From the IMG/VR virus record IMGVR_UViG_3300043425_001673, positions 1 to 64,000 of that record: a DNA stretch of 64,000 bases; one strand, 5' to 3'. The stretch is from a virus. The translations under genes were made by a program, and so were the position numbers. This document shows, piece after piece, positions 1 to 64,000 of the stretch (position 1 is the stretch's first letter; each line of letters opens with the position of its first letter). The notes under the pieces are model-generated. The model saw nothing but the letters and a program-made list of their open reading frames with translations. It did no database searches and was not told the DNA's origin.

Positions 1-15
1 GGCTGCTGACAATAT

Positions 16-912
16 GTGAGGCTTGATATGAGCGTTCTGATTCAAAGCTATCTTCACAAGGCCGGTCTTTATCAGTTCAACGGTCTTCATATCATAAAAG
101 AAATGTCAGACAAGGCTTTGGATCTTCTGGCTCCCGAGGATGGACTTGAAGTCGGCAAAAAATCCAAGGTCAAAGGCATGCTTCAGCCCGGTGACTGGTC
201 GCTTCAAAAGATTGAATATCTTGAGGGACCGCACGGTGAGGCTGAATATGAAACCTGCGAGAACTGCAAAAAAAATATTCGATACGTTTGCCATATCATG
301 GGTGATGATTCAAAAGTCGTAGGTCCCGATTGTGCTCTGACTTTGCTTCCCCCTGGAAGTGAAGATGCAAAGGCGGTTGAGGACTATGTTGGCAAGAGAA
401 TCAAAAAGAACAAGTTTGTCAAAAATGCGATCAAGCTTTTTGAACTGAGTTCTGAAGTCACTCCCGAGGAAAAGGAATCCTTTGAGAGACTGAAAAAATA
501 TTATGACGGGAATGGATGGAAGGATATCAAAGGCGGTTCTGATGTCACTCCACTTTCTCAGTTCAAAGCTTTGAATTTTGCGAAGAACGGCAAATGGCTG
601 ACTGAACTTCTTTACAATGGATATAAGGCCGAGGCTTTCAAGTCGGGTATGTCTGGACTTCAGTTTCCAGCTGGCAGACTTGAAAAGGATGCCAAAAACA
701 TTTCGACCTATGCTGTTCGCAAATGGTTTGAGAAAATCCTGAATGATCAGGCGTCCCTCAAGGCTTTATCGCAGTCCTTTGAAAAGGTCTGGGAGGAACA
801 GGTGAGCCTTCGGAACAAAAAATATTTCCTTGATGAATCAGGCCGTGGTTTTGTATCGGAGTTTCTTGAAGAGTTCAAAGACCAGCTTGGTGGAACGGAG
901 TCTGTGTTTTGA
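16..912 (+). CDS. hypothetical protein with a possible Zn-binding Cys cluster
   Basis: 298-aa ORF with CENC..C..H..GPDC; start uncertain (ATG at 28 possible). Confidence 0.6.
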   Translation: MRLDMSVLIQSYLHKAGLYQFNGLHIIKEMSDKALDLLAPEDGLEVGKKSKVKGMLQPGDWSLQKIEYLEGPHGEAEYETCENCKKNIRYVCHIMGDDSKVVGPDCALTLLPPGSEDAKAVEDYVGKRIKKNKFVKNAIKLFELSSEVTPEEKESFERLKKYYDGNGWKDIKGGSDVTPLSQFKALNFAKNGKWLTELLYNGYKAEAFKSGMSGLQFPAGRLEKDAKNISTYAVRKWFEKILNDQASLKALSQSFEKVWEEQVSLRNKKYFLDESGRGFVSEFLEEFKDQLGGTESVF

Positions 913-1352
913 ATGAAGACATCAAAAAAATATGGAATGACGCAAGACAGATGAGCGAAAGCATCGGTGATAATACCGTTGATAACATTGTCGCTGAACT
1001 TGCCCGCTGCACTGCGATTGAGATTGACTTGTTCGTCGTCGATCTTCTGAACAAGATGGTTCGGGATTTCGTGCGGAACTATCATCTGCCTTTTTATGAA
1101 GACTTTCGAGTCGCTTTCAACCTTGTCCTCAACCGTTATCAGCTGATGAACGGTGATGAGGAAGGGGACCTGTTCAAAAAAATCGAGAATTTTTTTCTCA
1201 ACATTTTTTCCGAACGCTTCAACTCAGCCGGTCATGAAGTCAGCGATGTGATTGCGCGGAAGTTTGCGGCTCAGATGGTTCAGTTCCTAAAAGCGAACAA
1301 GGTCCAGGCCAACGTTGACTTGGCTGTGGATAAAAACAAGGTCTATTATTGA
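909..1352 (+). CDS. hypothetical protein
   Basis: 147-aa ORF overlapping the previous stop codon. Confidence 0.55.
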   Translation: MNEDIKKIWNDARQMSESIGDNTVDNIVAELARCTAIEIDLFVVDLLNKMVRDFVRNYHLPFYEDFRVAFNLVLNRYQLMNGDEEGDLFKKIENFFLNIFSERFNSAGHEVSDVIARKFAAQMVQFLKANKVQANVDLAVDKNKVYY

Positions 1353-1515
1353 CGGGTAAACCCTATGGATCTTGATTTTCAAAATGTCATACAGGTGATT
1401 ATCGTAGGCTTTCTGGCTGGCCTTCTTGTGTTTCTCATTTCGTTTTTTGGCTATCTTGGATACAGGGCTGGCGAGAGTCTTATAAGTTCGATCTTCGGGG
1501 AACCAACAGAAATTT

Positions 1516-1908
1516 TTGAGGACTGACATGAAATACAAACACCTTGGAACAGACCACTTCTATCGTGAAACCATCGAACTTGCAAGGCTCGTAATGGAAA
1601 AGCATCCATCCGATGCCATTGGCACGCATGGTCTTTCAAAATACAAAAAGCCTGCAAAAAGACTTTCCGAGAATGCCGAGAATTATCTGAAGCAGCTGTG
1701 CGGTGAATTCATGTCCCATGAGTTTGACGGCATCGACTGGCCTGAAATCAACTTTGCCATGATGCACCGCACTGATGATGTTTACGATGATTGGATTGAG
1801 TTTGCGAAGATGAAGGGACTCAACTCGGTCGATCTTCAGGCGGCGGGTTGGGAAATGATCTTTGGCGGTGAGTTCAACTACGTTCCAGCCCTTCAAAAGT
1901 TTTACTGA
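1516..1908 (+). CDS. hypothetical protein
   Basis: 130-aa ORF; likely ATG start at 1528 after GAGGA. Confidence 0.55.
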   Translation: MRTDMKYKHLGTDHFYRETIELARLVMEKHPSDAIGTHGLSKYKKPAKRLSENAENYLKQLCGEFMSHEFDGIDWPEINFAMMHRTDDVYDDWIEFAKMKGLNSVDLQAAGWEMIFGGEFNYVPALQKFY

Positions 1909-1912
1909 TCCG

Positions 1913-1930
1913 ACTGAATTCAAGTTCACT
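1913..1930. promoter_or_regulatory. 18-bp palindromic motif, copy 1 (ACTGAATTCAAGTTCACT)
   Basis: Matches consensus ASTGAAYTYRARTTCASW, seen 5 times at gene junctions. Confidence 0.7.
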
Positions 1931-1991
1931 TGAAATTGAGCGAAAATGGCTCCATACTTGTGTAGGTTTTGCGCAAATATGGAGTCCTTCC

Positions 1992-2216
1992 GTGTCCGAC
2001 GACTCACCTTTGGATTTCGATGAACAGCTTGAAAATGAGCCAGTTCAGCCTACGGAACTCTTGAACCAAAAGAGAGTCCGCATCAATATATCCGTCAAAC
2101 CCAGCGTCTATACGGAACTCATGCAGATTGCCCAGGCAGAGGACATGACGCTCAGGGCTTTGGCGCGTATTGCCCTTCAGCAATGGATCAAGAACTACAA
2201 AATAAATGGATTGTGA
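1992..2216 (+). CDS. ribbon-helix-helix (CopG-like) DNA-binding protein
   Basis: RVRINISV beta strand followed by two helices (YTELMQIAQAEDMTLRALARIALQQW). Confidence 0.65.
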   Translation: MSDDSPLDFDEQLENEPVQPTELLNQKRVRINISVKPSVYTELMQIAQAEDMTLRALARIALQQWIKNYKINGL

Positions 2217-3060
2217 GGATTTCGGGATGGTGTCTTTGGATAAACTGGAACTGGTTCAAAAGGATTTGCCTCAAGCGGCTGACATGAAGATCGGGATGCA
2301 GCCATTGGCTGAAGCCGGAAAATCGTCCACAGCGGTTTTATATCTGCCGAGCGGCTATCTCGATGATGAAGGGAAAATTCACACCGAAATCGTGATCCGT
2401 GAGATGGACGGTCGGGATGAAGACCTTCTGGCAAACCAGAAAATTCCTGTCTCAAATAGACTGAGCAAAATGGTCGAGAACTGCATCATTTCGATCGGTC
2501 CCTATAATCAGAAATCTGAAGGCTGGTCCGATATCGTGAAAGCGCTTCCGGTTGTCGATCGGGTGTGGATTCTGCTTCAGATTCGCGTGCTCACGGTCGG
2601 TCCCATCTATGCAGCCAAGGTCCAGTGCCCTAATCCTGAGTGCGGTAAATACAGTCAGCAGAATGCGGACCTGAACGAATTCAAGGTGAGCGGAATCACC
2701 GAGCCTGAGAAGCGTTCCTATAGTGGAATTTTGCCAAAGAGCAAAAAAGCCTATGTCTGCAAGGTCATGACGGGCGCTGATGAAGCGAAGCTTTCAAAAC
2801 TCGCACAGAAAAATTCCGAGGATCTTATCTCGCTCATGATTTCAGCCCGTCTTCTTTCGCTTGACGGCAAACCTGCACCTTCCCTTCAGGAACTGAAATC
2901 GCTCTCCCTTATGGATCGCCAGCATCTTCGCAATGAATTCAAAAAGCATGAAGGTGAAATCGAGCGAACCCTGGAATGCACATGCCCGCACTGTGACACT
3001 GAGTTCCAGCAGGAAATCGAGTTTGATCATCAAAGTTTTTTCTTCCCTTCGGAAACGTGA
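2206..3060 (+). CDS. tail/baseplate assembly chaperone with two Zn ribbons
   Basis: LPSGY..IREMDGRDE, CPNPEC and CPHC; upstream of the tape measure; ends in a slippery site. Confidence 0.75.
   Translation: MDCEDFGMVSLDKLELVQKDLPQAADMKIGMQPLAEAGKSSTAVLYLPSGYLDDEGKIHTEIVIREMDGRDEDLLANQKIPVSNRLSKMVENCIISIGPYNQKSEGWSDIVKALPVVDRVWILLQIRVLTVGPIYAAKVQCPNPECGKYSQQNADLNEFKVSGITEPEKRSYSGILPKSKKAYVCKVMTGADEAKLSKLAQKNSEDLISLMISARLLSLDGKPAPSLQELKSLSLMDRQHLRNEFKKHEGEIERTLECTCPHCDTEFQQEIEFDHQSFFFPSET
3036..3042 (+). other. -1 programmed frameshift slippery heptamer T TTT TTC
   Basis: X XXY YYZ pattern in the correct phase; the -1 frame stays open to 3215. Confidence 0.75.
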
Positions 3061-3215
3061 AGGCTTTGGAGGATCATGTATTTTTTCTCGGCAATAACCT
3101 TCACTGGCAGCCCGATGAAGTCATGAGACTCCCCGTTTCCCGAAGGTATCGGTTTGTCGTCATTCTTTCGAGACAGATTGAGGAACATAATTCCAAGATG
3201 AAGAAGGGAAAATAA
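3057..3215 (+). CDS. tail chaperone frameshift extension (GpE'-like), not in the ORF track
   Basis: Hand translation VKALEDHVFFLGNNLHWQPDEVMRLPVSRRYRFVVILSRQIEE..; HW...LP..RR pattern typical of these extensions. Confidence 0.75.
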   Translation: MKALEDHVFFLGNNLHWQPDEVMRLPVSRRYRFVVILSRQIEEHNSKMKKGK

Positions 3216-4084
3216 TGAAAGGAATCATTCTCGCGGGTGGAAGTGGAACAAGGCTCTATCCACTCACCATGGCAGTCAGCAAGCAGCTGCTTCCCGTTTA
3301 CGATAAGCCCATGATCTACTATCCCCTATCAACACTCATGGCAGGGGATATCAGGGATATTCTGATTATCTCGACACCAAACGATATTTCGATGTTCAAA
3401 AGACTTTTGAGGGATGGAAGTCAGTTTGGGATCAATATTCAGTATGCGATGCAGCCTTCACCGCGAGGCATTGCTGAAGCGTTTTTGATCGGTGAGAGTT
3501 TTATCGGCTGGAACAACGTCACACTCATTTTGGGTGACAATATATTTCATACGCCTTCGCTCAATCTTAAGGACAACGACAGCAAACTGAAAAATGGCTT
3601 TGCTGTCAACTATGCCTATCAGGTGAAAGATCCTGAACGCTATGGTGTTGTGAGTTTTGATTCAGATTGCAAACCAAAGACAATCGAGGAAAAACCCAAA
3701 AACCCGGCAAGTAATTTTGCAGTCACAGGTCTTTACTCTTATAATTGTGATGTGATTTCAATTGCCCGACACTTAAAGCCTTCAGCGAGAGGCGAACTTG
3801 AAATCACTGATATCAACCGAAGATATCTCGAAAGCGGAAATCTTGAGGTTAATATCATCCCGCGCGGCTCGGCTTGGCTCGATACCGGAACGATTGACGC
3901 TTTGATTGAAGCTTCAGCTTACGTTCAGGCGATCGAGCATAGGCAAGGACAAAAGATTGCCTGTCCCGAGGAAATAGCTTTCAAAAAAGGCTGGATCAGC
4001 CTTTCTGAACTCGAAAGACAGGCAGAGCATCTGGCGAAAACTGAATACGGGAATTATCTTTATCGAATGATAAGCAATCTTTGA
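3215..4084 (+). CDS. rmlA: glucose-1-phosphate thymidylyltransferase
   Basis: GIILAGGSGTRLYP, SKQLLPVYDKPMIYYPLS, LKPSARGELEITD, WLDTGT. Confidence 0.97.
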   Translation: MKGIILAGGSGTRLYPLTMAVSKQLLPVYDKPMIYYPLSTLMAGDIRDILIISTPNDISMFKRLLRDGSQFGINIQYAMQPSPRGIAEAFLIGESFIGWNNVTLILGDNIFHTPSLNLKDNDSKLKNGFAVNYAYQVKDPERYGVVSFDSDCKPKTIEEKPKNPASNFAVTGLYSYNCDVISIARHLKPSARGELEITDINRRYLESGNLEVNIIPRGSAWLDTGTIDALIEASAYVQAIEHRQGQKIACPEEIAFKKGWISLSELERQAEHLAKTEYGNYLYRMISNL

Positions 4085-4086
4085 AG

Positions 4087-4659
4087 TCACCATTCAAAAT
4101 CGTTTTTCTTGTCTTTGGTTTTTTGAGTATCCATTTCTCCTGTTGGCCAATCGGTTTTTTTATCCTCTACTGATTTGTCCCATTTCGTTTCGGTCGGAAG
4201 TTTACGGGCGACACCTTCTGGTGCTTCGCTCGGAATTTTCTTTTCCTCATCATAGTTGTAAGCCTTTTCCTTTTCAGCTTTTGGTTCCACTTTTGCCTGC
4301 ACAGGTTTTGGTTCAGCCTTCGGCTTTGGCTTTTTTCTTTTTGAGTCGGACATATCAAGGTTTTCAAGTTCCCGCCAAATATCTTCGTCGATTTTTGTAT
4401 CACTCACGGATGGAACATACTTAAATGGCTGTGAGGCTGGTTCCTGCACCTGGAATAGCCGTGCGCATTCAATGAATTTAAGATCAGCATCAAACTCCTT
4501 GAACGACTTGTTGTGGCATTCCACAATGTCAGTGAAGCATTTCAGATATTCAGACTTGTTGCTTGTCACCTTGTCGCAAAACTTGAAAGCCAAGTCATCG
4601 ACTCTTGCCTTGGGTGTGCAGGACATAAATAAAGCCATGGAAAGAAGAACTTTTTTCAT
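4087..4659 (-). CDS. putative lipoprotein/secreted protein with a Lys/Pro-rich tail
   Basis: MKKVLLSMALFMSC signal/lipobox-like N-terminus; several Cys. Confidence 0.55.
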   Translation of the reverse strand: MKKVLLSMALFMSCTPKARVDDLAFKFCDKVTSNKSEYLKCFTDIVECHNKSFKEFDADLKFIECARLFQVQEPASQPFKYVPSVSDTKIDEDIWRELENLDMSDSKRKKPKPKAEPKPVQAKVEPKAEKEKAYNYDEEKKIPSEAPEGVARKLPTETKWDKSVEDKKTDWPTGEMDTQKTKDKKNDFEW

Positions 4660-4711
4660 AACAAGGGCTCCGGGTTAAAATAAGGTCATAACCGTAAAGG
4701 GGAAAAGCACT

Positions 4712-7093
4712 GTGAAAGAGTATCTGGGTTTGGGAGTGGTCTTTTCCGCGATCGACAAAGGTTTGGCCAAGAGCCTTAAGTTGACTTCGCAAGGTCTGGG
4801 TGAAGTCGATGAAAAAATGAAGAAAACAGAAAAAACTGCAGACAATGCAGGCAAAAAGGGTGGAATTTTAAATGGCTTATACGATGGACTCAAACTTCTA
4901 TCCCTTAGTCAAATTGGCTCAACACTCAATGATATGCAGGAAGCAATGTCGGGTGTCGGCGGCGGTATCGAAGATACATTCAAAAAATTGGACACTTTAT
5001 CTACCAAAGTCGCACTGACATTTGACGGCAAGCAAGCACAAAATCTAAACAATGCGCTTTTGACAACCATGCGGACCATGGGACTCACCGGGGATGAAAC
5101 TGAAATCTTCGCTCAGTCCTTTATGGAATTCGGTCGATCCGTTGATGAAGCGACTGCAAGCCTTCCGATGATGGGGAAACTCGTTGGCACATTGGGACTT
5201 GATGCGCAAAAGGTCGCTCAGATGTATGGCCAGGGACTCGCAACGTTAAGAGCGACACCTGATGCCCTGACAGGCGTGATGAAGGAAGTTGTGGCCATTC
5301 AAAAGGCTTACAAACTTACCGATCAGGTTTCCCAGCTTCCAGAAATCTTTGAAGCTGTTACTAAAAACAGCGCAATGTTTGGAAAGGTGAATGCTCAAAC
5401 CGCTTTGAATACTGTGCGGTCCATCTCTGGGCTGAGTGCAGTTTTCCAAAAAGTTGGCATGAGTCAGCAAGGTGCCTTGGCTGCAGCAACAGGTTTTGGC
5501 GATAAGCTTTCCAGCCTCAAACGCTCTGTGGCTGATATGCGTGCCGGTCTTGAGCCGCTTGACAATGATCTATTCGATGCTGCTCAGGCATTGACACTTA
5601 TGGGTTTCAGTGGTGAAGATGCTTTCCAAAAAATCTTTGAAGGTGCCGACAATCCCTTGAAGTTGGCTGAAGAACTCAATGGCCAGTTTGCGAAACTATC
5701 CCAGGATCAGCAGAATATTGTGTCGGCTCGATTCAGGCGTATCTTCGGTGATGAAGCGACAAATCTTTTGTCCGCTTATGGGGATGAAGCCAAAAAGGCT
5801 TTCGATATTGGCAAGGGACCTGAAGTCAAAAAAGCGCCGGATAAGATTTTCGATGAATATACGAAGGGCTTGACAAATACTGTTGCCGTTCAGGAAAAAC
5901 TTACTGAATCAAGCAAAGCCTATTTTGAAATCATGACAAGCTTTGTCAACAAGGACAAAACGATTGAAGTTCTTCAGGCGCAAAGAAAAGCCTGGGATGG
6001 TTTGACAAGTGCGGTGACTGATGCCGATTCAATCTTTGGGAAGTTTCTTGCCAAACTTGATCTATTCAAGAAGACCGGACTTGGTGGATTCATTACGGAA
6101 CTCGCACCACTCGGGGTTGTGGCTGGACTTCTTGGTGGACTTATATTTCCTCTGGCCAATCTCGTTGGTCTTTTGAAAATTTTTGGGAAGCTTCCACTGA
6201 AAATCATTGGTGGATTCTTCAAAGGTTTGTCGGCAACACTTGGAACGACTGGTCTTGGATTCAAAGCGCTGCTGAAACCTGTCATGCTTTTCAAAACAAT
6301 TGCAGAACATCTTTATGTCTCAATTGGCGTCCGAATGATTGATGCCTTTGCAAAGCTGCAAAAAGGTCTGGCACTTCTGATGAGAATCGGTATCGGTCCC
6401 CTTATGACAGCTTTCCGAACATTGGCTGTAGTAATTTCCTTGACGCCGGTTGGTTGGCTTACCGCTGCAATCATCGGACTGGGAGCAGCCCTGGCAGGCA
6501 TTATCTATTATTGGGACGACATTAAAAAAGCCGCCACAGATCTTTTCAATTACCTTGGTCCGAAGATCATGGAAATGGCTGATGGTCTTGCCTCATGGCT
6601 TGGACTTGATGAAGTCTGGAACAAAATGAAAACAGGCTTCGCTGATGTGATCAAATATTTCAGCGAACTTTGGAGCGGCTTTACCAAGTGGGTTTCCGAA
6701 TCCTTGAGCCTTGGCGGTATTGGGAAAGGTCTTGCCAAATTCCTTGGGTTTGGTTCGGATGATAAGAAAACCGAAACGGCTCCAACTCCTGCTTCCATGG
6801 CTTCAACAGAGCAGGCGAGTGTGATTCCGATCAAACAGCAGCCGGGTGTCGCAGCGCTTCCAACCTATACAAGTTTTGCTGATCAAAAAACCGAACAGGT
6901 TAACGATCCAAACATTCAGGCGCTGTTGAATGAGATTTCAAAGCTTGGCCAGTTTATAGCTCAGATGGGACAGGCACTTTCCGAGCGTCCTGTTCAGGTG
7001 TCGATTGAAGGCGATGTTAAAAAATTCTTTAAAGCTGTCAATCAAGAACAAAAAAATCAGGTCGGTCAACGCATGGCCGGGGGAGCCTTTTAA
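4712..7093 (+). CDS. tail tape measure protein
   Basis: 793 aa, helical and Ala/Gly-rich, hydrophobic segment, YYWDDIK/W repeats; follows the chaperone. Confidence 0.85.
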   Translation: MKEYLGLGVVFSAIDKGLAKSLKLTSQGLGEVDEKMKKTEKTADNAGKKGGILNGLYDGLKLLSLSQIGSTLNDMQEAMSGVGGGIEDTFKKLDTLSTKVALTFDGKQAQNLNNALLTTMRTMGLTGDETEIFAQSFMEFGRSVDEATASLPMMGKLVGTLGLDAQKVAQMYGQGLATLRATPDALTGVMKEVVAIQKAYKLTDQVSQLPEIFEAVTKNSAMFGKVNAQTALNTVRSISGLSAVFQKVGMSQQGALAAATGFGDKLSSLKRSVADMRAGLEPLDNDLFDAAQALTLMGFSGEDAFQKIFEGADNPLKLAEELNGQFAKLSQDQQNIVSARFRRIFGDEATNLLSAYGDEAKKAFDIGKGPEVKKAPDKIFDEYTKGLTNTVAVQEKLTESSKAYFEIMTSFVNKDKTIEVLQAQRKAWDGLTSAVTDADSIFGKFLAKLDLFKKTGLGGFITELAPLGVVAGLLGGLIFPLANLVGLLKIFGKLPLKIIGGFFKGLSATLGTTGLGFKALLKPVMLFKTIAEHLYVSIGVRMIDAFAKLQKGLALLMRIGIGPLMTAFRTLAVVISLTPVGWLTAAIIGLGAALAGIIYYWDDIKKAATDLFNYLGPKIMEMADGLASWLGLDEVWNKMKTGFADVIKYFSELWSGFTKWVSESLSLGGIGKGLAKFLGFGSDDKKTETAPTPASMASTEQASVIPIKQQPGVAALPTYTSFADQKTEQVNDPNIQALLNEISKLGQFIAQMGQALSERPVQVSIEGDVKKFFKAVNQEQKNQVGQRMAGGAF

Positions 7094-7096
7094 GTC

Positions 7097-7435
7097 ATGG
7101 CATTTGAAATCACAAAAAACAGCTGGCTCAATGTCACCGATCTTTTGATTGCCGAGGATGATTCGGTATCGGGGAGTGTGACATTCTGGGAAACTCCTGA
7201 TTTTTCTGAAGTCATTCCAAAGTCCGATGATCTTCTGGTTGAAATAGATCAAAGGTATCTTGGAAGACTTGATCTACTGGCTTATGACGTTTATGGGGAC
7301 TCTGATCTTTGGTGGATCATTGCATTGGCCAATAATATTGAACTCATTCCAACCGATGTCCGGCTTGGAATGACAGTTCGCGTTCCACCAAAAAACTATG
7401 TCGATGCTTTCATTGCAGCGGGTGGACAGAAATGA
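7097..7435 (+). CDS. baseplate LysM-like / gp53 / tail X protein
   Basis: RLDLLAYDVYGDSDLWWIIALANNI motif. Confidence 0.85.
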   Translation: MAFEITKNSWLNVTDLLIAEDDSVSGSVTFWETPDFSEVIPKSDDLLVEIDQRYLGRLDLLAYDVYGDSDLWWIIALANNIELIPTDVRLGMTVRVPPKNYVDAFIAAGGQK

Positions 7436-8886
7436 CGATTGATTTCAATGGCGGTATTCATGAAGTTGTGCTGTTCAAGGATGGAAGACGTTATGACAAG
7501 AGTAATTTTCCAATCCTTTTCAACAGCATTTCCTCAGCTTCAGTCAAGTTTGGAAATGAAAATCTAGGGACCATGGAAGTTCAGATTACTCCATCGCTTG
7601 AGGATGGTTTCAAAATCCTTGAGTCAGGTCTTCTTGGTATTGGCCTGACTCAAAAAGGACAGGCACCTGAACTTTTGTCTCAGGATGGCAATACTTCAAG
7701 AAGCATCATACCAAAAACAACTGACAGTATTGTCTCTTCACCAAAACCAAATCCACCGGATACCGGAAGTGGAAGTGTCTATCCTGTCCTGGCCATAAGG
7801 TTTCTATATCAGGATCAGCTTGATAACGATGGAACAGAGGCTTCGACACCTTGGTATGTTGGCATTTGCAATGTTCCCGATCTTTCCTTGAATGCAACAG
7901 AAATGATCATAACAATGAAAGCTGCAAGCCAGGGTATTCAAGCCAGTAAATTCATTGCGACAGCAAGCTTTGAAAACGAAAGTGTTTATAATGCAATTCT
8001 TAAAGTCCTTGATCCATTTGGCATTGAGATAACTTTTGATGATGATGATACCAGGACAGAGGAACTTCTTAAGAACAAAACCTATACAGGCATCAGCGCT
8101 GAGCCGCCGCTTCTCACTGTCAAAAACATTCTTATGACTGTTGACTGTTACTTCAGTCTTATCAGTGGTGACGGCAAAAATCCGAAGGATGAAATCAGAA
8201 TCAAATCAAGGCAGTCAGTCAACGAAGGGAAAATTGATTTTACTTTTGTTCTATATAGACAGATTGATCCAGCAAACAACGTGATTCCAATTTACGATTT
8301 CAGCCTTCAAAGCAACGGCGCTCTTTTTCTTTCAGGTGGTGCCTTTGGATCAGCGCAAACAGGTATAGATTCCGAAACCAAAGAGAAGATCACGCTTGAG
8401 GTTGATGATCAAAGCAATCGAACAAAAGCGCTTTCGGGTAATCAGGCAGGTGCATTCAAGGTCCCCGAGGGGAAAGGGAAGACTTTTGGCGTATCAAATG
8501 GGATCAATCCCAGGAGCGATGTCACCATTTCCGGGGATAATATTCCCGTTACGCAATCAGGAACCCTTTCAAACAGGCCGGAAATCGAAGCCAAGGCACT
8601 TTCTGATGGGAGCCTTGGTCTTTCCTATCAGATTACCGTTCCAGGGCTTCCACGGCTCAGAGCGATGCGATTGGCTCAGGTGATTATCGGTGATAACATC
8701 AAGGGTATAAGTGGGCCTGGACAAATTTACACAGTTACGCACCGCACCGGCAGTGACGGTTGGGTGAGTGAAATCGACTTTAGGCGACAGCCTGGACTTG
8801 TTGACGGTGCATCGGTTGACCTGAGAAAGACCGAGCCGACTCCAAGACCGGCGCAAACCAACAGCAAAAAACCGATAGGGATTTAA
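7432..8886 (+). CDS. baseplate hub (late control D / gp27-like)
   Basis: Lies between LysM-like and spike genes; C-terminal VPGLPRLRA..SGPGQIYTVTH..GW motif. Confidence 0.65.
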   Translation: MTIDFNGGIHEVVLFKDGRRYDKSNFPILFNSISSASVKFGNENLGTMEVQITPSLEDGFKILESGLLGIGLTQKGQAPELLSQDGNTSRSIIPKTTDSIVSSPKPNPPDTGSGSVYPVLAIRFLYQDQLDNDGTEASTPWYVGICNVPDLSLNATEMIITMKAASQGIQASKFIATASFENESVYNAILKVLDPFGIEITFDDDDTRTEELLKNKTYTGISAEPPLLTVKNILMTVDCYFSLISGDGKNPKDEIRIKSRQSVNEGKIDFTFVLYRQIDPANNVIPIYDFSLQSNGALFLSGGAFGSAQTGIDSETKEKITLEVDDQSNRTKALSGNQAGAFKVPEGKGKTFGVSNGINPRSDVTISGDNIPVTQSGTLSNRPEIEAKALSDGSLGLSYQITVPGLPRLRAMRLAQVIIGDNIKGISGPGQIYTVTHRTGSDGWVSEIDFRRQPGLVDGASVDLRKTEPTPRPAQTNSKKPIGI

Positions 8887-8966
8887 CATGATCATCGCAG
8901 GCATTCTTTTTGTCTTGTTTTTGACAACTGTAATGCCTGCTTTTTATCTTGCGTATAAAGAGATGA

Positions 8967-9980
8967 ATGATGAGTGAATTGATCGAACAGCTGATGCATA
9001 ACGTTCGGACCTTCGGCTTTGAAAAGGTCTTCAAAAGATATTATGGAATCTATCGGGCTCGCGTCACCGACAACAAGGATGAGCAGGAGCGGGGAAGGAT
9101 TCAGGTTGTTGTGCCTTCTCTTTTTGGGGACAACAACAAACTTCCCGAGTGGGCAATACCAAAGGATTTTCGTGCTGCTTCAAAGGGCAAGGGAGAATTT
9201 TATGTTCCTGATGTCGATGATTTTGTCTATATCGAGTTTGAAGCAGGTGATCCAAGGTTTCCCGTCTATTCAGGCGGCTGGTATGGACGTGATGAGGTTG
9301 ACGCTGACTTTGCCTATCAGGATGGTGAGCCAACCATCAAAGGGTTAAAGACAAAATACGGTCACAGTCTTCGCTTTGATGAGACGGCTGGCAAGGAAAA
9401 GATCATCCTGAATACCAAGGCCGGTCATTATCTGATTCTGGATGATACGGCTGACAAGGAAAGTTTTTATCTCATTCATAAAAGCGGCTCCCAACTTCAG
9501 ATTGATGAAAAGGGAAATGCCAAGATGTTTGTAACAGGCGGCGGTTTTTTAAACCTGTCAGCTGAAACCGGGGAAGTGACATGCACGAGTAAGGACGGCG
9601 CATTGGTATCGGTGGAAAAGGGTGTAAAACTTTTTGATTCCACTGGGCAGAACTTTGCGACGATAGATGAGAAGGGTATATTGCTAAACACATCCAAGGA
9701 CTGTCTTATTCAAGGCAACACTCTAAGCGCAAGTGTTGGAACTGTATCATTGAAGGATACAGCCCAGGCAGGCTTGATTATCAAGAACGGCCAAATAGCT
9801 TTAGGAAATTCTGTAGTGGAAGTGTTGGATCAAATTGTGAAAATTTGTGATGCTTTAACCAGTGGTTCGCCGCTAGTAACAACTGGCGTAGGACCGTCTA
9901 GCCCTTTACTTCCACCAGCTTTGACGCAGTTAATTTTGGTTAAAACACTAATTACAAGTTTAAAGACAACAATTTCTTGA
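8967..9980 (+). CDS. baseplate central spike (gp5/gpV/VgrG-like)
   Basis: YYGIYRARVTDNKD..GRIQV.VP, P.V.D.V..EFEAGDP.FP OB fold; beta-helix repeats. Confidence 0.9.
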   Translation: MMSELIEQLMHNVRTFGFEKVFKRYYGIYRARVTDNKDEQERGRIQVVVPSLFGDNNKLPEWAIPKDFRAASKGKGEFYVPDVDDFVYIEFEAGDPRFPVYSGGWYGRDEVDADFAYQDGEPTIKGLKTKYGHSLRFDETAGKEKIILNTKAGHYLILDDTADKESFYLIHKSGSQLQIDEKGNAKMFVTGGGFLNLSAETGEVTCTSKDGALVSVEKGVKLFDSTGQNFATIDEKGILLNTSKDCLIQGNTLSASVGTVSLKDTAQAGLIIKNGQIALGNSVVEVLDQIVKICDALTSGSPLVTTGVGPSSPLLPPALTQLILVKTLITSLKTTIS

Positions 9981-9990
9981 CTTGTATGCG

Positions 9991-10130
9991 TGCAAATTGT
10001 AGTCCAATTGACTTCAGTAAAGTGCGCTACTGTTGCGTCCTGTTTTGTTTGTTTATTGTACTGTAGAGTCCTGTGTTGTTTTCTGTTGTGTTGTAATGGA
10101 GCCGATCAACCAGTAATGGTTGGATCGGCT
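9991..10130 (+). ncRNA. pentamer-periodic (NGT-NN)n tracts plus terminal hairpin; candidate guide RNA (VIPR-like)
   Basis: Tract 1 at 9991-10050 and tract 2 at 10057-10101 have T/GT every 5 nt; hairpin AGCCGATCAACCA..TGGTTGGATCGGCT at 10100-10130. Confidence 0.65.
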
Positions 10131-10161
10131 TACTATTTTTGTAATTAAATAAGGTAAAGCA

Positions 10162-17990: not shown

Positions 17991-18358
17991 TGATCCTATC
18001 ACCTGAAATGTTTGAGCTATATTCGAGGGAAGTCATGAAGGATCTTGTTCCAATTCCAGATGGTCAACTGAGAGTAATGCATTATCCTCAAATTCCTTGT
18101 AAGGGTTTTGAGCTAAGGGTTACAACCATTGCAGATGCAAAGACTATCGCGGAAATCCTGGCGACTTATGATCTTTTTCTTTTGGATCAAAAACATCGTT
18201 CTGATTTTTACAATATGACAAGCATTCAGGTTTGGGATACTGATTGTCCTGATGATGATGGTTCATGCTGGATCGACCTTGATGAGTCTGAACAATTGGA
18301 AGTTCAAAAGTGCGGTGGTTATGCCGAATACAAAAAGCAGTACGGACATTCTTCGTGA
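17987..18358 (+). CDS. P22 gp17-like (anti-)superinfection exclusion protein
   Basis: LRVMHYPQIPCKGF..LATYDLF..DFYN pattern. Confidence 0.55.
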   Translation: MMILSPEMFELYSREVMKDLVPIPDGQLRVMHYPQIPCKGFELRVTTIADAKTIAEILATYDLFLLDQKHRSDFYNMTSIQVWDTDCPDDDGSCWIDLDESEQLEVQKCGGYAEYKKQYGHSS

Positions 18359-18560
18359 GATTCTTCCACTTCCCTATCGCATCGTTGTGGATGGTGAACC
18401 ATGTGTTGTCATAAGAAAATCAGAGTTTGATCTTTTGCTGACAGCCCTCGATGAAAAATTTTCATCGGCAGATTCCCTGGATAAGCTTTCCGGTATGATG
18501 CGGAAAGCTGTTTGCATCAGAAGAGTAAAGGCAAAAAAAGCATGGCCGCAAAAGCCGTAA
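18252..18560 (+). CDS. hypothetical protein
   Basis: ORF filling the gap between neighbours; true start probably later. Confidence 0.4.
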   Translation: MMMVHAGSTLMSLNNWKFKSAVVMPNTKSSTDILREILPLPYRIVVDGEPCVVIRKSEFDLLLTALDEKFSSADSLDKLSGMMRKAVCIRRVKAKKAWPQKP

Positions 18561-19096
18561 AATCCTGGATCGACACCTATGAGCCGGGAATTCAAAAGCA
18601 CTACGATAAGCTTGGTCAAGGTCTGCCTGACAAGATTGAGGACTTTTGGAAAAACTGGGTGAATGACAATGCCACAGGTCTTGAATGTCTTCCCCCTTTT
18701 GCAACAAAGGCCACACTCCTTGCAGATAATTTTCAGCTGTCGCTTCCCCCGACCGGAACGGCTCCTGTGATTGCCATGCTTATGGCCAATGCCTGGAAGG
18801 GGTATATGGAAAAAATTCAGTATCCTCCACCACCGCCTTCCCCGCCTTTTTCAGTCATAACCCTTGCAGCACCATCAAAGCTTGGTCTTGCGACTGCCTA
18901 TGCAGCGCTTTTATCAGGACTGATTGCAGAGATGAGCGTGATTCCACCTGATCCTGCGAGTGCCTTCAAGCTTAAGGCGACATCGTTTGGAACTCTTTTT
19001 TATACGGCAACAACCACAGTTGGAGTTGAGTTAACCGGGCTCTCTTTAAGCGTTCCCCCGGCACCGCTTTTTTTGCCATTGGTTCCGACCATTTAA
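18512..19096 (+). CDS. hypothetical Pro/Ala-rich protein, possibly baseplate-associated
   Basis: 194-aa ORF; likely start at 18542. Confidence 0.55.
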   Translation: MHQKSKGKKSMAAKAVKSWIDTYEPGIQKHYDKLGQGLPDKIEDFWKNWVNDNATGLECLPPFATKATLLADNFQLSLPPTGTAPVIAMLMANAWKGYMEKIQYPPPPPSPPFSVITLAAPSKLGLATAYAALLSGLIAEMSVIPPDPASAFKLKATSFGTLFYTATTTVGVELTGLSLSVPPAPLFLPLVPTI

Positions 19097-19200
19097 AATT
19101 TACCATCATTTCAATTACTTACATGGCTTTTCTGGCTCAAGTTTTTTTGCTATAGTGCCGATGAAAGTCATGTCAGGCTTTTGATTGGCGGGGTAATCCT

Positions 19201-19629
19201 TTGAATTTAAAAACAAAAACTTACTTGGTTGAAATGGCCTTCGATCGCAACGGCTGGAAAAATCGCTTTTTGGAATATACGCATGGTGCGGCTTATGAAT
19301 ATTTTTTGGCAAGACTCTTTGAACTGAACGGTCAAACGAAATGGGTTGAGCATAAATTCAATGAAGTTGAAAGACTTCTCGATCAGATGCAAATCCACTT
19401 TAACGATGCCAAAATCAAAGGCAAATGGGACCGAGCGAAAGCAGCAAAGGAAGTCCTGAGTGATCTTTATCAGGCTCAGTCCGGTTATGGTCTTCGGGCA
19501 AATAATGCTTACAAGGGACGCTACTTTTCAGGTGCAAATTTTTCTGTGCCTTATGATGAAAAACTTTCGGCATTGGTTTGGAAGGAATTCAAGCAAAAGC
19601 TTGATGATGCTTTGGAGTTTGAGACATGA
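19201..19629 (+). CDS. hypothetical protein
   Basis: 142-aa ORF coupled to the next gene. Confidence 0.55.
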   Translation: MNLKTKTYLVEMAFDRNGWKNRFLEYTHGAAYEYFLARLFELNGQTKWVEHKFNEVERLLDQMQIHFNDAKIKGKWDRAKAAKEVLSDLYQAQSGYGLRANNAYKGRYFSGANFSVPYDEKLSALVWKEFKQKLDDALEFET

Positions 19630-20051
19630 GAGTCAAACGACATGAAGATGAACATGACTGGCTTGAAAGCACAGCGGAGTTTGTCAAAAATTTAAATCTA
19701 CCCGAACTTGCTGAAGCTGGGCTTTATGAATATTTGGTTGAAATGGGAAATTCAGAGCGCAAAGGTTTGGAATCGCAGGTAGTCAGACTTATCATGCATC
19801 TTTTGAAGTTTCGTTATCAACCAGCCATGGCAAGCAATTCATGGAAAATTTCATGTGTTAATGCCAGACAGGAAATTCGGCGAACTCTTAAACATTCACC
19901 ATCGCTGCAGCGATATCTTTTGGAACTGTTGTCGGATGATGATGTTTACGAGGATGCCAGGGAAGCGGCTGAAGAAGAGACTTCAGTTAAGATGCCTCGT
20001 TCAAATCCATTTAAACCCGAAGAGATAATGGATAAGAGTTTTTTTGGATAG
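19626..20051 (+). CDS. DUF29 family protein
   Basis: EMGNSERK.LES....LIMHLLK..YQP....SW......R......SPSL..YL. Confidence 0.85.
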   Translation: MRVKRHEDEHDWLESTAEFVKNLNLPELAEAGLYEYLVEMGNSERKGLESQVVRLIMHLLKFRYQPAMASNSWKISCVNARQEIRRTLKHSPSLQRYLLELLSDDDVYEDAREAAEEETSVKMPRSNPFKPEEIMDKSFFG

Positions 20052-20104
20052 ACAGCATTTTTCAAGAGTAATAGGCTGGTTATTCACTATGAGTGAGTTG
20101 ACCA

Positions 20105-20599
20105 ATGCCAGCCCTGGTTGTGGAAATTATTGCCACTCAAAACGGCAATGAAGTGTTTACGCAGGAATATAGGGTTCCTTTACCTGAACTTTCTGTTCCC
20201 ATTCCATCGCTTCCCTCACTTCCCAGTCTTCCTTCGCTTCCAAGTCTGCCTGAACTATCAGCACCTGATATTCCGGCGTTCGCAGGCGGCGGGGGACCAT
20301 CGGCAGGCATAACCCTGCCTTCGCTCCCATCGCTTTCGATTTCCATTCCAAGTCCATCTCTTCCGGCTTTGCCGGAATTGCCGTCTCTTCCTAAGCTACC
20401 AAGCATATCGCTTCCTGATATTCCTGCTGTAGCCTCTGGACCGTCCGGTTCACTCGGTCTTCCCTCACTTCCTTCCCTTTCCATTTCTGTTCCTGTCCCA
20501 TCTCTGCCTTCACTTCCGAGCCTTCCCGAGCCGCCAGCCATTCCATTGCCGTCCTTTCCTTCCATCTATGATGTTTCGATTTCATCGCGGGTTGAGTAG
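20105..20599 (+). CDS. (LPS)n Pro/Ser/Leu repeat protein
   Basis: Many LPS triplets within a duplicated ~45-aa unit; directly upstream of the gp25-like gene. Confidence 0.6.
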   Translation: MPALVVEIIATQNGNEVFTQEYRVPLPELSVPIPSLPSLPSLPSLPSLPELSAPDIPAFAGGGGPSAGITLPSLPSLSISIPSPSLPALPELPSLPKLPSISLPDIPAVASGPSGSLGLPSLPSLSISVPVPSLPSLPSLPEPPAIPLPSFPSIYDVSISSRVE

Positions 20600-20626
20600 A
20601 TCTTGCGCTAAAATAGTGTTCATAGA

Positions 20627-21070
20627 GTGCAGAATCGGTCCATACCGGGGGAAATTTCTGTGGCGGCTGAGAGTAGACCGAGTAACCAGCGTCCATCCGA
20701 TCAGAAACTGATCGGCATTGCTTTCCCGTTTCAAAAAAAGAATGGGAAGTTTCCGTATACGCTTACCGATGCTCAGCTTGTCAAAAATGACATCATCATG
20801 CTGTTCAACACGCCGCTTGGATCGCGGGTGATGCGTCCCAACATTGGCTCCGATGCTGAAAGTTTTGTTTTTGAGTCGCAGGGGGATTTGCTGCAGGCTC
20901 AGCTAAGGCGCTCGATCCGGCAAACGATTTTAAACTCTGGCATTTCAGTCAACATTCTTTCCATCAGCTTTACTGAAAACGAAACCGAGTTGACGGCTGA
21001 TATCCAGTACGAAATTTATGGTGTCAGGGACAACCTTAGCGTCACTGTGGCGGAAAATACCGAATTTTGA
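20627..21070 (+). CDS. baseplate wedge GpW/gp25 family
   Basis: GIAFPF, TPLGSRVMRPNIGS, FE. Confidence 0.9.
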   Translation: MQNRSIPGEISVAAESRPSNQRPSDQKLIGIAFPFQKKNGKFPYTLTDAQLVKNDIIMLFNTPLGSRVMRPNIGSDAESFVFESQGDLLQAQLRRSIRQTILNSGISVNILSISFTENETELTADIQYEIYGVRDNLSVTVAENTEF

Positions 21071-21072
21071 AA

Positions 21073-21090
21073 AGTGAACTTGAATTCACT
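21073..21090. promoter_or_regulatory. 18-bp palindromic motif, copy 3 (AGTGAACTTGAATTCACT)
   Basis: Intergenic consensus match. Confidence 0.7.
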
Positions 21091-21104
21091 CGATAGGTGG
21101 AAGC

Positions 21105-23417
21105 GTGAGCAGTCTTAACAAAGTCAATTATGTTGATCAGGATTTTACAACCGCACTGACTCAGGTGCGAAATTATCTTGCAACAAACTATCCGAATGAA
21201 TATAACGATTATCTCGCTTCCAACCTCGGAACCGCTCTTTTAGATATCATCGCCTATGCTGAACAAAACCTTCTTTGGTATCTGAACCGAAAAGTCACCG
21301 ACCTATACTTTCCGACAGCTGTCACGCCAAAGTCCATATCCAAACTGGCAAGATTGCTGGGATACAAATCGCGCGGTGCGACCAGCGCTGAAGCTTCGGT
21401 GACTTTGAACTTCCCGGACGCTCCCTATACCTTTCCCGTTCAAATCAATCGCGGCTTTCAATGGCAGGGACCAAACAACACGGTCTGGGAATATCGAGGC
21501 AACGTCACACTCGTTCTGCAGCCGGGACAAACTTCGATCGGCAACGTGGTCCTCTCGCAAGGTGCGACCACGATCAATAACTTTGTGTCCGATGGAACGA
21601 ACAACCAGTTCTTTGAACTCCTGTCCGTTCCGCAGGGCAAGTTCGTCGATAAAAATTCCGTGGTTGTGACGATTGATGGTGAGGAATGGACTGAGCAGCC
21701 TGTCATTCCATTCTCAACTGAGAACAACTTTGAGACAAACCTTCTGGCCTTTCCACCTGTCGTGCGGTTTGGCGATGGTGTGCAGGGAAATATTCCTCCC
21801 GTTGGAGCGGGGATTCAGGTCACTTATGTCATCTCTGATGGATTTTTGGGAAGGATTACCAGTCAGAGCATTGGTGATCCCGTCGTTGGCCTTGTTGCAC
21901 AGTTTCAGGATATCCCTGTTACGGTGGATCAGCCGCTGCCAAGTGTTGGCGGTGAAGATCCCGAGGATATCCGAAGCATCACGGTCAACGCTCCCAAGTT
22001 CCAAAGGGTTCAGGATCGGGCAATCACGAAGGATGATTACGACTATCTTTCCAACGGCTTTGATAATGTTGCCAAAGCCGATGCTCAGATTGTGCGTGGC
22101 GTCTCAGGTGACTTTCAAACCCTTTTCTATCTCGACTCGATTTCATCCACTGTTCAAAGTGCCGTGACAGGTGCCTTCTCGTTGACTGAATCCTATGTCG
22201 ATGATTTGAACCTAGCCGTGTCGGGCATCGTTTCATCCACGCTTCAGTGCGGTGAAAGTTTGATCGTTGATCTTCTCCCGATCACATCGGCTATATCCGG
22301 CTCTGTCGATCAGATTGAAACGGATACGAATGATGCGATTGAAACGGCAAAAACCAATTCCGATGTCTTTTATGCGACCGTGGAATCCAAACTCTATGAT
22401 GTCGATGAAACATCGCTTCTTCTCATAGATGAAATCACAACGGTCTTTGATGTAAAAAATACCAGTATCGAAAGCTATCTGACTGCAATATCGGGAGCCG
22501 CAACAGGGACATCAGGAGCCTCAACCATTGCGGCCAACATTACCCTGATCCGAAACAAGCTGACCGACATGCGCTCGACTCTGCAGGCGACCGCCACAAC
22601 ATCCCAGGCAACAATTGATGGTTTGACTGATGAAACCATTACGGCGGTTGATGGAATCATGACCGAAATCACCTCCCTTTCCGGCGTGATTCAGGCGGCT
22701 GTGGCCAACGATCAAACCCAGATTGCCATTGATCTTGGACAAATCATTGATACCGTATCGGGAGCCGCTTCAGGCTTTTATGGAACCGTATCGGGATATC
22801 TTCAGACCATTGATGAATCGGTTTCCGGCATCAACCTTCTTTACTATCAGGCGACCAGCGGACTCTTTCAAAGTGTTGAGGCTGATGTTCAAGGTCTTTA
22901 TGCTCACCTTGACGAGCATCTTTCCGATTCCTGTATGGCCAACCTTGTTCAGGTCAAGGTTCTCGGCAAGGACAGCAACAGAAAATACGTGGCTCCCCTT
23001 CAGGATACGCTCGATGAACTCAAAGCCTATCTTGAAGCACGAAAGGACATCGTTCATACGATATCCTGTGTGGAAGGAACGGCTGATGTGATCAACGTCA
23101 ATATCACGATAGACGTAAAGGTCAATGAAAACGCGGTTGAGGATGATGTGCTTCAGTCGGTGCGTGATGCTCTTGAAAAATCTGATGTTCAGCCGTTTGG
23201 TATTCTGGTTGAACGTGCTTTCAACAAGCCGCTTTACATCTGGGAAATTGATGGAGCAATCCGTGATCGTGTAACGGAAGGTCATATTGATTATCTCAAC
23301 ATCAAGATCATTGGACCGGCTGAGTATCTTGATACGGCAGGGAACCTGATCAGTCCAAGTGGTTCCGTTCTTCAGGCAGGAACGATTACGGTGACGGCTC
23401 TGCCACGATTTGTTTAA
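21105..23417 (+). CDS. baseplate J / gp6-like wedge protein with a large helical insertion
   Basis: YVDQDF, LGTALLDIIAY, LARLLGY, FGDGVQG.IPP, GGEDPED, RAIT.DDY. Confidence 0.9.
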   Translation: MSSLNKVNYVDQDFTTALTQVRNYLATNYPNEYNDYLASNLGTALLDIIAYAEQNLLWYLNRKVTDLYFPTAVTPKSISKLARLLGYKSRGATSAEASVTLNFPDAPYTFPVQINRGFQWQGPNNTVWEYRGNVTLVLQPGQTSIGNVVLSQGATTINNFVSDGTNNQFFELLSVPQGKFVDKNSVVVTIDGEEWTEQPVIPFSTENNFETNLLAFPPVVRFGDGVQGNIPPVGAGIQVTYVISDGFLGRITSQSIGDPVVGLVAQFQDIPVTVDQPLPSVGGEDPEDIRSITVNAPKFQRVQDRAITKDDYDYLSNGFDNVAKADAQIVRGVSGDFQTLFYLDSISSTVQSAVTGAFSLTESYVDDLNLAVSGIVSSTLQCGESLIVDLLPITSAISGSVDQIETDTNDAIETAKTNSDVFYATVESKLYDVDETSLLLIDEITTVFDVKNTSIESYLTAISGAATGTSGASTIAANITLIRNKLTDMRSTLQATATTSQATIDGLTDETITAVDGIMTEITSLSGVIQAAVANDQTQIAIDLGQIIDTVSGAASGFYGTVSGYLQTIDESVSGINLLYYQATSGLFQSVEADVQGLYAHLDEHLSDSCMANLVQVKVLGKDSNRKYVAPLQDTLDELKAYLEARKDIVHTISCVEGTADVINVNITIDVKVNENAVEDDVLQSVRDALEKSDVQPFGILVERAFNKPLYIWEIDGAIRDRVTEGHIDYLNIKIIGPAEYLDTAGNLISPSGSVLQAGTITVTALPRFV

Positions 23418-23434
23418 GGTGAAAAGGATTTCCA

Positions 23435-23893
23435 ATGAGTATCGTTACGGCTATCCCAACTCAGTTTTTGAAATTCCCAATCCCAGGTGAGGACAGCGAT
23501 CCCTACTATGATCAGTTTGTCGAATTGATGAGCGTGGTGGAGAACTGGTCCTATATGAATGCGCTGATCAGAAATATTTTTCTGAGTGGCGGGGGAACAT
23601 TCACATGGGATGGAGTGAATGGGATTTTGCAGTGGACCGATGATTTTGCGGTGCCAATCTTTTTTTGGGGAAAAAGACTTCTCCTTCGCTATGGACCTGA
23701 CAACGCTTCGAGAAATTTTCAGCTACAGAATGGACAGGCCGCAATCATTGAAATTCCGTATGTGATTGGAACCGATACGGTCCTGAATTTTTCAGTCGTC
23801 TCGCAGCTTGATCAGACAAAACCCAATCAGTGGGTTGTCGGCTGGCGTGATGGAAGTTCGCTTTGGCTTCATACTCTTGGTCAAATCACCTGA
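23435..23893 (+). CDS. baseplate/tail structural protein
   Basis: Operon context; LSGGGTFTW. Confidence 0.55.
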   Translation: MSIVTAIPTQFLKFPIPGEDSDPYYDQFVELMSVVENWSYMNALIRNIFLSGGGTFTWDGVNGILQWTDDFAVPIFFWGKRLLLRYGPDNASRNFQLQNGQAAIIEIPYVIGTDTVLNFSVVSQLDQTKPNQWVVGWRDGSSLWLHTLGQIT

Positions 23894-23904
23894 AAGAATT
23901 ATAA

Positions 23905-24780
23905 ATGGTCACAAGACGAACAGGCTCAGGCTTCGGGCATACTCCTTTCGGAAGACGTTTCGGCAAAACCAACTATGGCCAGGACGTTATTCGGAACAAT
24001 TTGCCTGAGTCGTATCTTCTTGATGAAGACGGAAATGAAAATCAGCTGATTGCCCACTATCTCATGACGATTGAGGATAGTGTTGATCGGGTAAAAGCAG
24101 AAATTGATATCCTGGATCAGCAGATTGATTTTACTCAGGTTCGCGCCGATCTTTTGGAATACCTTGGTTCAACCATTGATGTCACAATTGATGATTCCGA
24201 GCCGGAAGAGTTTCAAAGATCGCTCGTTGGAAATGCGATTCAGTATTATCAAATCAAGGGAACCGGGCAGGCTTATCAGATACGGGGAAAAATTTCCGGC
24301 TTCAATGTCACGGTTGATAACCTTTACAAGATTGCCGATGATCTTGTCTCAGCCTTCCCTTCCGATGAACTCTTTGAAGTTCCCCCTGGATCGGGCATCT
24401 ATTTCACTATCCTTCCCCCTGGAAGTGTATCGGGAACGCCGACCGAACTTTCCTGTGATTATTGCCTGACAGCCTTCATCAAGCTTAACTTTGAAGTGGT
24501 CAAGGCTCAGCCGCCAGCTGTTGTAGGTGAAGGAAACTTTTTTGATCGACTTACCTTCAAGCTGCGTGAAATCATTCCGATTCATGTCAGGGATGTGCTC
24601 TTTGAACTTACAAGCACAATCATCGTTGATAACAACGATCAGATTGTTCTTGTCTCGGCTGTTGAAACCAGTTTCAATCCTGTTCCCTTTTTCTATCGCT
24701 TTGATAACTTTTCTGCCGACTCTGTTCCCTGCGATTGGCACGGTGCGGTTTCCGGTTTGGTTCAAACTGAGTTGGTATAG
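23905..24780 (+). CDS. baseplate wedge / tail protein I-like
   Basis: LLEYLG..I, YQIKGT, IIPIHV. Confidence 0.75.
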   Translation: MVTRRTGSGFGHTPFGRRFGKTNYGQDVIRNNLPESYLLDEDGNENQLIAHYLMTIEDSVDRVKAEIDILDQQIDFTQVRADLLEYLGSTIDVTIDDSEPEEFQRSLVGNAIQYYQIKGTGQAYQIRGKISGFNVTVDNLYKIADDLVSAFPSDELFEVPPGSGIYFTILPPGSVSGTPTELSCDYCLTAFIKLNFEVVKAQPPAVVGEGNFFDRLTFKLREIIPIHVRDVLFELTSTIIVDNNDQIVLVSAVETSFNPVPFFYRFDNFSADSVPCDWHGAVSGLVQTELV

Positions 24781-24795
24781 AGGAATCCAAAAAAT

Positions 24796-25251
24796 ATGGC
24801 TGACGCAATACTCACAGGAATCATCACAAACAAAGGCAGGGAAACCTTTGCCAAGGCGTTTGGACGAATCGGAACAGGTGTCGAAAGTTATGCCTTCAAA
24901 TTCAAATATGGTGAGGGTGGATTCATTCAAACCATAAATGGCAAAATACCTAAAGATCCTTCCGATGGAGTTGACCTGCTCGATGTTGAAGCTGCTTCCG
25001 ATCCGAACCTTTTTGTTTACACAAAAAACTTCGTGGTCACTGATTTGACGTTTTTTGCACCGTCCACCATGCAGTGTCGATGTCGGCTTGTCGAACTTGA
25101 GGCCAACGATAATGGATTTGGGGATAATCCCGGATTTTTTGAACTCGGAATTTTTGACAACAATGATAACCTAATGGCCTATACAACTTTTGCGGAACAA
25201 ACAAAAACAAGTAACAAAATTATCACCAATTTTGTTCAAATCGTTTTCTAA
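24796..25251 (+). CDS. tail collar / fibre-attachment protein
   Basis: IITNKGRE..A, ELGIFD....LMAY.TF...K. Confidence 0.7.
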   Translation: MADAILTGIITNKGRETFAKAFGRIGTGVESYAFKFKYGEGGFIQTINGKIPKDPSDGVDLLDVEAASDPNLFVYTKNFVVTDLTFFAPSTMQCRCRLVELEANDNGFGDNPGFFELGIFDNNDNLMAYTTFAEQTKTSNKIITNFVQIVF

Positions 25252-25266
25252 AGCAGCAGGGAATAT

Positions 25267-26667
25267 ATGGCTAGCATAACAACACAAACTCTGCTTCCGT
25301 CCTTCGTCAAGATGAGGTGGAACGAGCCGTATGTCTCGGCTGGTTTAAACCGTAAAACGTTTAAGAATACTCCGCGCGGTGTTTATTCAGGTTTTGTTGT
25401 CAAACCCGGTCCCGGTGCTTTTGACATTACGATTGCGCACGATGATCCTGAAGGCTATGGCATCGTATCGGGGTTTGCGGGTGGAAATTTTGATACAGCC
25501 TCGGGCTGGTCTGTGGCTGTGCATGAAAGTCTGATCGGCTTCAATACCACGGTCGCAATCCTTTCAAGTGAAACCACCAATTTCACATTCGATCTTTCGG
25601 GTGTGAAGGGCCAAACGGTTTACGCTGCACTCCATGTCGATTACAAAAGTGGACTTGATACTGTTGCCTCAATTCAAATCATTGAGGCATCCGATCTTGA
25701 GGCTGATCCGACACTGATCAACCTTGCAAGAATTGATGTTCCACTGGTTGGCTCCATTTCGACAGCCAACATTGTCTATGATGATCCAAGCTATCCTCGC
25801 GTTCTGCCGTTTGCCACGCCGTATAAATTCGGCTTCATGGATAAGTTTCAGGCTCAGATTCTTGAGGAACTGCAGTCGGTATCGAGCGCACCTGCCTTTT
25901 TCTATGAAACGGTTGTAACAGTTGACGGTCCCCAGACCGTAAGTCTTCCCCCGCTTGCCATATACACGGTTGGAGCCGATGACCTATGGGTTCATCGCAA
26001 TGGCCGCCTTATGGGGGTTGGCCGTGACTATGATGAAGTCGATCGTGGCGATGGATATGGTGAGGAAGTCGATTTCATATCGAGCCTTGTGGCAGGCGAC
26101 ATCATCACCTTCCGCATTCAAAAGTATGCAGCAAGCCTGACATCAAAGACCAAGGTTTTGGATGAAGGCGCTTTGATCAGTGACAACGTGGTCTTCATGA
26201 ATTTTTCAGGTGCCGGGGTTTCCGTGCAGCCTGATGGACCTTCGCGTGTCAAGATTGTCATTCCCGGTGGTGGAGCCTCGGCAGGCATAAGAACCAAGAC
26301 GAACAATACGGGTTCATCGCTTGCCGTCTATCGTGCGGTCACTCTTTTGTCCGACAACACCATCAAATATTTTGATCCGACTGTTTCAGGTGAGTCACTT
26401 TATGGAGTCACCATCCAGACCATACCCGATGCCTCGCCTGGGGACGTGCAGGTTCTTGGAGTAATTGTCGGTGCAGCCGCAGGTGTCAGTGGTGCTATAA
26501 TTGGCCAGGATTGCTATGTGTCCCATGCAGGTGATGGATCGCTTACGACGATTCCCCCTGATCCTTTGTCCGGTCAGGTTGTGCGGCTTGGCATCTTTGA
26601 AGGTGACAACACCATCGTCACATCGACTGCGACCGATATCCTGATCGACAAAGAGAGGATAGCCTAA
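25267..26667 (+). CDS. tail fibre/appendage protein
   Basis: PRGVYSGF N-terminus, V.RNG...G.DY.E repeat domain, C-terminal decoration-like domain. Confidence 0.65.
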   Translation: MASITTQTLLPSFVKMRWNEPYVSAGLNRKTFKNTPRGVYSGFVVKPGPGAFDITIAHDDPEGYGIVSGFAGGNFDTASGWSVAVHESLIGFNTTVAILSSETTNFTFDLSGVKGQTVYAALHVDYKSGLDTVASIQIIEASDLEADPTLINLARIDVPLVGSISTANIVYDDPSYPRVLPFATPYKFGFMDKFQAQILEELQSVSSAPAFFYETVVTVDGPQTVSLPPLAIYTVGADDLWVHRNGRLMGVGRDYDEVDRGDGYGEEVDFISSLVAGDIITFRIQKYAASLTSKTKVLDEGALISDNVVFMNFSGAGVSVQPDGPSRVKIVIPGGGASAGIRTKTNNTGSSLAVYRAVTLLSDNTIKYFDPTVSGESLYGVTIQTIPDASPGDVQVLGVIVGAAAGVSGAIIGQDCYVSHAGDGSLTTIPPDPLSGQVVRLGIFEGDNTIVTSTATDILIDKERIA

Positions 26668-27392
26668 TGAGTCAAAATCTTCTCAAACTTCAAATAGTCA
26701 ACGGTCGGGCTCGGACATCAGTCGTCGATGAGGACAACGATGGTTTTCGCTTCAAGGAAATAACCATCGGAAGCGTGACGCTTACCGAAGAGGTTGTTTC
26801 AGGTCTATCCTATGACTTGGTTCAGACCGTATCAGGTGATCTTCAGACTCAAATCGACAATCTTGCCCTGGATCAGCAGGGTGTATCGGGAAATCTTCAG
26901 CTGCAAATTGATCAGCTGTCGGGCGCTATCGACAGCATTCTCTCCAACAATCCCGATCAGTATATTGAAACCGTTGCTGAGGTTTCCGGTCAGACCATCT
27001 TCGATATTCCCTTCACCTTCGATCCTCTTTCAACCGTTCTCGATGTTGAAGTCTTCATCAATGGAAGACGTTATCCCCAGTGTACGGTTGGCGATTTTTC
27101 GACGGGAAATTTCCGCAAAAATTCATCGACTCAAATTGAACTCGATGCGACGATTCCCTACAACGCACAGTTTGTAATCTGGAAGCAAGGCACGGCAACA
27201 GGCGGCGGTGGTGGTGGAAGCACTGATCTTGATAACATCGACACCAATCCCAAACCCGCTGTGGCTGGCGGCTATAGCCTTGGAACGATATCAAGACCAT
27301 GGTCCGGTCTTTATCTGAAGGATACCGTGACAAGTCAGGTGTGGCTGCTTCAGGTTGTAAGCGGAGCCTTTGAAGTGATTGAGGTGCCGTAA
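26667..27392 (+). CDS. virion appendage protein (VSG-rich)
   Basis: VSGDLQTQID coiled repeats, VFINGR domain, YSLG...PW..LY. Confidence 0.6.
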   Translation: MSQNLLKLQIVNGRARTSVVDEDNDGFRFKEITIGSVTLTEEVVSGLSYDLVQTVSGDLQTQIDNLALDQQGVSGNLQLQIDQLSGAIDSILSNNPDQYIETVAEVSGQTIFDIPFTFDPLSTVLDVEVFINGRRYPQCTVGDFSTGNFRKNSSTQIELDATIPYNAQFVIWKQGTATGGGGGGSTDLDNIDTNPKPAVAGGYSLGTISRPWSGLYLKDTVTSQVWLLQVVSGAFEVIEVP

Positions 27393-27947
27393 ATGGGCTA
27401 TGCAATCATCAAAACCAAAGCTGTTGAGTTTGAGCCGATCAATCCCAATGATGCAAGGCCAAACTCAATCTATGTTGATACCTTGAACGCCAATACCTTC
27501 AGTAATAAAAATGATGAAGGAACCAATCAGACTGTTGCTGCAGCGCCGGACAGTTTCGCCAAGCAGGCAAAGAACATGACAGGCGTTACGATTCCAGCCA
27601 TGACGCCAATCTCACGCGCGGGGGATGGAACGATTGTCCCGGCTGATTCGGATGCAGCCCAAGGCCAGCGTCCCATTGGTGTCACGATGGAAGCTATTTT
27701 GCACAACAGTTTTGGATTAATTGGGCTTGTCGGAAAAAACATCACAGGCGCACTGACTTCCTATTCCTTCTCGCCTGGACAGGATCTTTATGTGAGTGAG
27801 ACAGGCGGTTACACGGCTGATGGAAACTCATTTTCCGGTGACAACGATTCATTGATTCTCATCGGAATTGCCGATTGCGCTGATGGTGATGCTTCCGCTT
27901 CGGCTCCTGATCTTATTCTTTTGAGACAGATTCTGGTCAGACCATAG
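27393..27947 (+). CDS. virion decoration-like protein
   Basis: ADSD...IGV, PGQDLYVSETGG; paralogous to the C-terminal domains of its neighbours. Confidence 0.55.
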   Translation: MGYAIIKTKAVEFEPINPNDARPNSIYVDTLNANTFSNKNDEGTNQTVAAAPDSFAKQAKNMTGVTIPAMTPISRAGDGTIVPADSDAAQGQRPIGVTMEAILHNSFGLIGLVGKNITGALTSYSFSPGQDLYVSETGGYTADGNSFSGDNDSLILIGIADCADGDASASAPDLILLRQILVRP

Positions 27948-28021
27948 TTTTTTGAATTTGGTATTTTTGAATTTTTGTTTTGAGCCGCAGTTTTTAGAAA
28001 CAAAAAATAGGAAAGCGAAAC

Positions 28022-29191
28022 ATGGCAAATTCAAGAAAGTATTTGGTCCTTGAAAATGGCCAGTATAAGGTTCGTGAGTCTTCAACCGACCAGATTATCT
28101 TTGATTCGGTGATGATTGGCGGCGTGTCCGGTGTTGAAATCACCGAGAACCTTGGCAATCTCGACTTTGAGGGAGCCATAATTCAAAACATCGGCGAGCC
28201 TTCCAGCGGTTCCGATGCTACAACCAAGTCCTATGTTGATGGACAGATTGAACTTGTTTCGGCTGGCTTTGATCCCAAAGCTTCGGTTGACTATGCAACG
28301 ACTGCTGCACTTCCTGCAGTAACCTATAACAACGGAACGGGTGGTGTTGGTGCAACGCTGACAGCTGATGCCAACGGCGCTCTCTCGGTCGATGGTGCAT
28401 CGCCTTCTGTTGGGCAGCGTATCCTTGTCAAAAATCAGGTCGCTGGTCTTCAAAACGGTATTTACGATGTGACCGCAGCAGGTGATGGAAGCAATCCCTT
28501 TGTCCTGACTCGTTCCTCGGACTTTGATAACTCCCCGGCTGGTGAAGTGACCAAAGGCGCAAGAACGCTTGTCACAACGGGCACAGCCAATGCTGGTTAT
28601 GCTTTCTTCCTTACAACAGCAGGCACAATCACAATCGGCACCACTGCACTTTCGTTTAGTCCTGCCGGTGCTTCGATCGTGACCGCAACAGCGGGCTCAG
28701 GCGGTGCAACGCAGGGTATCGTGACCGCCGATACGGATAAAGGTCTTGATATCATCGCTGGCGTGATGGAAGTCAAGGTCGATGATAATACGACTCAATT
28801 CGTTTCCGGTGATGTTGCTGTCAAGCATACCCTTGCCAAGACCAATGACAATGCAGGCAGTATCACCGTTCGTCAGCTGGTTTATATCAAAAGCAACGGC
28901 AACGTTGATCTTGCGACAGCAGCCAACGCAACATCGGCAGTGGAACTCGGCATCGTTTCCGATGCATCCATTGCCACAACCGCTTCCGGTCAAATCTATC
29001 TTCGCCGTGGCGCGATCGTGGGTGGATACACAGGGCTTACTCCTGGCCAGCATGTTTTCGTCCATCCATCGACTCCCGGTTCGTACACTCAGGATGCAAG
29101 CACCGTAACAACCGGGCATCTCTATTCGGTTGGTCGGGCACTCTCGGCAACACAGGTCGCTTACGATCCAAGGCATATAGCAGAATTGTGA
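28022..29191 (+). CDS. tail fibre / head decoration protein
   Basis: DATTKSYVD, DPKASVDYATT, GQRILVKNQ....NGIY, LTRSSDFD. Confidence 0.75.
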   Translation: MANSRKYLVLENGQYKVRESSTDQIIFDSVMIGGVSGVEITENLGNLDFEGAIIQNIGEPSSGSDATTKSYVDGQIELVSAGFDPKASVDYATTAALPAVTYNNGTGGVGATLTADANGALSVDGASPSVGQRILVKNQVAGLQNGIYDVTAAGDGSNPFVLTRSSDFDNSPAGEVTKGARTLVTTGTANAGYAFFLTTAGTITIGTTALSFSPAGASIVTATAGSGGATQGIVTADTDKGLDIIAGVMEVKVDDNTTQFVSGDVAVKHTLAKTNDNAGSITVRQLVYIKSNGNVDLATAANATSAVELGIVSDASIATTASGQIYLRRGAIVGGYTGLTPGQHVFVHPSTPGSYTQDASTVTTGHLYSVGRALSATQVAYDPRHIAEL

Positions 29192-29203
29192 TTTATGGGT
29201 TTT

Positions 29204-29233
29204 CCGGGGAATCTTAACGGTTCCCCGGTTTTT
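29204..29233 (+). terminator. intrinsic terminator
   Basis: CCGGGGAA..TTCCCCGG followed by TTTTT. Confidence 0.7.
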
Positions 29234-29243
29234 AAGGGATTTT

Positions 29244-29546
29244 GTGATGCTTAAGCCGCTTTATCTTGATACCCAGACTGGCGCTTACAAGGCTAGAAGT
29301 CCAACGGGTGATATTTTTGATTTCGATGTTTCAAGTGTTTCAGGACAGACAGATTTTCCGGTTGAAGCTGGACTTATGACTGCTGAAAGTTATGTGCAGG
29401 TTTTGGTAAACGGTCGGGAACATCGGGAAGGAGCGGTTTATGACTTCGAGCGTGATGTTCCAAATGATCAAATCGTTTTTAACTATGCTGTTCCACAAAA
29501 CGCATGGGTAAGAATAAAAATCTTCCCTCCATTCGGAGTTTCCTAA
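29244..29546 (+). CDS. small virion protein
   Basis: GQTDF..VLVNG..EG..YDF repeat domain shared with neighbours. Confidence 0.55.
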   Translation: MMLKPLYLDTQTGAYKARSPTGDIFDFDVSSVSGQTDFPVEAGLMTAESYVQVLVNGREHREGAVYDFERDVPNDQIVFNYAVPQNAWVRIKIFPPFGVS

Positions 29547-29547
29547 T

Positions 29548-30450
29548 ATGGCAGAGATGAAAGGTCAAAACTGGCAGGATGTGCAGGAATCATCTCTGCC
29601 TGTCTTGGGCACACCAGAAAGAACTACAAATGAAGTTATTCTTTCGAGGGTGGACAGGTCATTTAATGAGCCGGTTCGCATTTATGCGGCTGTTGATCCC
29701 GACAGTAGACTTTACTTTGAAGCAAGTGAAGTCCTTTTGGGTGATGGTGCCGTTCGGAACCTGATGCCTGTTGAAGAGACGATTGTTGATTCAGTATCGG
29801 GCTCACTCAATTACCAGCTGATCACATCCATGGTCGATGGAATCACGCTCACAAGGGATGGAGCATCCTATACTCATCCCGTTGCAACGGCTTCAGGCAA
29901 ATTTATTGCCGGGGTTTTTTGCCGAAAGAAAAACGGAACGTTTGACAGCACCTATAGCGCTGAACAGAACACCTTGAATCAGGTTCTGGCGCTTGACCTT
30001 GGAACTCTTTTCGCTGATATAGGCGGTCTTCCAATAGGTTATATTTTCCTTGAGTCAACCGACAACGCCGGTCGCTGGAAAACAGCGGGCTCGGTGTCAG
30101 GTGTCATTGAAAACCGGGTTGGCAGTCAAAGCACGATAGGAAGGATTCATTGTCCGGTTGATCTTGATTATTTCAGGACACAAATCCTGTCGCTTCAAAC
30201 GCAAATTGATACAATAAATAATACCTATCCACAGGAGGAATATTATGAGGCAGTTTCTGCCGGTCATAGAGCCTTCTCGGTAAGTGGATTCACCTTCGAT
30301 CCAGACAATTCGCGCAAGGACATTCAGGTATTCAGGAACATGGGACGCCTTAAAAGTCCCAAGGATTTTTCCAAGACTTCATCAACTGCGATTCTTTTGA
30401 CGTTTGATCCGGCCATAGGCGATGAAATTCTGATCGACAAAAGACGTTAA
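29548..30450 (+). CDS. tail fibre-associated protein
   Basis: Paralogous to the N-terminus of 30469-32427 (IGYI.LES, VSG.IEN). Confidence 0.55.
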   Translation: MAEMKGQNWQDVQESSLPVLGTPERTTNEVILSRVDRSFNEPVRIYAAVDPDSRLYFEASEVLLGDGAVRNLMPVEETIVDSVSGSLNYQLITSMVDGITLTRDGASYTHPVATASGKFIAGVFCRKKNGTFDSTYSAEQNTLNQVLALDLGTLFADIGGLPIGYIFLESTDNAGRWKTAGSVSGVIENRVGSQSTIGRIHCPVDLDYFRTQILSLQTQIDTINNTYPQEEYYEAVSAGHRAFSVSGFTFDPDNSRKDIQVFRNMGRLKSPKDFSKTSSTAILLTFDPAIGDEILIDKRR

Positions 30451-30468
30451 GCATAGGGATTTGAAAAT

Positions 30469-32427
30469 ATGACTTCACCACGTCCTGAAACTTTAAACCG
30501 TTTGACAGACATCGTCTTTGACAAGGTCATGCGTACTCTGAGGACGCCTGACAAGAACGCGCCGCTTTATGAACTCCTGTCGGAAATGATGTCGCGTCTT
30601 GATACGGAACTCGATCTTCCCTTGCGGCTCAGTGCCACAACACCAAGTTCCACCAAGCTTTTGATTCGTGCCAATCGCGTGTTGAGTGGTGACGGCGGCC
30701 AAAGGTCCCTTCCACCGGATGGTGTTGACTTTTTGTCCTTTCCCGACACGACGATTGATTTTGACAACGGCTCGGTATCCGGGGGAACCATCAAGCGTGA
30801 TGGTTTGGATTGGAGCGTTCCGCTTGTCACTGTCGGCCAATTTGTTCGGGTTGGCTTTGCCTATAATGCGGCTGAAAACTGGGTTGATACGACTTTCAGT
30901 TCGGCATCGGTTACGCTTGGTGCGCTCACCGATCCTGGGGTTCTCCTTGATGCTCTTACCGGAACCAAGATCGGTTACATTGACCTTGAGAGTGATGGAG
31001 TTTCCAGCTTCAAAACGCCGAATTCGGTGTCAGGTTACATCGAAAACGCTGTGTCGGGTGTTCCCTATATCTTCCGCTTTTTGAGCGGCGGTGGAACCGG
31101 GACGGGCACCGGGGATGCATCGACAATCAGAACGGCGCTGGAAAACCAGCTGCAGGAATCGACCTATGATCTTTTGACAGCTGTTGATTTTGCCATTGAT
31201 GAGGATGCCTTTGTTGACTTGGCATCGACAGGGATCTATTCCAATCGCAAGTTTGTTCTTGCCGTCTCAGGCGACACATTTGAATCCATCAATTTGTTTG
31301 ATGCTTCAGAATATTTGGCTGATCCGACCATTCCATCAAAGATCGACATCACAGCCTTCTGGGATGCGCTGGCGATAGACGCCGATGCCGTTTACGAAGT
31401 CAGCCGTGATGGTGGGGTTGATTGGCAGACTGTTTCCGGGATGGAGCGGGTTGGTGTTGCGACGAATGGTTTTGTCGGAACCCATATCTTTGATTACGGG
31501 ACCGATTCGACCTTCACATCCAACACAGCCGCGCAAACCAGCGGCTATGAGATGAACAGCACAAGCCAGACCACCTATCAGGACAGTTTCGCTGTTCTTG
31601 AGTCGTCGGTAATTCGCCGGGTTCAGCTTTTGAACTTTGTGAAGACGGGAAGTCCGGTTGGAAATCTGTATGTCGATATTTGTGCTGATAACGGCGGGAA
31701 TCCTGGCAACGTTCTGGCCACGTCCTCGGGTGTCGCGGTGTCCGGTCTTTCCTCGGGAACGGTGACGATTGATGTATCGGAAGCGGCTTTGGTGGATGGA
31801 ACCTACTGGGTTGTGGTGCGTACCGATGCCGTTTACAAATCCAGCTTCTCGGCAGGTGTTACGAGCGTCACGCTTTCCTTGAATGCCAACGGACTCAGAG
31901 GCAATTATCAGGGCTATGTGCTTGACCTTCGGCTTCGGATCACTTCAGCAAATCCGAATGTGAACCTGACTGGCTTCGGTGTCTTTTACATGCAGTCGAT
32001 CGGAACCGTGCAAGGCGGCTCGATCAAAAAGGATACGAAGATATTTAGAACGACTGAAAACCTCAATGAGTTCACGCTGAACTTCATCGCTGATCCTGAT
32101 CTTTTGAAGTGTTATCACATCGAAACCGGACAGGTTTATCACCATCCGGCTTTTGCGCTTTCCGGTTCGGATGTGACTTTCCCGGTCAACACCTTTCAAT
32201 CCATCTCTGATGAGCAGGTCACGCTTCTTTTCCTTCAGGTTGAAGGATCAAGCTTTGACAATAGCGACCTGAATGCAGCGCTTCTGGCTGCAAACTTCCT
32301 TGGATCAACGGATACTCTCGTGGATCGAAGTTCAAGCGGTCGCGGTATTTTCCTGAGAAGACCTGATGGGACCTTGAGGGAAATCACAATCGACAATAGC
32401 GACAACATAGCTGTCTATAGCGTTTAA
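30469..32427 (+). CDS. tail fibre protein
   Basis: 652 aa, beta-rich; KTGSP.G..DNGG.PG..LA..GTYWVV module. Confidence 0.65.
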   Translation: MTSPRPETLNRLTDIVFDKVMRTLRTPDKNAPLYELLSEMMSRLDTELDLPLRLSATTPSSTKLLIRANRVLSGDGGQRSLPPDGVDFLSFPDTTIDFDNGSVSGGTIKRDGLDWSVPLVTVGQFVRVGFAYNAAENWVDTTFSSASVTLGALTDPGVLLDALTGTKIGYIDLESDGVSSFKTPNSVSGYIENAVSGVPYIFRFLSGGGTGTGTGDASTIRTALENQLQESTYDLLTAVDFAIDEDAFVDLASTGIYSNRKFVLAVSGDTFESINLFDASEYLADPTIPSKIDITAFWDALAIDADAVYEVSRDGGVDWQTVSGMERVGVATNGFVGTHIFDYGTDSTFTSNTAAQTSGYEMNSTSQTTYQDSFAVLESSVIRRVQLLNFVKTGSPVGNLYVDICADNGGNPGNVLATSSGVAVSGLSSGTVTIDVSEAALVDGTYWVVVRTDAVYKSSFSAGVTSVTLSLNANGLRGNYQGYVLDLRLRITSANPNVNLTGFGVFYMQSIGTVQGGSIKKDTKIFRTTENLNEFTLNFIADPDLLKCYHIETGQVYHHPAFALSGSDVTFPVNTFQSISDEQVTLLFLQVEGSSFDNSDLNAALLAANFLGSTDTLVDRSSSGRGIFLRRPDGTLREITIDNSDNIAVYSV

Positions 32428-32442
32428 TAGGAAAGCAAAAAT

Positions 32443-34761
32443 ATGGCAAGAGCACTTGTTGGAAATCTTGGTGAGACGGTTTCAAAGATCAGTGAATCAT
32501 TCACTGATCTTCCAAAGATAAATGTTCCACTTACGAATATTGTGAATCGGGGACAAATCACAGACTTTGCGAATGATGGTCTGCCAAAGTTTGCAATTGA
32601 AAGAGTAAATATTCAAACGATCGTTGAAGTTCATAATGAAAGCGGTCCTGCTGGGCAAAAAGTATGGAAAGCAGTTAATGATATTCATGATCAAATCCGC
32701 TTTTATGGACCTTGGACGAATCCTGTTGATGTAAACGGCCAAAGACCACAAGGCGCATCAGGTGCTGTATGTGAGATCACATTTTATGGAACTGGATTAA
32801 ATCTTCTTCGTTATAACGACAGTTCAAACAGAACTTTTAGTTATAGTGTTGATGGTGGTGCCTCAAACAACGTAACAGGCGCATGGTCTGATGCCATTCT
32901 TGCAAGAAGTTACAATCCCAACATAGTATTCAATCTGACTTCAAATCTTACTCTTGGCTGGCATACTGTTATACTTACCAGTTCCAGTAATGCTCTTGGT
33001 GTTTTTGGATTTGAAGTCATTAATTCAAGTGCAAATATATTTCTTCCGACTACCACAACTTATTCTGCTGGAAAAAAACTTTCAGCAGCATCAGGAACGA
33101 CTGCTTATAATTCAGGTTTTGAATCAGGAACACTCGGGACTCGTGGTGGTCATGTTTTAGTTTATCAAAAATCTGATGGAACAATTGCCAAAGCGGTAAC
33201 TCCAACAAACGCAAGTGCGGCTTATCTATCCAGTGCTGACCACACCAATGAGGAAATGATAAGAAGATTAAATCCAAGAGAATTTGGCGCTGGAAGATCC
33301 GATGATTTTTCGACTGTCACCATGAATGGAAGTGAAGTTCTTGCCTTCACTCTCGATGACGGAACTACAACGTTGATGTCATCAGGGGCATATTTTAACA
33401 GTTCTCATCAAGGTTATCTGGGTAACAACACGGTCGGGGTGTATTTTACTCTGACATTTGTTGGAACTGGTCTTGATATAACGCATTTCCCTTTTAATAC
33501 AACAGGCACTCAGACATGGTCTGTGACAATTGACGGCGTGGCTCAGGGAAGCTATGATGTCACAGCTGATTCAGGTTTGATTAAGAAATATAAAATTTGT
33601 TCCGGCCTTCCCTATGGCACTCATAATGTTCGCATCACAACAACAGCAAATCCTGCAGGCGCTCAACTATTTACGTATTTCGATATTTATGCTCCAAAAA
33701 CACCTACACTCCCATCCGGTGCTGTAGCTCTCTGTGATTATTTTATCATGGCGGATTTTGCTGCAAACAGCACGGCTGGTGTTGAGCGAATATCATCAGG
33801 TGTTTTGAGAAAAGTTTCCACGCGAGAATTCACTTATGTAAATGGCACGGGTGGAACAGTGGATTGGCAAGTTGGTGGATCACCTTTTACAAGTAATATT
33901 GGTGGTCCTCAGCTTGAGACAAACAGACAAAACGCATATTTTGAATATACGTTTTTTGGAACTGGTTTTGATTATAGGTTCCCTTCTATTTCCAGTGGCT
34001 CAGCAAATATTCAATTATCTTTGCAGAGTCTATCGACAGGTGGATCGCTTCAGAATTTGACCACCGCAAATTTCCCGACTATTTCTTCATCAGTTTATGG
34101 GACTGGCGCAGCTTTTAATGCAGCAACCGGCGTTATGGATCAGCTGGATGCTTCAAACACTGTTGGTTGTGGAATCGTAATATCAGGATTACCTTTAGGG
34201 TTATACAAAATAAGATTTTTGAATAATACTGCTAGTTCGTATATTGTTCCCAGTGTTCTTGATATTATCACGCCTATACATGCTCCGAAGGAAATTGGCC
34301 CTTCAAGATTGCAAAACATTTCTTTAATAGGATCTAATGCGATCCGTGATCTTAGAAATTTTTCCTCTTTGATAATAGCTAATCAAAGTTCTTTATGTCA
34401 GGCCATAGGGATTGTTTCAGCGCCAACTACTACATCTGGTTCTGAAGTTCCTTTAAAAGATTCATGTGTAGTATTGAAAACCACAGGAAAACCTGTTTTT
34501 GTAGTTTTTGATGGGATTTTCACAAATAATTCAGTTGGTCAAACAACTGATGTTCTCCTTTATGTAGACGGAATTGGTGTTGGAGCTACAAGACGCCAAG
34601 CGATGCCAGCAACAAGTGGTTATCGGTCTGTGGTATCTTTTTCATATATGCTTGAATTGTGTGCTGGAACTCATAAAATTGATGTTTATTGGGCAGTTTC
34701 AGGAGGAACGGGTACGGCTATTGGTGGCAATAGAACTTTGATTGCGAGAGAAGTTCAGTAA
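32443..34761 (+). CDS. receptor-binding tail protein with repeated carbohydrate-binding-like domains
   Basis: Three TF.GTG...DG..GLP.G.H repeats; AT-richer than upstream genes. Confidence 0.65.
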   Translation: MARALVGNLGETVSKISESFTDLPKINVPLTNIVNRGQITDFANDGLPKFAIERVNIQTIVEVHNESGPAGQKVWKAVNDIHDQIRFYGPWTNPVDVNGQRPQGASGAVCEITFYGTGLNLLRYNDSSNRTFSYSVDGGASNNVTGAWSDAILARSYNPNIVFNLTSNLTLGWHTVILTSSSNALGVFGFEVINSSANIFLPTTTTYSAGKKLSAASGTTAYNSGFESGTLGTRGGHVLVYQKSDGTIAKAVTPTNASAAYLSSADHTNEEMIRRLNPREFGAGRSDDFSTVTMNGSEVLAFTLDDGTTTLMSSGAYFNSSHQGYLGNNTVGVYFTLTFVGTGLDITHFPFNTTGTQTWSVTIDGVAQGSYDVTADSGLIKKYKICSGLPYGTHNVRITTTANPAGAQLFTYFDIYAPKTPTLPSGAVALCDYFIMADFAANSTAGVERISSGVLRKVSTREFTYVNGTGGTVDWQVGGSPFTSNIGGPQLETNRQNAYFEYTFFGTGFDYRFPSISSGSANIQLSLQSLSTGGSLQNLTTANFPTISSSVYGTGAAFNAATGVMDQLDASNTVGCGIVISGLPLGLYKIRFLNNTASSYIVPSVLDIITPIHAPKEIGPSRLQNISLIGSNAIRDLRNFSSLIIANQSSLCQAIGIVSAPTTTSGSEVPLKDSCVVLKTTGKPVFVVFDGIFTNNSVGQTTDVLLYVDGIGVGATRRQAMPATSGYRSVVSFSYMLELCAGTHKIDVYWAVSGGTGTAIGGNRTLIAREVQ

Positions 34762-34788
34762 AAAAATTCCATTTTATGGAGCTATGAA

Positions 34789-35592
34789 ATGGGTCAAGTA
34801 TTAACAGCCGATAATATTCCCGATCTTGTTATTGCATCCACCACGACGATTACCATGGCAACGACATACCTTGGTAAATCGACACGAATCACGATCGGTG
34901 GTCAGCAATACAAATATTCTTCGCTCACGACATTGAATTTTGGGACGACTGGATTCAATGGCCTTGATACAGGTTCCATTGCATCCAACACTCTCTATTA
35001 TATCTATGCGGTTCAGTCGGCTGGAACGCCTGGACTTGTGGCCTCGCTTGCAGCACCAACGGTAGGACCGACTGGTTTTACAGCATGGAAGGAAGTTGCA
35101 AGGTGTAGAACGCTTTACACGGCAGCGACTCTTGCAGCTGTCGCCAATAGGGTTGGTGGTTCATCGCAGGCGTTAATTTCATCAAAAACATTTTTTACGC
35201 CTATTTTAGGTGGGACAAGTGGCAACGGATCAGGTCTTTCTCTTTCTCAGAATGGATCATTTTATACTCGAAGCGGTGAGTTGGCTGATGTTTGGATAGA
35301 ATTGGTAATGTCAGCAGTTTCTGTGGCTCCTACAGGATTTTTAACTTTAGGCATACCAAACGCGACTCCAAATCTGGTAACAGGTTCCAGTACAGTCCAT
35401 GTTGGATCAGGTTATTTTCAAGACAATAGCGGTGGGTTGAATTTAGGTGACTGCCCAATATATGGCGACAACACGCCTAGAGTTTACATTTCGCAAAACA
35501 ACAACACAGCCACACCTTCATTGGCGGCGAATGATATTGTTCGGATTTCTTATACAATACCTATTATTGAATGGTCTGGTCTTTACACCTAA
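34789..35592 (+). CDS. tail fibre protein
   Basis: GLDTGSIASNT.YYIYAV..P.GFT module plus C-terminal Y.R.G domain. Confidence 0.65.
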   Translation: MGQVLTADNIPDLVIASTTTITMATTYLGKSTRITIGGQQYKYSSLTTLNFGTTGFNGLDTGSIASNTLYYIYAVQSAGTPGLVASLAAPTVGPTGFTAWKEVARCRTLYTAATLAAVANRVGGSSQALISSKTFFTPILGGTSGNGSGLSLSQNGSFYTRSGELADVWIELVMSAVSVAPTGFLTLGIPNATPNLVTGSSTVHVGSGYFQDNSGGLNLGDCPIYGDNTPRVYISQNNNTATPSLAANDIVRISYTIPIIEWSGLYT

Positions 35593-36944
35593 AAAGAATT
35601 GGTAGGTTAAAAACTATGTCGATAAACGCAAAATCCGTAAAATCCATTCGTAAAAAGGATTTGAGCACACAAAAGACTCCTTTTGTTGCATTCAAATCCT
35701 TCAGCTTTGCTCATGAAGCAACAGCTGGTCAAACAGTTATCAGTCTTACATCTCTGAGCACACCAAGCAGTCTTTCATCTCAAGGCTTTTTGCAGCCTTC
35801 AGCTTCTGATTTGGCAGCTGCAAATCTTCTCATGTATAAGCGAAATCTCAGACTCCAATCAAGTCTGAGGGGAACTCTTATCGAGTATGATTCCTATCGT
35901 ATCGTTGGTAGCAGCACGATTCAGCTGACTTTTGAAGCCGAGTCGGGGGAAATATTTGTTGGCGTTATCTCTGACATTGCGAAGTCCGGTCTTCAGGTTA
36001 TTGATGCCAATACGCTTGTTGCCACAGGAACACTCGCAGCAGGTCAGACTGATTTTGTGGTTGGTCAATCCTTTGCTCTGAATCAATATCCTTTGAAGCA
36101 GGTTGGCGATGTCCTGGTCTTTCTGGATGGTGTTCAACAATTCCGCAATGTCGGAAATGCAACAGCATCTGTGAGTGCTGATGGAAATTATCAGGAAGTT
36201 GATGGTGGACAGGGATTAAGCAATACGATCAGGTTCAATATCGTTGATCCTTTAAATGATCGCTCAATTCTTGTCGTAAGCAACGGAACTTTGGCTGAAA
36301 GACCTGAAGGAAGTATGCGGGCTGAGATTGAAAGCCTTGCTGCTCAGGTTGATTCGGTGATTGAAACGCTTGCCGTTGTCGCAGGAGTGCCTGAGTCTAA
36401 TTTTCAGAGTGCTCCGAATCAGGTCGATCTTCAGACGTTTGGTCAAAGGGTAATTAATCTTGAATCAAACCGGGCTCGGATCGACCAAACAAATACCTTT
36501 TCTGTTTTTCAGAATATCCCTGGAAGAACTGATGGATTAGCTGTTTCTGCTGGTTTTCCAGGGGAACATATAATTGCTGCTGTTACCAACGCAACAACTC
36601 CTGGAACAGGTTCTGGTTTTGCTAGTGTGGTATGCAGGACTTTGACTTTGAACAAAGGTGTTTATCTAATTTTGTCTCAATTCAATCCGTCTGGTTTTGG
36701 AGGTAATACTGGATTGACAGTAGTTTCGATTGCTGCTGGTGTTGGAAGTCCAACTTTGCTCGGCTGCACGTCATCGACAGCTTATAGTCCAGGCGCGGAT
36801 ATTACCAGGGCTTCTCATACAGCATTTTGTATTGTTAATACAGACAACTCAACTGTAACACAATCAGCCAGCGCATCAACGGGCTCTACTATTTCAGGGA
36901 CTGTGACTTTGGGTGGTGCTTTGGTAGCTGTCCGAATAGCATGA
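35571..36944 (+). CDS. tail fibre protein
   Basis: AGQTDF, VFLDGVQQ, GRTDG...G..GE; likely ATG at 35616. Confidence 0.65.
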   Translation: MVWSLHLKRIGRLKTMSINAKSVKSIRKKDLSTQKTPFVAFKSFSFAHEATAGQTVISLTSLSTPSSLSSQGFLQPSASDLAAANLLMYKRNLRLQSSLRGTLIEYDSYRIVGSSTIQLTFEAESGEIFVGVISDIAKSGLQVIDANTLVATGTLAAGQTDFVVGQSFALNQYPLKQVGDVLVFLDGVQQFRNVGNATASVSADGNYQEVDGGQGLSNTIRFNIVDPLNDRSILVVSNGTLAERPEGSMRAEIESLAAQVDSVIETLAVVAGVPESNFQSAPNQVDLQTFGQRVINLESNRARIDQTNTFSVFQNIPGRTDGLAVSAGFPGEHIIAAVTNATTPGTGSGFASVVCRTLTLNKGVYLILSQFNPSGFGGNTGLTVVSIAAGVGSPTLLGCTSSTAYSPGADITRASHTAFCIVNTDNSTVTQSASASTGSTISGTVTLGGALVAVRIA

Positions 36945-36983
36945 AGAACCTAAAGGCAACATAATAAAAAATAAGGAACGAAT

Positions 36984-37583
36984 ATGGGTGAGCTTGTAAG
37001 AAAACCAGCTTCATCGACTGCATCGGGTGAACTAACTGCTGGCACGCAGACAATATATGGTGCAAAAAGTTTTTCAGGAGCCATAACACCATTAGGTGGA
37101 ATTATTGGCAAGACTGATGGTATTGCTGTTGATAGTCTTAAGGTTGGCGAACAGTTGACCGCCAGCCGCAATTCTTTTTATGGTTTGCCTTCTCCTGTTA
37201 TAAATACTTTGTATGATATTCCTTCTCTATCTATTTCTCTTACTGCTGGTGTTTGGGCTTTATCATTGAATGGTGGTGTGATTAGAGGTGCTGGAAGCAC
37301 CAATAACTTTACTGTCGCTGCTACTATCAGAGACGGCAGCAACAATGTTTTGGCCTGTATTGAATCGACTTCAAATGCAATTACAACAGCAAACTCTGTT
37401 TCTTTGTCGGGTTTAAATACTATCGTGACGACAGCCACAAATTTGACAGTAAAAATTTCAGGCGGGATTTTTCAGACTGGCGGTTCCCCTCCAACAGGTA
37501 TCAGTGGTGATTTTGTTCTAAACGCTGGTGGAATTTCTGCAATCATATCTGCAGTTGTGTTTCGAGCTACAAGACTTATCTGA
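36984..37583 (+). CDS. short tail fibre / receptor-binding protein
   Basis: QTIYGAKSFS, GKTDG...VGE, SLTAGVW. Confidence 0.6.
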   Translation: MGELVRKPASSTASGELTAGTQTIYGAKSFSGAITPLGGIIGKTDGIAVDSLKVGEQLTASRNSFYGLPSPVINTLYDIPSLSISLTAGVWALSLNGGVIRGAGSTNNFTVAATIRDGSNNVLACIESTSNAITTANSVSLSGLNTIVTTATNLTVKISGGIFQTGGSPPTGISGDFVLNAGGISAIISAVVFRATRLI

Positions 37584-37589
37584 GGGTAT

Positions 37590-37892
37590 ATGGCTTATCT
37601 TGAAGGTCCAAGAGATCCGAAAAACATCATGCAGGTCCAGCAATTCGTTGCTGAGCCTGATGTTGATATTTATATTGGATTGAATGATGTTATTCTTTTA
37701 ATGCCTATTTTCAAATGGGATGCAGAGAATCTTCATTACATAGATGCCACAGGTGATTATGATTTATGCATGAGCGAGGATGGTTTGAAGTATAAGTTCA
37801 TCAATCGTCGCAGTGAAACGATTCGCTTTGCCTATCGGTATTTGCCGGGTTATTGGCTTGCAAAACGCATAAACGTATCAGGAAGGCCATAA
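37590..37892 (+). CDS. hypothetical virion-associated protein
   Basis: 100-aa ORF within the operon. Confidence 0.5.
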   Translation: MAYLEGPRDPKNIMQVQQFVAEPDVDIYIGLNDVILLMPIFKWDAENLHYIDATGDYDLCMSEDGLKYKFINRRSETIRFAYRYLPGYWLAKRINVSGRP

Positions 37893-37895
37893 ATC

Positions 37896-38651
37896 ATGGG
37901 TGTGGCTCAATCCCTTGCCAGTGTTCTTGGTATCAGTGACTCAGTGGTTCCCGTTACTGCTGGGATAGCGGAACTTGATCGTAAATCGCAGCGTGAGGTT
38001 CCAGGAAGCATCCAGGCGTTTCAGTATTTTCCTGAAACGATATCGGATACCAAGGCTGCAGATTGGGTGAGAAAGAATGTTCCCGGTGGTTCGCATCCCA
38101 TTTTGAGTTTCATAAATGGTGGTGAGCGCACCTTATCTTTTACGGTTGTTTTCACGCAGGAAGAGAATCCCGAGGAAGTTTCGACAATCGCAAGCCTTTT
38201 GACAGGTAAGTTTGAGTTGTTCAAGGAAAGCAATCGTAAGGATACGGAAAAAAATCTTGCGGGAGCTATAGCATATTTGCGTGGTTTCACATATCCTGAT
38301 TATGTGCAGGGAGTCAGCAAGTCACCGCCGTTTGCGATCGTTTATCTGCCAAACAGTGGAATAACCTCACAGCAGGGTTTTGAGGATTCCATTGTCGGTG
38401 CCATGGTGCAGTGTGATGTGACTTATGAAAAATTTCATAGGAACGGTGCTCCGAGATATGTTGCCATGCAGCTAAGCTTTGTTGAAATTGTTCAGACTTC
38501 CGAGAACTGGAAGTTTATTGGCAGAAAAGACCTTAAGGCTCAGTATGAAGGCAGGCAATATAAAAGGGCTATGGTAGGTTTGAAGGCTGGGACCAGTAAT
38601 AATCCCGCTCAAAGCGCCTTGGATGCAGTTACAAAGGCATTTTCAAAATGA
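37896..38651 (+). CDS. tail tube initiator / CIS tube-like protein
   Basis: FQYFPETISD.K.A.W....VPGGSHP..F..GGERTLSF, YP, V.YE.F...G.PR...V.LSF.E. Confidence 0.75.
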   Translation: MGVAQSLASVLGISDSVVPVTAGIAELDRKSQREVPGSIQAFQYFPETISDTKAADWVRKNVPGGSHPILSFINGGERTLSFTVVFTQEENPEEVSTIASLLTGKFELFKESNRKDTEKNLAGAIAYLRGFTYPDYVQGVSKSPPFAIVYLPNSGITSQQGFEDSIVGAMVQCDVTYEKFHRNGAPRYVAMQLSFVEIVQTSENWKFIGRKDLKAQYEGRQYKRAMVGLKAGTSNNPAQSALDAVTKAFSK

Positions 38652-38692
38652 TCGTGTTCGCGTGAACCAATAGATGGAGAAAGGGACAGAAG

Positions 38693-39010
38693 ATGATTTA
38701 CATCTACGCCGCCTTGTTCTCATTGATTCATGGTTCATTGGCTTTGGCTCAGGAAACAAGTGAAGCTGTTCAGCAGCAGGTTCAGCAGGTTGGTTTAGGT
38801 GAAATTCTGCTTCCTTTCTTGCCAGCTGGCACAGCAGAGACTTTGGCCATTGTGTTTGCGACTGTTGGCGCTTTGAATGCGACCTCCATTGTCCTTGAAA
38901 AGGTAGCAGCCAAAACTGCGACCAAGAAGGATGATAAGGCGGTAGCCAAATTAAAAAGTGGTATCGTCACCGTTCAAAAAGTTTTAAACTTTTTCATTGC
39001 CAAGAGATAA
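38693..39010 (+). CDS. membrane protein, holin-like
   Basis: Hydrophobic segments; T.TKKDDK motif. Confidence 0.45.
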   Translation: MIYIYAALFSLIHGSLALAQETSEAVQQQVQQVGLGEILLPFLPAGTAETLAIVFATVGALNATSIVLEKVAAKTATKKDDKAVAKLKSGIVTVQKVLNFFIAKR

Positions 39011-39044
39011 GACTTCGTTCTTGAAAAGTGTTAAGGGTGATAGG

Positions 39045-39071
39045 AACCACGTTTGTTAACGTGGTTTTTTT
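39045..39071 (+). terminator. intrinsic terminator
   Basis: AACCACGTT-TGTT-AACGTGGTT followed by a T run. Confidence 0.7.
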
Positions 39072-39103
39072 CTTTTCATTATTGAAATTTTAGGCCATAA
39101 CGT

Positions 39104-39301
39104 ATGCAAGATTTCGATTTCAACCAAAAAGATGGTTTGTTCCTTGTGGGTTTGCCTGATCAGCAGCTGGTTCTTTTGCAGGCTTTGTCAGAGAAGCTTG
39201 GGAGCGATATCCCGACGATTATGGCAAAGAGTTTCATCTTTCTTGCAAAGCATGTTTTGTCTGATCAGGAGCGACAGGAACTTCAAAAAAAGATGAGGTA
39301 A
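39104..39301 (+). CDS. small hypothetical protein
   Basis: 65-aa ORF. Confidence 0.5.
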   Translation: MQDFDFNQKDGLFLVGLPDQQLVLLQALSEKLGSDIPTIMAKSFIFLAKHVLSDQERQELQKKMR

Positions 39302-39305
39302 CGAA

Positions 39306-39638
39306 ATGGCAATTACAGGAACAGGCAAATGGACCAAAGGTGCAGTCACGACAAGTGTTGATGATCGTGATTATTTCAGTGGTATGCTCACCATATCGAA
39401 CACAACCTATACGACAGCGCAAACCTATGAGTTTGGTTTTTCCGCACCAGAGGTTCATGTTGTGAATACCTCGGCAACGCAATTGGTCTTTCAATGGCTC
39501 TCAAGATCAGGTCAGGCGGTTGACAGTGGTGTGGTTCCTGGCAACGGTTCCCTCATATTGAGAAATGCCAACAAGCAGGGAATCCGCCTTCGTGTGGAAG
39601 CAGGTTCAGCGACCTGTTACGTCATGGCTTGCGGCTGA
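39306..39638 (+). CDS. hypothetical beta-rich protein
   Basis: 110-aa ORF with a GAGG RBS. Confidence 0.55.
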   Translation: MAITGTGKWTKGAVTTSVDDRDYFSGMLTISNTTYTTAQTYEFGFSAPEVHVVNTSATQLVFQWLSRSGQAVDSGVVPGNGSLILRNANKQGIRLRVEAGSATCYVMACG

Positions 39639-40059
39639 AAAACTGAACTTGAGTTCACACATGATTTTGATAGGCCATAGGAAGTCAATTCCTGACGCTG
39701 TATGCCTTTCGGTTGAAGAGTATATCCAGCAAAAGCTGTCATATCCTGAGATGATCGCTCGTGGTGAGCCATTTATCTTTGGAGTCAATATTCCTTTGAT
39801 CTATGCTTTCGGACCTAGAACCTATTGGCGCGTCAAGGGTATTGATTTTGCGATTTATGGACAGGCTTGTGATCCCGAGGACTATGAGGAAATGGAAGAC
39901 ATCCTGGATATGAGACGCATCGGCAATATCTATGGCCGATGGTATTCGAGATATCAAAAGGATGGTGAAGCAGGTTATCAAATGTTCAATACAGTTGAAC
40001 AGATTGGTTATAACGAGTTTGCGAAAGCAATAGACCGATATGAGAAGGGTTATGATTAG
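39565..40059 (+). CDS. hypothetical protein
   Basis: ORF; likely start at 39661. Confidence 0.5.
   Translation: MPTSRESAFVWKQVQRPVTSWLAAEKLNLSSHMILIGHRKSIPDAVCLSVEEYIQQKLSYPEMIARGEPFIFGVNIPLIYAFGPRTYWRVKGIDFAIYGQACDPEDYEEMEDILDMRRIGNIYGRWYSRYQKDGEAGYQMFNTVEQIGYNEFAKAIDRYEKGYD
39642..39659. promoter_or_regulatory. 18-bp palindromic motif, copy 4 (ACTGAACTTGAGTTCACA)
   Basis: Between the stop at 39638 and the probable ATG at 39661. Confidence 0.7.
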
Positions 40060-41029
40060 TCAAGATTATTTGGCGATGCTTGAACAAAGAGAGTGTCGCG
40101 GCGGCTGTGGGCTCAAGTTCAAGGTTCTTCCGCAAAGCAAGCAGCAGTATGCTCGCAGCAATTGCGAGTCCTATTGCAAGGATTTCAGAAAGAAGGACTA
40201 TCATCCTGCAGATCCCATACCGAATACGACTCTTGAGCCTCAACTGAAAAAAGAATTAAGAATAGTCACTGAACAGGTGATTGAAGAAAAAACAGTGGTT
40301 AAGCCATTGCCTGATGAACAGCCAATGACTGAAACAAAGCCGCTGATCGAAAAGGAAAAAGTAATGCTTGCCAGGGAAACTCCAAAAGAAACCAAAGCCA
40401 TTAAAAAGCCTAAAATTGAAGTCGCTGAGCCTGTGGACCTGGATAGAAAAATGCCGGAAAAAAAACCAATTTCAGCATCTGTCACGGCTTCAAACAAGAG
40501 TGTTGTTTCCAAGGTTACAAAGGCAAGACAGGCCATTTGCAAAATTTGCATTGATGATGCAAAAAAACTTTCTGCAAATGTTCAATCGCTATCGTCAAAG
40601 ATGGAACTTGTCTATCTATACAATACCTATCGTGAGTTCAGTGAGGACGAAAAACCATTCCTTGAAGCTGTATCTTTAAAGGCTGAAGAGTTCAAGAAAT
40701 GGCAGCAGGTTTATTCGACGATTTACGAAAGACTCACAGTCAAAGAATGGGTTTTAAAATATCCTGTTGATGATCTTTATGGATTGTGTAATCAGATAGA
40801 TAAGGATCATTCTGAAGAAAAAATCAAAAGCATTGTAGAAGAAAAACTTTTTGGGAATTATAAGCTGGCGATTGATCATTCAGACAAGGCACTCAACAAT
40901 CTTTTGTCCTTCTATGAAAAGGTTTCCTTTGAACTTCTTGATGATCAGTCTCTTGACAGCACATATACTCTCGTCAAAAGGCTTTACAATCGCTTTAGAT
41001 CACAGATAGATAAAAAGAGGAAGAAGTAA
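40040..41029 (+). CDS. hypothetical protein with an N-terminal Cys cluster
   Basis: C..GCG..F..C..C motif; charged linker. Confidence 0.55.
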   Translation: MRRVMISQDYLAMLEQRECRGGCGLKFKVLPQSKQQYARSNCESYCKDFRKKDYHPADPIPNTTLEPQLKKELRIVTEQVIEEKTVVKPLPDEQPMTETKPLIEKEKVMLARETPKETKAIKKPKIEVAEPVDLDRKMPEKKPISASVTASNKSVVSKVTKARQAICKICIDDAKKLSANVQSLSSKMELVYLYNTYREFSEDEKPFLEAVSLKAEEFKKWQQVYSTIYERLTVKEWVLKYPVDDLYGLCNQIDKDHSEEKIKSIVEEKLFGNYKLAIDHSDKALNNLLSFYEKVSFELLDDQSLDSTYTLVKRLYNRFRSQIDKKRKK

Positions 41030-41031
41030 AC

Positions 41032-41424
41032 ATGGCAACAGCGGAAAGCACGGCAGAGAGTCCAGTAACAAAAACAGCGGTAGCACCTCCCGCTCAACAA
41101 ACCGCACCACTTGTAAAGAAGACGCTTGATGTTTCCGATCCAGAATCGGCCAAATCAAAGATTCTGGACATTGTCACATTCGGTGATCCCAATCTTTGGC
41201 TGGTCCTGGCAAAGGCAAGCAGTGAGCGGGAAGGCTGGATGAAGTCCACCAAGGTTCTTCCTATTGATGGTGTGGGCTGTCTTGTTCAGGTATCGACTCA
41301 GCAGCGGAATCACGACGGAACAAATACCGTTGCAGAGGCGCTGCAGTTTCTTCCGGGAGTTAAGTTGATTGAGGAACGCGATTCGTCAGGTAATGTAATC
41401 GGGCGTAAATTGCGACATTTGTAA
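41032..41424 (+). CDS. conserved phage protein
   Basis: KASS..EGWMKSTK..GCLVQVSTQQ..AEAL.F.PG. Confidence 0.65.
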   Translation: MATAESTAESPVTKTAVAPPAQQTAPLVKKTLDVSDPESAKSKILDIVTFGDPNLWLVLAKASSEREGWMKSTKVLPIDGVGCLVQVSTQQRNHDGTNTVAEALQFLPGVKLIEERDSSGNVIGRKLRHL

Positions 41425-41426
41425 TA

Positions 41427-41720
41427 TTGGTTTTTGGAGTAAGAGAAATGAAAGCAGAATTTCGTAATGATGGTCTTTTGGTAGTGCCTGAAACAGCTGA
41501 TGAACTTGCTCATTTTCAAAAGCTTTTTCCTGAGCAGTTTATGCGCAACAGTCGATATCTGAATGTTCGCCAGTTTGTCGATCCGTTTGGAAACCCGGAA
41601 CCCAATCGTCCTTATCTTTTGATCAACGGATATGATCCGAGCACTGAGGCGACCGCTGTTCGTCCACGTAAGAAAAAATTGATCGTTGAGAACGAATCTC
41701 AAACCGCTGCAAATCAATGA
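41427..41720 (+). CDS. hypothetical protein
   Basis: ORF; likely ATG at 41448. Confidence 0.5.
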   Translation: MVFGVREMKAEFRNDGLLVVPETADELAHFQKLFPEQFMRNSRYLNVRQFVDPFGNPEPNRPYLLINGYDPSTEATAVRPRKKKLIVENESQTAANQ

Positions 41721-42730
41721 GAATCGAGACGCCTTATAAGTTATGGACATTGGCTGGCGAACTCAATACAGCCATAGTAGGCAGCACCATCGAGGAAGTT
41801 TATATTCCAAAGTGGAACCTTTCCAGATTTGATAAGGCCGTCAAAGTCAGGGCTGAAATTCATCCATCAGAACTTGTTGGATGGTATTTCAGTTCTGTTG
41901 AAACTCACGGCAAATCCCTTATTTTAAAGCTTGAAAACTTTGGGATAGGATCAAGATACATTGGCTGTAATCTTGGTCAGGGATGCTGGGTTGTTCGTCC
42001 TGAGTATTTCAATTCCGCTCCTTGGGATGCGTTCATTTATGTTCTATATCTTTTGAAGCATCCGACTGGTCAGGTGTTCCAGCTGATGTTTTATGATAAA
42101 AAACGTCATGGAAAACTTGAAATCAGAGAGAGGATTCATGAGGTTCAGCTTTTGAATCGCTATGGTCCAGCGATTGATTCCCCTCAATTCAGTCTTGAGT
42201 GGGTTTATTTCGTTTTCAGGTCGCAGCCGAAAAGAAATGAAAAGCAGGAAGGATCAGTTATAAAAAGGATTCTTCTGGAACAGAAGTATTTTGCTGGTCT
42301 TACGAACAAGATGGTCAGCGAAATTTTGTTTCTTGCCAATATTCATCCCATGACCAAGGTTCACAATTTAACGGATGAGCAGATAGACAAGATCTATATT
42401 TCTGTTCTTATCATCTTTTCAACTTTCGCAAAGAAACGTGGTTATCATGAATACATGATATCGGGACGTGTGAACTGTCCAGTCTGTGAGACAAGGGTTG
42501 AAACCAGCAAATACGCAAATCTGACAACATATTTTTGCCCAAAATGTCAATCCCCTGACTATCGAAAGCCTCTGCCTGTTAGCCGGGAGTACGTTGAAAA
42601 CATCCTGAAGATTACAGCGAATATGGAGTATGTCAAAAATGGAATTGAGCGATGGAACGAAAGAACACGATCAGTTTCGGGCGAGGGATTTTTACCTGTC
42701 GATGTCGAGCAAACCGAAAACATCAAGTAG
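41717..42730 (+). CDS. Fpg/Nei-like protein lacking the N-terminal catalytic PE motif
   Basis: HGK.L, H2TH motif IK..LLEQ..FAGL.N...EILF.A.IHP, Zn finger CPVC..TYFCPKCQ. Confidence 0.8.
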   Translation: MRIETPYKLWTLAGELNTAIVGSTIEEVYIPKWNLSRFDKAVKVRAEIHPSELVGWYFSSVETHGKSLILKLENFGIGSRYIGCNLGQGCWVVRPEYFNSAPWDAFIYVLYLLKHPTGQVFQLMFYDKKRHGKLEIRERIHEVQLLNRYGPAIDSPQFSLEWVYFVFRSQPKRNEKQEGSVIKRILLEQKYFAGLTNKMVSEILFLANIHPMTKVHNLTDEQIDKIYISVLIIFSTFAKKRGYHEYMISGRVNCPVCETRVETSKYANLTTYFCPKCQSPDYRKPLPVSREYVENILKITANMEYVKNGIERWNERTRSVSGEGFLPVDVEQTENIK

Positions 42731-42887
42731 AATTCTGTCGCTGTCAATTTTTGACAGCCTGACGAGAAAACAGCATCAGATTGACGTTACTCTCAGTCAT
42801 GTCGATTGCATCAGCAGGCCACGCGAGGAAATCGAAAATATTATTCGTGGGAAATTCGATGATCTTTTGAAGGCGGTCAACATTTGA
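42630..42887 (+). CDS. hypothetical protein
   Basis: Overlapping ORF; true start probably later. Confidence 0.35.
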   Translation: MSKMELSDGTKEHDQFRARDFYLSMSSKPKTSSRILSLSIFDSLTRKQHQIDVTLSHVDCISRPREEIENIIRGKFDDLLKAVNI

Positions 42888-42913
42888 GTGGGCTCCCGCA
42901 GGAGCCTGGGCAT

Positions 42914-43222
42914 TCAGTGTTTGGCTTTTTCGTGCAACATGAAGGCGCTGGAAATCAATTCCTTGACCTGCGAGATTGTAACTTTGTCTTCGCTTTGAAT
43001 TTGCAGAGATTTTTTTGCGGTTTTTAGTAATTCCGGCAAATGATTCATGACATCCACAATGAACTGCAGCCTTTCATCCCTGCCTTCCTGGTCCTCAAGA
43101 GATGCCTGATACATTACCCATTTTTGGGTGTCGTCCTCCAAACGCTTGTCTATTGTCTTCCACGGAGCCTTAGCATATTGCTCACAAAGTTCTTCAAGCT
43201 GGTTAATTTTTTCAAGATTCAT
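42914..43222 (-). CDS. hypothetical protein (Ead/Ea22-like pattern)
   Basis: LEELC....PW ... FIV..MNHLPELL. Confidence 0.5.
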   Translation of the reverse strand: MNLEKINQLEELCEQYAKAPWKTIDKRLEDDTQKWVMYQASLEDQEGRDERLQFIVDVMNHLPELLKTAKKSLQIQSEDKVTISQVKELISSAFMLHEKAKH

Positions 43223-43297
43223 TTTTTCATCCTTTGAAAAATTGTTGACCTTATTTCCTAAGCATACTAAACAAGCGGCTGATTAGGCATTTTTCAA

Positions 43298-43522
43298 ATG
43301 CTACTGATTAGGGATAAATTTATGATAGCTATGAGTAGCCGTCTTTTTGCGGTAGGTCCAGAGGATATTGGCAAGCCCGTTTACGTGCGCTCTGCCAATA
43401 GAAGTGGAATTATTGTTTGGTTTACGCCAGAGCGTGTTTGTGTGCTTTCATCTTCTGATAAAAAAGCCCACGAATACAAGTACGAAGATTGTATGTATCT
43501 CCGCAATTATATCCGGCACTAA
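43298..43522 (+). CDS. small SH3-like hypothetical protein
   Basis: DIGKPVYV....GII. Confidence 0.4.
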   Translation: MLLIRDKFMIAMSSRLFAVGPEDIGKPVYVRSANRSGIIVWFTPERVCVLSSSDKKAHEYKYEDCMYLRNYIRH

Positions 43523-43670
43523 ACTTTGGACAGCATCAGCTGTCCATTTTTGCATGGCTCTCTTGTAATTTCCTGCCTTTTGAGACATACTGTCTAAAGC
43601 TTTCCTGAAAATTCTGTCCAATTCCCATGGTCTTTTTCGCCTTTGGTATCCTGGTTTTTGAAAAAAATCC

Positions 43671-45389
43671 GTGGAGAATCTCATGTTGCTGAAGATCATC
43701 GTTCTCTTTTTTCTTATTGCCGGGTGCGCTCCTACCGCACCTAAGCAGCAGACAGAGCCGCCGCAGGTTCTGCCACAGTTTCCCGATGATAACGATCCCA
43801 GCTGTCTTCAGGGCAAGACTGTAGGATTTTCGGGACCTGTTGCGGAACTCCTGCAGGACAAATGTGCATCGTGTCATCCTTCTTATAATGATTATGAATC
43901 GGTGTCCTCTCCTGCCTACGGCAATCAAATTGTCAGTCGTGTATTTTTGCCTAGCAACGATGTACGCAGGATGCCAAAGTTTCCTGCAAATGAGTTGAGT
44001 TTTGCTGAGAAGAAGCTTTTGCGTGATTGGCAGACTGATGGTTTTCAACTTGAAGGAACCTGTAAAGATCCTGGCAATCTGAATGATCAGGCATGGCTCG
44101 ATCTGAATGCTATTGAGCGTTATATCCTGGCCGACCTTGACTCCATCGAGAGTGACAACGGACAGGCGAACGCTCGTTATCTTGTCATGACTCATCGCTC
44201 TGATGCCAATGTTGCGAAGGAAACTTTTGTAAACTGGGTGAAAGGTCTGAATAAGACTGTTAACACATTGAGCAGCAATCAAAATCTGGTTAAGGTTACT
44301 CCGATTGATCCAAGTGAGACGATCTATCGCTTTGAACTTGCTACTTATGGTCTGACTTCTGCTGACTGGAATCTTATTCTCGGCAAAGATGTCTATAAGT
44401 TTGAATCAAGAACAAGACGTGGTCTTGAGATTCAACGCAGGACCAGAACACAGTTTCCCTGGCTTCACGCTGATAACTTCAGCTTCATTTCTCTTGGTGA
44501 TCCGGCGGTATATAATCAGTTGACAAGGGTTCAATCCACTCTTGCTCAGGAGCAGGCTCGCTTTGGGGTCAACCAGTCTCAACAATTTGCCAACTTTGAG
44601 GCACGTTTGATTGGCTTTAACGGCAGTCCTATTTCTGAGAACAAAAACCGTCTTCTTCTTAGACTGTCGGCTGATAACAACGAAAGTTCTTTCTGGCAGA
44701 CATTTGATCCAAACTCTCAATTCTCGGCTCAAAAGAACCTTTTTGATTTTCCACTGGTGCAGGTCGGTGAAAGACGATTTGTTTTTGATGCCAGTGAAAC
44801 GATCGGCTTTCTGGATAATGGCATGATGATTTTTGGTCTTTGGAATTCACAAGGCCAACGTCAAACCGAGGCTCCGATTGATGTTGTGGTCAACAACAGA
44901 AGTCCATTCAGTGCGATTATCAAAAACGGTCTTGATTGTCTTCGCTGTCATAGCTCAGGTCTTTTGAATGCTGTCGATCAGGTGAAGGCTCAGGTCAACG
45001 CAAACGCAAGTGAGTTTGCAAGAAATGATGTTGATCTTGTGAATGCGTTTTACCGCAATGCAGCAACAAATTCAGCCTTGTTTATAAATGACAACAAGCG
45101 TTATCAGGATGGACTCAGAAAGCTTGGAATAGATCCACTTGGGGAAGATCCGGTCAATCAGTTTCTGGATGATTATCGTGCGGATTTGAGCCTTGTAAAG
45201 GCTGCAAGCTTTCTTTTCATGACGCCACAGGATTTTTGCGCTGCTTTGCAAGGCTCGGCACAGGGAAAGGCACAGATTGGTCAGCTTTGTACGACACCGC
45301 CTGGAACTGTGACTTTGGTGCAATGGCAAAATACGTTTCCAATCCTGAAGCGTGATTTCAGACTTGGGCTCGATCCCTTGGACAATTGA
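43671..45389 (+). CDS. c-type cytochrome lipoprotein with two CxxCH motifs
   Basis: Lipobox LIAGC; CASCH..RMP heme domain; NGLDCLRCH. Confidence 0.8.
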   Translation: MENLMLLKIIVLFFLIAGCAPTAPKQQTEPPQVLPQFPDDNDPSCLQGKTVGFSGPVAELLQDKCASCHPSYNDYESVSSPAYGNQIVSRVFLPSNDVRRMPKFPANELSFAEKKLLRDWQTDGFQLEGTCKDPGNLNDQAWLDLNAIERYILADLDSIESDNGQANARYLVMTHRSDANVAKETFVNWVKGLNKTVNTLSSNQNLVKVTPIDPSETIYRFELATYGLTSADWNLILGKDVYKFESRTRRGLEIQRRTRTQFPWLHADNFSFISLGDPAVYNQLTRVQSTLAQEQARFGVNQSQQFANFEARLIGFNGSPISENKNRLLLRLSADNNESSFWQTFDPNSQFSAQKNLFDFPLVQVGERRFVFDASETIGFLDNGMMIFGLWNSQGQRQTEAPIDVVVNNRSPFSAIIKNGLDCLRCHSSGLLNAVDQVKAQVNANASEFARNDVDLVNAFYRNAATNSALFINDNKRYQDGLRKLGIDPLGEDPVNQFLDDYRADLSLVKAASFLFMTPQDFCAALQGSAQGKAQIGQLCTTPPGTVTLVQWQNTFPILKRDFRLGLDPLDN

Positions 45390-45436
45390 GTGATGTTTGA
45401 TAACATCAGGGAAACATTTCTCTTGAGGTTATCGAC

Positions 45437-45829
45437 ATGATCAAGTTTCTTTTGCTTTTCATGATGGTTCTGTTTGGCCTGTCTTGTGGCAAGGAGAGCG
45501 GGGATGGTGGATACTCAAACCCTCCTGCTCCCCAGCCACAGCCTCAGCCGAGTCCCAATCCCAATCCCCAGCCAAACCCAACCGATCCGACGCAGGAATT
45601 TAATACGACTGTTAAACCGTTGCTGCAAAAAAATTGTGGCGGTGGTAATTGTCATACAAGCGGTGGTAGCAGGGATGCAGCGATACAAAGTGCTAATAAT
45701 TTTATTAAGGGCACTTCAGGTCAGCGTATTCAATCGGGTAATATGCCGCCTAGTGGAACCGCACAGGCAAATAATTTCAGTGCAGCCGATAAGAGCACGC
45801 TTCTGGGCTTTATCGCAAAATACAAATGA
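45437..45829 (+). CDS. cytochrome c-like lipoprotein (CX4CH)
   Basis: Lipobox GLSC, PQ/PN linker, VKPLL..NCGGGNCH..MPP. Confidence 0.7.
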   Translation: MIKFLLLFMMVLFGLSCGKESGDGGYSNPPAPQPQPQPSPNPNPQPNPTDPTQEFNTTVKPLLQKNCGGGNCHTSGGSRDAAIQSANNFIKGTSGQRIQSGNMPPSGTAQANNFSAADKSTLLGFIAKYK

Positions 45830-45838
45830 GGACTGGCT

Positions 45839-46066
45839 ATGGTGAGATTGCCTCTGCGTATCATTGTTGTTTGCACTTTCCTGTCTGGATGTAACACCAC
45901 GATGGAAATTACATCAAGACAATGGGAGAACTGCCTTAAGCTTTGCGGAGGCAAGCTGGCCAAGGCCGGTATGGACTGGATGTCCACTGAAAAAACCTGT
46001 CTCTGTGAAAACAGGGTTCGGTTTCGATATGAAGGCAAGCAGACATCAGAAGAAGAAGTTGAATGA
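45839..46066 (+). CDS. small Cys-rich lipoprotein
   Basis: LSGC lipobox; C...C..C.C. Confidence 0.55.
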   Translation: MVRLPLRIIVVCTFLSGCNTTMEITSRQWENCLKLCGGKLAKAGMDWMSTEKTCLCENRVRFRYEGKQTSEEEVE

Positions 46067-46716
46067 AAGATTTGTTTATAGTTGATATTGAGACTACGGG
46101 TTTAAGTTATTCTGATATGACTCTTGAATTCGTGATTTTGCAGGTCATGAGGGAGCGAGGATTTTACAAACCCGGTCGATTTTATCGCCGGGTTTTTCAT
46201 TACTCACATCCACCTGAATCGACATTTGCCAAAGCCAATCATCAAAGTCTCTATGAAGAGGCAAGGCATGCAGAATCAGTTGCACCTTCGCTTGTCCATG
46301 CCGACCTTGATGAATTTTTTGAGTCCTGTGATTCAAAAGATTACAAAAATAGGATTATCGTCGGGAGCAGGCTTAGTTTGAAGCTTGAGATGCTGGATAG
46401 ATCCAGACTTTTTTTCAAGCCTCAAACGCTTGAACTGCAAAGCGGAAACAAGCAGGTTGGACATTATTTCGGAACCATTGATTTATATGGTGTTGAGGGC
46501 TTTGTTTCGGAACTTTTTGATGAACATAAATCAAAGGTTCGGGAGAAATTGACTTCCCTGAAGATGCAGCACAAAATGCCTCAAGGTCTGCGCAGACACA
46601 GAGCGCTTTATGATGCATTTTTGTATTTGAATCGGCTCAATGAATATAGGCTGTTTTTTCTGTCACCATGGGAATCGGGCAATGAAAAGTTTTTTGAAAA
46701 AAATTGCGTCCTTTAA
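46063..46716 (+). CDS. DEDDh 3'-5' exonuclease-like protein
   Basis: VDIETTGL, HRALYDA. Confidence 0.75.
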   Translation: MKDLFIVDIETTGLSYSDMTLEFVILQVMRERGFYKPGRFYRRVFHYSHPPESTFAKANHQSLYEEARHAESVAPSLVHADLDEFFESCDSKDYKNRIIVGSRLSLKLEMLDRSRLFFKPQTLELQSGNKQVGHYFGTIDLYGVEGFVSELFDEHKSKVREKLTSLKMQHKMPQGLRRHRALYDAFLYLNRLNEYRLFFLSPWESGNEKFFEKNCVL

Positions 46717-47110
46717 TAGCATCTATCGCCTTCCAGTCAATGACGTTCCGACATTGCCAACAATGGATGATTTGAAACGCTTCAGGTCCATTCTTCAGGA
46801 GGAACTTGAGGAAGTCGATCAAATCATCAATCAGCTTGAGTTGGGTGTTGCGGATAGGGATCATGAGATAAAGCTTCTGACTGAATTGGCTGACTGGCAT
46901 GGGGACATGATTGTTTACTGCCACACCAACGCTCATCGCTATGGACTTCCCATGGATGAGGTTTTGGATGTGATCATGGAAAGCAATATGTCCAAGCTTG
47001 ATGCCAATGGCCAGCCGATTTACGACGAACGAGGCAAGGTGATGAAAGGTCCAGGCTATTGGAAGCCTGAAGATCGGATTTCCGTCATTATCAGGGGGTA
47101 TTCCGCATGA
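46640..47110 (+). CDS. MazG-like / PRA-PH NTP pyrophosphohydrolase
   Basis: EELEE, ELAD..GD, ESNMSKL..G.PIY...GKV.KGP.Y..P; likely ATG at 46682. Confidence 0.85.
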   Translation: MNIGCFFCHHGNRAMKSFLKKIASFNSIYRLPVNDVPTLPTMDDLKRFRSILQEELEEVDQIINQLELGVADRDHEIKLLTELADWHGDMIVYCHTNAHRYGLPMDEVLDVIMESNMSKLDANGQPIYDERGKVMKGPGYWKPEDRISVIIRGYSA

Positions 47111-47391
47111 AGACAAGAGAGGAAATACAGAGAAACTGGGAAACGTCCTGGTTCACTCCGCTTGCAGATTCCCAATCCCTCTCTTTTGAACAAAGAGCCA
47201 ACATCAAAACTGAACTTCGCAAGGAGGTTTTTTGGGTAGCGACCTTGCCGGGTGAAGTCGATTTACAGGAAGTTTTGAATATACGGCTTACCAAGATTCA
47301 GACAATACTCGATGCCAATGACGGGGATGCCAGTGCGTTTGATGTTTATTACCAATATAGACAGCAGTTTTTTACATGGTGTCTAGCCTGA
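47107..47391 (+). CDS. hypothetical protein
   Basis: Coupled ORF. Confidence 0.5.
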   Translation: MKTREEIQRNWETSWFTPLADSQSLSFEQRANIKTELRKEVFWVATLPGEVDLQEVLNIRLTKIQTILDANDGDASAFDVYYQYRQQFFTWCLA

Positions 47392-47801
47392 AATTTCTTT
47401 CAACAGAGCCACAGATACCGCACGATGAATACAGCCAATTGCTTGACACAGCGTTTGGTGTTTCAAGATTTGGAAGACGAATTTTTGCAAAACATGGTTT
47501 ATCTTCGAGTCTGAAAATTCTGTCCAGTTTTGTCTATCCGGTGCCGACCATTCAGGATTTTTTCTGGTTTTTAAGGCATACGAAACCAATTGGACTCAGT
47601 GACGGATTTGAGGTTATTTGTGTGGCAGAGAAGTTTGTTCTTGACGAATATACCAAATTTGATTGGATACGAGCGGAGCTAAGTCCTGCCGTGGTTCTGG
47701 CTCCCGATGTGATGGATGATTTATTGGGATATGTTGCGCATGTTACTTTTTATAAGTGTCTGCGCTATCAATGGGATAAGTTTGATCAGGATATGCCATG
47801 A
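47376..47801 (+). CDS. hypothetical protein
   Basis: Coupled ORF. Confidence 0.5.
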   Translation: MVSSLKFLSTEPQIPHDEYSQLLDTAFGVSRFGRRIFAKHGLSSSLKILSSFVYPVPTIQDFFWFLRHTKPIGLSDGFEVICVAEKFVLDEYTKFDWIRAELSPAVVLAPDVMDDLLGYVAHVTFYKCLRYQWDKFDQDMP

Positions 47802-48394
47802 AAACCAAGGTCAAAATACTATGGTCGAAAAAAACCGACCATCAGCCGAAATCAGCCGCAACAGAGTCAAACAGAGCCGTGCCAGTCAATCCGAAGGTCG
47901 ATGATTTTGACGGCACCTTGAAATTGGAAAGTTTGACTTTGTCAGAGATTGACACGCCAAACAAAAGCAAGCCAAGCAATCACACGGTCGCCTATCTCAG
48001 CAGTCTTGGTGCTCCCCCGGAAGGCATGAGCAAGAAGGAATGGGAGGACAAGATATGCTGCGAAAGGCTTGTGAAGCTTTTTCAGGAACGCATGCTGAAC
48101 CGCTATGGAGTGAATGTCAGCATCATTACGATTGCTGATCGCAGCTGCTTCAAAAATTTCTATCGTTATATGCAGGATCTTCGCCTCACCGAGGAACTGA
48201 TGTCCTATATCATCGAAGAGTGGTCCGGCATTAAGGCGAGATATCGACTGCCTTACAACACGCCTGTCCCGAGGACTTTTGCCAACTCTGATTTCATCAA
48301 GCAGATTGCGATAGAGTTTCACACCAAAAAGCATGTGATACAACACAATCCAGAATATACGAGGACGTATGAGTCAGACTGGGAATCCCTTTGA
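47798..48394 (+). CDS. hypothetical protein, possible replication initiator fragment
   Basis: Position upstream of DnaC-like and DnaB genes. Confidence 0.45.
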   Translation: MKTKVKILWSKKTDHQPKSAATESNRAVPVNPKVDDFDGTLKLESLTLSEIDTPNKSKPSNHTVAYLSSLGAPPEGMSKKEWEDKICCERLVKLFQERMLNRYGVNVSIITIADRSCFKNFYRYMQDLRLTEELMSYIIEEWSGIKARYRLPYNTPVPRTFANSDFIKQIAIEFHTKKHVIQHNPEYTRTYESDWESL

Positions 48395-48686
48395 ACGCAG
48401 CATGATGATGATTGAGATTGACAAAAGGGATGTTGAAATAGCGTCACTGAAAGAGCAGCTTGGTTTGTATGAATCATCGACGATGAGCATGGCAGAGGCT
48501 TTGAAAAGCATTTCCGAGCAGCTTTTCAGAGTCAGTAAATATGACGACAGGGATTGGAGTGAACTCAAGTTCATACTCGATAAATACGGTGTTGTTCTTG
48601 ATTCTTCAGTCATGACGTATCTTTCACTTGCCATACCTGAATTTGTAAGGTGGAAACTGGGACGCACCGATGAAAAGCCTGAATGA
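48369..48686 (+). CDS. hypothetical protein
   Basis: Coupled ORF. Confidence 0.45.
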   Translation: MSQTGNPFERSMMMIEIDKRDVEIASLKEQLGLYESSTMSMAEALKSISEQLFRVSKYDDRDWSELKFILDKYGVVLDSSVMTYLSLAIPEFVRWKLGRTDEKPE

Positions 48687-49257
48687 CAAGGATTACGTTC
48701 TCATGGGATTGCCGGAAAGATTCCGCAATGCCAACTGGGCTTTCATGCAAAAACATGGACTGGCATCCGATTTTGAAAAATATTTGCGAAACTTATCACT
48801 TGCCAAGGAGCAGGGAATAGGTTGTTTTATAGGTGGAATTCCATCTTCAGGAAAAAGTTACAGTGCTGCCGTGATTGCAAAGGCATTTCGGCAGAATTTT
48901 TTTTCTGTGCAATGGCTTGATGCAATTGAAGGCTATCAGCTTTTATCGTGGAATCGTGATTTTCCCGATGCTGAATATGGGACCTGGATGACAAGAGCGC
49001 TGGCAGTCGATCTTTTGATTGTGGATAACTTTGGTGCTGAGAAAGCAACGAATAGAACCAAAATCCTGCTTGATGTTGTGAAGAGAAGAGTTGATTTAAA
49101 ACTTCCAACTGTCCTCACAACAACACAAACACCAAATCAGCTTTCCGTTACTTATGATGGTGAGTCCATGGCCTGGATCAAGGATGCAATGAAGGTTGTC
49201 GAATTGAAAAAGAGAATCGAAAGTGAAAACAAAAAATTCATAGCGGATAATTTTTAA
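48670..49257 (+). CDS. DnaC/IstB-like helicase loader ATPase
   Basis: LPERF..A, Walker A GIPSSGKS, Walker B LLIVDNFGAE, PTVLTT. Confidence 0.8.
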   Translation: MKSLNDKDYVLMGLPERFRNANWAFMQKHGLASDFEKYLRNLSLAKEQGIGCFIGGIPSSGKSYSAAVIAKAFRQNFFSVQWLDAIEGYQLLSWNRDFPDAEYGTWMTRALAVDLLIVDNFGAEKATNRTKILLDVVKRRVDLKLPTVLTTTQTPNQLSVTYDGESMAWIKDAMKVVELKKRIESENKKFIADNF

Positions 49258-49258
49258 G

Positions 49259-50551
49259 ATGGATCTTGATCGCGGACTTCTTGCAGCGGTAATTCGGGAG
49301 CAGGATTTTTCGGCTTTTCAGAAGATCAGCCAGGAAATGATTCAGGGTGATTCGATAGCAGCCTATCGTTTCATTGAAGCCTACTATCTTCAGTATCAAA
49401 AAATTCCGAGCTATGACCTGATCCTGAATCAGACCAACATAGATTTGATTCAGGGGATAAATCTCAGGGAACCATCGGATTTTTTCGTTGATAAAATCAA
49501 GGAAAGGTATTTCTGGTTCAAGGCCAGGGATGGTGCGCAAAGCCTTGTGGCTGCTCTTGAAAGACAGGACAGCATTCAAAACATCAAGGCCATTCTAACG
49601 AGGATGCTTCATCAAGAACTTTATGATGCATCATCATCCGATAGTCTTCCGAGAAGTATTTTCAATAACGGCGATGAGATTCTGCGTGAGTATGAGAGAG
49701 CGAAACTTGAGGGTTTGACAGGTGTTCCAACTCCATGGCCAACAGTCAATCGCATGACCATGGGTTGGCAGCCTGAAGATTTTACTCTTTTTGTGAGTAG
49801 GCCAGGATCGGGTAAAACATTTTTGTTGATAGCCATTTTGCTGCATGCTTGGGAGTGTGGCTATAAAGTTATGCTTTTCAGTACGGAAATGAAGATTCTC
49901 GCTTTGAAGAGACGTGTCATGGCGCTTCTTACAAAACTTTCATATTCATTGATTAAAGCTGGAAGGCTTTCGCCAAGTGAATACGAAATATTTAAAGATA
50001 CTTTGCATAATTTTTCCGCTGATGATCGGTTCCTGGTTGTCGGCAACGACACCACTTTGAAGCGAAGCATCATCGAGCAGAACATAGCTATGGGAAAGCC
50101 GGATCTTGTCGGCATTGATGGTTATTACATGGTTGAAGATGATATGGAAAAGCATCAAAAGGATGATCGTGGCGCAATCTGGAAAGTCGGAAAAAAAATT
50201 GCTAAAAAATATCAGGTTCCTCTTCTCGTGACGCATCAGTTAAACCGAAAACCTCAACATGAAAAGCCGGGACAAAAACCCACTCTTGACAGGCTTGCTC
50301 ATTCCGATGCTGCGGGCATGTATGCGGACTTTGTCTTTTCCATCTGGCAGACAGAGGAAATGTTCAACGACAAAAGACTTGGCTTGAACCCAATGAAGAC
50401 TCGGGATTCGGAATTGAAGGATGCGATCGAAATAAGATGGGACCTTACCAATGGAAACTTCACGGAAATAGATCGCAACGCAGTAACCTCAGAAACCTCG
50501 CAGGTGGTGGACTACACGCAGCCTCAAGAAATTTCTGATATTCCTTTTTGA
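49259..50551 (+). CDS. dnaB: DnaB-like replicative helicase
   Basis: SRPGSGKT, FSTEM, IDGYY, HQLNR, ADFV, KTRD. Confidence 0.9.
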   Translation: MDLDRGLLAAVIREQDFSAFQKISQEMIQGDSIAAYRFIEAYYLQYQKIPSYDLILNQTNIDLIQGINLREPSDFFVDKIKERYFWFKARDGAQSLVAALERQDSIQNIKAILTRMLHQELYDASSSDSLPRSIFNNGDEILREYERAKLEGLTGVPTPWPTVNRMTMGWQPEDFTLFVSRPGSGKTFLLIAILLHAWECGYKVMLFSTEMKILALKRRVMALLTKLSYSLIKAGRLSPSEYEIFKDTLHNFSADDRFLVVGNDTTLKRSIIEQNIAMGKPDLVGIDGYYMVEDDMEKHQKDDRGAIWKVGKKIAKKYQVPLLVTHQLNRKPQHEKPGQKPTLDRLAHSDAAGMYADFVFSIWQTEEMFNDKRLGLNPMKTRDSELKDAIEIRWDLTNGNFTEIDRNAVTSETSQVVDYTQPQEISDIPF

Positions 50552-50558
50552 GAAAAAA

Positions 50559-51659
50559 ATGGACGCACAAGGCATCGAGCATATATTGCGTGAACTCGGT
50601 TCTGAGAAGATCAGAACCAAAAACAATACGGTTCATGCGACCTGTCCTTATGCGCCTTATGCGCATCAAAAAGGAAAGGACTCTCATCCGAGTTTCGGTG
50701 TTGAAATCAATAGTGCCGGGACATCCAAGTGGGGTTGTTTTGCCTGTGCGAACGGAGCCAACCAAACGTATTCGCTGATTTATCGCTTCAGGGATTATAC
50801 GGGGATATTCAGGCAGGATTTGATCGACTACATCAAGGAGCGCGAGGGGGAAAGCCTGAGCTATAAGCTTTCAAAAATGGAATGGCGTCCTGCAAAACGG
50901 GTTGAGAATCCTCAATACGTATCCTCGCGTGTGCCTGACTATGAGCCAAAATTCGATATCAAGGATTATGCAGAAGTCCTTTCCTATCTGCCGACCTATG
51001 CCATGGAAAGAGGAATCACACCGCAGCTGGCCATGCGCTGGAAACTGGGCTGGCTCAGGGCTGGCATGCAGCTGGCAGATGGTTATATCGCAAATTACGA
51101 CAGACTTTTTTTCACGATCATCGACCATGAGCAGAGGATGATAGGCTGGTCGGGACGCCTGATTCAATCCTTTCCGGCTGATTATGCCTATGCACCACCG
51201 AAGTATCATCATGCGCCTGAAATCAAAAAGGAGAAGTATCTTTACGGTGAAAACCTGATCGACACGAAGCTGAGGATTGGTTTCGTCGTCGAGAGTTTCA
51301 TGGACGTGTTGAATTTGGCTGGGTTTGGCTGGAAAAATGTCTTGGCGATTATGGGAGCAAATGCTAGCTTTACGCAATTATCAAAGCTGGCAAAATGGTT
51401 CGATCACGTTTATGTCCTAAGACATGCGGACCAAGCTGGTTTTGAAATGGCTGAAAGACTTAAAGCACAGTTAAAGACCATTGGTGTTCAATGTGAAGTT
51501 ATAGAGCCGTTGCCGGAAAGAAAAGATGCTGGCGAGTGGACAAGGCAGGAAGCCGATTGTGTACTTCAAAATCTAGGGATTGATTATGGTGTCAACGCAC
51601 AAGTTGAAGAAAAAAGCAGAGAGGGAGAAGGAAAAGCAGAAACTCATGCGAATGAGTGA
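50559..51659 (+). CDS. dnaG: DnaG-like primase
   Basis: CP..H..D..PSF..CFAC Zn finger, WSGR, PKY, TOPRIM VESFMD..DQAG..KDAGE. Confidence 0.9.
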   Translation: MDAQGIEHILRELGSEKIRTKNNTVHATCPYAPYAHQKGKDSHPSFGVEINSAGTSKWGCFACANGANQTYSLIYRFRDYTGIFRQDLIDYIKEREGESLSYKLSKMEWRPAKRVENPQYVSSRVPDYEPKFDIKDYAEVLSYLPTYAMERGITPQLAMRWKLGWLRAGMQLADGYIANYDRLFFTIIDHEQRMIGWSGRLIQSFPADYAYAPPKYHHAPEIKKEKYLYGENLIDTKLRIGFVVESFMDVLNLAGFGWKNVLAIMGANASFTQLSKLAKWFDHVYVLRHADQAGFEMAERLKAQLKTIGVQCEVIEPLPERKDAGEWTRQEADCVLQNLGIDYGVNAQVEEKSREGEGKAETHANE

Positions 51660-52206
51660 GCAGCGTTTAAAGCAGGTAAACCCGCCGACTTTCAATTTTA
51701 AGGAAAGTGATCTTCTCGTTTTGCAGCAAACTGTCAAGCAGCTTGTTTCTGCAAACAACAATCATCATGATATAATCAAGGAAGTTGAGACATCGCTTAA
51801 GGAAAAAGTGATCCAGTCTCATATCATGTGTCAGGTGATTCTCAAAATTCTTGTCGATAAAGGTCTGACGACAGTCGAGGAAGTTGATGATCTTACCCGG
51901 CAGGCTCAGACCAAGGATTCCGGGTATGTGAAAAAGAAAGGTCCAGCGAAAAGCGGGGACCTTCTTTTAATTTCATTCATGCTCTATGATTCGGCAGGTG
52001 AACTGGTTGAGGATCGCTCAAAAGAGGTTCTTGCATACAATCTGGGCAGTGGAGGACTTCCATGTGATGCTCAGCTTGAGGGTATTGTTGAACGTGAAAC
52101 AAGGCATTTGACGGTGGTGTTTGGTGAAAACTTTACCCACAAACATCTAATTGGTCATGAGTTGATGCTGCATCTTACTTGTCATGATGTGCAGGTCAAA
52201 GCTTGA
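51580..52206 (+). CDS. coiled-coil protein with a trigger-factor/FKBP-like C-terminal domain
   Basis: AKSGD...ISF..G..LGSG......L.G....E....V.F.EN.....L.G. Confidence 0.6.
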   Translation: MIMVSTHKLKKKAEREKEKQKLMRMSEQRLKQVNPPTFNFKESDLLVLQQTVKQLVSANNNHHDIIKEVETSLKEKVIQSHIMCQVILKILVDKGLTTVEEVDDLTRQAQTKDSGYVKKKGPAKSGDLLLISFMLYDSAGELVEDRSKEVLAYNLGSGGLPCDAQLEGIVERETRHLTVVFGENFTHKHLIGHELMLHLTCHDVQVKA

Positions 52207-52798
52207 CTTTTCCCACTCCAAAAAGGGGAAAAGCCGAATGGGATTGAATGAATGTGCTTTTTTACTGATGTCGTGCATAAGCCTTGTGAAGCCCTTGAAA
52301 AAGGACCTTTCACATCTGGATAACCAGGAAATCAAAAGGTATAACCTCGCTATCAATGAAGCAGCACTGCGTTACAACATAAGTCCTTATCTTTTGCTGG
52401 CCATTTTCAAGGTTGAATCCAACTTTGGACGCAACATGGTTTCGCAGACCAATGATCACGGACCTATGCAAATCAATACGTGGTGGTTCAGGCGTCTTGG
52501 AATCAGCAAGAAAACGGTCCGCAGTCCAGAGGGAGCGATGGTGGTCGCAGCCAAGATTTTGGATTATGCGCGTGAAGACCAGGGAAAAAACCGCAGGTGC
52601 TGGTGGTCGGCATACCATAGTGTGACGCCTGAGTATCGAAGGATATATGAAGCCAGCATTTTAAAAGCTTTGCGAGATATGGGATTTCGTGCAAACTGTA
52701 GCTCAGAGTTTTTAAACAGTTATTTGTCTGCTCTTGAGGTTACTGCTCAGCTTCGCGTTGACGCAGGCGCAATTTTGGCATCACATAATCCCGAGTGA
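52184..52798 (+). CDS. lytic transglycosylase (SLT)
   Basis: LLLAIFKVESNF, D.GPMQIN..W, AYHS.TP; likely ATG at 52238. Confidence 0.85.
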   Translation: MMCRSKLDFSHSKKGKSRMGLNECAFLLMSCISLVKPLKKDLSHLDNQEIKRYNLAINEAALRYNISPYLLLAIFKVESNFGRNMVSQTNDHGPMQINTWWFRRLGISKKTVRSPEGAMVVAAKILDYAREDQGKNRRCWWSAYHSVTPEYRRIYEASILKALRDMGFRANCSSEFLNSYLSALEVTAQLRVDAGAILASHNPE

Positions 52799-55106
52799 AT
52801 TTGAGTTCAGTCACATGCGTATTTTGTTTTATGCTAAGAGTCCTGATGCGACAGAGGTTTATAGGGTTCAGATTCCAGGCAAGTATCTTGCGAGAAAGCC
52901 TGGGATCGAAGTCCGCATGACTTACGCTGAAAAGCATCCCAAGTTTCCTGATTCCGGTGTGAAAAATCATGACATTCAGTGGGCTGATGCGATCATCTTT
53001 CAAAGGCCAGCGACTGAACTTGTTCTGAACGTTCTGAAAATCATCAAAAATAACCATCCTGACAAAATCATCCTGCTCGACTACGACGACGACTATTACA
53101 GCGTTCCAACCTGGAATCCTGGATATACCTTCATTCGAGTCAATGAGAAGTTCTGGCCACAGTTTCCGGCTCTCGTCGATGGAGTTATCACATCGACCGA
53201 GCCTTTGGCTGATGTCTTCAGACAAAAAACGGACAAGCCGATAACGGTGATTCCGAACGGATTCGATTTTGAGGAATTTGATCAGATAGAGTCAGCGCCG
53301 GATCTTTTCATTGAAAACCCTGGCTACGACAAGAAGGCAAACAAGTCCTATCGAAACTACAGTCTGAACCTCAATGAGTTTCGAGCGGTCCAGGAAGGCA
53401 GGCATCTGATCACCTGGGCTGGTTCAAGATTTCACTTCATGGATCTTGAATACATTGCAGAGGACGTGAAAAAGATCATCAAGGAACGCAGTGATGTGAA
53501 CTTCATGTTTGTCAGTTATTTGCAGGCGAACGTGCTGAAGGATGCACCACCAAACAGAATTTACAGCACAGCCGGAATGAGTCCTGTGTCAAGATTCTAT
53601 GGCCTTTTGAAGGCGCTTGATTCGGACATCATGCTGGCACCGCTTGATCCTTGTCAGTTTAACCGGAGTAAGTGTGTTGTTGGGGGAACCAGAGTAGTCA
53701 CAAGAAATGGCATATTTGAAATTAAAGATTTGGTTCCCCATAGAATTAACGATGCCATTACACCTATTGAAACATCAGTATGGGTTGATCAGGATCAAAA
53801 TTGGAAAGCTGCTAAGGCTTCTTATTTTGCTCTGAATCAAGCAACAATTAAACTTCAGACATCATTTGGATATGAGATAGAAGGTACTGAAGATCATCGC
53901 ATTCAAAATAAGGACGGTGACTGGGTAAAGCTTTCTGATTTTCGACTAGGTGATGAGATTAAATTATCGCCATTTGAATTTCCTGAAGTTCCTTATCAAA
54001 TGACGCAATGGCCATTTATGACGAGCAGGGTTGAATTGAATTTCCCTGATTTTGAGGCATTGAATTGCGCCAAGTTGATTATAAACGAAGATTGGGGACG
54101 GCTATTAGGTTATATTCTTGGTGATGGTTATATGAATGGAGTCAATCGTGTTCAGATAAGTTGTACGAGTGATCATACTGATGTGATTGAAGATGTAGAG
54201 AGACTTTTTCATTCAATTGGTTTGCGATCATTTAGATCACAAAAAAAGCCGAAAAAAACAGCCAAAGGCGTGGATATAGTGGTAACAAGCACTCATCTTA
54301 TGCGATGGCTCAAACATCATAATTTGATAGGTCCAAAAGGGAAGGTTTTTAGAATTCCAGAATTTATAATGAAAAGTCCAAAGTCGGTTATCTGTGAGTT
54401 TTTGAGGGGATTGTTTGAGTCTGATGGTTATACTGTTGAGCATGATCAGTGTCTTGTTGGTCTGACAAGTAAAAGTAGAGAACTTTTACAGGATGTGCAA
54501 TTTTTGTTATTAGGCTTTGGTATCAAATCAAAGATTGTATCCAAGAAGATTAAACTTCAACAATGGTTAGAGCCAAGGCATTATTGGGAGTTACAACTTC
54601 GGTCTAAATCATCTCGAATTTTCCATGAGAAAATAAATTTTATTTCCTGTAAAAAGCGTGAAAAATTAGCTGTTCGGACTAAGTCAAAGCCAAGCAACAG
54701 AACTGATGATTGGGATTGGTCTGACAGTGTTGTATCCATACAAAAATCAGTGGCAGATGTTTTTGACATCACTGTTCCTGGTCCTAATTATTATCTTGCA
54801 AATGGTTTTGTGAGCCATAACAGCAATTTAAAAATTTTGGAAATGATGGCACTTAAGGCTTTCCCGGTTTGCAGCCGTTGGGATGCCTATGAGGATGATC
54901 TTGATCCAGAACTGAACGACGACACTACGCATGGACTTTTGGTCGGCTATGAGCGTGGTGATTGGTATCGCGCAATGAATGAAGCCTTGGAGCGATCCAG
55001 GGACAAATCCTTCAAGGCAGTCAATGACGCTTATGTGAGAGCAACGCACGATGCGAGTCTGCGTTCAGATTTATACATCTCATTCATCGAAAGTTTGAAA
55101 AAATGA
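52734..55106 (+). CDS. GT-B (GT4-like) glycosyltransferase containing an intein
   Basis: YRVQIP, IIFQR, DYDDD, STEPL, IPNG, WAGS, APL...FN.SK|SNLK.LE; likely ATG at 52815. Confidence 0.85.
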   Translation: MRLLLSFALTQAQFWHHIIPSEFEFSHMRILFYAKSPDATEVYRVQIPGKYLARKPGIEVRMTYAEKHPKFPDSGVKNHDIQWADAIIFQRPATELVLNVLKIIKNNHPDKIILLDYDDDYYSVPTWNPGYTFIRVNEKFWPQFPALVDGVITSTEPLADVFRQKTDKPITVIPNGFDFEEFDQIESAPDLFIENPGYDKKANKSYRNYSLNLNEFRAVQEGRHLITWAGSRFHFMDLEYIAEDVKKIIKERSDVNFMFVSYLQANVLKDAPPNRIYSTAGMSPVSRFYGLLKALDSDIMLAPLDPCQFNRSKCVVGGTRVVTRNGIFEIKDLVPHRINDAITPIETSVWVDQDQNWKAAKASYFALNQATIKLQTSFGYEIEGTEDHRIQNKDGDWVKLSDFRLGDEIKLSPFEFPEVPYQMTQWPFMTSRVELNFPDFEALNCAKLIINEDWGRLLGYILGDGYMNGVNRVQISCTSDHTDVIEDVERLFHSIGLRSFRSQKKPKKTAKGVDIVVTSTHLMRWLKHHNLIGPKGKVFRIPEFIMKSPKSVICEFLRGLFESDGYTVEHDQCLVGLTSKSRELLQDVQFLLLGFGIKSKIVSKKIKLQQWLEPRHYWELQLRSKSSRIFHEKINFISCKKREKLAVRTKSKPSNRTDDWDWSDSVVSIQKSVADVFDITVPGPNYYLANGFVSHNSNLKILEMMALKAFPVCSRWDAYEDDLDPELNDDTTHGLLVGYERGDWYRAMNEALERSRDKSFKAVNDAYVRATHDASLRSDLYISFIESLKK
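52794..52811. promoter_or_regulatory. 18-bp palindromic motif, copy 5 (AGTGAATTTGAGTTCAGT)
   Basis: Overlaps the SLT stop; ends just before the ATG at 52815. Confidence 0.7.
53673..54821 (+). mobile_element. intein with LAGLIDADG homing endonuclease (383 aa)
   Basis: Begins CVVGGTRV, block B GTEDHRI, LLGYILGDG and FLRGLFESDG, ends VFDITV..ANGFVSHN followed by Ser. Confidence 0.95.
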
Positions 55107-57403
55107 AATACTCGCTCATTATTCCGACTGTAAAGCAGACAGAACTTGTGCGGTCCTGTATCGAGAAGATTAAAAAATTTGAAGTGAAGGACACCTATGA
55201 AATCATAGTTGTCGATGATGGTAGTGATTACAACACTCAGATTTGGCTGCGTGGTTATTGTCAAAAGCATGAAGTGAAATTCATTGCAAAAGAGGATAAC
55301 CGTGGTTTTGCGCACACGGTCAACACCGGGCTGCGTGAGGCCAAGGGTGAGTATCTGATTCTGGTCAATAACGACATCGAATGGCTGAAGCCGATTCTTT
55401 GGAAGTTTGATCAGATATTCCAGGCCAATTCCGCTATCGGTGTCATTGGTGCGAAGCTGATGTTTCCCCCTGGTGAAATCGTTCAGCATGCCGGGGTTTG
55501 TCGTGTTGGCAAGACCGCACATTTCGTTCATATCAACAAGCAAAGTCCGCGCAATCATCCAAGTGTCAATGTCAGTCGATACTTTGAAAGCGTGACTGGT
55601 GCGCTCTACGGCATCAGGCGTGAGGCTTTTGAGAAAATCGGTTACTGGAACGAGAACTATTTTTTAAGCTGCGAGGATACGGAATACTCCCTGAGAGCAT
55701 GGCAGGCTGGTTATCGGGTGTTCTATTCCCATGAGATTGAAGCCATTCATCATGAGGGATACACCAGGGGTAATACCGATCACACCAAAAAGGTGAAAGG
55801 TCTTGTCTGGTTTCAAAAGGAGCGTGAAACGCTTCCAAAGTTTTATGAGGATGTGAAGCGCTATAACCTGGACGCGATTTCCTCAACCGTTCATAGGCTG
55901 AACTCCGACACCAAAGCTGCAGCTGAAAATGTTCCGATTCAGCAGCCGCCACGAAAACCCAAAAAGCTGGAAGTCGGCTGTGGCAATTTCCCGCAGCCCG
56001 GTTACATTCATCTTGATGTGCGGAAATTTGATCACATTGATGTTGTCTGTGACTTTTCCAAGGAAAAGCTGCCGTTCCCTGATAATGACCTGGATGAAAT
56101 TCTATCGAATCATTCCATCGAGCATATCAGCTGGCGACTGCTTCCCCATGTTATCGGTGAATGGTTCAGAACGCTGCGTCCAGGCGGTCGCGTATTTTTC
56201 AGAACGCCGGATCTTGAGTTCATTTGCCGAACCTATCTTCAAAGCAAGACCACGCCAGAGCATCCCAACGATGAAGGCTGGGTGAGGGACCATTACGGTG
56301 CGGTGAGTCCTGCATGGTGGGCCAACATCAAGCTGTTTGCTGGTCAGGACTATCCCAGCAATTTTCATTTCCTGGCTTTTGATTTTGAAATGGCCAAGCT
56401 GGTTTTGGAAAAGCATGGCTTTGTGCGGGTGAAAAGACTTCAGATTGAGCCTGTCTTTAGTCCTGGGGAACTTCAGATTGAAGCCTATAAGCCTGACGGC
56501 TCTCTCGCTGTTCCTGAAATCAGCATCAATCGCATTCTGGTCAAAAGACGTGCTGCCATGGGTGATGTCGTTCTCACAACTCCGATCGTAAGACGCCTAA
56601 GGGAAATTCACGGACCTGATGCGATCATAGATGTGGCAAGCGACTGTGGCTCAGTCTATGTCGGCAATCCTTATGTCAATGGGGTTTACGGCAACAATCA
56701 TTCGCCGAATGGATACAGTCAGGTGATCGACCTGAACTTTGCCTACGAGAAAAAACCTGAGCAGCATGTCATAGAGAGTTATACGGAAGTCGCATTTCCG
56801 AATGGAGTCGATGGAACCTATGACAAACGTACTGAGATTTTTCCGACCGACCAGGACAGGGATATCATCCTTGAAAAGCTGAAGGCGAACGGACTTAATC
56901 CTGAACGCTGCATTGTGATGCATCCTGCTGTGAGTTGGAAAAATCGAACATGGCCAAAGGATCGCTGGCAGAAGACCGCTGAACTTCTGGCCAAGGAGGA
57001 TTACAAGATCATAGTCCTTGGAGCCGGTGCTGATCATAAATGGCAGGCACCAGGAGTCTTTGATTTAAGCGGTAAACTGACGATACAGCAGATTGCATAT
57101 CTGATCGGCATGTCGGCTTGTTTCGTGGGGAGCGATTCAGGTCTGCTTCATGTTGCGGGCACAACCAAAACGCCAATCGTCGGGATTTTCACCAGCGCAA
57201 AAGGTGAATGGCGGGTTCCTTTCAGAAATGGCGAATATGGGGGGGATTGCAGCATAGTCAAACCCTCCATTGAGTGCTATGGTTGTCTCGCAAAAGAGAA
57301 CCGGCCAGCGGTCTTCTGTGATTGCAGGCGCGGTGATTACGCTTGTTTGGCTCAGATTACTCCCGAGATGGTTGTGAAAGCCGTTAAGGAGTTTTTGGTA
57401 TGA
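55103..57403 (+). CDS. GT2 - SAM methyltransferase - GT9 (heptosyltransferase-like) triple fusion
   Basis: IIVVDDGS/NND/EDTEY; LEVGCG..LRPGG; AMGDV..TP, W..D.W, DLSGKL, GSDSGLLH. Confidence 0.9.
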   Translation: MKYSLIIPTVKQTELVRSCIEKIKKFEVKDTYEIIVVDDGSDYNTQIWLRGYCQKHEVKFIAKEDNRGFAHTVNTGLREAKGEYLILVNNDIEWLKPILWKFDQIFQANSAIGVIGAKLMFPPGEIVQHAGVCRVGKTAHFVHINKQSPRNHPSVNVSRYFESVTGALYGIRREAFEKIGYWNENYFLSCEDTEYSLRAWQAGYRVFYSHEIEAIHHEGYTRGNTDHTKKVKGLVWFQKERETLPKFYEDVKRYNLDAISSTVHRLNSDTKAAAENVPIQQPPRKPKKLEVGCGNFPQPGYIHLDVRKFDHIDVVCDFSKEKLPFPDNDLDEILSNHSIEHISWRLLPHVIGEWFRTLRPGGRVFFRTPDLEFICRTYLQSKTTPEHPNDEGWVRDHYGAVSPAWWANIKLFAGQDYPSNFHFLAFDFEMAKLVLEKHGFVRVKRLQIEPVFSPGELQIEAYKPDGSLAVPEISINRILVKRRAAMGDVVLTTPIVRRLREIHGPDAIIDVASDCGSVYVGNPYVNGVYGNNHSPNGYSQVIDLNFAYEKKPEQHVIESYTEVAFPNGVDGTYDKRTEIFPTDQDRDIILEKLKANGLNPERCIVMHPAVSWKNRTWPKDRWQKTAELLAKEDYKIIVLGAGADHKWQAPGVFDLSGKLTIQQIAYLIGMSACFVGSDSGLLHVAGTTKTPIVGIFTSAKGEWRVPFRNGEYGGDCSIVKPSIECYGCLAKENRPAVFCDCRRGDYACLAQITPEMVVKAVKEFLV

Positions 57404-57591
57404 TGAACACTGAAGCGATGTATTATTTGCTTCTGGTTTTGGTTTTTTTTATAGGATTTATTCTTGGTGCGATTGTGGTGCTTTGGAATTTTGCAAAGGA
57501 CAAAAGCATTGCCCGTATTGGTGAAGATGATGTCATTGTAAAAAAATCAGAGTTGGAGCATTTTAAAAGACGTTACGTTGAACATGATTGA
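57400..57591 (+). CDS. small membrane protein
   Basis: Single hydrophobic helix. Confidence 0.55.
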   Translation: MMNTEAMYYLLLVLVFFIGFILGAIVVLWNFAKDKSIARIGEDDVIVKKSELEHFKRRYVEHD

Positions 57592-58571
57592 AAGGATTTG
57601 TAATGTTTATCACTGGTTATGATAGTTTGCAGACTCAGGTTGATCGAAAACAAAAAGAATATGAAAGACGAAACAAGCCTTTTCGTTTCTATTTGCAAAG
57701 GCCGGGTGATCAGGCCGAAGTCACCTTTCTTGATGAACCGAAGCAGGCTGTTCATGAGCATAAGGTTTTCCAGGTGGGACAGCCTATGCAGATTTTCACC
57801 TGTCCCAAGTTGAATTTCAATCAGCCCTGTCCCTTTTGTGCTGCAGGGCTTCTGACAAGCTTTTCATTTTTCTTCACCGTGATTGATCATCGTCCCTATG
57901 AGGGCAAGGATCAGAAACGTCTTTTGATTGCCAATGAGGATTTGACGAAAAGCCTCATGATGATCAGTCAGCAGAACGGTGGACTTTTGAACAAGCGTCT
58001 TTTGATTATGCGTGGCCAGCAGCAAAAATCCAGCACATCTGGAAACAGCGCTCAGCTTGCCATGCGTGACATGAGGCCGCTTCAAACGGATTTCCAGATG
58101 TATCTGCGTCAACCGTATCCGCAGGATTTCCTGAAGCCATTTGACTATGTAAAAGTTTTTGATGTTGAAGATTTTGAGACGCTGGATTACTGGGCTAAGA
58201 TTGGTGTTCAGGCGCGTGATGCAGCGAAAAAGCAAAAGCGCGGACAAATACACGGACAAGGACAATCGTCCTATCAAGGTCAGGGCGGTTATTCGCAGCC
58301 GAGTTATCCTGTCCACAACGGACAGCCTTCAGGCCAGGGATTTGTTGTCCAGCCGAATGCTCATCAACCGCCGCCACAGATACAGCCTCAATATCCTCCA
58401 CAGGGATATCAGCAGCCGCCTCAACAGCCGTACTATCCACCGCAGCAGCAGCCGGTTCAGCCGCCTTATCCCCAATATGCTCAATCACCTGCTTTTGCCC
58501 AAGGTCCGGTTACTGGCGTTCCGCTTCACGGTCAACAGAATGAAGAAAATTTGCCTGACATTCCATTCTAG
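57588..58571 (+). CDS. gp32-like ssDNA-binding protein with a Q/P-rich tail
   Basis: H.H..TC......CPFC, VID.R; ends in DIPF. Confidence 0.7.
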   Translation: MKGFVMFITGYDSLQTQVDRKQKEYERRNKPFRFYLQRPGDQAEVTFLDEPKQAVHEHKVFQVGQPMQIFTCPKLNFNQPCPFCAAGLLTSFSFFFTVIDHRPYEGKDQKRLLIANEDLTKSLMMISQQNGGLLNKRLLIMRGQQQKSSTSGNSAQLAMRDMRPLQTDFQMYLRQPYPQDFLKPFDYVKVFDVEDFETLDYWAKIGVQARDAAKKQKRGQIHGQGQSSYQGQGGYSQPSYPVHNGQPSGQGFVVQPNAHQPPPQIQPQYPPQGYQQPPQQPYYPPQQQPVQPPYPQYAQSPAFAQGPVTGVPLHGQQNEENLPDIPF

Positions 58572-58602
58572 GCAAGTGGTTTACGAGTTATTATAATTTG
58601 GT

Positions 58603-58642
58603 GTGTTGCCCGGCTCGGGCAACACCTTCCTTCCATTTTTTT
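58603..58642 (+). terminator. strong hairpin upstream of tnpB (terminator or element left end)
   Basis: GTGTTGCCCG-GCT-CGGGCAACAC followed by a pyrimidine/T run. Confidence 0.55.
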
Positions 58643-58659
58643 AGTTATGATTAAATCTT

Positions 58660-59706
58660 GTGGCAATAAAGACGATCAAAATTCGCATCAAAGATTCAAC
58701 GAGCGCTAGACACCTAAAAAAAATGGCGAATTCGGTGAATTGTGTATGGAATTTTTGTAATGAAACGTCGCTTTATGCAATTCGCTATAACAATGAATGG
58801 CTATCTGGTTTTGATCTTCAAAAGCTAACAAAAGGAGTTAGCAAAGACCTTGGCATCAATTCCACTACAGTCCAGGAAGTCTGTTCAGAATATGCCTTAC
58901 GCAGAAAGATTGCAAAAAAGCGAAAGCTGCGTTGGCGTGGTCAAAAATCTCTTGGATGGATTCCATTTAAGAATACCGGCATATCATTTAAATATGGGAA
59001 CGTTTACTATGCAGGGCATGAACTAAAGTTGTTTCAGCCTGAACGTTTGCCTTTGAATGGTGAGTATGGATCAGGCGAATTCTGTGAGGATTCGCGTGGC
59101 CGTTGGTATCTTTGTATCTCAATCCAATATGAAGTCAAAACACCAGAAGTTTATGCTGCAGTTGGTATAGACCTTGGCTTTAAATCAACAGCTACACTTT
59201 CAAATGGTCAAAAAGTCTCTAATGGTCGCTACTATCGCATGATGGAGCGAAAGTTGGTTAAGGCTCAGCAGGGCAATAAAAAGCGTCAAGTCAAAGGCAT
59301 TCACGCCAAGATCAAAAACAAGCGAATGGATGATTTGCATAAGGCGTCAACCAAGATTGTTGAAGAGAACAAGGTCATAGTTGTAGGTGATCTGCCAGCA
59401 AAAAATCTAGCAAAAACGAAAATGGCAAAATCGGTCAATGATGCTGCTACGACTATGTTTAAAACAATGCTGAAATATAAAGCGAGTGCGCATCAGCGTT
59501 GGTATGTGGAAGTCAATGAGGCTAACACAACGAGAACCTGTTCTGTCTGTCTAGCAATACCAGACAGCGCTCCGAAAGGAATGAAGGGACTCTCGATAAG
59601 AGAATGGGTGTGCTGCGATTGTGGAACTATTCATGATAGAGACATCAATGCAGCACTGAACATTCTCCGTATCGGGTGCGATACGCTAGCGTCTGAAGTG
59701 CGCTAG
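58660..59706 (+). CDS. tnpB: IS200/IS605-family RNA-guided nuclease TnpB
   Basis: VWN, VGIDLG, IVVGDL, VNEANTTRTCSVC, REWVC..CG..HDRDINAA.NI. Confidence 0.95.
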   Translation: MAIKTIKIRIKDSTSARHLKKMANSVNCVWNFCNETSLYAIRYNNEWLSGFDLQKLTKGVSKDLGINSTTVQEVCSEYALRRKIAKKRKLRWRGQKSLGWIPFKNTGISFKYGNVYYAGHELKLFQPERLPLNGEYGSGEFCEDSRGRWYLCISIQYEVKTPEVYAAVGIDLGFKSTATLSNGQKVSNGRYYRMMERKLVKAQQGNKKRQVKGIHAKIKNKRMDDLHKASTKIVEENKVIVVGDLPAKNLAKTKMAKSVNDAATTMFKTMLKYKASAHQRWYVEVNEANTTRTCSVCLAIPDSAPKGMKGLSIREWVCCDCGTIHDRDINAALNILRIGCDTLASEVR

Positions 59707-59740
59707 GAATCTCCTGGCTTGAGCCATGGGAGGGCATCAA
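59706..59740 (+). mobile_element. IS605-type right end / omegaRNA scaffold 3' end
   Basis: GGAATCTCCTGGCTTGAGCCATGGGAGGGCATCAA hairpin ending in TCAA. Confidence 0.75.
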
Positions 59741-59799
59741 GAGTTTTTTTCTTGAGATTATTGTCCCTAAAAAGGCAATTTGATTATGGATGAACAGCA

Positions 59800-61302
59800 A
59801 TGATGAAGCCGAAGGTCAAGAAAAAAGTTGTAATCAGTAACATGGCATGGATCGACAAATCCACGATAAGTCCTGTCGAGATTTTTCAGTTCAAAAAAAT
59901 CCTCAGCATCATTCCAAAAGTCATGAGTGACGAAGGTTCCCAGTCGATAGAGATGTTTCGTGAGACTCCTGAATGGTTTGGAATTCCCAGAAATTACTTC
60001 AGGCAGTTCGTTGAATCGAGCGGCTACAACATCAGCTATGACATTTGCCTTGGACGGAGTATTCCACCGCCAAAGGAAAGTCGAATCGAACTCAGAAAAG
60101 AGGATCAGGAGCCTTTTGTAAGGCAAATGCTTGCTTCGCTGACGTGCGGTAACTGGGGTTGTGGTATCGGTGAGGCATACACTGGTTTTGGAAAAAGTGT
60201 CATTGGCGTGAAAATCGCTCAGGAACTTGGCGTCAATGCCTTGATACTTGTTCATAACGAAGAGATACGCGATGTCTGGATCAATGCGTTGAAAAAATTT
60301 TACCCGGAAGCCAGCGTTGGGATCATTCAGGGTGATGAATGCGATTATCAAAAGGACTTCGTCGTTGGTATGTGTCAGTCGCTGATGAATGATAATGGCA
60401 AATACCCGAAGGAAATTTATCGGACATTCGGTCTTGTGTTCGTGGATGAAGTGCATCGCTTTGGTTCCAGAGCATTTGGGAGTGTTGCGCCGAAATTTAA
60501 CAGCCGATATGTGTTTGGCCTGAGTGGAACTGTCAGGCGACAGGACAACTGTGAGGATGTTTTTCATTGGACGATTGGCAACATTGTTGCCTGGGCTGAG
60601 CCTTTGAATCGAGTGATGCCTATTGTATGGTTCAGAAAAACAGATGTTGAGATTCCGGTGAAGTATGAGAGCTATACCGATCTACTGGGACAGAAACGAA
60701 CAAGACAGGTTGTGGATAATAGCGTTCGGTGGACAAGGCCGCATCTTTTGAGGTTTCTCGGCAAGAGTAAAAAGCGTCACAGACAGATTGCAAGGGATGT
60801 TGTGGCGACTCTTAAGAAGAACAGAAATCCACTTTTGGTCAGTGAGAGGAAGGAACCGCTCTATGAAATTTCCGAGGAAATAAAAAGAATCATCGAGTCG
60901 GATGATTTTTTCAAGGACAAGGAAATCACTCATGGTTTTTATTTTGGTGGAACCGATGATAAGGAATCATCAAGAGCAAGGCTTGATGCTGCTGCCCGAT
61001 GTTCAATAGTGTATGCAACACTTCAAAAGGCGAAAGAAGGTGTGGATATCGTAAGACTTGATACACTTTTTCTTGTCACTCCGAACACGGATACCGAACA
61101 GGTTTGCGGAAGGGTTTGCAGACCAATCGTGAAAAAAGTTGACGGTCAAATGGTGAATCAGGCCAGAATGCAGCCTATCGTCTTTGATTACGTTGACACT
61201 GTTTTTTCAGCCTGTAAAAGTTCATTTCATCATCGTCTTGAACTTTATGGAAGGCTTGGCTGGAAAATACTTGATCTTCATAAAATTGATTTCGGAGATT
61301 GA
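59800..61302 (+). CDS. SF2 DExH helicase (UvsW-like)
   Basis: YTGFGKS, DEVHR, GLSGT, EGVDI..LD, Q.CGR.CR. Confidence 0.9.
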   Translation: MMKPKVKKKVVISNMAWIDKSTISPVEIFQFKKILSIIPKVMSDEGSQSIEMFRETPEWFGIPRNYFRQFVESSGYNISYDICLGRSIPPPKESRIELRKEDQEPFVRQMLASLTCGNWGCGIGEAYTGFGKSVIGVKIAQELGVNALILVHNEEIRDVWINALKKFYPEASVGIIQGDECDYQKDFVVGMCQSLMNDNGKYPKEIYRTFGLVFVDEVHRFGSRAFGSVAPKFNSRYVFGLSGTVRRQDNCEDVFHWTIGNIVAWAEPLNRVMPIVWFRKTDVEIPVKYESYTDLLGQKRTRQVVDNSVRWTRPHLLRFLGKSKKRHRQIARDVVATLKKNRNPLLVSERKEPLYEISEEIKRIIESDDFFKDKEITHGFYFGGTDDKESSRARLDAAARCSIVYATLQKAKEGVDIVRLDTLFLVTPNTDTEQVCGRVCRPIVKKVDGQMVNQARMQPIVFDYVDTVFSACKSSFHHRLELYGRLGWKILDLHKIDFGD

Positions 61303-61595
61303 CAATGGATAACGAGCAAATAGAATCAAACCATATCGTAACCAAACAAACCGACGAAACGGATTCGAGGGTAAGCATCTCACTCAGCATGCAGCGGAAC
61401 CTTGGAAACTATGAGCATTGTCATTTCTCCATTCGTTACGAGCAGGCGTGCAGGTCTGATGATAGAGCCATGATAACTGAAATTTTGGACAAGGAGGCTT
61501 CGCAATGGATTGCGAGGAGAAGCCATAAAATAGATCAATTCTTAAGGAAGAGAGATGAAGACAAAGGTCAAGGTCAAAACAACCAAGGAACCTAA
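61299..61595 (+). CDS. hypothetical phage protein (NLGNYE motif)
   Basis: Coupled ORF. Confidence 0.55.
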   Translation: MTMDNEQIESNHIVTKQTDETDSRVSISLSMQRNLGNYEHCHFSIRYEQACRSDDRAMITEILDKEASQWIARRSHKIDQFLRKRDEDKGQGQNNQGT

Positions 61596-62829
61596 AAAAC
61601 TCGAAAAAACAAGCAGCGCGGATATTGTGAAAAATAGATCCGAGCGGGAAAAAATCCTGATCGGTGATATTGAAAAGAAGTTTGGCCAGGGTTTGATCGG
61701 TCGGGCGGGCGATATTGGATATCGCTCCATACCAAGACTATCGACAGGTGTTTTTGCTTTGGATGTTGCGCTTGGCGGCGGCTGGGCAAAAGGTCGAGTG
61801 AACCTTGTCTGGGGACCGCAATCAAGCTGTAAAACCTACCTTATGCTTAAGATGATTGCCTCTGCACAGCAGCACGATTTTTATACCAACCTCCCGCTCA
61901 GTCATGTTGAGGATGGAAAGCCATACAAGATCGCCTATATAGATGTTGAAGGCGCACTGGATTTTGACTGGGCACAAAAGCTTGGTGTTGACCTGTCAGA
62001 ACTTTATTATGTCCGACCTGAACACGCAGAGCAGGCGGCTGATATTGTGGAAAGCCTTATGGCCAGCGGCGTCTTTGATATCATTGTTTTGGATTCACTT
62101 GCAGCCATGACGCCTGAAAAGGAAATGGAAGGGGACATGGGGGATCAGACTGTTGGAACCCATGCAAGAATCAACAACAAGATGTTCCGCAAAATCCAAA
62201 GCGTGATGAACAAGATCAGCAACGAGGATGGACATCTCACTCCGAGCCTTTTTGTTATCAATCAGGAGCGTGAAAAAATCGGCGTCATGTTTGGCAGCAA
62301 CAAGATCAAGCCGGGTGGAAGAGGCCAGGACTTTTATACGACGATGGAAGTCCATACTCATTCACACAAGATGGAATATTTCGATACCGAAAAAACGCTT
62401 CCCAAACATGCGCACTTCAGCTTCAAGGTTGAAAAGAACAAGGCTGCTCCACCAAAGATTGAAGGTCAATTCATATTGGCCGTTGCTGATGATCCAGAAG
62501 GAACATTTGAAGCGGGTGATGTGATGGAGGACGTGACGATTCACAACTACTCGGAGCGGCTTGGTCTTTTCAAAAAGATCGACAGTACAACCTGGGAAAT
62601 GTGTGGAAAGATCTATAAAAGAAAAGGTGATCTTCTCGCTGAGTGGTATCAGGATCATGGCAATCGTGATCGTTTGAAAAGACAGATGCTTCAAATCCTT
62701 TTTCCAAAGGTCTTTGCGCATGTTCAAGAAAAAAGAGCCGAAGGAAGATCCGTTGAAGGCGTGGAGAACAAGGCCGAGGAACAACCAGCCGCCACAGAAA
62801 TCGGATCACAAGACAGTCAGTCAGCATGA
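61555..62829 (+). CDS. recA: RecA/UvsX recombinase
   Basis: STG..ALDVALGGG, GPQSSCKT, YIDVE, VLDSLAA, INQ.REKIGVMFG..PGG. Confidence 0.92.
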   Translation: MKTKVKVKTTKEPKKLEKTSSADIVKNRSEREKILIGDIEKKFGQGLIGRAGDIGYRSIPRLSTGVFALDVALGGGWAKGRVNLVWGPQSSCKTYLMLKMIASAQQHDFYTNLPLSHVEDGKPYKIAYIDVEGALDFDWAQKLGVDLSELYYVRPEHAEQAADIVESLMASGVFDIIVLDSLAAMTPEKEMEGDMGDQTVGTHARINNKMFRKIQSVMNKISNEDGHLTPSLFVINQEREKIGVMFGSNKIKPGGRGQDFYTTMEVHTHSHKMEYFDTEKTLPKHAHFSFKVEKNKAAPPKIEGQFILAVADDPEGTFEAGDVMEDVTIHNYSERLGLFKKIDSTTWEMCGKIYKRKGDLLAEWYQDHGNRDRLKRQMLQILFPKVFAHVQEKRAEGRSVEGVENKAEEQPAATEIGSQDSQSA

Positions 62830-63124
62830 ATCGCAAATATCGAGAGCGCTCGGTGGACAGGAGCACATAGGTTCGGGACGACTCACCGGATGGAAATCCG
62901 ATGGAAGCAGTGAGTGGTATCAGATTGAGTGCAAACAAACTGAGAAGGCGTCGATCGGTATAAAGGTGGAATGGCTTGATAAGATAACAGAAGAAGCCAT
63001 GCCTTGCGGAAAAATTGGTATTGTAGCCATACGCTTTTTAAATGTTGAGAATCAGTTGACGCCACAGGATTGGATCTTGTGTCCTGCTTCAGAATTTTTT
63101 AGATTGCAGGCACTTCAGACTTGA
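62714..63124 (+). CDS. PD-(D/E)xK Holliday-junction-resolvase-like nuclease
   Basis: E......GG....GSG....KSD......IECK.T. Confidence 0.75.
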   Translation: MRMFKKKEPKEDPLKAWRTRPRNNQPPQKSDHKTVSQHESQISRALGGQEHIGSGRLTGWKSDGSSEWYQIECKQTEKASIGIKVEWLDKITEEAMPCGKIGIVAIRFLNVENQLTPQDWILCPASEFFRLQALQT

Positions 63125-63217
63125 CCGCCGAAGTGAAGTCGTGATTCCATCCCATTCATGGAATCCATATTGATAAACAAATCGTGTGTTGCCAGGGATT
63201 GGTGACAAGGGTTTTTT

Positions 63218-63760
63218 GTGGCTGTTTCAGTTGGTTTGGATCTATCGCTTCGCCAGACTGGTGTTGCTGTTATCACCGATACTGCCAAGGCTGAATACTT
63301 CAGTTTCGGTCGTGCCTTGTCGCAGGATGCAGGCAATTACGATAAGATCAAGCGATACATAGATTTGACACAGGGAATTTTAAAGGTGCTGAAAAACTAT
63401 CCAGACGCCTTTATCTCGATGGAGAACTATGGTTTTGGCGGTCCTGGGCTTGCTGTGCAGTGTGAGTTTGGTGGAATCGTAAAATCCCAGATATGGCTTG
63501 CCTATAAAAAGGTTCCGGTGACGCTTCCTTCCACCGTCATACGAAAGCTGCTTCTGGGAACGGATAAGACAGCGGGCACAATCAAGGAGCGTGTTGCCGA
63601 CCGACTGAAGCTTCTGGGTTATCCGAAAGCCAAAAATTATGATGAAACGGATGCACTGGCTGTGGCGCATGTCGTCAGACAGCTTTTCACCGAAGCCAAA
63701 ACGCCTTACGAAAATGAAATCCTTGGACGACTGATGCAGCAAATGAGTCGAGGGAGCTAA
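63218..63760 (+). CDS. RuvC-like resolvase
   Basis: GLDLSLRQTG, MENY, E.GG, DETDA. Confidence 0.85.
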   Translation: MAVSVGLDLSLRQTGVAVITDTAKAEYFSFGRALSQDAGNYDKIKRYIDLTQGILKVLKNYPDAFISMENYGFGGPGLAVQCEFGGIVKSQIWLAYKKVPVTLPSTVIRKLLLGTDKTAGTIKERVADRLKLLGYPKAKNYDETDALAVAHVVRQLFTEAKTPYENEILGRLMQQMSRGS

Positions 63761-63764
63761 GCCG

Positions 63765-64000
63765 GTGCAAGAAGTCAACTTAACGTTGCTATCTGGAAAT
63801 GTAAGCAAAATTGACTATAGCAAAACCATAAAAGTGCAGGATGAAGTCGCGTCATTCACGTTATGTGTTGACCGTGACGGCCAAAATACTACACTGGTCA
63901 GAGTCAATGCGTATGGTTCTCTTGTGCCGCGACTCAGGGATTTCGCCGTGCAGCCGGGGGATTTTCTCATCGTGCAGGGTGAACTGATGAATCGTTATCT
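63765..64000 (+). CDS. ssb: bacterial-type SSB (partial, runs off the window)
   Basis: Hand translation VQEVNLTLLSGNV..ASFTLCV..VNAYG..GDFLIVQGEL. Confidence 0.75.
   Translation, partial: MQEVNLTLLSGNVSKIDYSKTIKVQDEVASFTLCVDRDGQNTTLVRVNAYGSLVPRLRDFAVQPGDFLIVQGELMNRY

What the first reader, a model, noticed from the sequence alone, without database searches (positions are those of the whole stretch)
21105..32427. Val-Ser-Gly is strongly over-represented in virion proteins: candidate glycosylation sequon
Seen: by hand I count about 27 VSG tripeptides in ~3,700 aa of baseplate/fibre proteins (5 in baseplate J, 5 in the 241-aa protein, 6 in the 652-aa protein), plus many ISG/LSG/TSG/ASG. Roughly 2-3 are expected from composition. 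The codons vary and the host proteins are unrelated, so it is not a DNA repeat. The AT-richer distal fibres (32443-37583, ~1,700 aa) have only about 1, and non-structural proteins almost none. Known: some mycobacteriophages glycosylate virion proteins with their own glycosyltransferases. Inference: a phage-encoded O-glycosylation system (rmlA/B plus GTs) recognises VSG to coat the virion.
Basis: partly seen in the sequence, partly recalled or inferred. Interest (0 to 1): 0.8.

Follow-up and report, generated by a model that had tools for sequence, protein, structure and literature searches.

The report
Val-Ser-Gly tag on phage tail proteins
The baseplate and fibre proteins of this uncultured 95-kb phage and its closest relatives carry the tripeptide Val-Ser-Gly about eleven times more often than chance; it may mark where the phage's own enzymes attach sugars, but no chemistry shows any modification.

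Summary
Observation confirmed. The 11 ORFs at 21105-32427 hold 27 VSG in 3,696 aa against 2.5 expected (p 3e-19). The rest of the window holds 5 against 5.0 expected.

- **Protein-level signal:** the motif is in frame, on the + strand only, with varied codons.
- **Exact motif:** VTG occurs once and ISG three times. The residue before V is small in 22 of 27 cases.
- **Clade-wide:** six phages forming one clade on the gp6 tree share the excess. 33 other relatives tested do not.
- **Not tied to one fold:** VSG sits in predicted helices, strand-to-turn junctions and, in relatives, 8-residue repeats.
- **Not inherited with the fold:** members of the 652-aa protein's large family show no excess overall, yet this lineage converged on VSG at six sites.
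- **Sugar genes:** the clade alone carries GT9 and a nucleotide-sugar dehydratase; here RmlA and RmlB sit among tail genes.

The glycosylation sequon reading is plausible (about 0.4) but unproven. The gene link is a single evolutionary event, and no modification has been shown. A purely structural motif is the main rival.

This scan has already noted the same VSG excess on two other uncultured phages.

The parts
21105..23417 (+). T4 gp6-like baseplate wedge protein, 770 aa, with 5 VSG. All five lie at or inside the variable middle insertion (aa 333-575).
   Evidence: phrog_219 E 8e-34. Foldseek matches T4 gp6, P1 and KP1 baseplate chains. The AF2 model has pLDDT 86, with aa 337-606 as long helices. 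VSG positions.
23905..24780 (+). P2 gpI-like baseplate protein, 291 aa, with 2 VSG.
   Evidence: Pfam Tail_P2_I E 6.6e-7; counts.
25267..26667 (+). Fibre-like protein, 466 aa, with 3 VSG. Its orthologues in relatives are also VSG-rich (L002 has 4, L014 has 6).
   Evidence: The N-terminus matches phrog_2631, tail fibre. Orthologue counts.
26667..27392 (+). 241-aa fibre protein with 5 VSG. The N-terminal part carries VSG-x-LQxxID segments, and two further VSG positions are conserved in the family.
   Evidence: Alignment A2. The L002 homologue has 10 VSG in 295 aa.
28022..29191 (+). 389-aa fibre/decoration-like protein with 2 VSG.
   Evidence: phrog_30390, phrog_8745 and phrog_2647.
29244..29546 (+). 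100-aa protein with 1 VSG.
29548..30450 (+). 300-aa protein of unknown family with 3 VSG.
30469..32427 (+). 652-aa peripheral baseplate or receptor-binding-type beta-sandwich protein with 6 VSG, placed at strand-to-turn junctions or in coil.
   Evidence: AF2 pLDDT 82 with DSSP assignment. Foldseek matches phi812 baseplate chains. The family has 616 representatives with a median VSG observed/expected ratio of 1.0. Site-by-site comparison.
32443..37583 (+). AT-richer distal fibre genes, serving as a contrast: 1 VSG in 1,695 aa.
   Evidence: CE2_N domain in 32443-34761.
55103..57403 (+). Candidate modifying enzyme: a 766-aa fusion of GT2, SAM methyltransferase and GT9 (heptosyltransferase-like) domains, with no predicted membrane segment.
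   Evidence: Pfam Glycos_transf_2 8.5e-19, Methyltransf_11 2e-6, Glyco_transf_9 1.1e-19. Maximum hydropathy 1.42 over 19 aa. PDB sequence hits: 3tov, WaaF, TibC at E 0.017.
3215..4084 (+). RmlA-like glucose-1-phosphate thymidylyltransferase, lying between tail genes.
   Evidence: Pfam NTP_transferase 7e-70. Neighbours are T4_baseplate (2206-3060) and Phage_base_V (8967-9980).
16600..17565 (+). RmlB-like NDP-sugar 4,6-dehydratase.
   Evidence: Pfam GDP_Man_Dehyd 3.9e-70.

Best explanation
[small]-Val-Ser-Gly is a serine-specific tag that has been kept under selection on the outward-facing baseplate and fibre proteins of one deep phage clade.

The most likely function is as the acceptor site for a phage-encoded cytoplasmic O-glycosylation. 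In this inferred scheme, the soluble GT2-methyltransferase-GT9 enzyme recognises the tripeptide on tail proteins that are folding or already folded. The GT9 (GT-B) domain adds a first sugar to the serine. The GT2 domain extends it, possibly with a dTDP-6-deoxyhexose made by the phage's RmlA, RmlB and RmlC. The methyltransferase then caps the glycan.

Shown here: the enrichment, its exactness, its restriction to one clade, its independence of fold, and the presence and placement of the genes. Inferred: every chemical step, the choice of enzyme, and the sugar.
For: 1. **Enrichment:** 27 against 2.5 expected, the top tripeptide in the region.
2. **Exactness:** VSG 27, VTG 1, ISG 3. S fills 27 of 56 V-x-G tripeptides in the region but only 5 of 71 elsewhere. 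Position -1 is G, A, S or T in 22 of 27 cases, p 4e-7.
3. **Protein-level selection:** the motif is in frame and on one strand. At VSG sites shared with the 69%-identical L103, the codons differ synonymously.
4. **Fold-independent:** VSG lies inside predicted helices of the gp6-like insertion, at strand-end to turn junctions in the beta-sandwich 652-aa protein, and in GVSGxxxL octads in L003, L014 and L020.
5. **Not inherited with the fold:** 150 members of the 652-aa family have a median observed/expected ratio of 1.0. Only the 65%-identical homologue shares the excess. At the six sites the homologues read TTG, VTG, VGG, ISA or VT-, and one VSG here was created by a Gly insertion.
6. **Turnover with a maintained count** across gp6-like homologues: 2-11 per protein against 0.3-1 expected, spread over 38 different alignment columns.
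7. **Clade-wide:** VSG is the first- or second-ranked tripeptide in all five clade relatives. Most non-clade relatives show no tripeptide anywhere near as enriched.
8. **Gene co-occurrence:** GT9 is found in the window phage, G003 and G004 but in 0 of 33 non-clade records. The RmlB-like dehydratase is in 5 of 6 clade records but 0 of 33.
9. **Gene placement:** rmlA and rmlB are interleaved with tail genes.
10. **Precedent:** TibC and Aah, GT-B enzymes resembling WaaC, heptosylate Ser but not Thr in repeat proteins, for example Ser-313 in NSGG (PMC4358343). PBCV-1 A064R is a GT-GT-methyltransferase fusion that builds a capsid glycan (PMC7826918).
Against: - No glycan or mass shift has been observed.
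- The six VSG-rich phages form one clade (SH-aLRT 96), so the co-occurrence of motif and genes counts as one event.
- The GT gene sits between primase and helicase genes, here and in G004. That placement would equally suit DNA hypermodification, and host LPS is another possible target.
- G001 (67% complete) has a moderate VSG excess and a GT2 gene but no detected GT9.
- The GT9 domain is not specifically TibC-like (E 0.017).
- Four of the five VSG in the gp6-like protein lie inside predicted helices, where V may pack in a hendecad core. In that case a structural role alone could explain them.
- Surface exposure could not be computed, because no model coordinates are available.
Confidence: 0.4

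Rival explanations
1. VSG is a purely structural motif. V ends a strand or fills a helical-bundle core position, and S-G forms a tight turn or allows close packing. The clade inherited and amplified it in fibrous modules through duplication and module exchange, and no modification takes place.
For: - The 11-residue spacing at aa 551, 562 and 573 inside predicted helices, and the helix start just after VSG333.
- The 8-residue GVSGxxxL arrays in relatives resemble the T4 gp5C VxGxxxxx beta-helix repeat.
- In the 652-aa protein, V sits at strand ends with S-G in the turns.
- Homologues often carry chemically similar tripeptides at the same sites, such as VTG, ISG and VGG.
- Some VSG positions are conserved in the 241-aa family.
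Against: - The same exact tripeptide recurs in three different structural contexts.
- S is preferred over T by 27 to 1, and V over I by 27 to 3.
- Members of the large 652-aa family share the fold but show no excess overall.
- Most non-clade baseplate and fibre modules show no comparably enriched tripeptide.
- The distal fibres of this same phage lack the excess.
Confidence: 0.3
2. VSG is recognised by something other than a glycosyltransferase. Candidates include another serine modification (phosphorylation or acylation), a fibre-assembly chaperone, or a partner protein that docks on outer tail proteins.
For: Exactness, restriction to one clade and independence of fold all point to recognition by a protein. 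None of this evidence says that the recognising protein is a glycosyltransferase.
Against: No kinase, acyltransferase or dedicated chaperone was identified near the module. By contrast, sugar-nucleotide and GT genes are clade-specific.
Confidence: 0.17
3. The signal lies in the DNA or RNA: an oriented octamer GTNTCNGG, such as a Chi-like, packaging or regulatory site.
For: The motif is strongly strand-biased, 26 on the + strand against 2 on the minus strand in the region. The GTA codon is used for 10 of 27 motif valines, although only 18 of the other 305 valine codons in the region are GTA.
Against: - 24 of 26 matches are in frame 0, and the degenerate positions are exactly the wobble positions.
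- Three VSG use AGY serine codons.
- GTA is favoured before Ser codons across the genome, 21 of 83 valines before TCN.
- Orthologous VSG sites differ synonymously.
Confidence: 0.02

Closest known systems
Mycobacteriophage virion O-glycosylation by phage-encoded glycosyltransferases (Freeman et al. 2023, Cell Host Microbe; cited through PMC12619734)
   Same: The phage carries its own glycosyltransferases, which are proposed to decorate structural proteins of the virion.
   Different: In mycobacteriophages the glycans sit on the C-terminal tails of capsid and tail-tube subunits of siphoviruses. Here the candidate sites are internal, form an exact tripeptide, and lie on baseplate and fibre proteins of a contractile-tailed phage. 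No glycan has been demonstrated here. The original paper could not be read.
Bacterial autotransporter heptosyltransferases TibC/Aah (BAHT family; PMC4358343)
   Same: These are cytoplasmic GT-B enzymes resembling the LPS heptosyltransferase WaaC. They add many sugars to Ser, not Thr, in repeat-rich surface proteins, and a mapped site lies in N-S-G-G. The phage enzyme has a GT9 domain, and the motif here is Ser-specific.
   Different: The phage GT9 domain is only weakly similar to TibC (E 0.017) and scores better against generic GT9 and WaaF chains. It is fused to GT2 and methyltransferase domains. The acceptors would be phage tail proteins, not autotransporters. The iron finger and dodecamer were not examined.
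Chlorovirus PBCV-1 A064R, a three-domain GT-GT-methyltransferase that builds the capsid glycan (PMC7826918)
   Same: A virus-encoded multidomain protein combines two glycosyltransferase domains with a methyltransferase. It is tied to rhamnose chemistry and acts on a virion protein.
   Different: The domain order and families differ (GT2-MT-GT9 here). PBCV-1 glycans are N-linked on the major capsid protein of a virus of eukaryotes. Homology between the two enzymes was not tested.
T4 gp5 C-terminal triple beta-helix repeat VxGxxxxx
   Same: The relatives L003, L014 and L020 have 8-residue GVSGxxxL arrays in which V and G hold the repeat's fixed positions.
   Different: In the window only one pair of VSG is 8 residues apart. 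Most are isolated or 11 apart and lie in other predicted folds. The middle residue is variable in gp5 (from my own knowledge) but is almost always Ser here.

Membership tests
Phage virion glycosylation system (mycobacteriophage type) | Phage-encoded glycosyltransferase(s). | tested here: met
   GT2-MT-GT9 at 55103-57403. A second GT2 lies at G000:94199-94558.
Phage virion glycosylation system (mycobacteriophage type) | Glycans on the C-terminal tails of capsid and tail-tube subunits. | tested here: not met
   The motif is internal and sits on baseplate and fibre proteins. The tube-like protein 37896-38651 has 0 VSG. The capsid gene is not in this 67%-complete record.
Phage virion glycosylation system (mycobacteriophage type) | A glycan demonstrated on virion proteins. 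| not testable with these tools
   This needs mass spectrometry or glycan staining of virions or co-expressed proteins.
BAHT (TibC/Aah) protein O-heptosyltransferases | A GT-B heptosyltransferase catalytic domain of the WaaC/GT9 kind. | tested here: met
   Pfam Glyco_transf_9 E 1.1e-19. PDB hits to 3tov and WaaF.
BAHT (TibC/Aah) protein O-heptosyltransferases | Specific sequence relationship to TibC/Aah, closer than to LPS heptosyltransferases. | tested here: inconclusive
   TibC scores E 0.017, WaaC 0.04, WaaF 3e-6 and 3tov 1.6e-7. The domain is therefore no closer to BAHT than to LPS enzymes.
BAHT (TibC/Aah) protein O-heptosyltransferases | Serine-only acceptors in repeat or beta-helix surface proteins. 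| tested here: inconclusive
   The motif is Ser-specific (VSG 27, VTG 1), but actual acceptor use is unknown.
T4 gp5C-type VxGxxxxx beta-helix repeat | Tandem 8-residue periodicity of V-x-G. | tested here: not met
   In the window there is one pair at spacing 8 (aa 187 and 195 of the 652-aa protein) and a triplet at spacing 11; the rest are dispersed. Octad arrays are present in the relatives L003, L014 and L020.
PBCV-1 A064R-type multidomain glycan synthase | Two GT domains and a methyltransferase domain in one polypeptide. | tested here: met
   Pfam domain hits. The order is GT2-MT-GT9 rather than GT-GT-MT.
PBCV-1 A064R-type multidomain glycan synthase | Sequence or structural homology to A064R, and rhamnosyltransferase activity. 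| not tested

The most novel reading that the evidence does not exclude
A deep clade of contractile-tailed phages uses a three-residue O-glycosylation sequon, [small]-V-S-G. A soluble phage GT9-containing enzyme reads it and puts a methylated glycan on outward-facing tail, baseplate and fibre proteins. This would be the first defined sequon for phage virion glycosylation. Other phage lineages appear to carry different tripeptide tags, so it may be one case of a general system of lineage-specific tags.
Probability: 0.35. Interest if true: 0.85.

Novelty: new variant of a known kind. Interest (0 to 1): 0.6.

Why it matters
Phage virion glycosylation has so far been shown only in a few systems, and none has a defined short sequon.

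If VSG is a sequon read by a soluble phage enzyme, three things would follow:
- Glycosylation sites on uncultured phages could be predicted from sequence alone.
- It would suggest how outer tail proteins are shielded or tuned for adsorption.
- It would supply a compact tag-and-enzyme pair for cytoplasmic glycoengineering.

If the motif is purely structural, it is still an unusually sharp clade-specific signature. It would be useful for classifying these phages and for recognising recently exchanged fibre modules, because the VSG-poor distal fibres stand out.

Tried and rejected
**Explanations tested and rejected**
- Chance or composition: rejected by the Poisson, Markov and shuffle tests.
- DNA repeat or oriented DNA motif: rejected by the frame, strand, codon and shared-k-mer checks. 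The apparent GTA codon excess is largely explained by a genome-wide preference for GTA before Ser codons.
- A property of fibrous or tail proteins in general: rejected, because most non-clade relatives show no comparable tripeptide.
- Inheritance with the fold: rejected for the 652-aa family.
- A membrane-bound GtrB-like role for the GT: unlikely, since no hydrophobic segment reaches a typical transmembrane level.

**Searches that gave nothing useful**
- Megablast of the region against the phage collection found no match.
- Single-protein locus scans of viral contigs found nothing, either with the gp6-like protein or with the GT.
- The metagenome scan returned only four short contigs.
- Model coordinates are not exposed, so solvent accessibility of the serines was not computed.
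- Freeman et al. 2023 is not held in the library.
- Literature searches found no description of VSG enrichment in phage tail proteins.
Full report
**Observation**

I translated the + strand ORFs of the window and counted tripeptides. The 11 ORFs from 21105 to 32427 (3,696 aa) contain exactly 27 VSG.

Composition predicts 2.46 VSG (Poisson p 3e-19), and none of 2,000 within-protein shuffles exceeded 9. A first-order Markov model predicts 8.8 (p 7e-7). VSG is the most enriched tripeptide in the region by about 14 orders of magnitude.

The remaining 15,386 aa of the window hold 5 VSG against 4.98 expected. The AT-richer distal fibres (32443-37583) hold 1.

**Level of the signal**

- Of 26 GTNTCNGG matches on the + strand of the region, 24 are in the coding frame. 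The minus strand has only 2.
- All four Val and Gly codons and five Ser codons are used.
- GTA accounts for 10 of 27 motif valines, which looks like an excess. Most of it is explained by a genome-wide preference for GTA before Ser codons, 21 of 83 valines before TCN.
- The 39-nt contexts share at most 15 nt.
- At VSG sites conserved with a 69%-identical relative, the codons differ synonymously.

The signal is therefore in the protein.

**The motif itself**

The motif is sharp. The region has VSG 27, VTG 1, ISG 3 and LSG 8. S fills 27 of 56 V-x-G tripeptides in the region, against 5 of 71 elsewhere. The residue before V is G, A, S or T in 22 of 27 cases (p 4e-7). The sixth residue after G is hydrophobic in 18 of 27. 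The other flanking positions are diverse.

**The proteins**

- The record is a 94.8-kb linear phage contig estimated to be 67% complete.
- 21105-23417 is a T4 gp6-like wedge protein (phrog_219; Foldseek matches T4 gp6, P1 and KP1 baseplate chains).
- 23905-24780 is P2 gpI-like.
- 28022-29191 matches fibre and decoration PHROGs.
- 30469-32427 is a multi-beta-sandwich protein resembling peripheral baseplate proteins of phage phi812.

**Structural context**

In the AF2 model of the gp6-like protein (pLDDT 86), residues 337-606 form long helices. VSG333 lies just before the first helix. VSG372, 551, 562 and 573 lie inside helices, the last three spaced 11 residues apart.

In the 652-aa model (pLDDT 82), VSG103, 195, 266 and 322 lie at strand-end to turn junctions. 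VSG187 and 424 lie in coil or a short 3-10-like turn.

In the relatives L003, L014 and L020, the equivalent gp6 insertion instead holds 8-residue GVSGxxxL arrays. The L002 homologue of the 241-aa protein has 18-residue VSGASSLRDDAQD... units. The same tripeptide therefore recurs in at least three kinds of structure.

**Evolution**

- *gp6-like homologues.* Those down to about 40% identity carry 2-11 VSG against 0.3-1 expected. These VSG occupy 38 different alignment columns, so the count is maintained while positions turn over.
- *Relatives in viral contigs.* Among 80 related loci, only L001, L002, L003, L014 and L020 show a strong excess, and VSG is their first- or second-ranked tripeptide. 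Most other loci have no tripeptide close to that level. The exceptions are LPS or PSL in L011, L025 and L029, HAE in L038 and VTG in L033.
- *Tree.* On a tree of the gp6 N-terminal domain (a quick search; the careful search did not finish), the window and these five loci form one clade with two deep sub-clades (SH-aLRT 96).
- *The 652-aa family.* It has 616 representatives. The 150 best have a median observed/expected ratio of 1.0, and only the 65%-identical homologue shares six VSG. At the window's six sites the other members read TTG, VTG, VGG, ISA or VT-, and one VSG arose through a Gly insertion.

Together these point to sustained, clade-specific selection for the exact tripeptide rather than inheritance with a fold.

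**Sugar genes**

The phage encodes:
- RmlA (3215-4084), between a T4_baseplate-family gene and tail genes;
- RmlB (16600-17565);
- RmlC (G000:70616-71131);
- a 766-aa GT2-methyltransferase-GT9 fusion (55103-57403) with no membrane-like segment;
- a second GT2 running off the end of the contig.

No RmlD or GT1 gene was seen in the 67% of the genome that is available.

GT9 occurs in the window phage, G003 and the complete genome G004, and in 0 of 33 non-clade records, five of which are complete. The RmlB-like dehydratase occurs in 5 of 6 clade records and 0 of 33 others. An NTP-transferase occurs in G001, G004 and G005. GT2 is not clade-specific.

In G004 the sheath also carries 3 VSG against 0.29 expected.

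**Limits**

- Because the six VSG-rich phages form one clade, the association between motif and genes is a single evolutionary event.
- The GT lies between primase and helicase genes, here and in G004. DNA or the host envelope therefore remain possible targets.
- The GT9 domain is a generic member of the superfamily: it scores 1.6e-7 against 3tov, 3e-6 against WaaF, 0.017 against TibC and 0.04 against WaaC.
- G001 has no GT9 in the 67% of its genome that is held.
- Serine exposure could not be measured.

**Comparison with known systems**

- *TibC/Aah.* These show that a WaaC-like GT-B enzyme can add many sugars to Ser, but not Thr, in repeat proteins, including a site in N-S-G-G (PMC4358343).
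- *PBCV-1 A064R.* This shows that a viral GT-GT-methyltransferase fusion can build a virion glycan (PMC7826918).
- *Mycobacteriophages.* Their glycans are reported on the C-termini of capsid and tube subunits (PMC12619734 citing Freeman 2023), which differs from the pattern seen here.
- *Literature on VSG.* I found no description of a VSG excess in phage tail proteins.
- *Earlier scan notes.* They report the same VSG excess on a 157-kb and a 135-kb uncultured phage, and other tripeptide tags in other lineages. I treated these as leads only. My own scan of the related loci found possible analogues: LPS or PSL and VTG.

**Verdict**

My weights for the explanations are:

| Explanation | Weight |
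|---|---|
| Glycosylation sequon | about 0.4 |
| Purely structural motif | about 0.3 |
| Another recognition process | about 0.17 |
| DNA-level signal | about 0.02 |

The remaining weight is left unassigned. The sequon reading is the best single explanation, but it is unproven.

Noticed in passing
window 52734-55106: A 790-aa ORF contains an intein with a LAGLIDADG homing endonuclease (Pfam LAGLIDADG_3, Intein_splicing, Hom_end). Pfam did not identify the host (extein) protein.
   Followed up: no
window 58660-59706; L003 12499-14103: A TnpB / IS605 OrfB-like gene lies in the window phage. In relative L003, a TnpB plus IS200 TnpA pair sits directly downstream of the fibre genes and next to its GT9 gene.
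   Followed up: no
window 34789-35592: A distal fibre protein gives a weak hit to the second domain of Mtd, the tropism determinant targeted by diversity-generating retroelements (E 2e-4, below the Pfam cut-off). The phage also encodes a reverse-transcriptase fusion at 14360-16549.
   Followed up: no
window 32443-34761 and G000:72212-74512: Two fibre-like proteins of about 770 aa each carry a carbohydrate esterase 2 N-terminal domain. They may be paralogous receptor-modifying fibres, and both are VSG-poor (1 each).
   Followed up: no
window 17987-18358 and 19626-20051: A GP17 superinfection-exclusion family domain and a DUF29 protein sit between rmlB and the baseplate genes.
   Followed up: no
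loci L011, L025, L029, L033: Other relatives outside the VSG clade show their own enriched tripeptides: LPS 14 against 1.4 (L011), PSL 12 against 1.6 (L025) and 11 against 1.2 (L029), and VTG 20 against 5.8 (L033). These may be analogous lineage-specific tags or simply repeats.
   Followed up: partly
L088:3126-4934 (G004 tail sheath): In the complete 160-kb relative G004, the tail sheath has 3 VSG against 0.29 expected. G004 also carries a polysaccharide pyruvyl transferase, a GT4-like gene and a separate methyltransferase at about 46-49 kb.
   Followed up: partly
whole genome G000: The rare valine codon GTA is preferred immediately before serine codons genome-wide (about 20-25% there, against 11% overall). 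This is a codon-pair bias unrelated to the motif.
   Followed up: yes
loci L066, L071, L077, L080: A second, distantly related clade of gp6-like loci shows a moderate VSG excess, 2 to 6 times expected, and in L080 an LSG excess as well. The records are short fragments and no GT was detected in them.
   Followed up: partly
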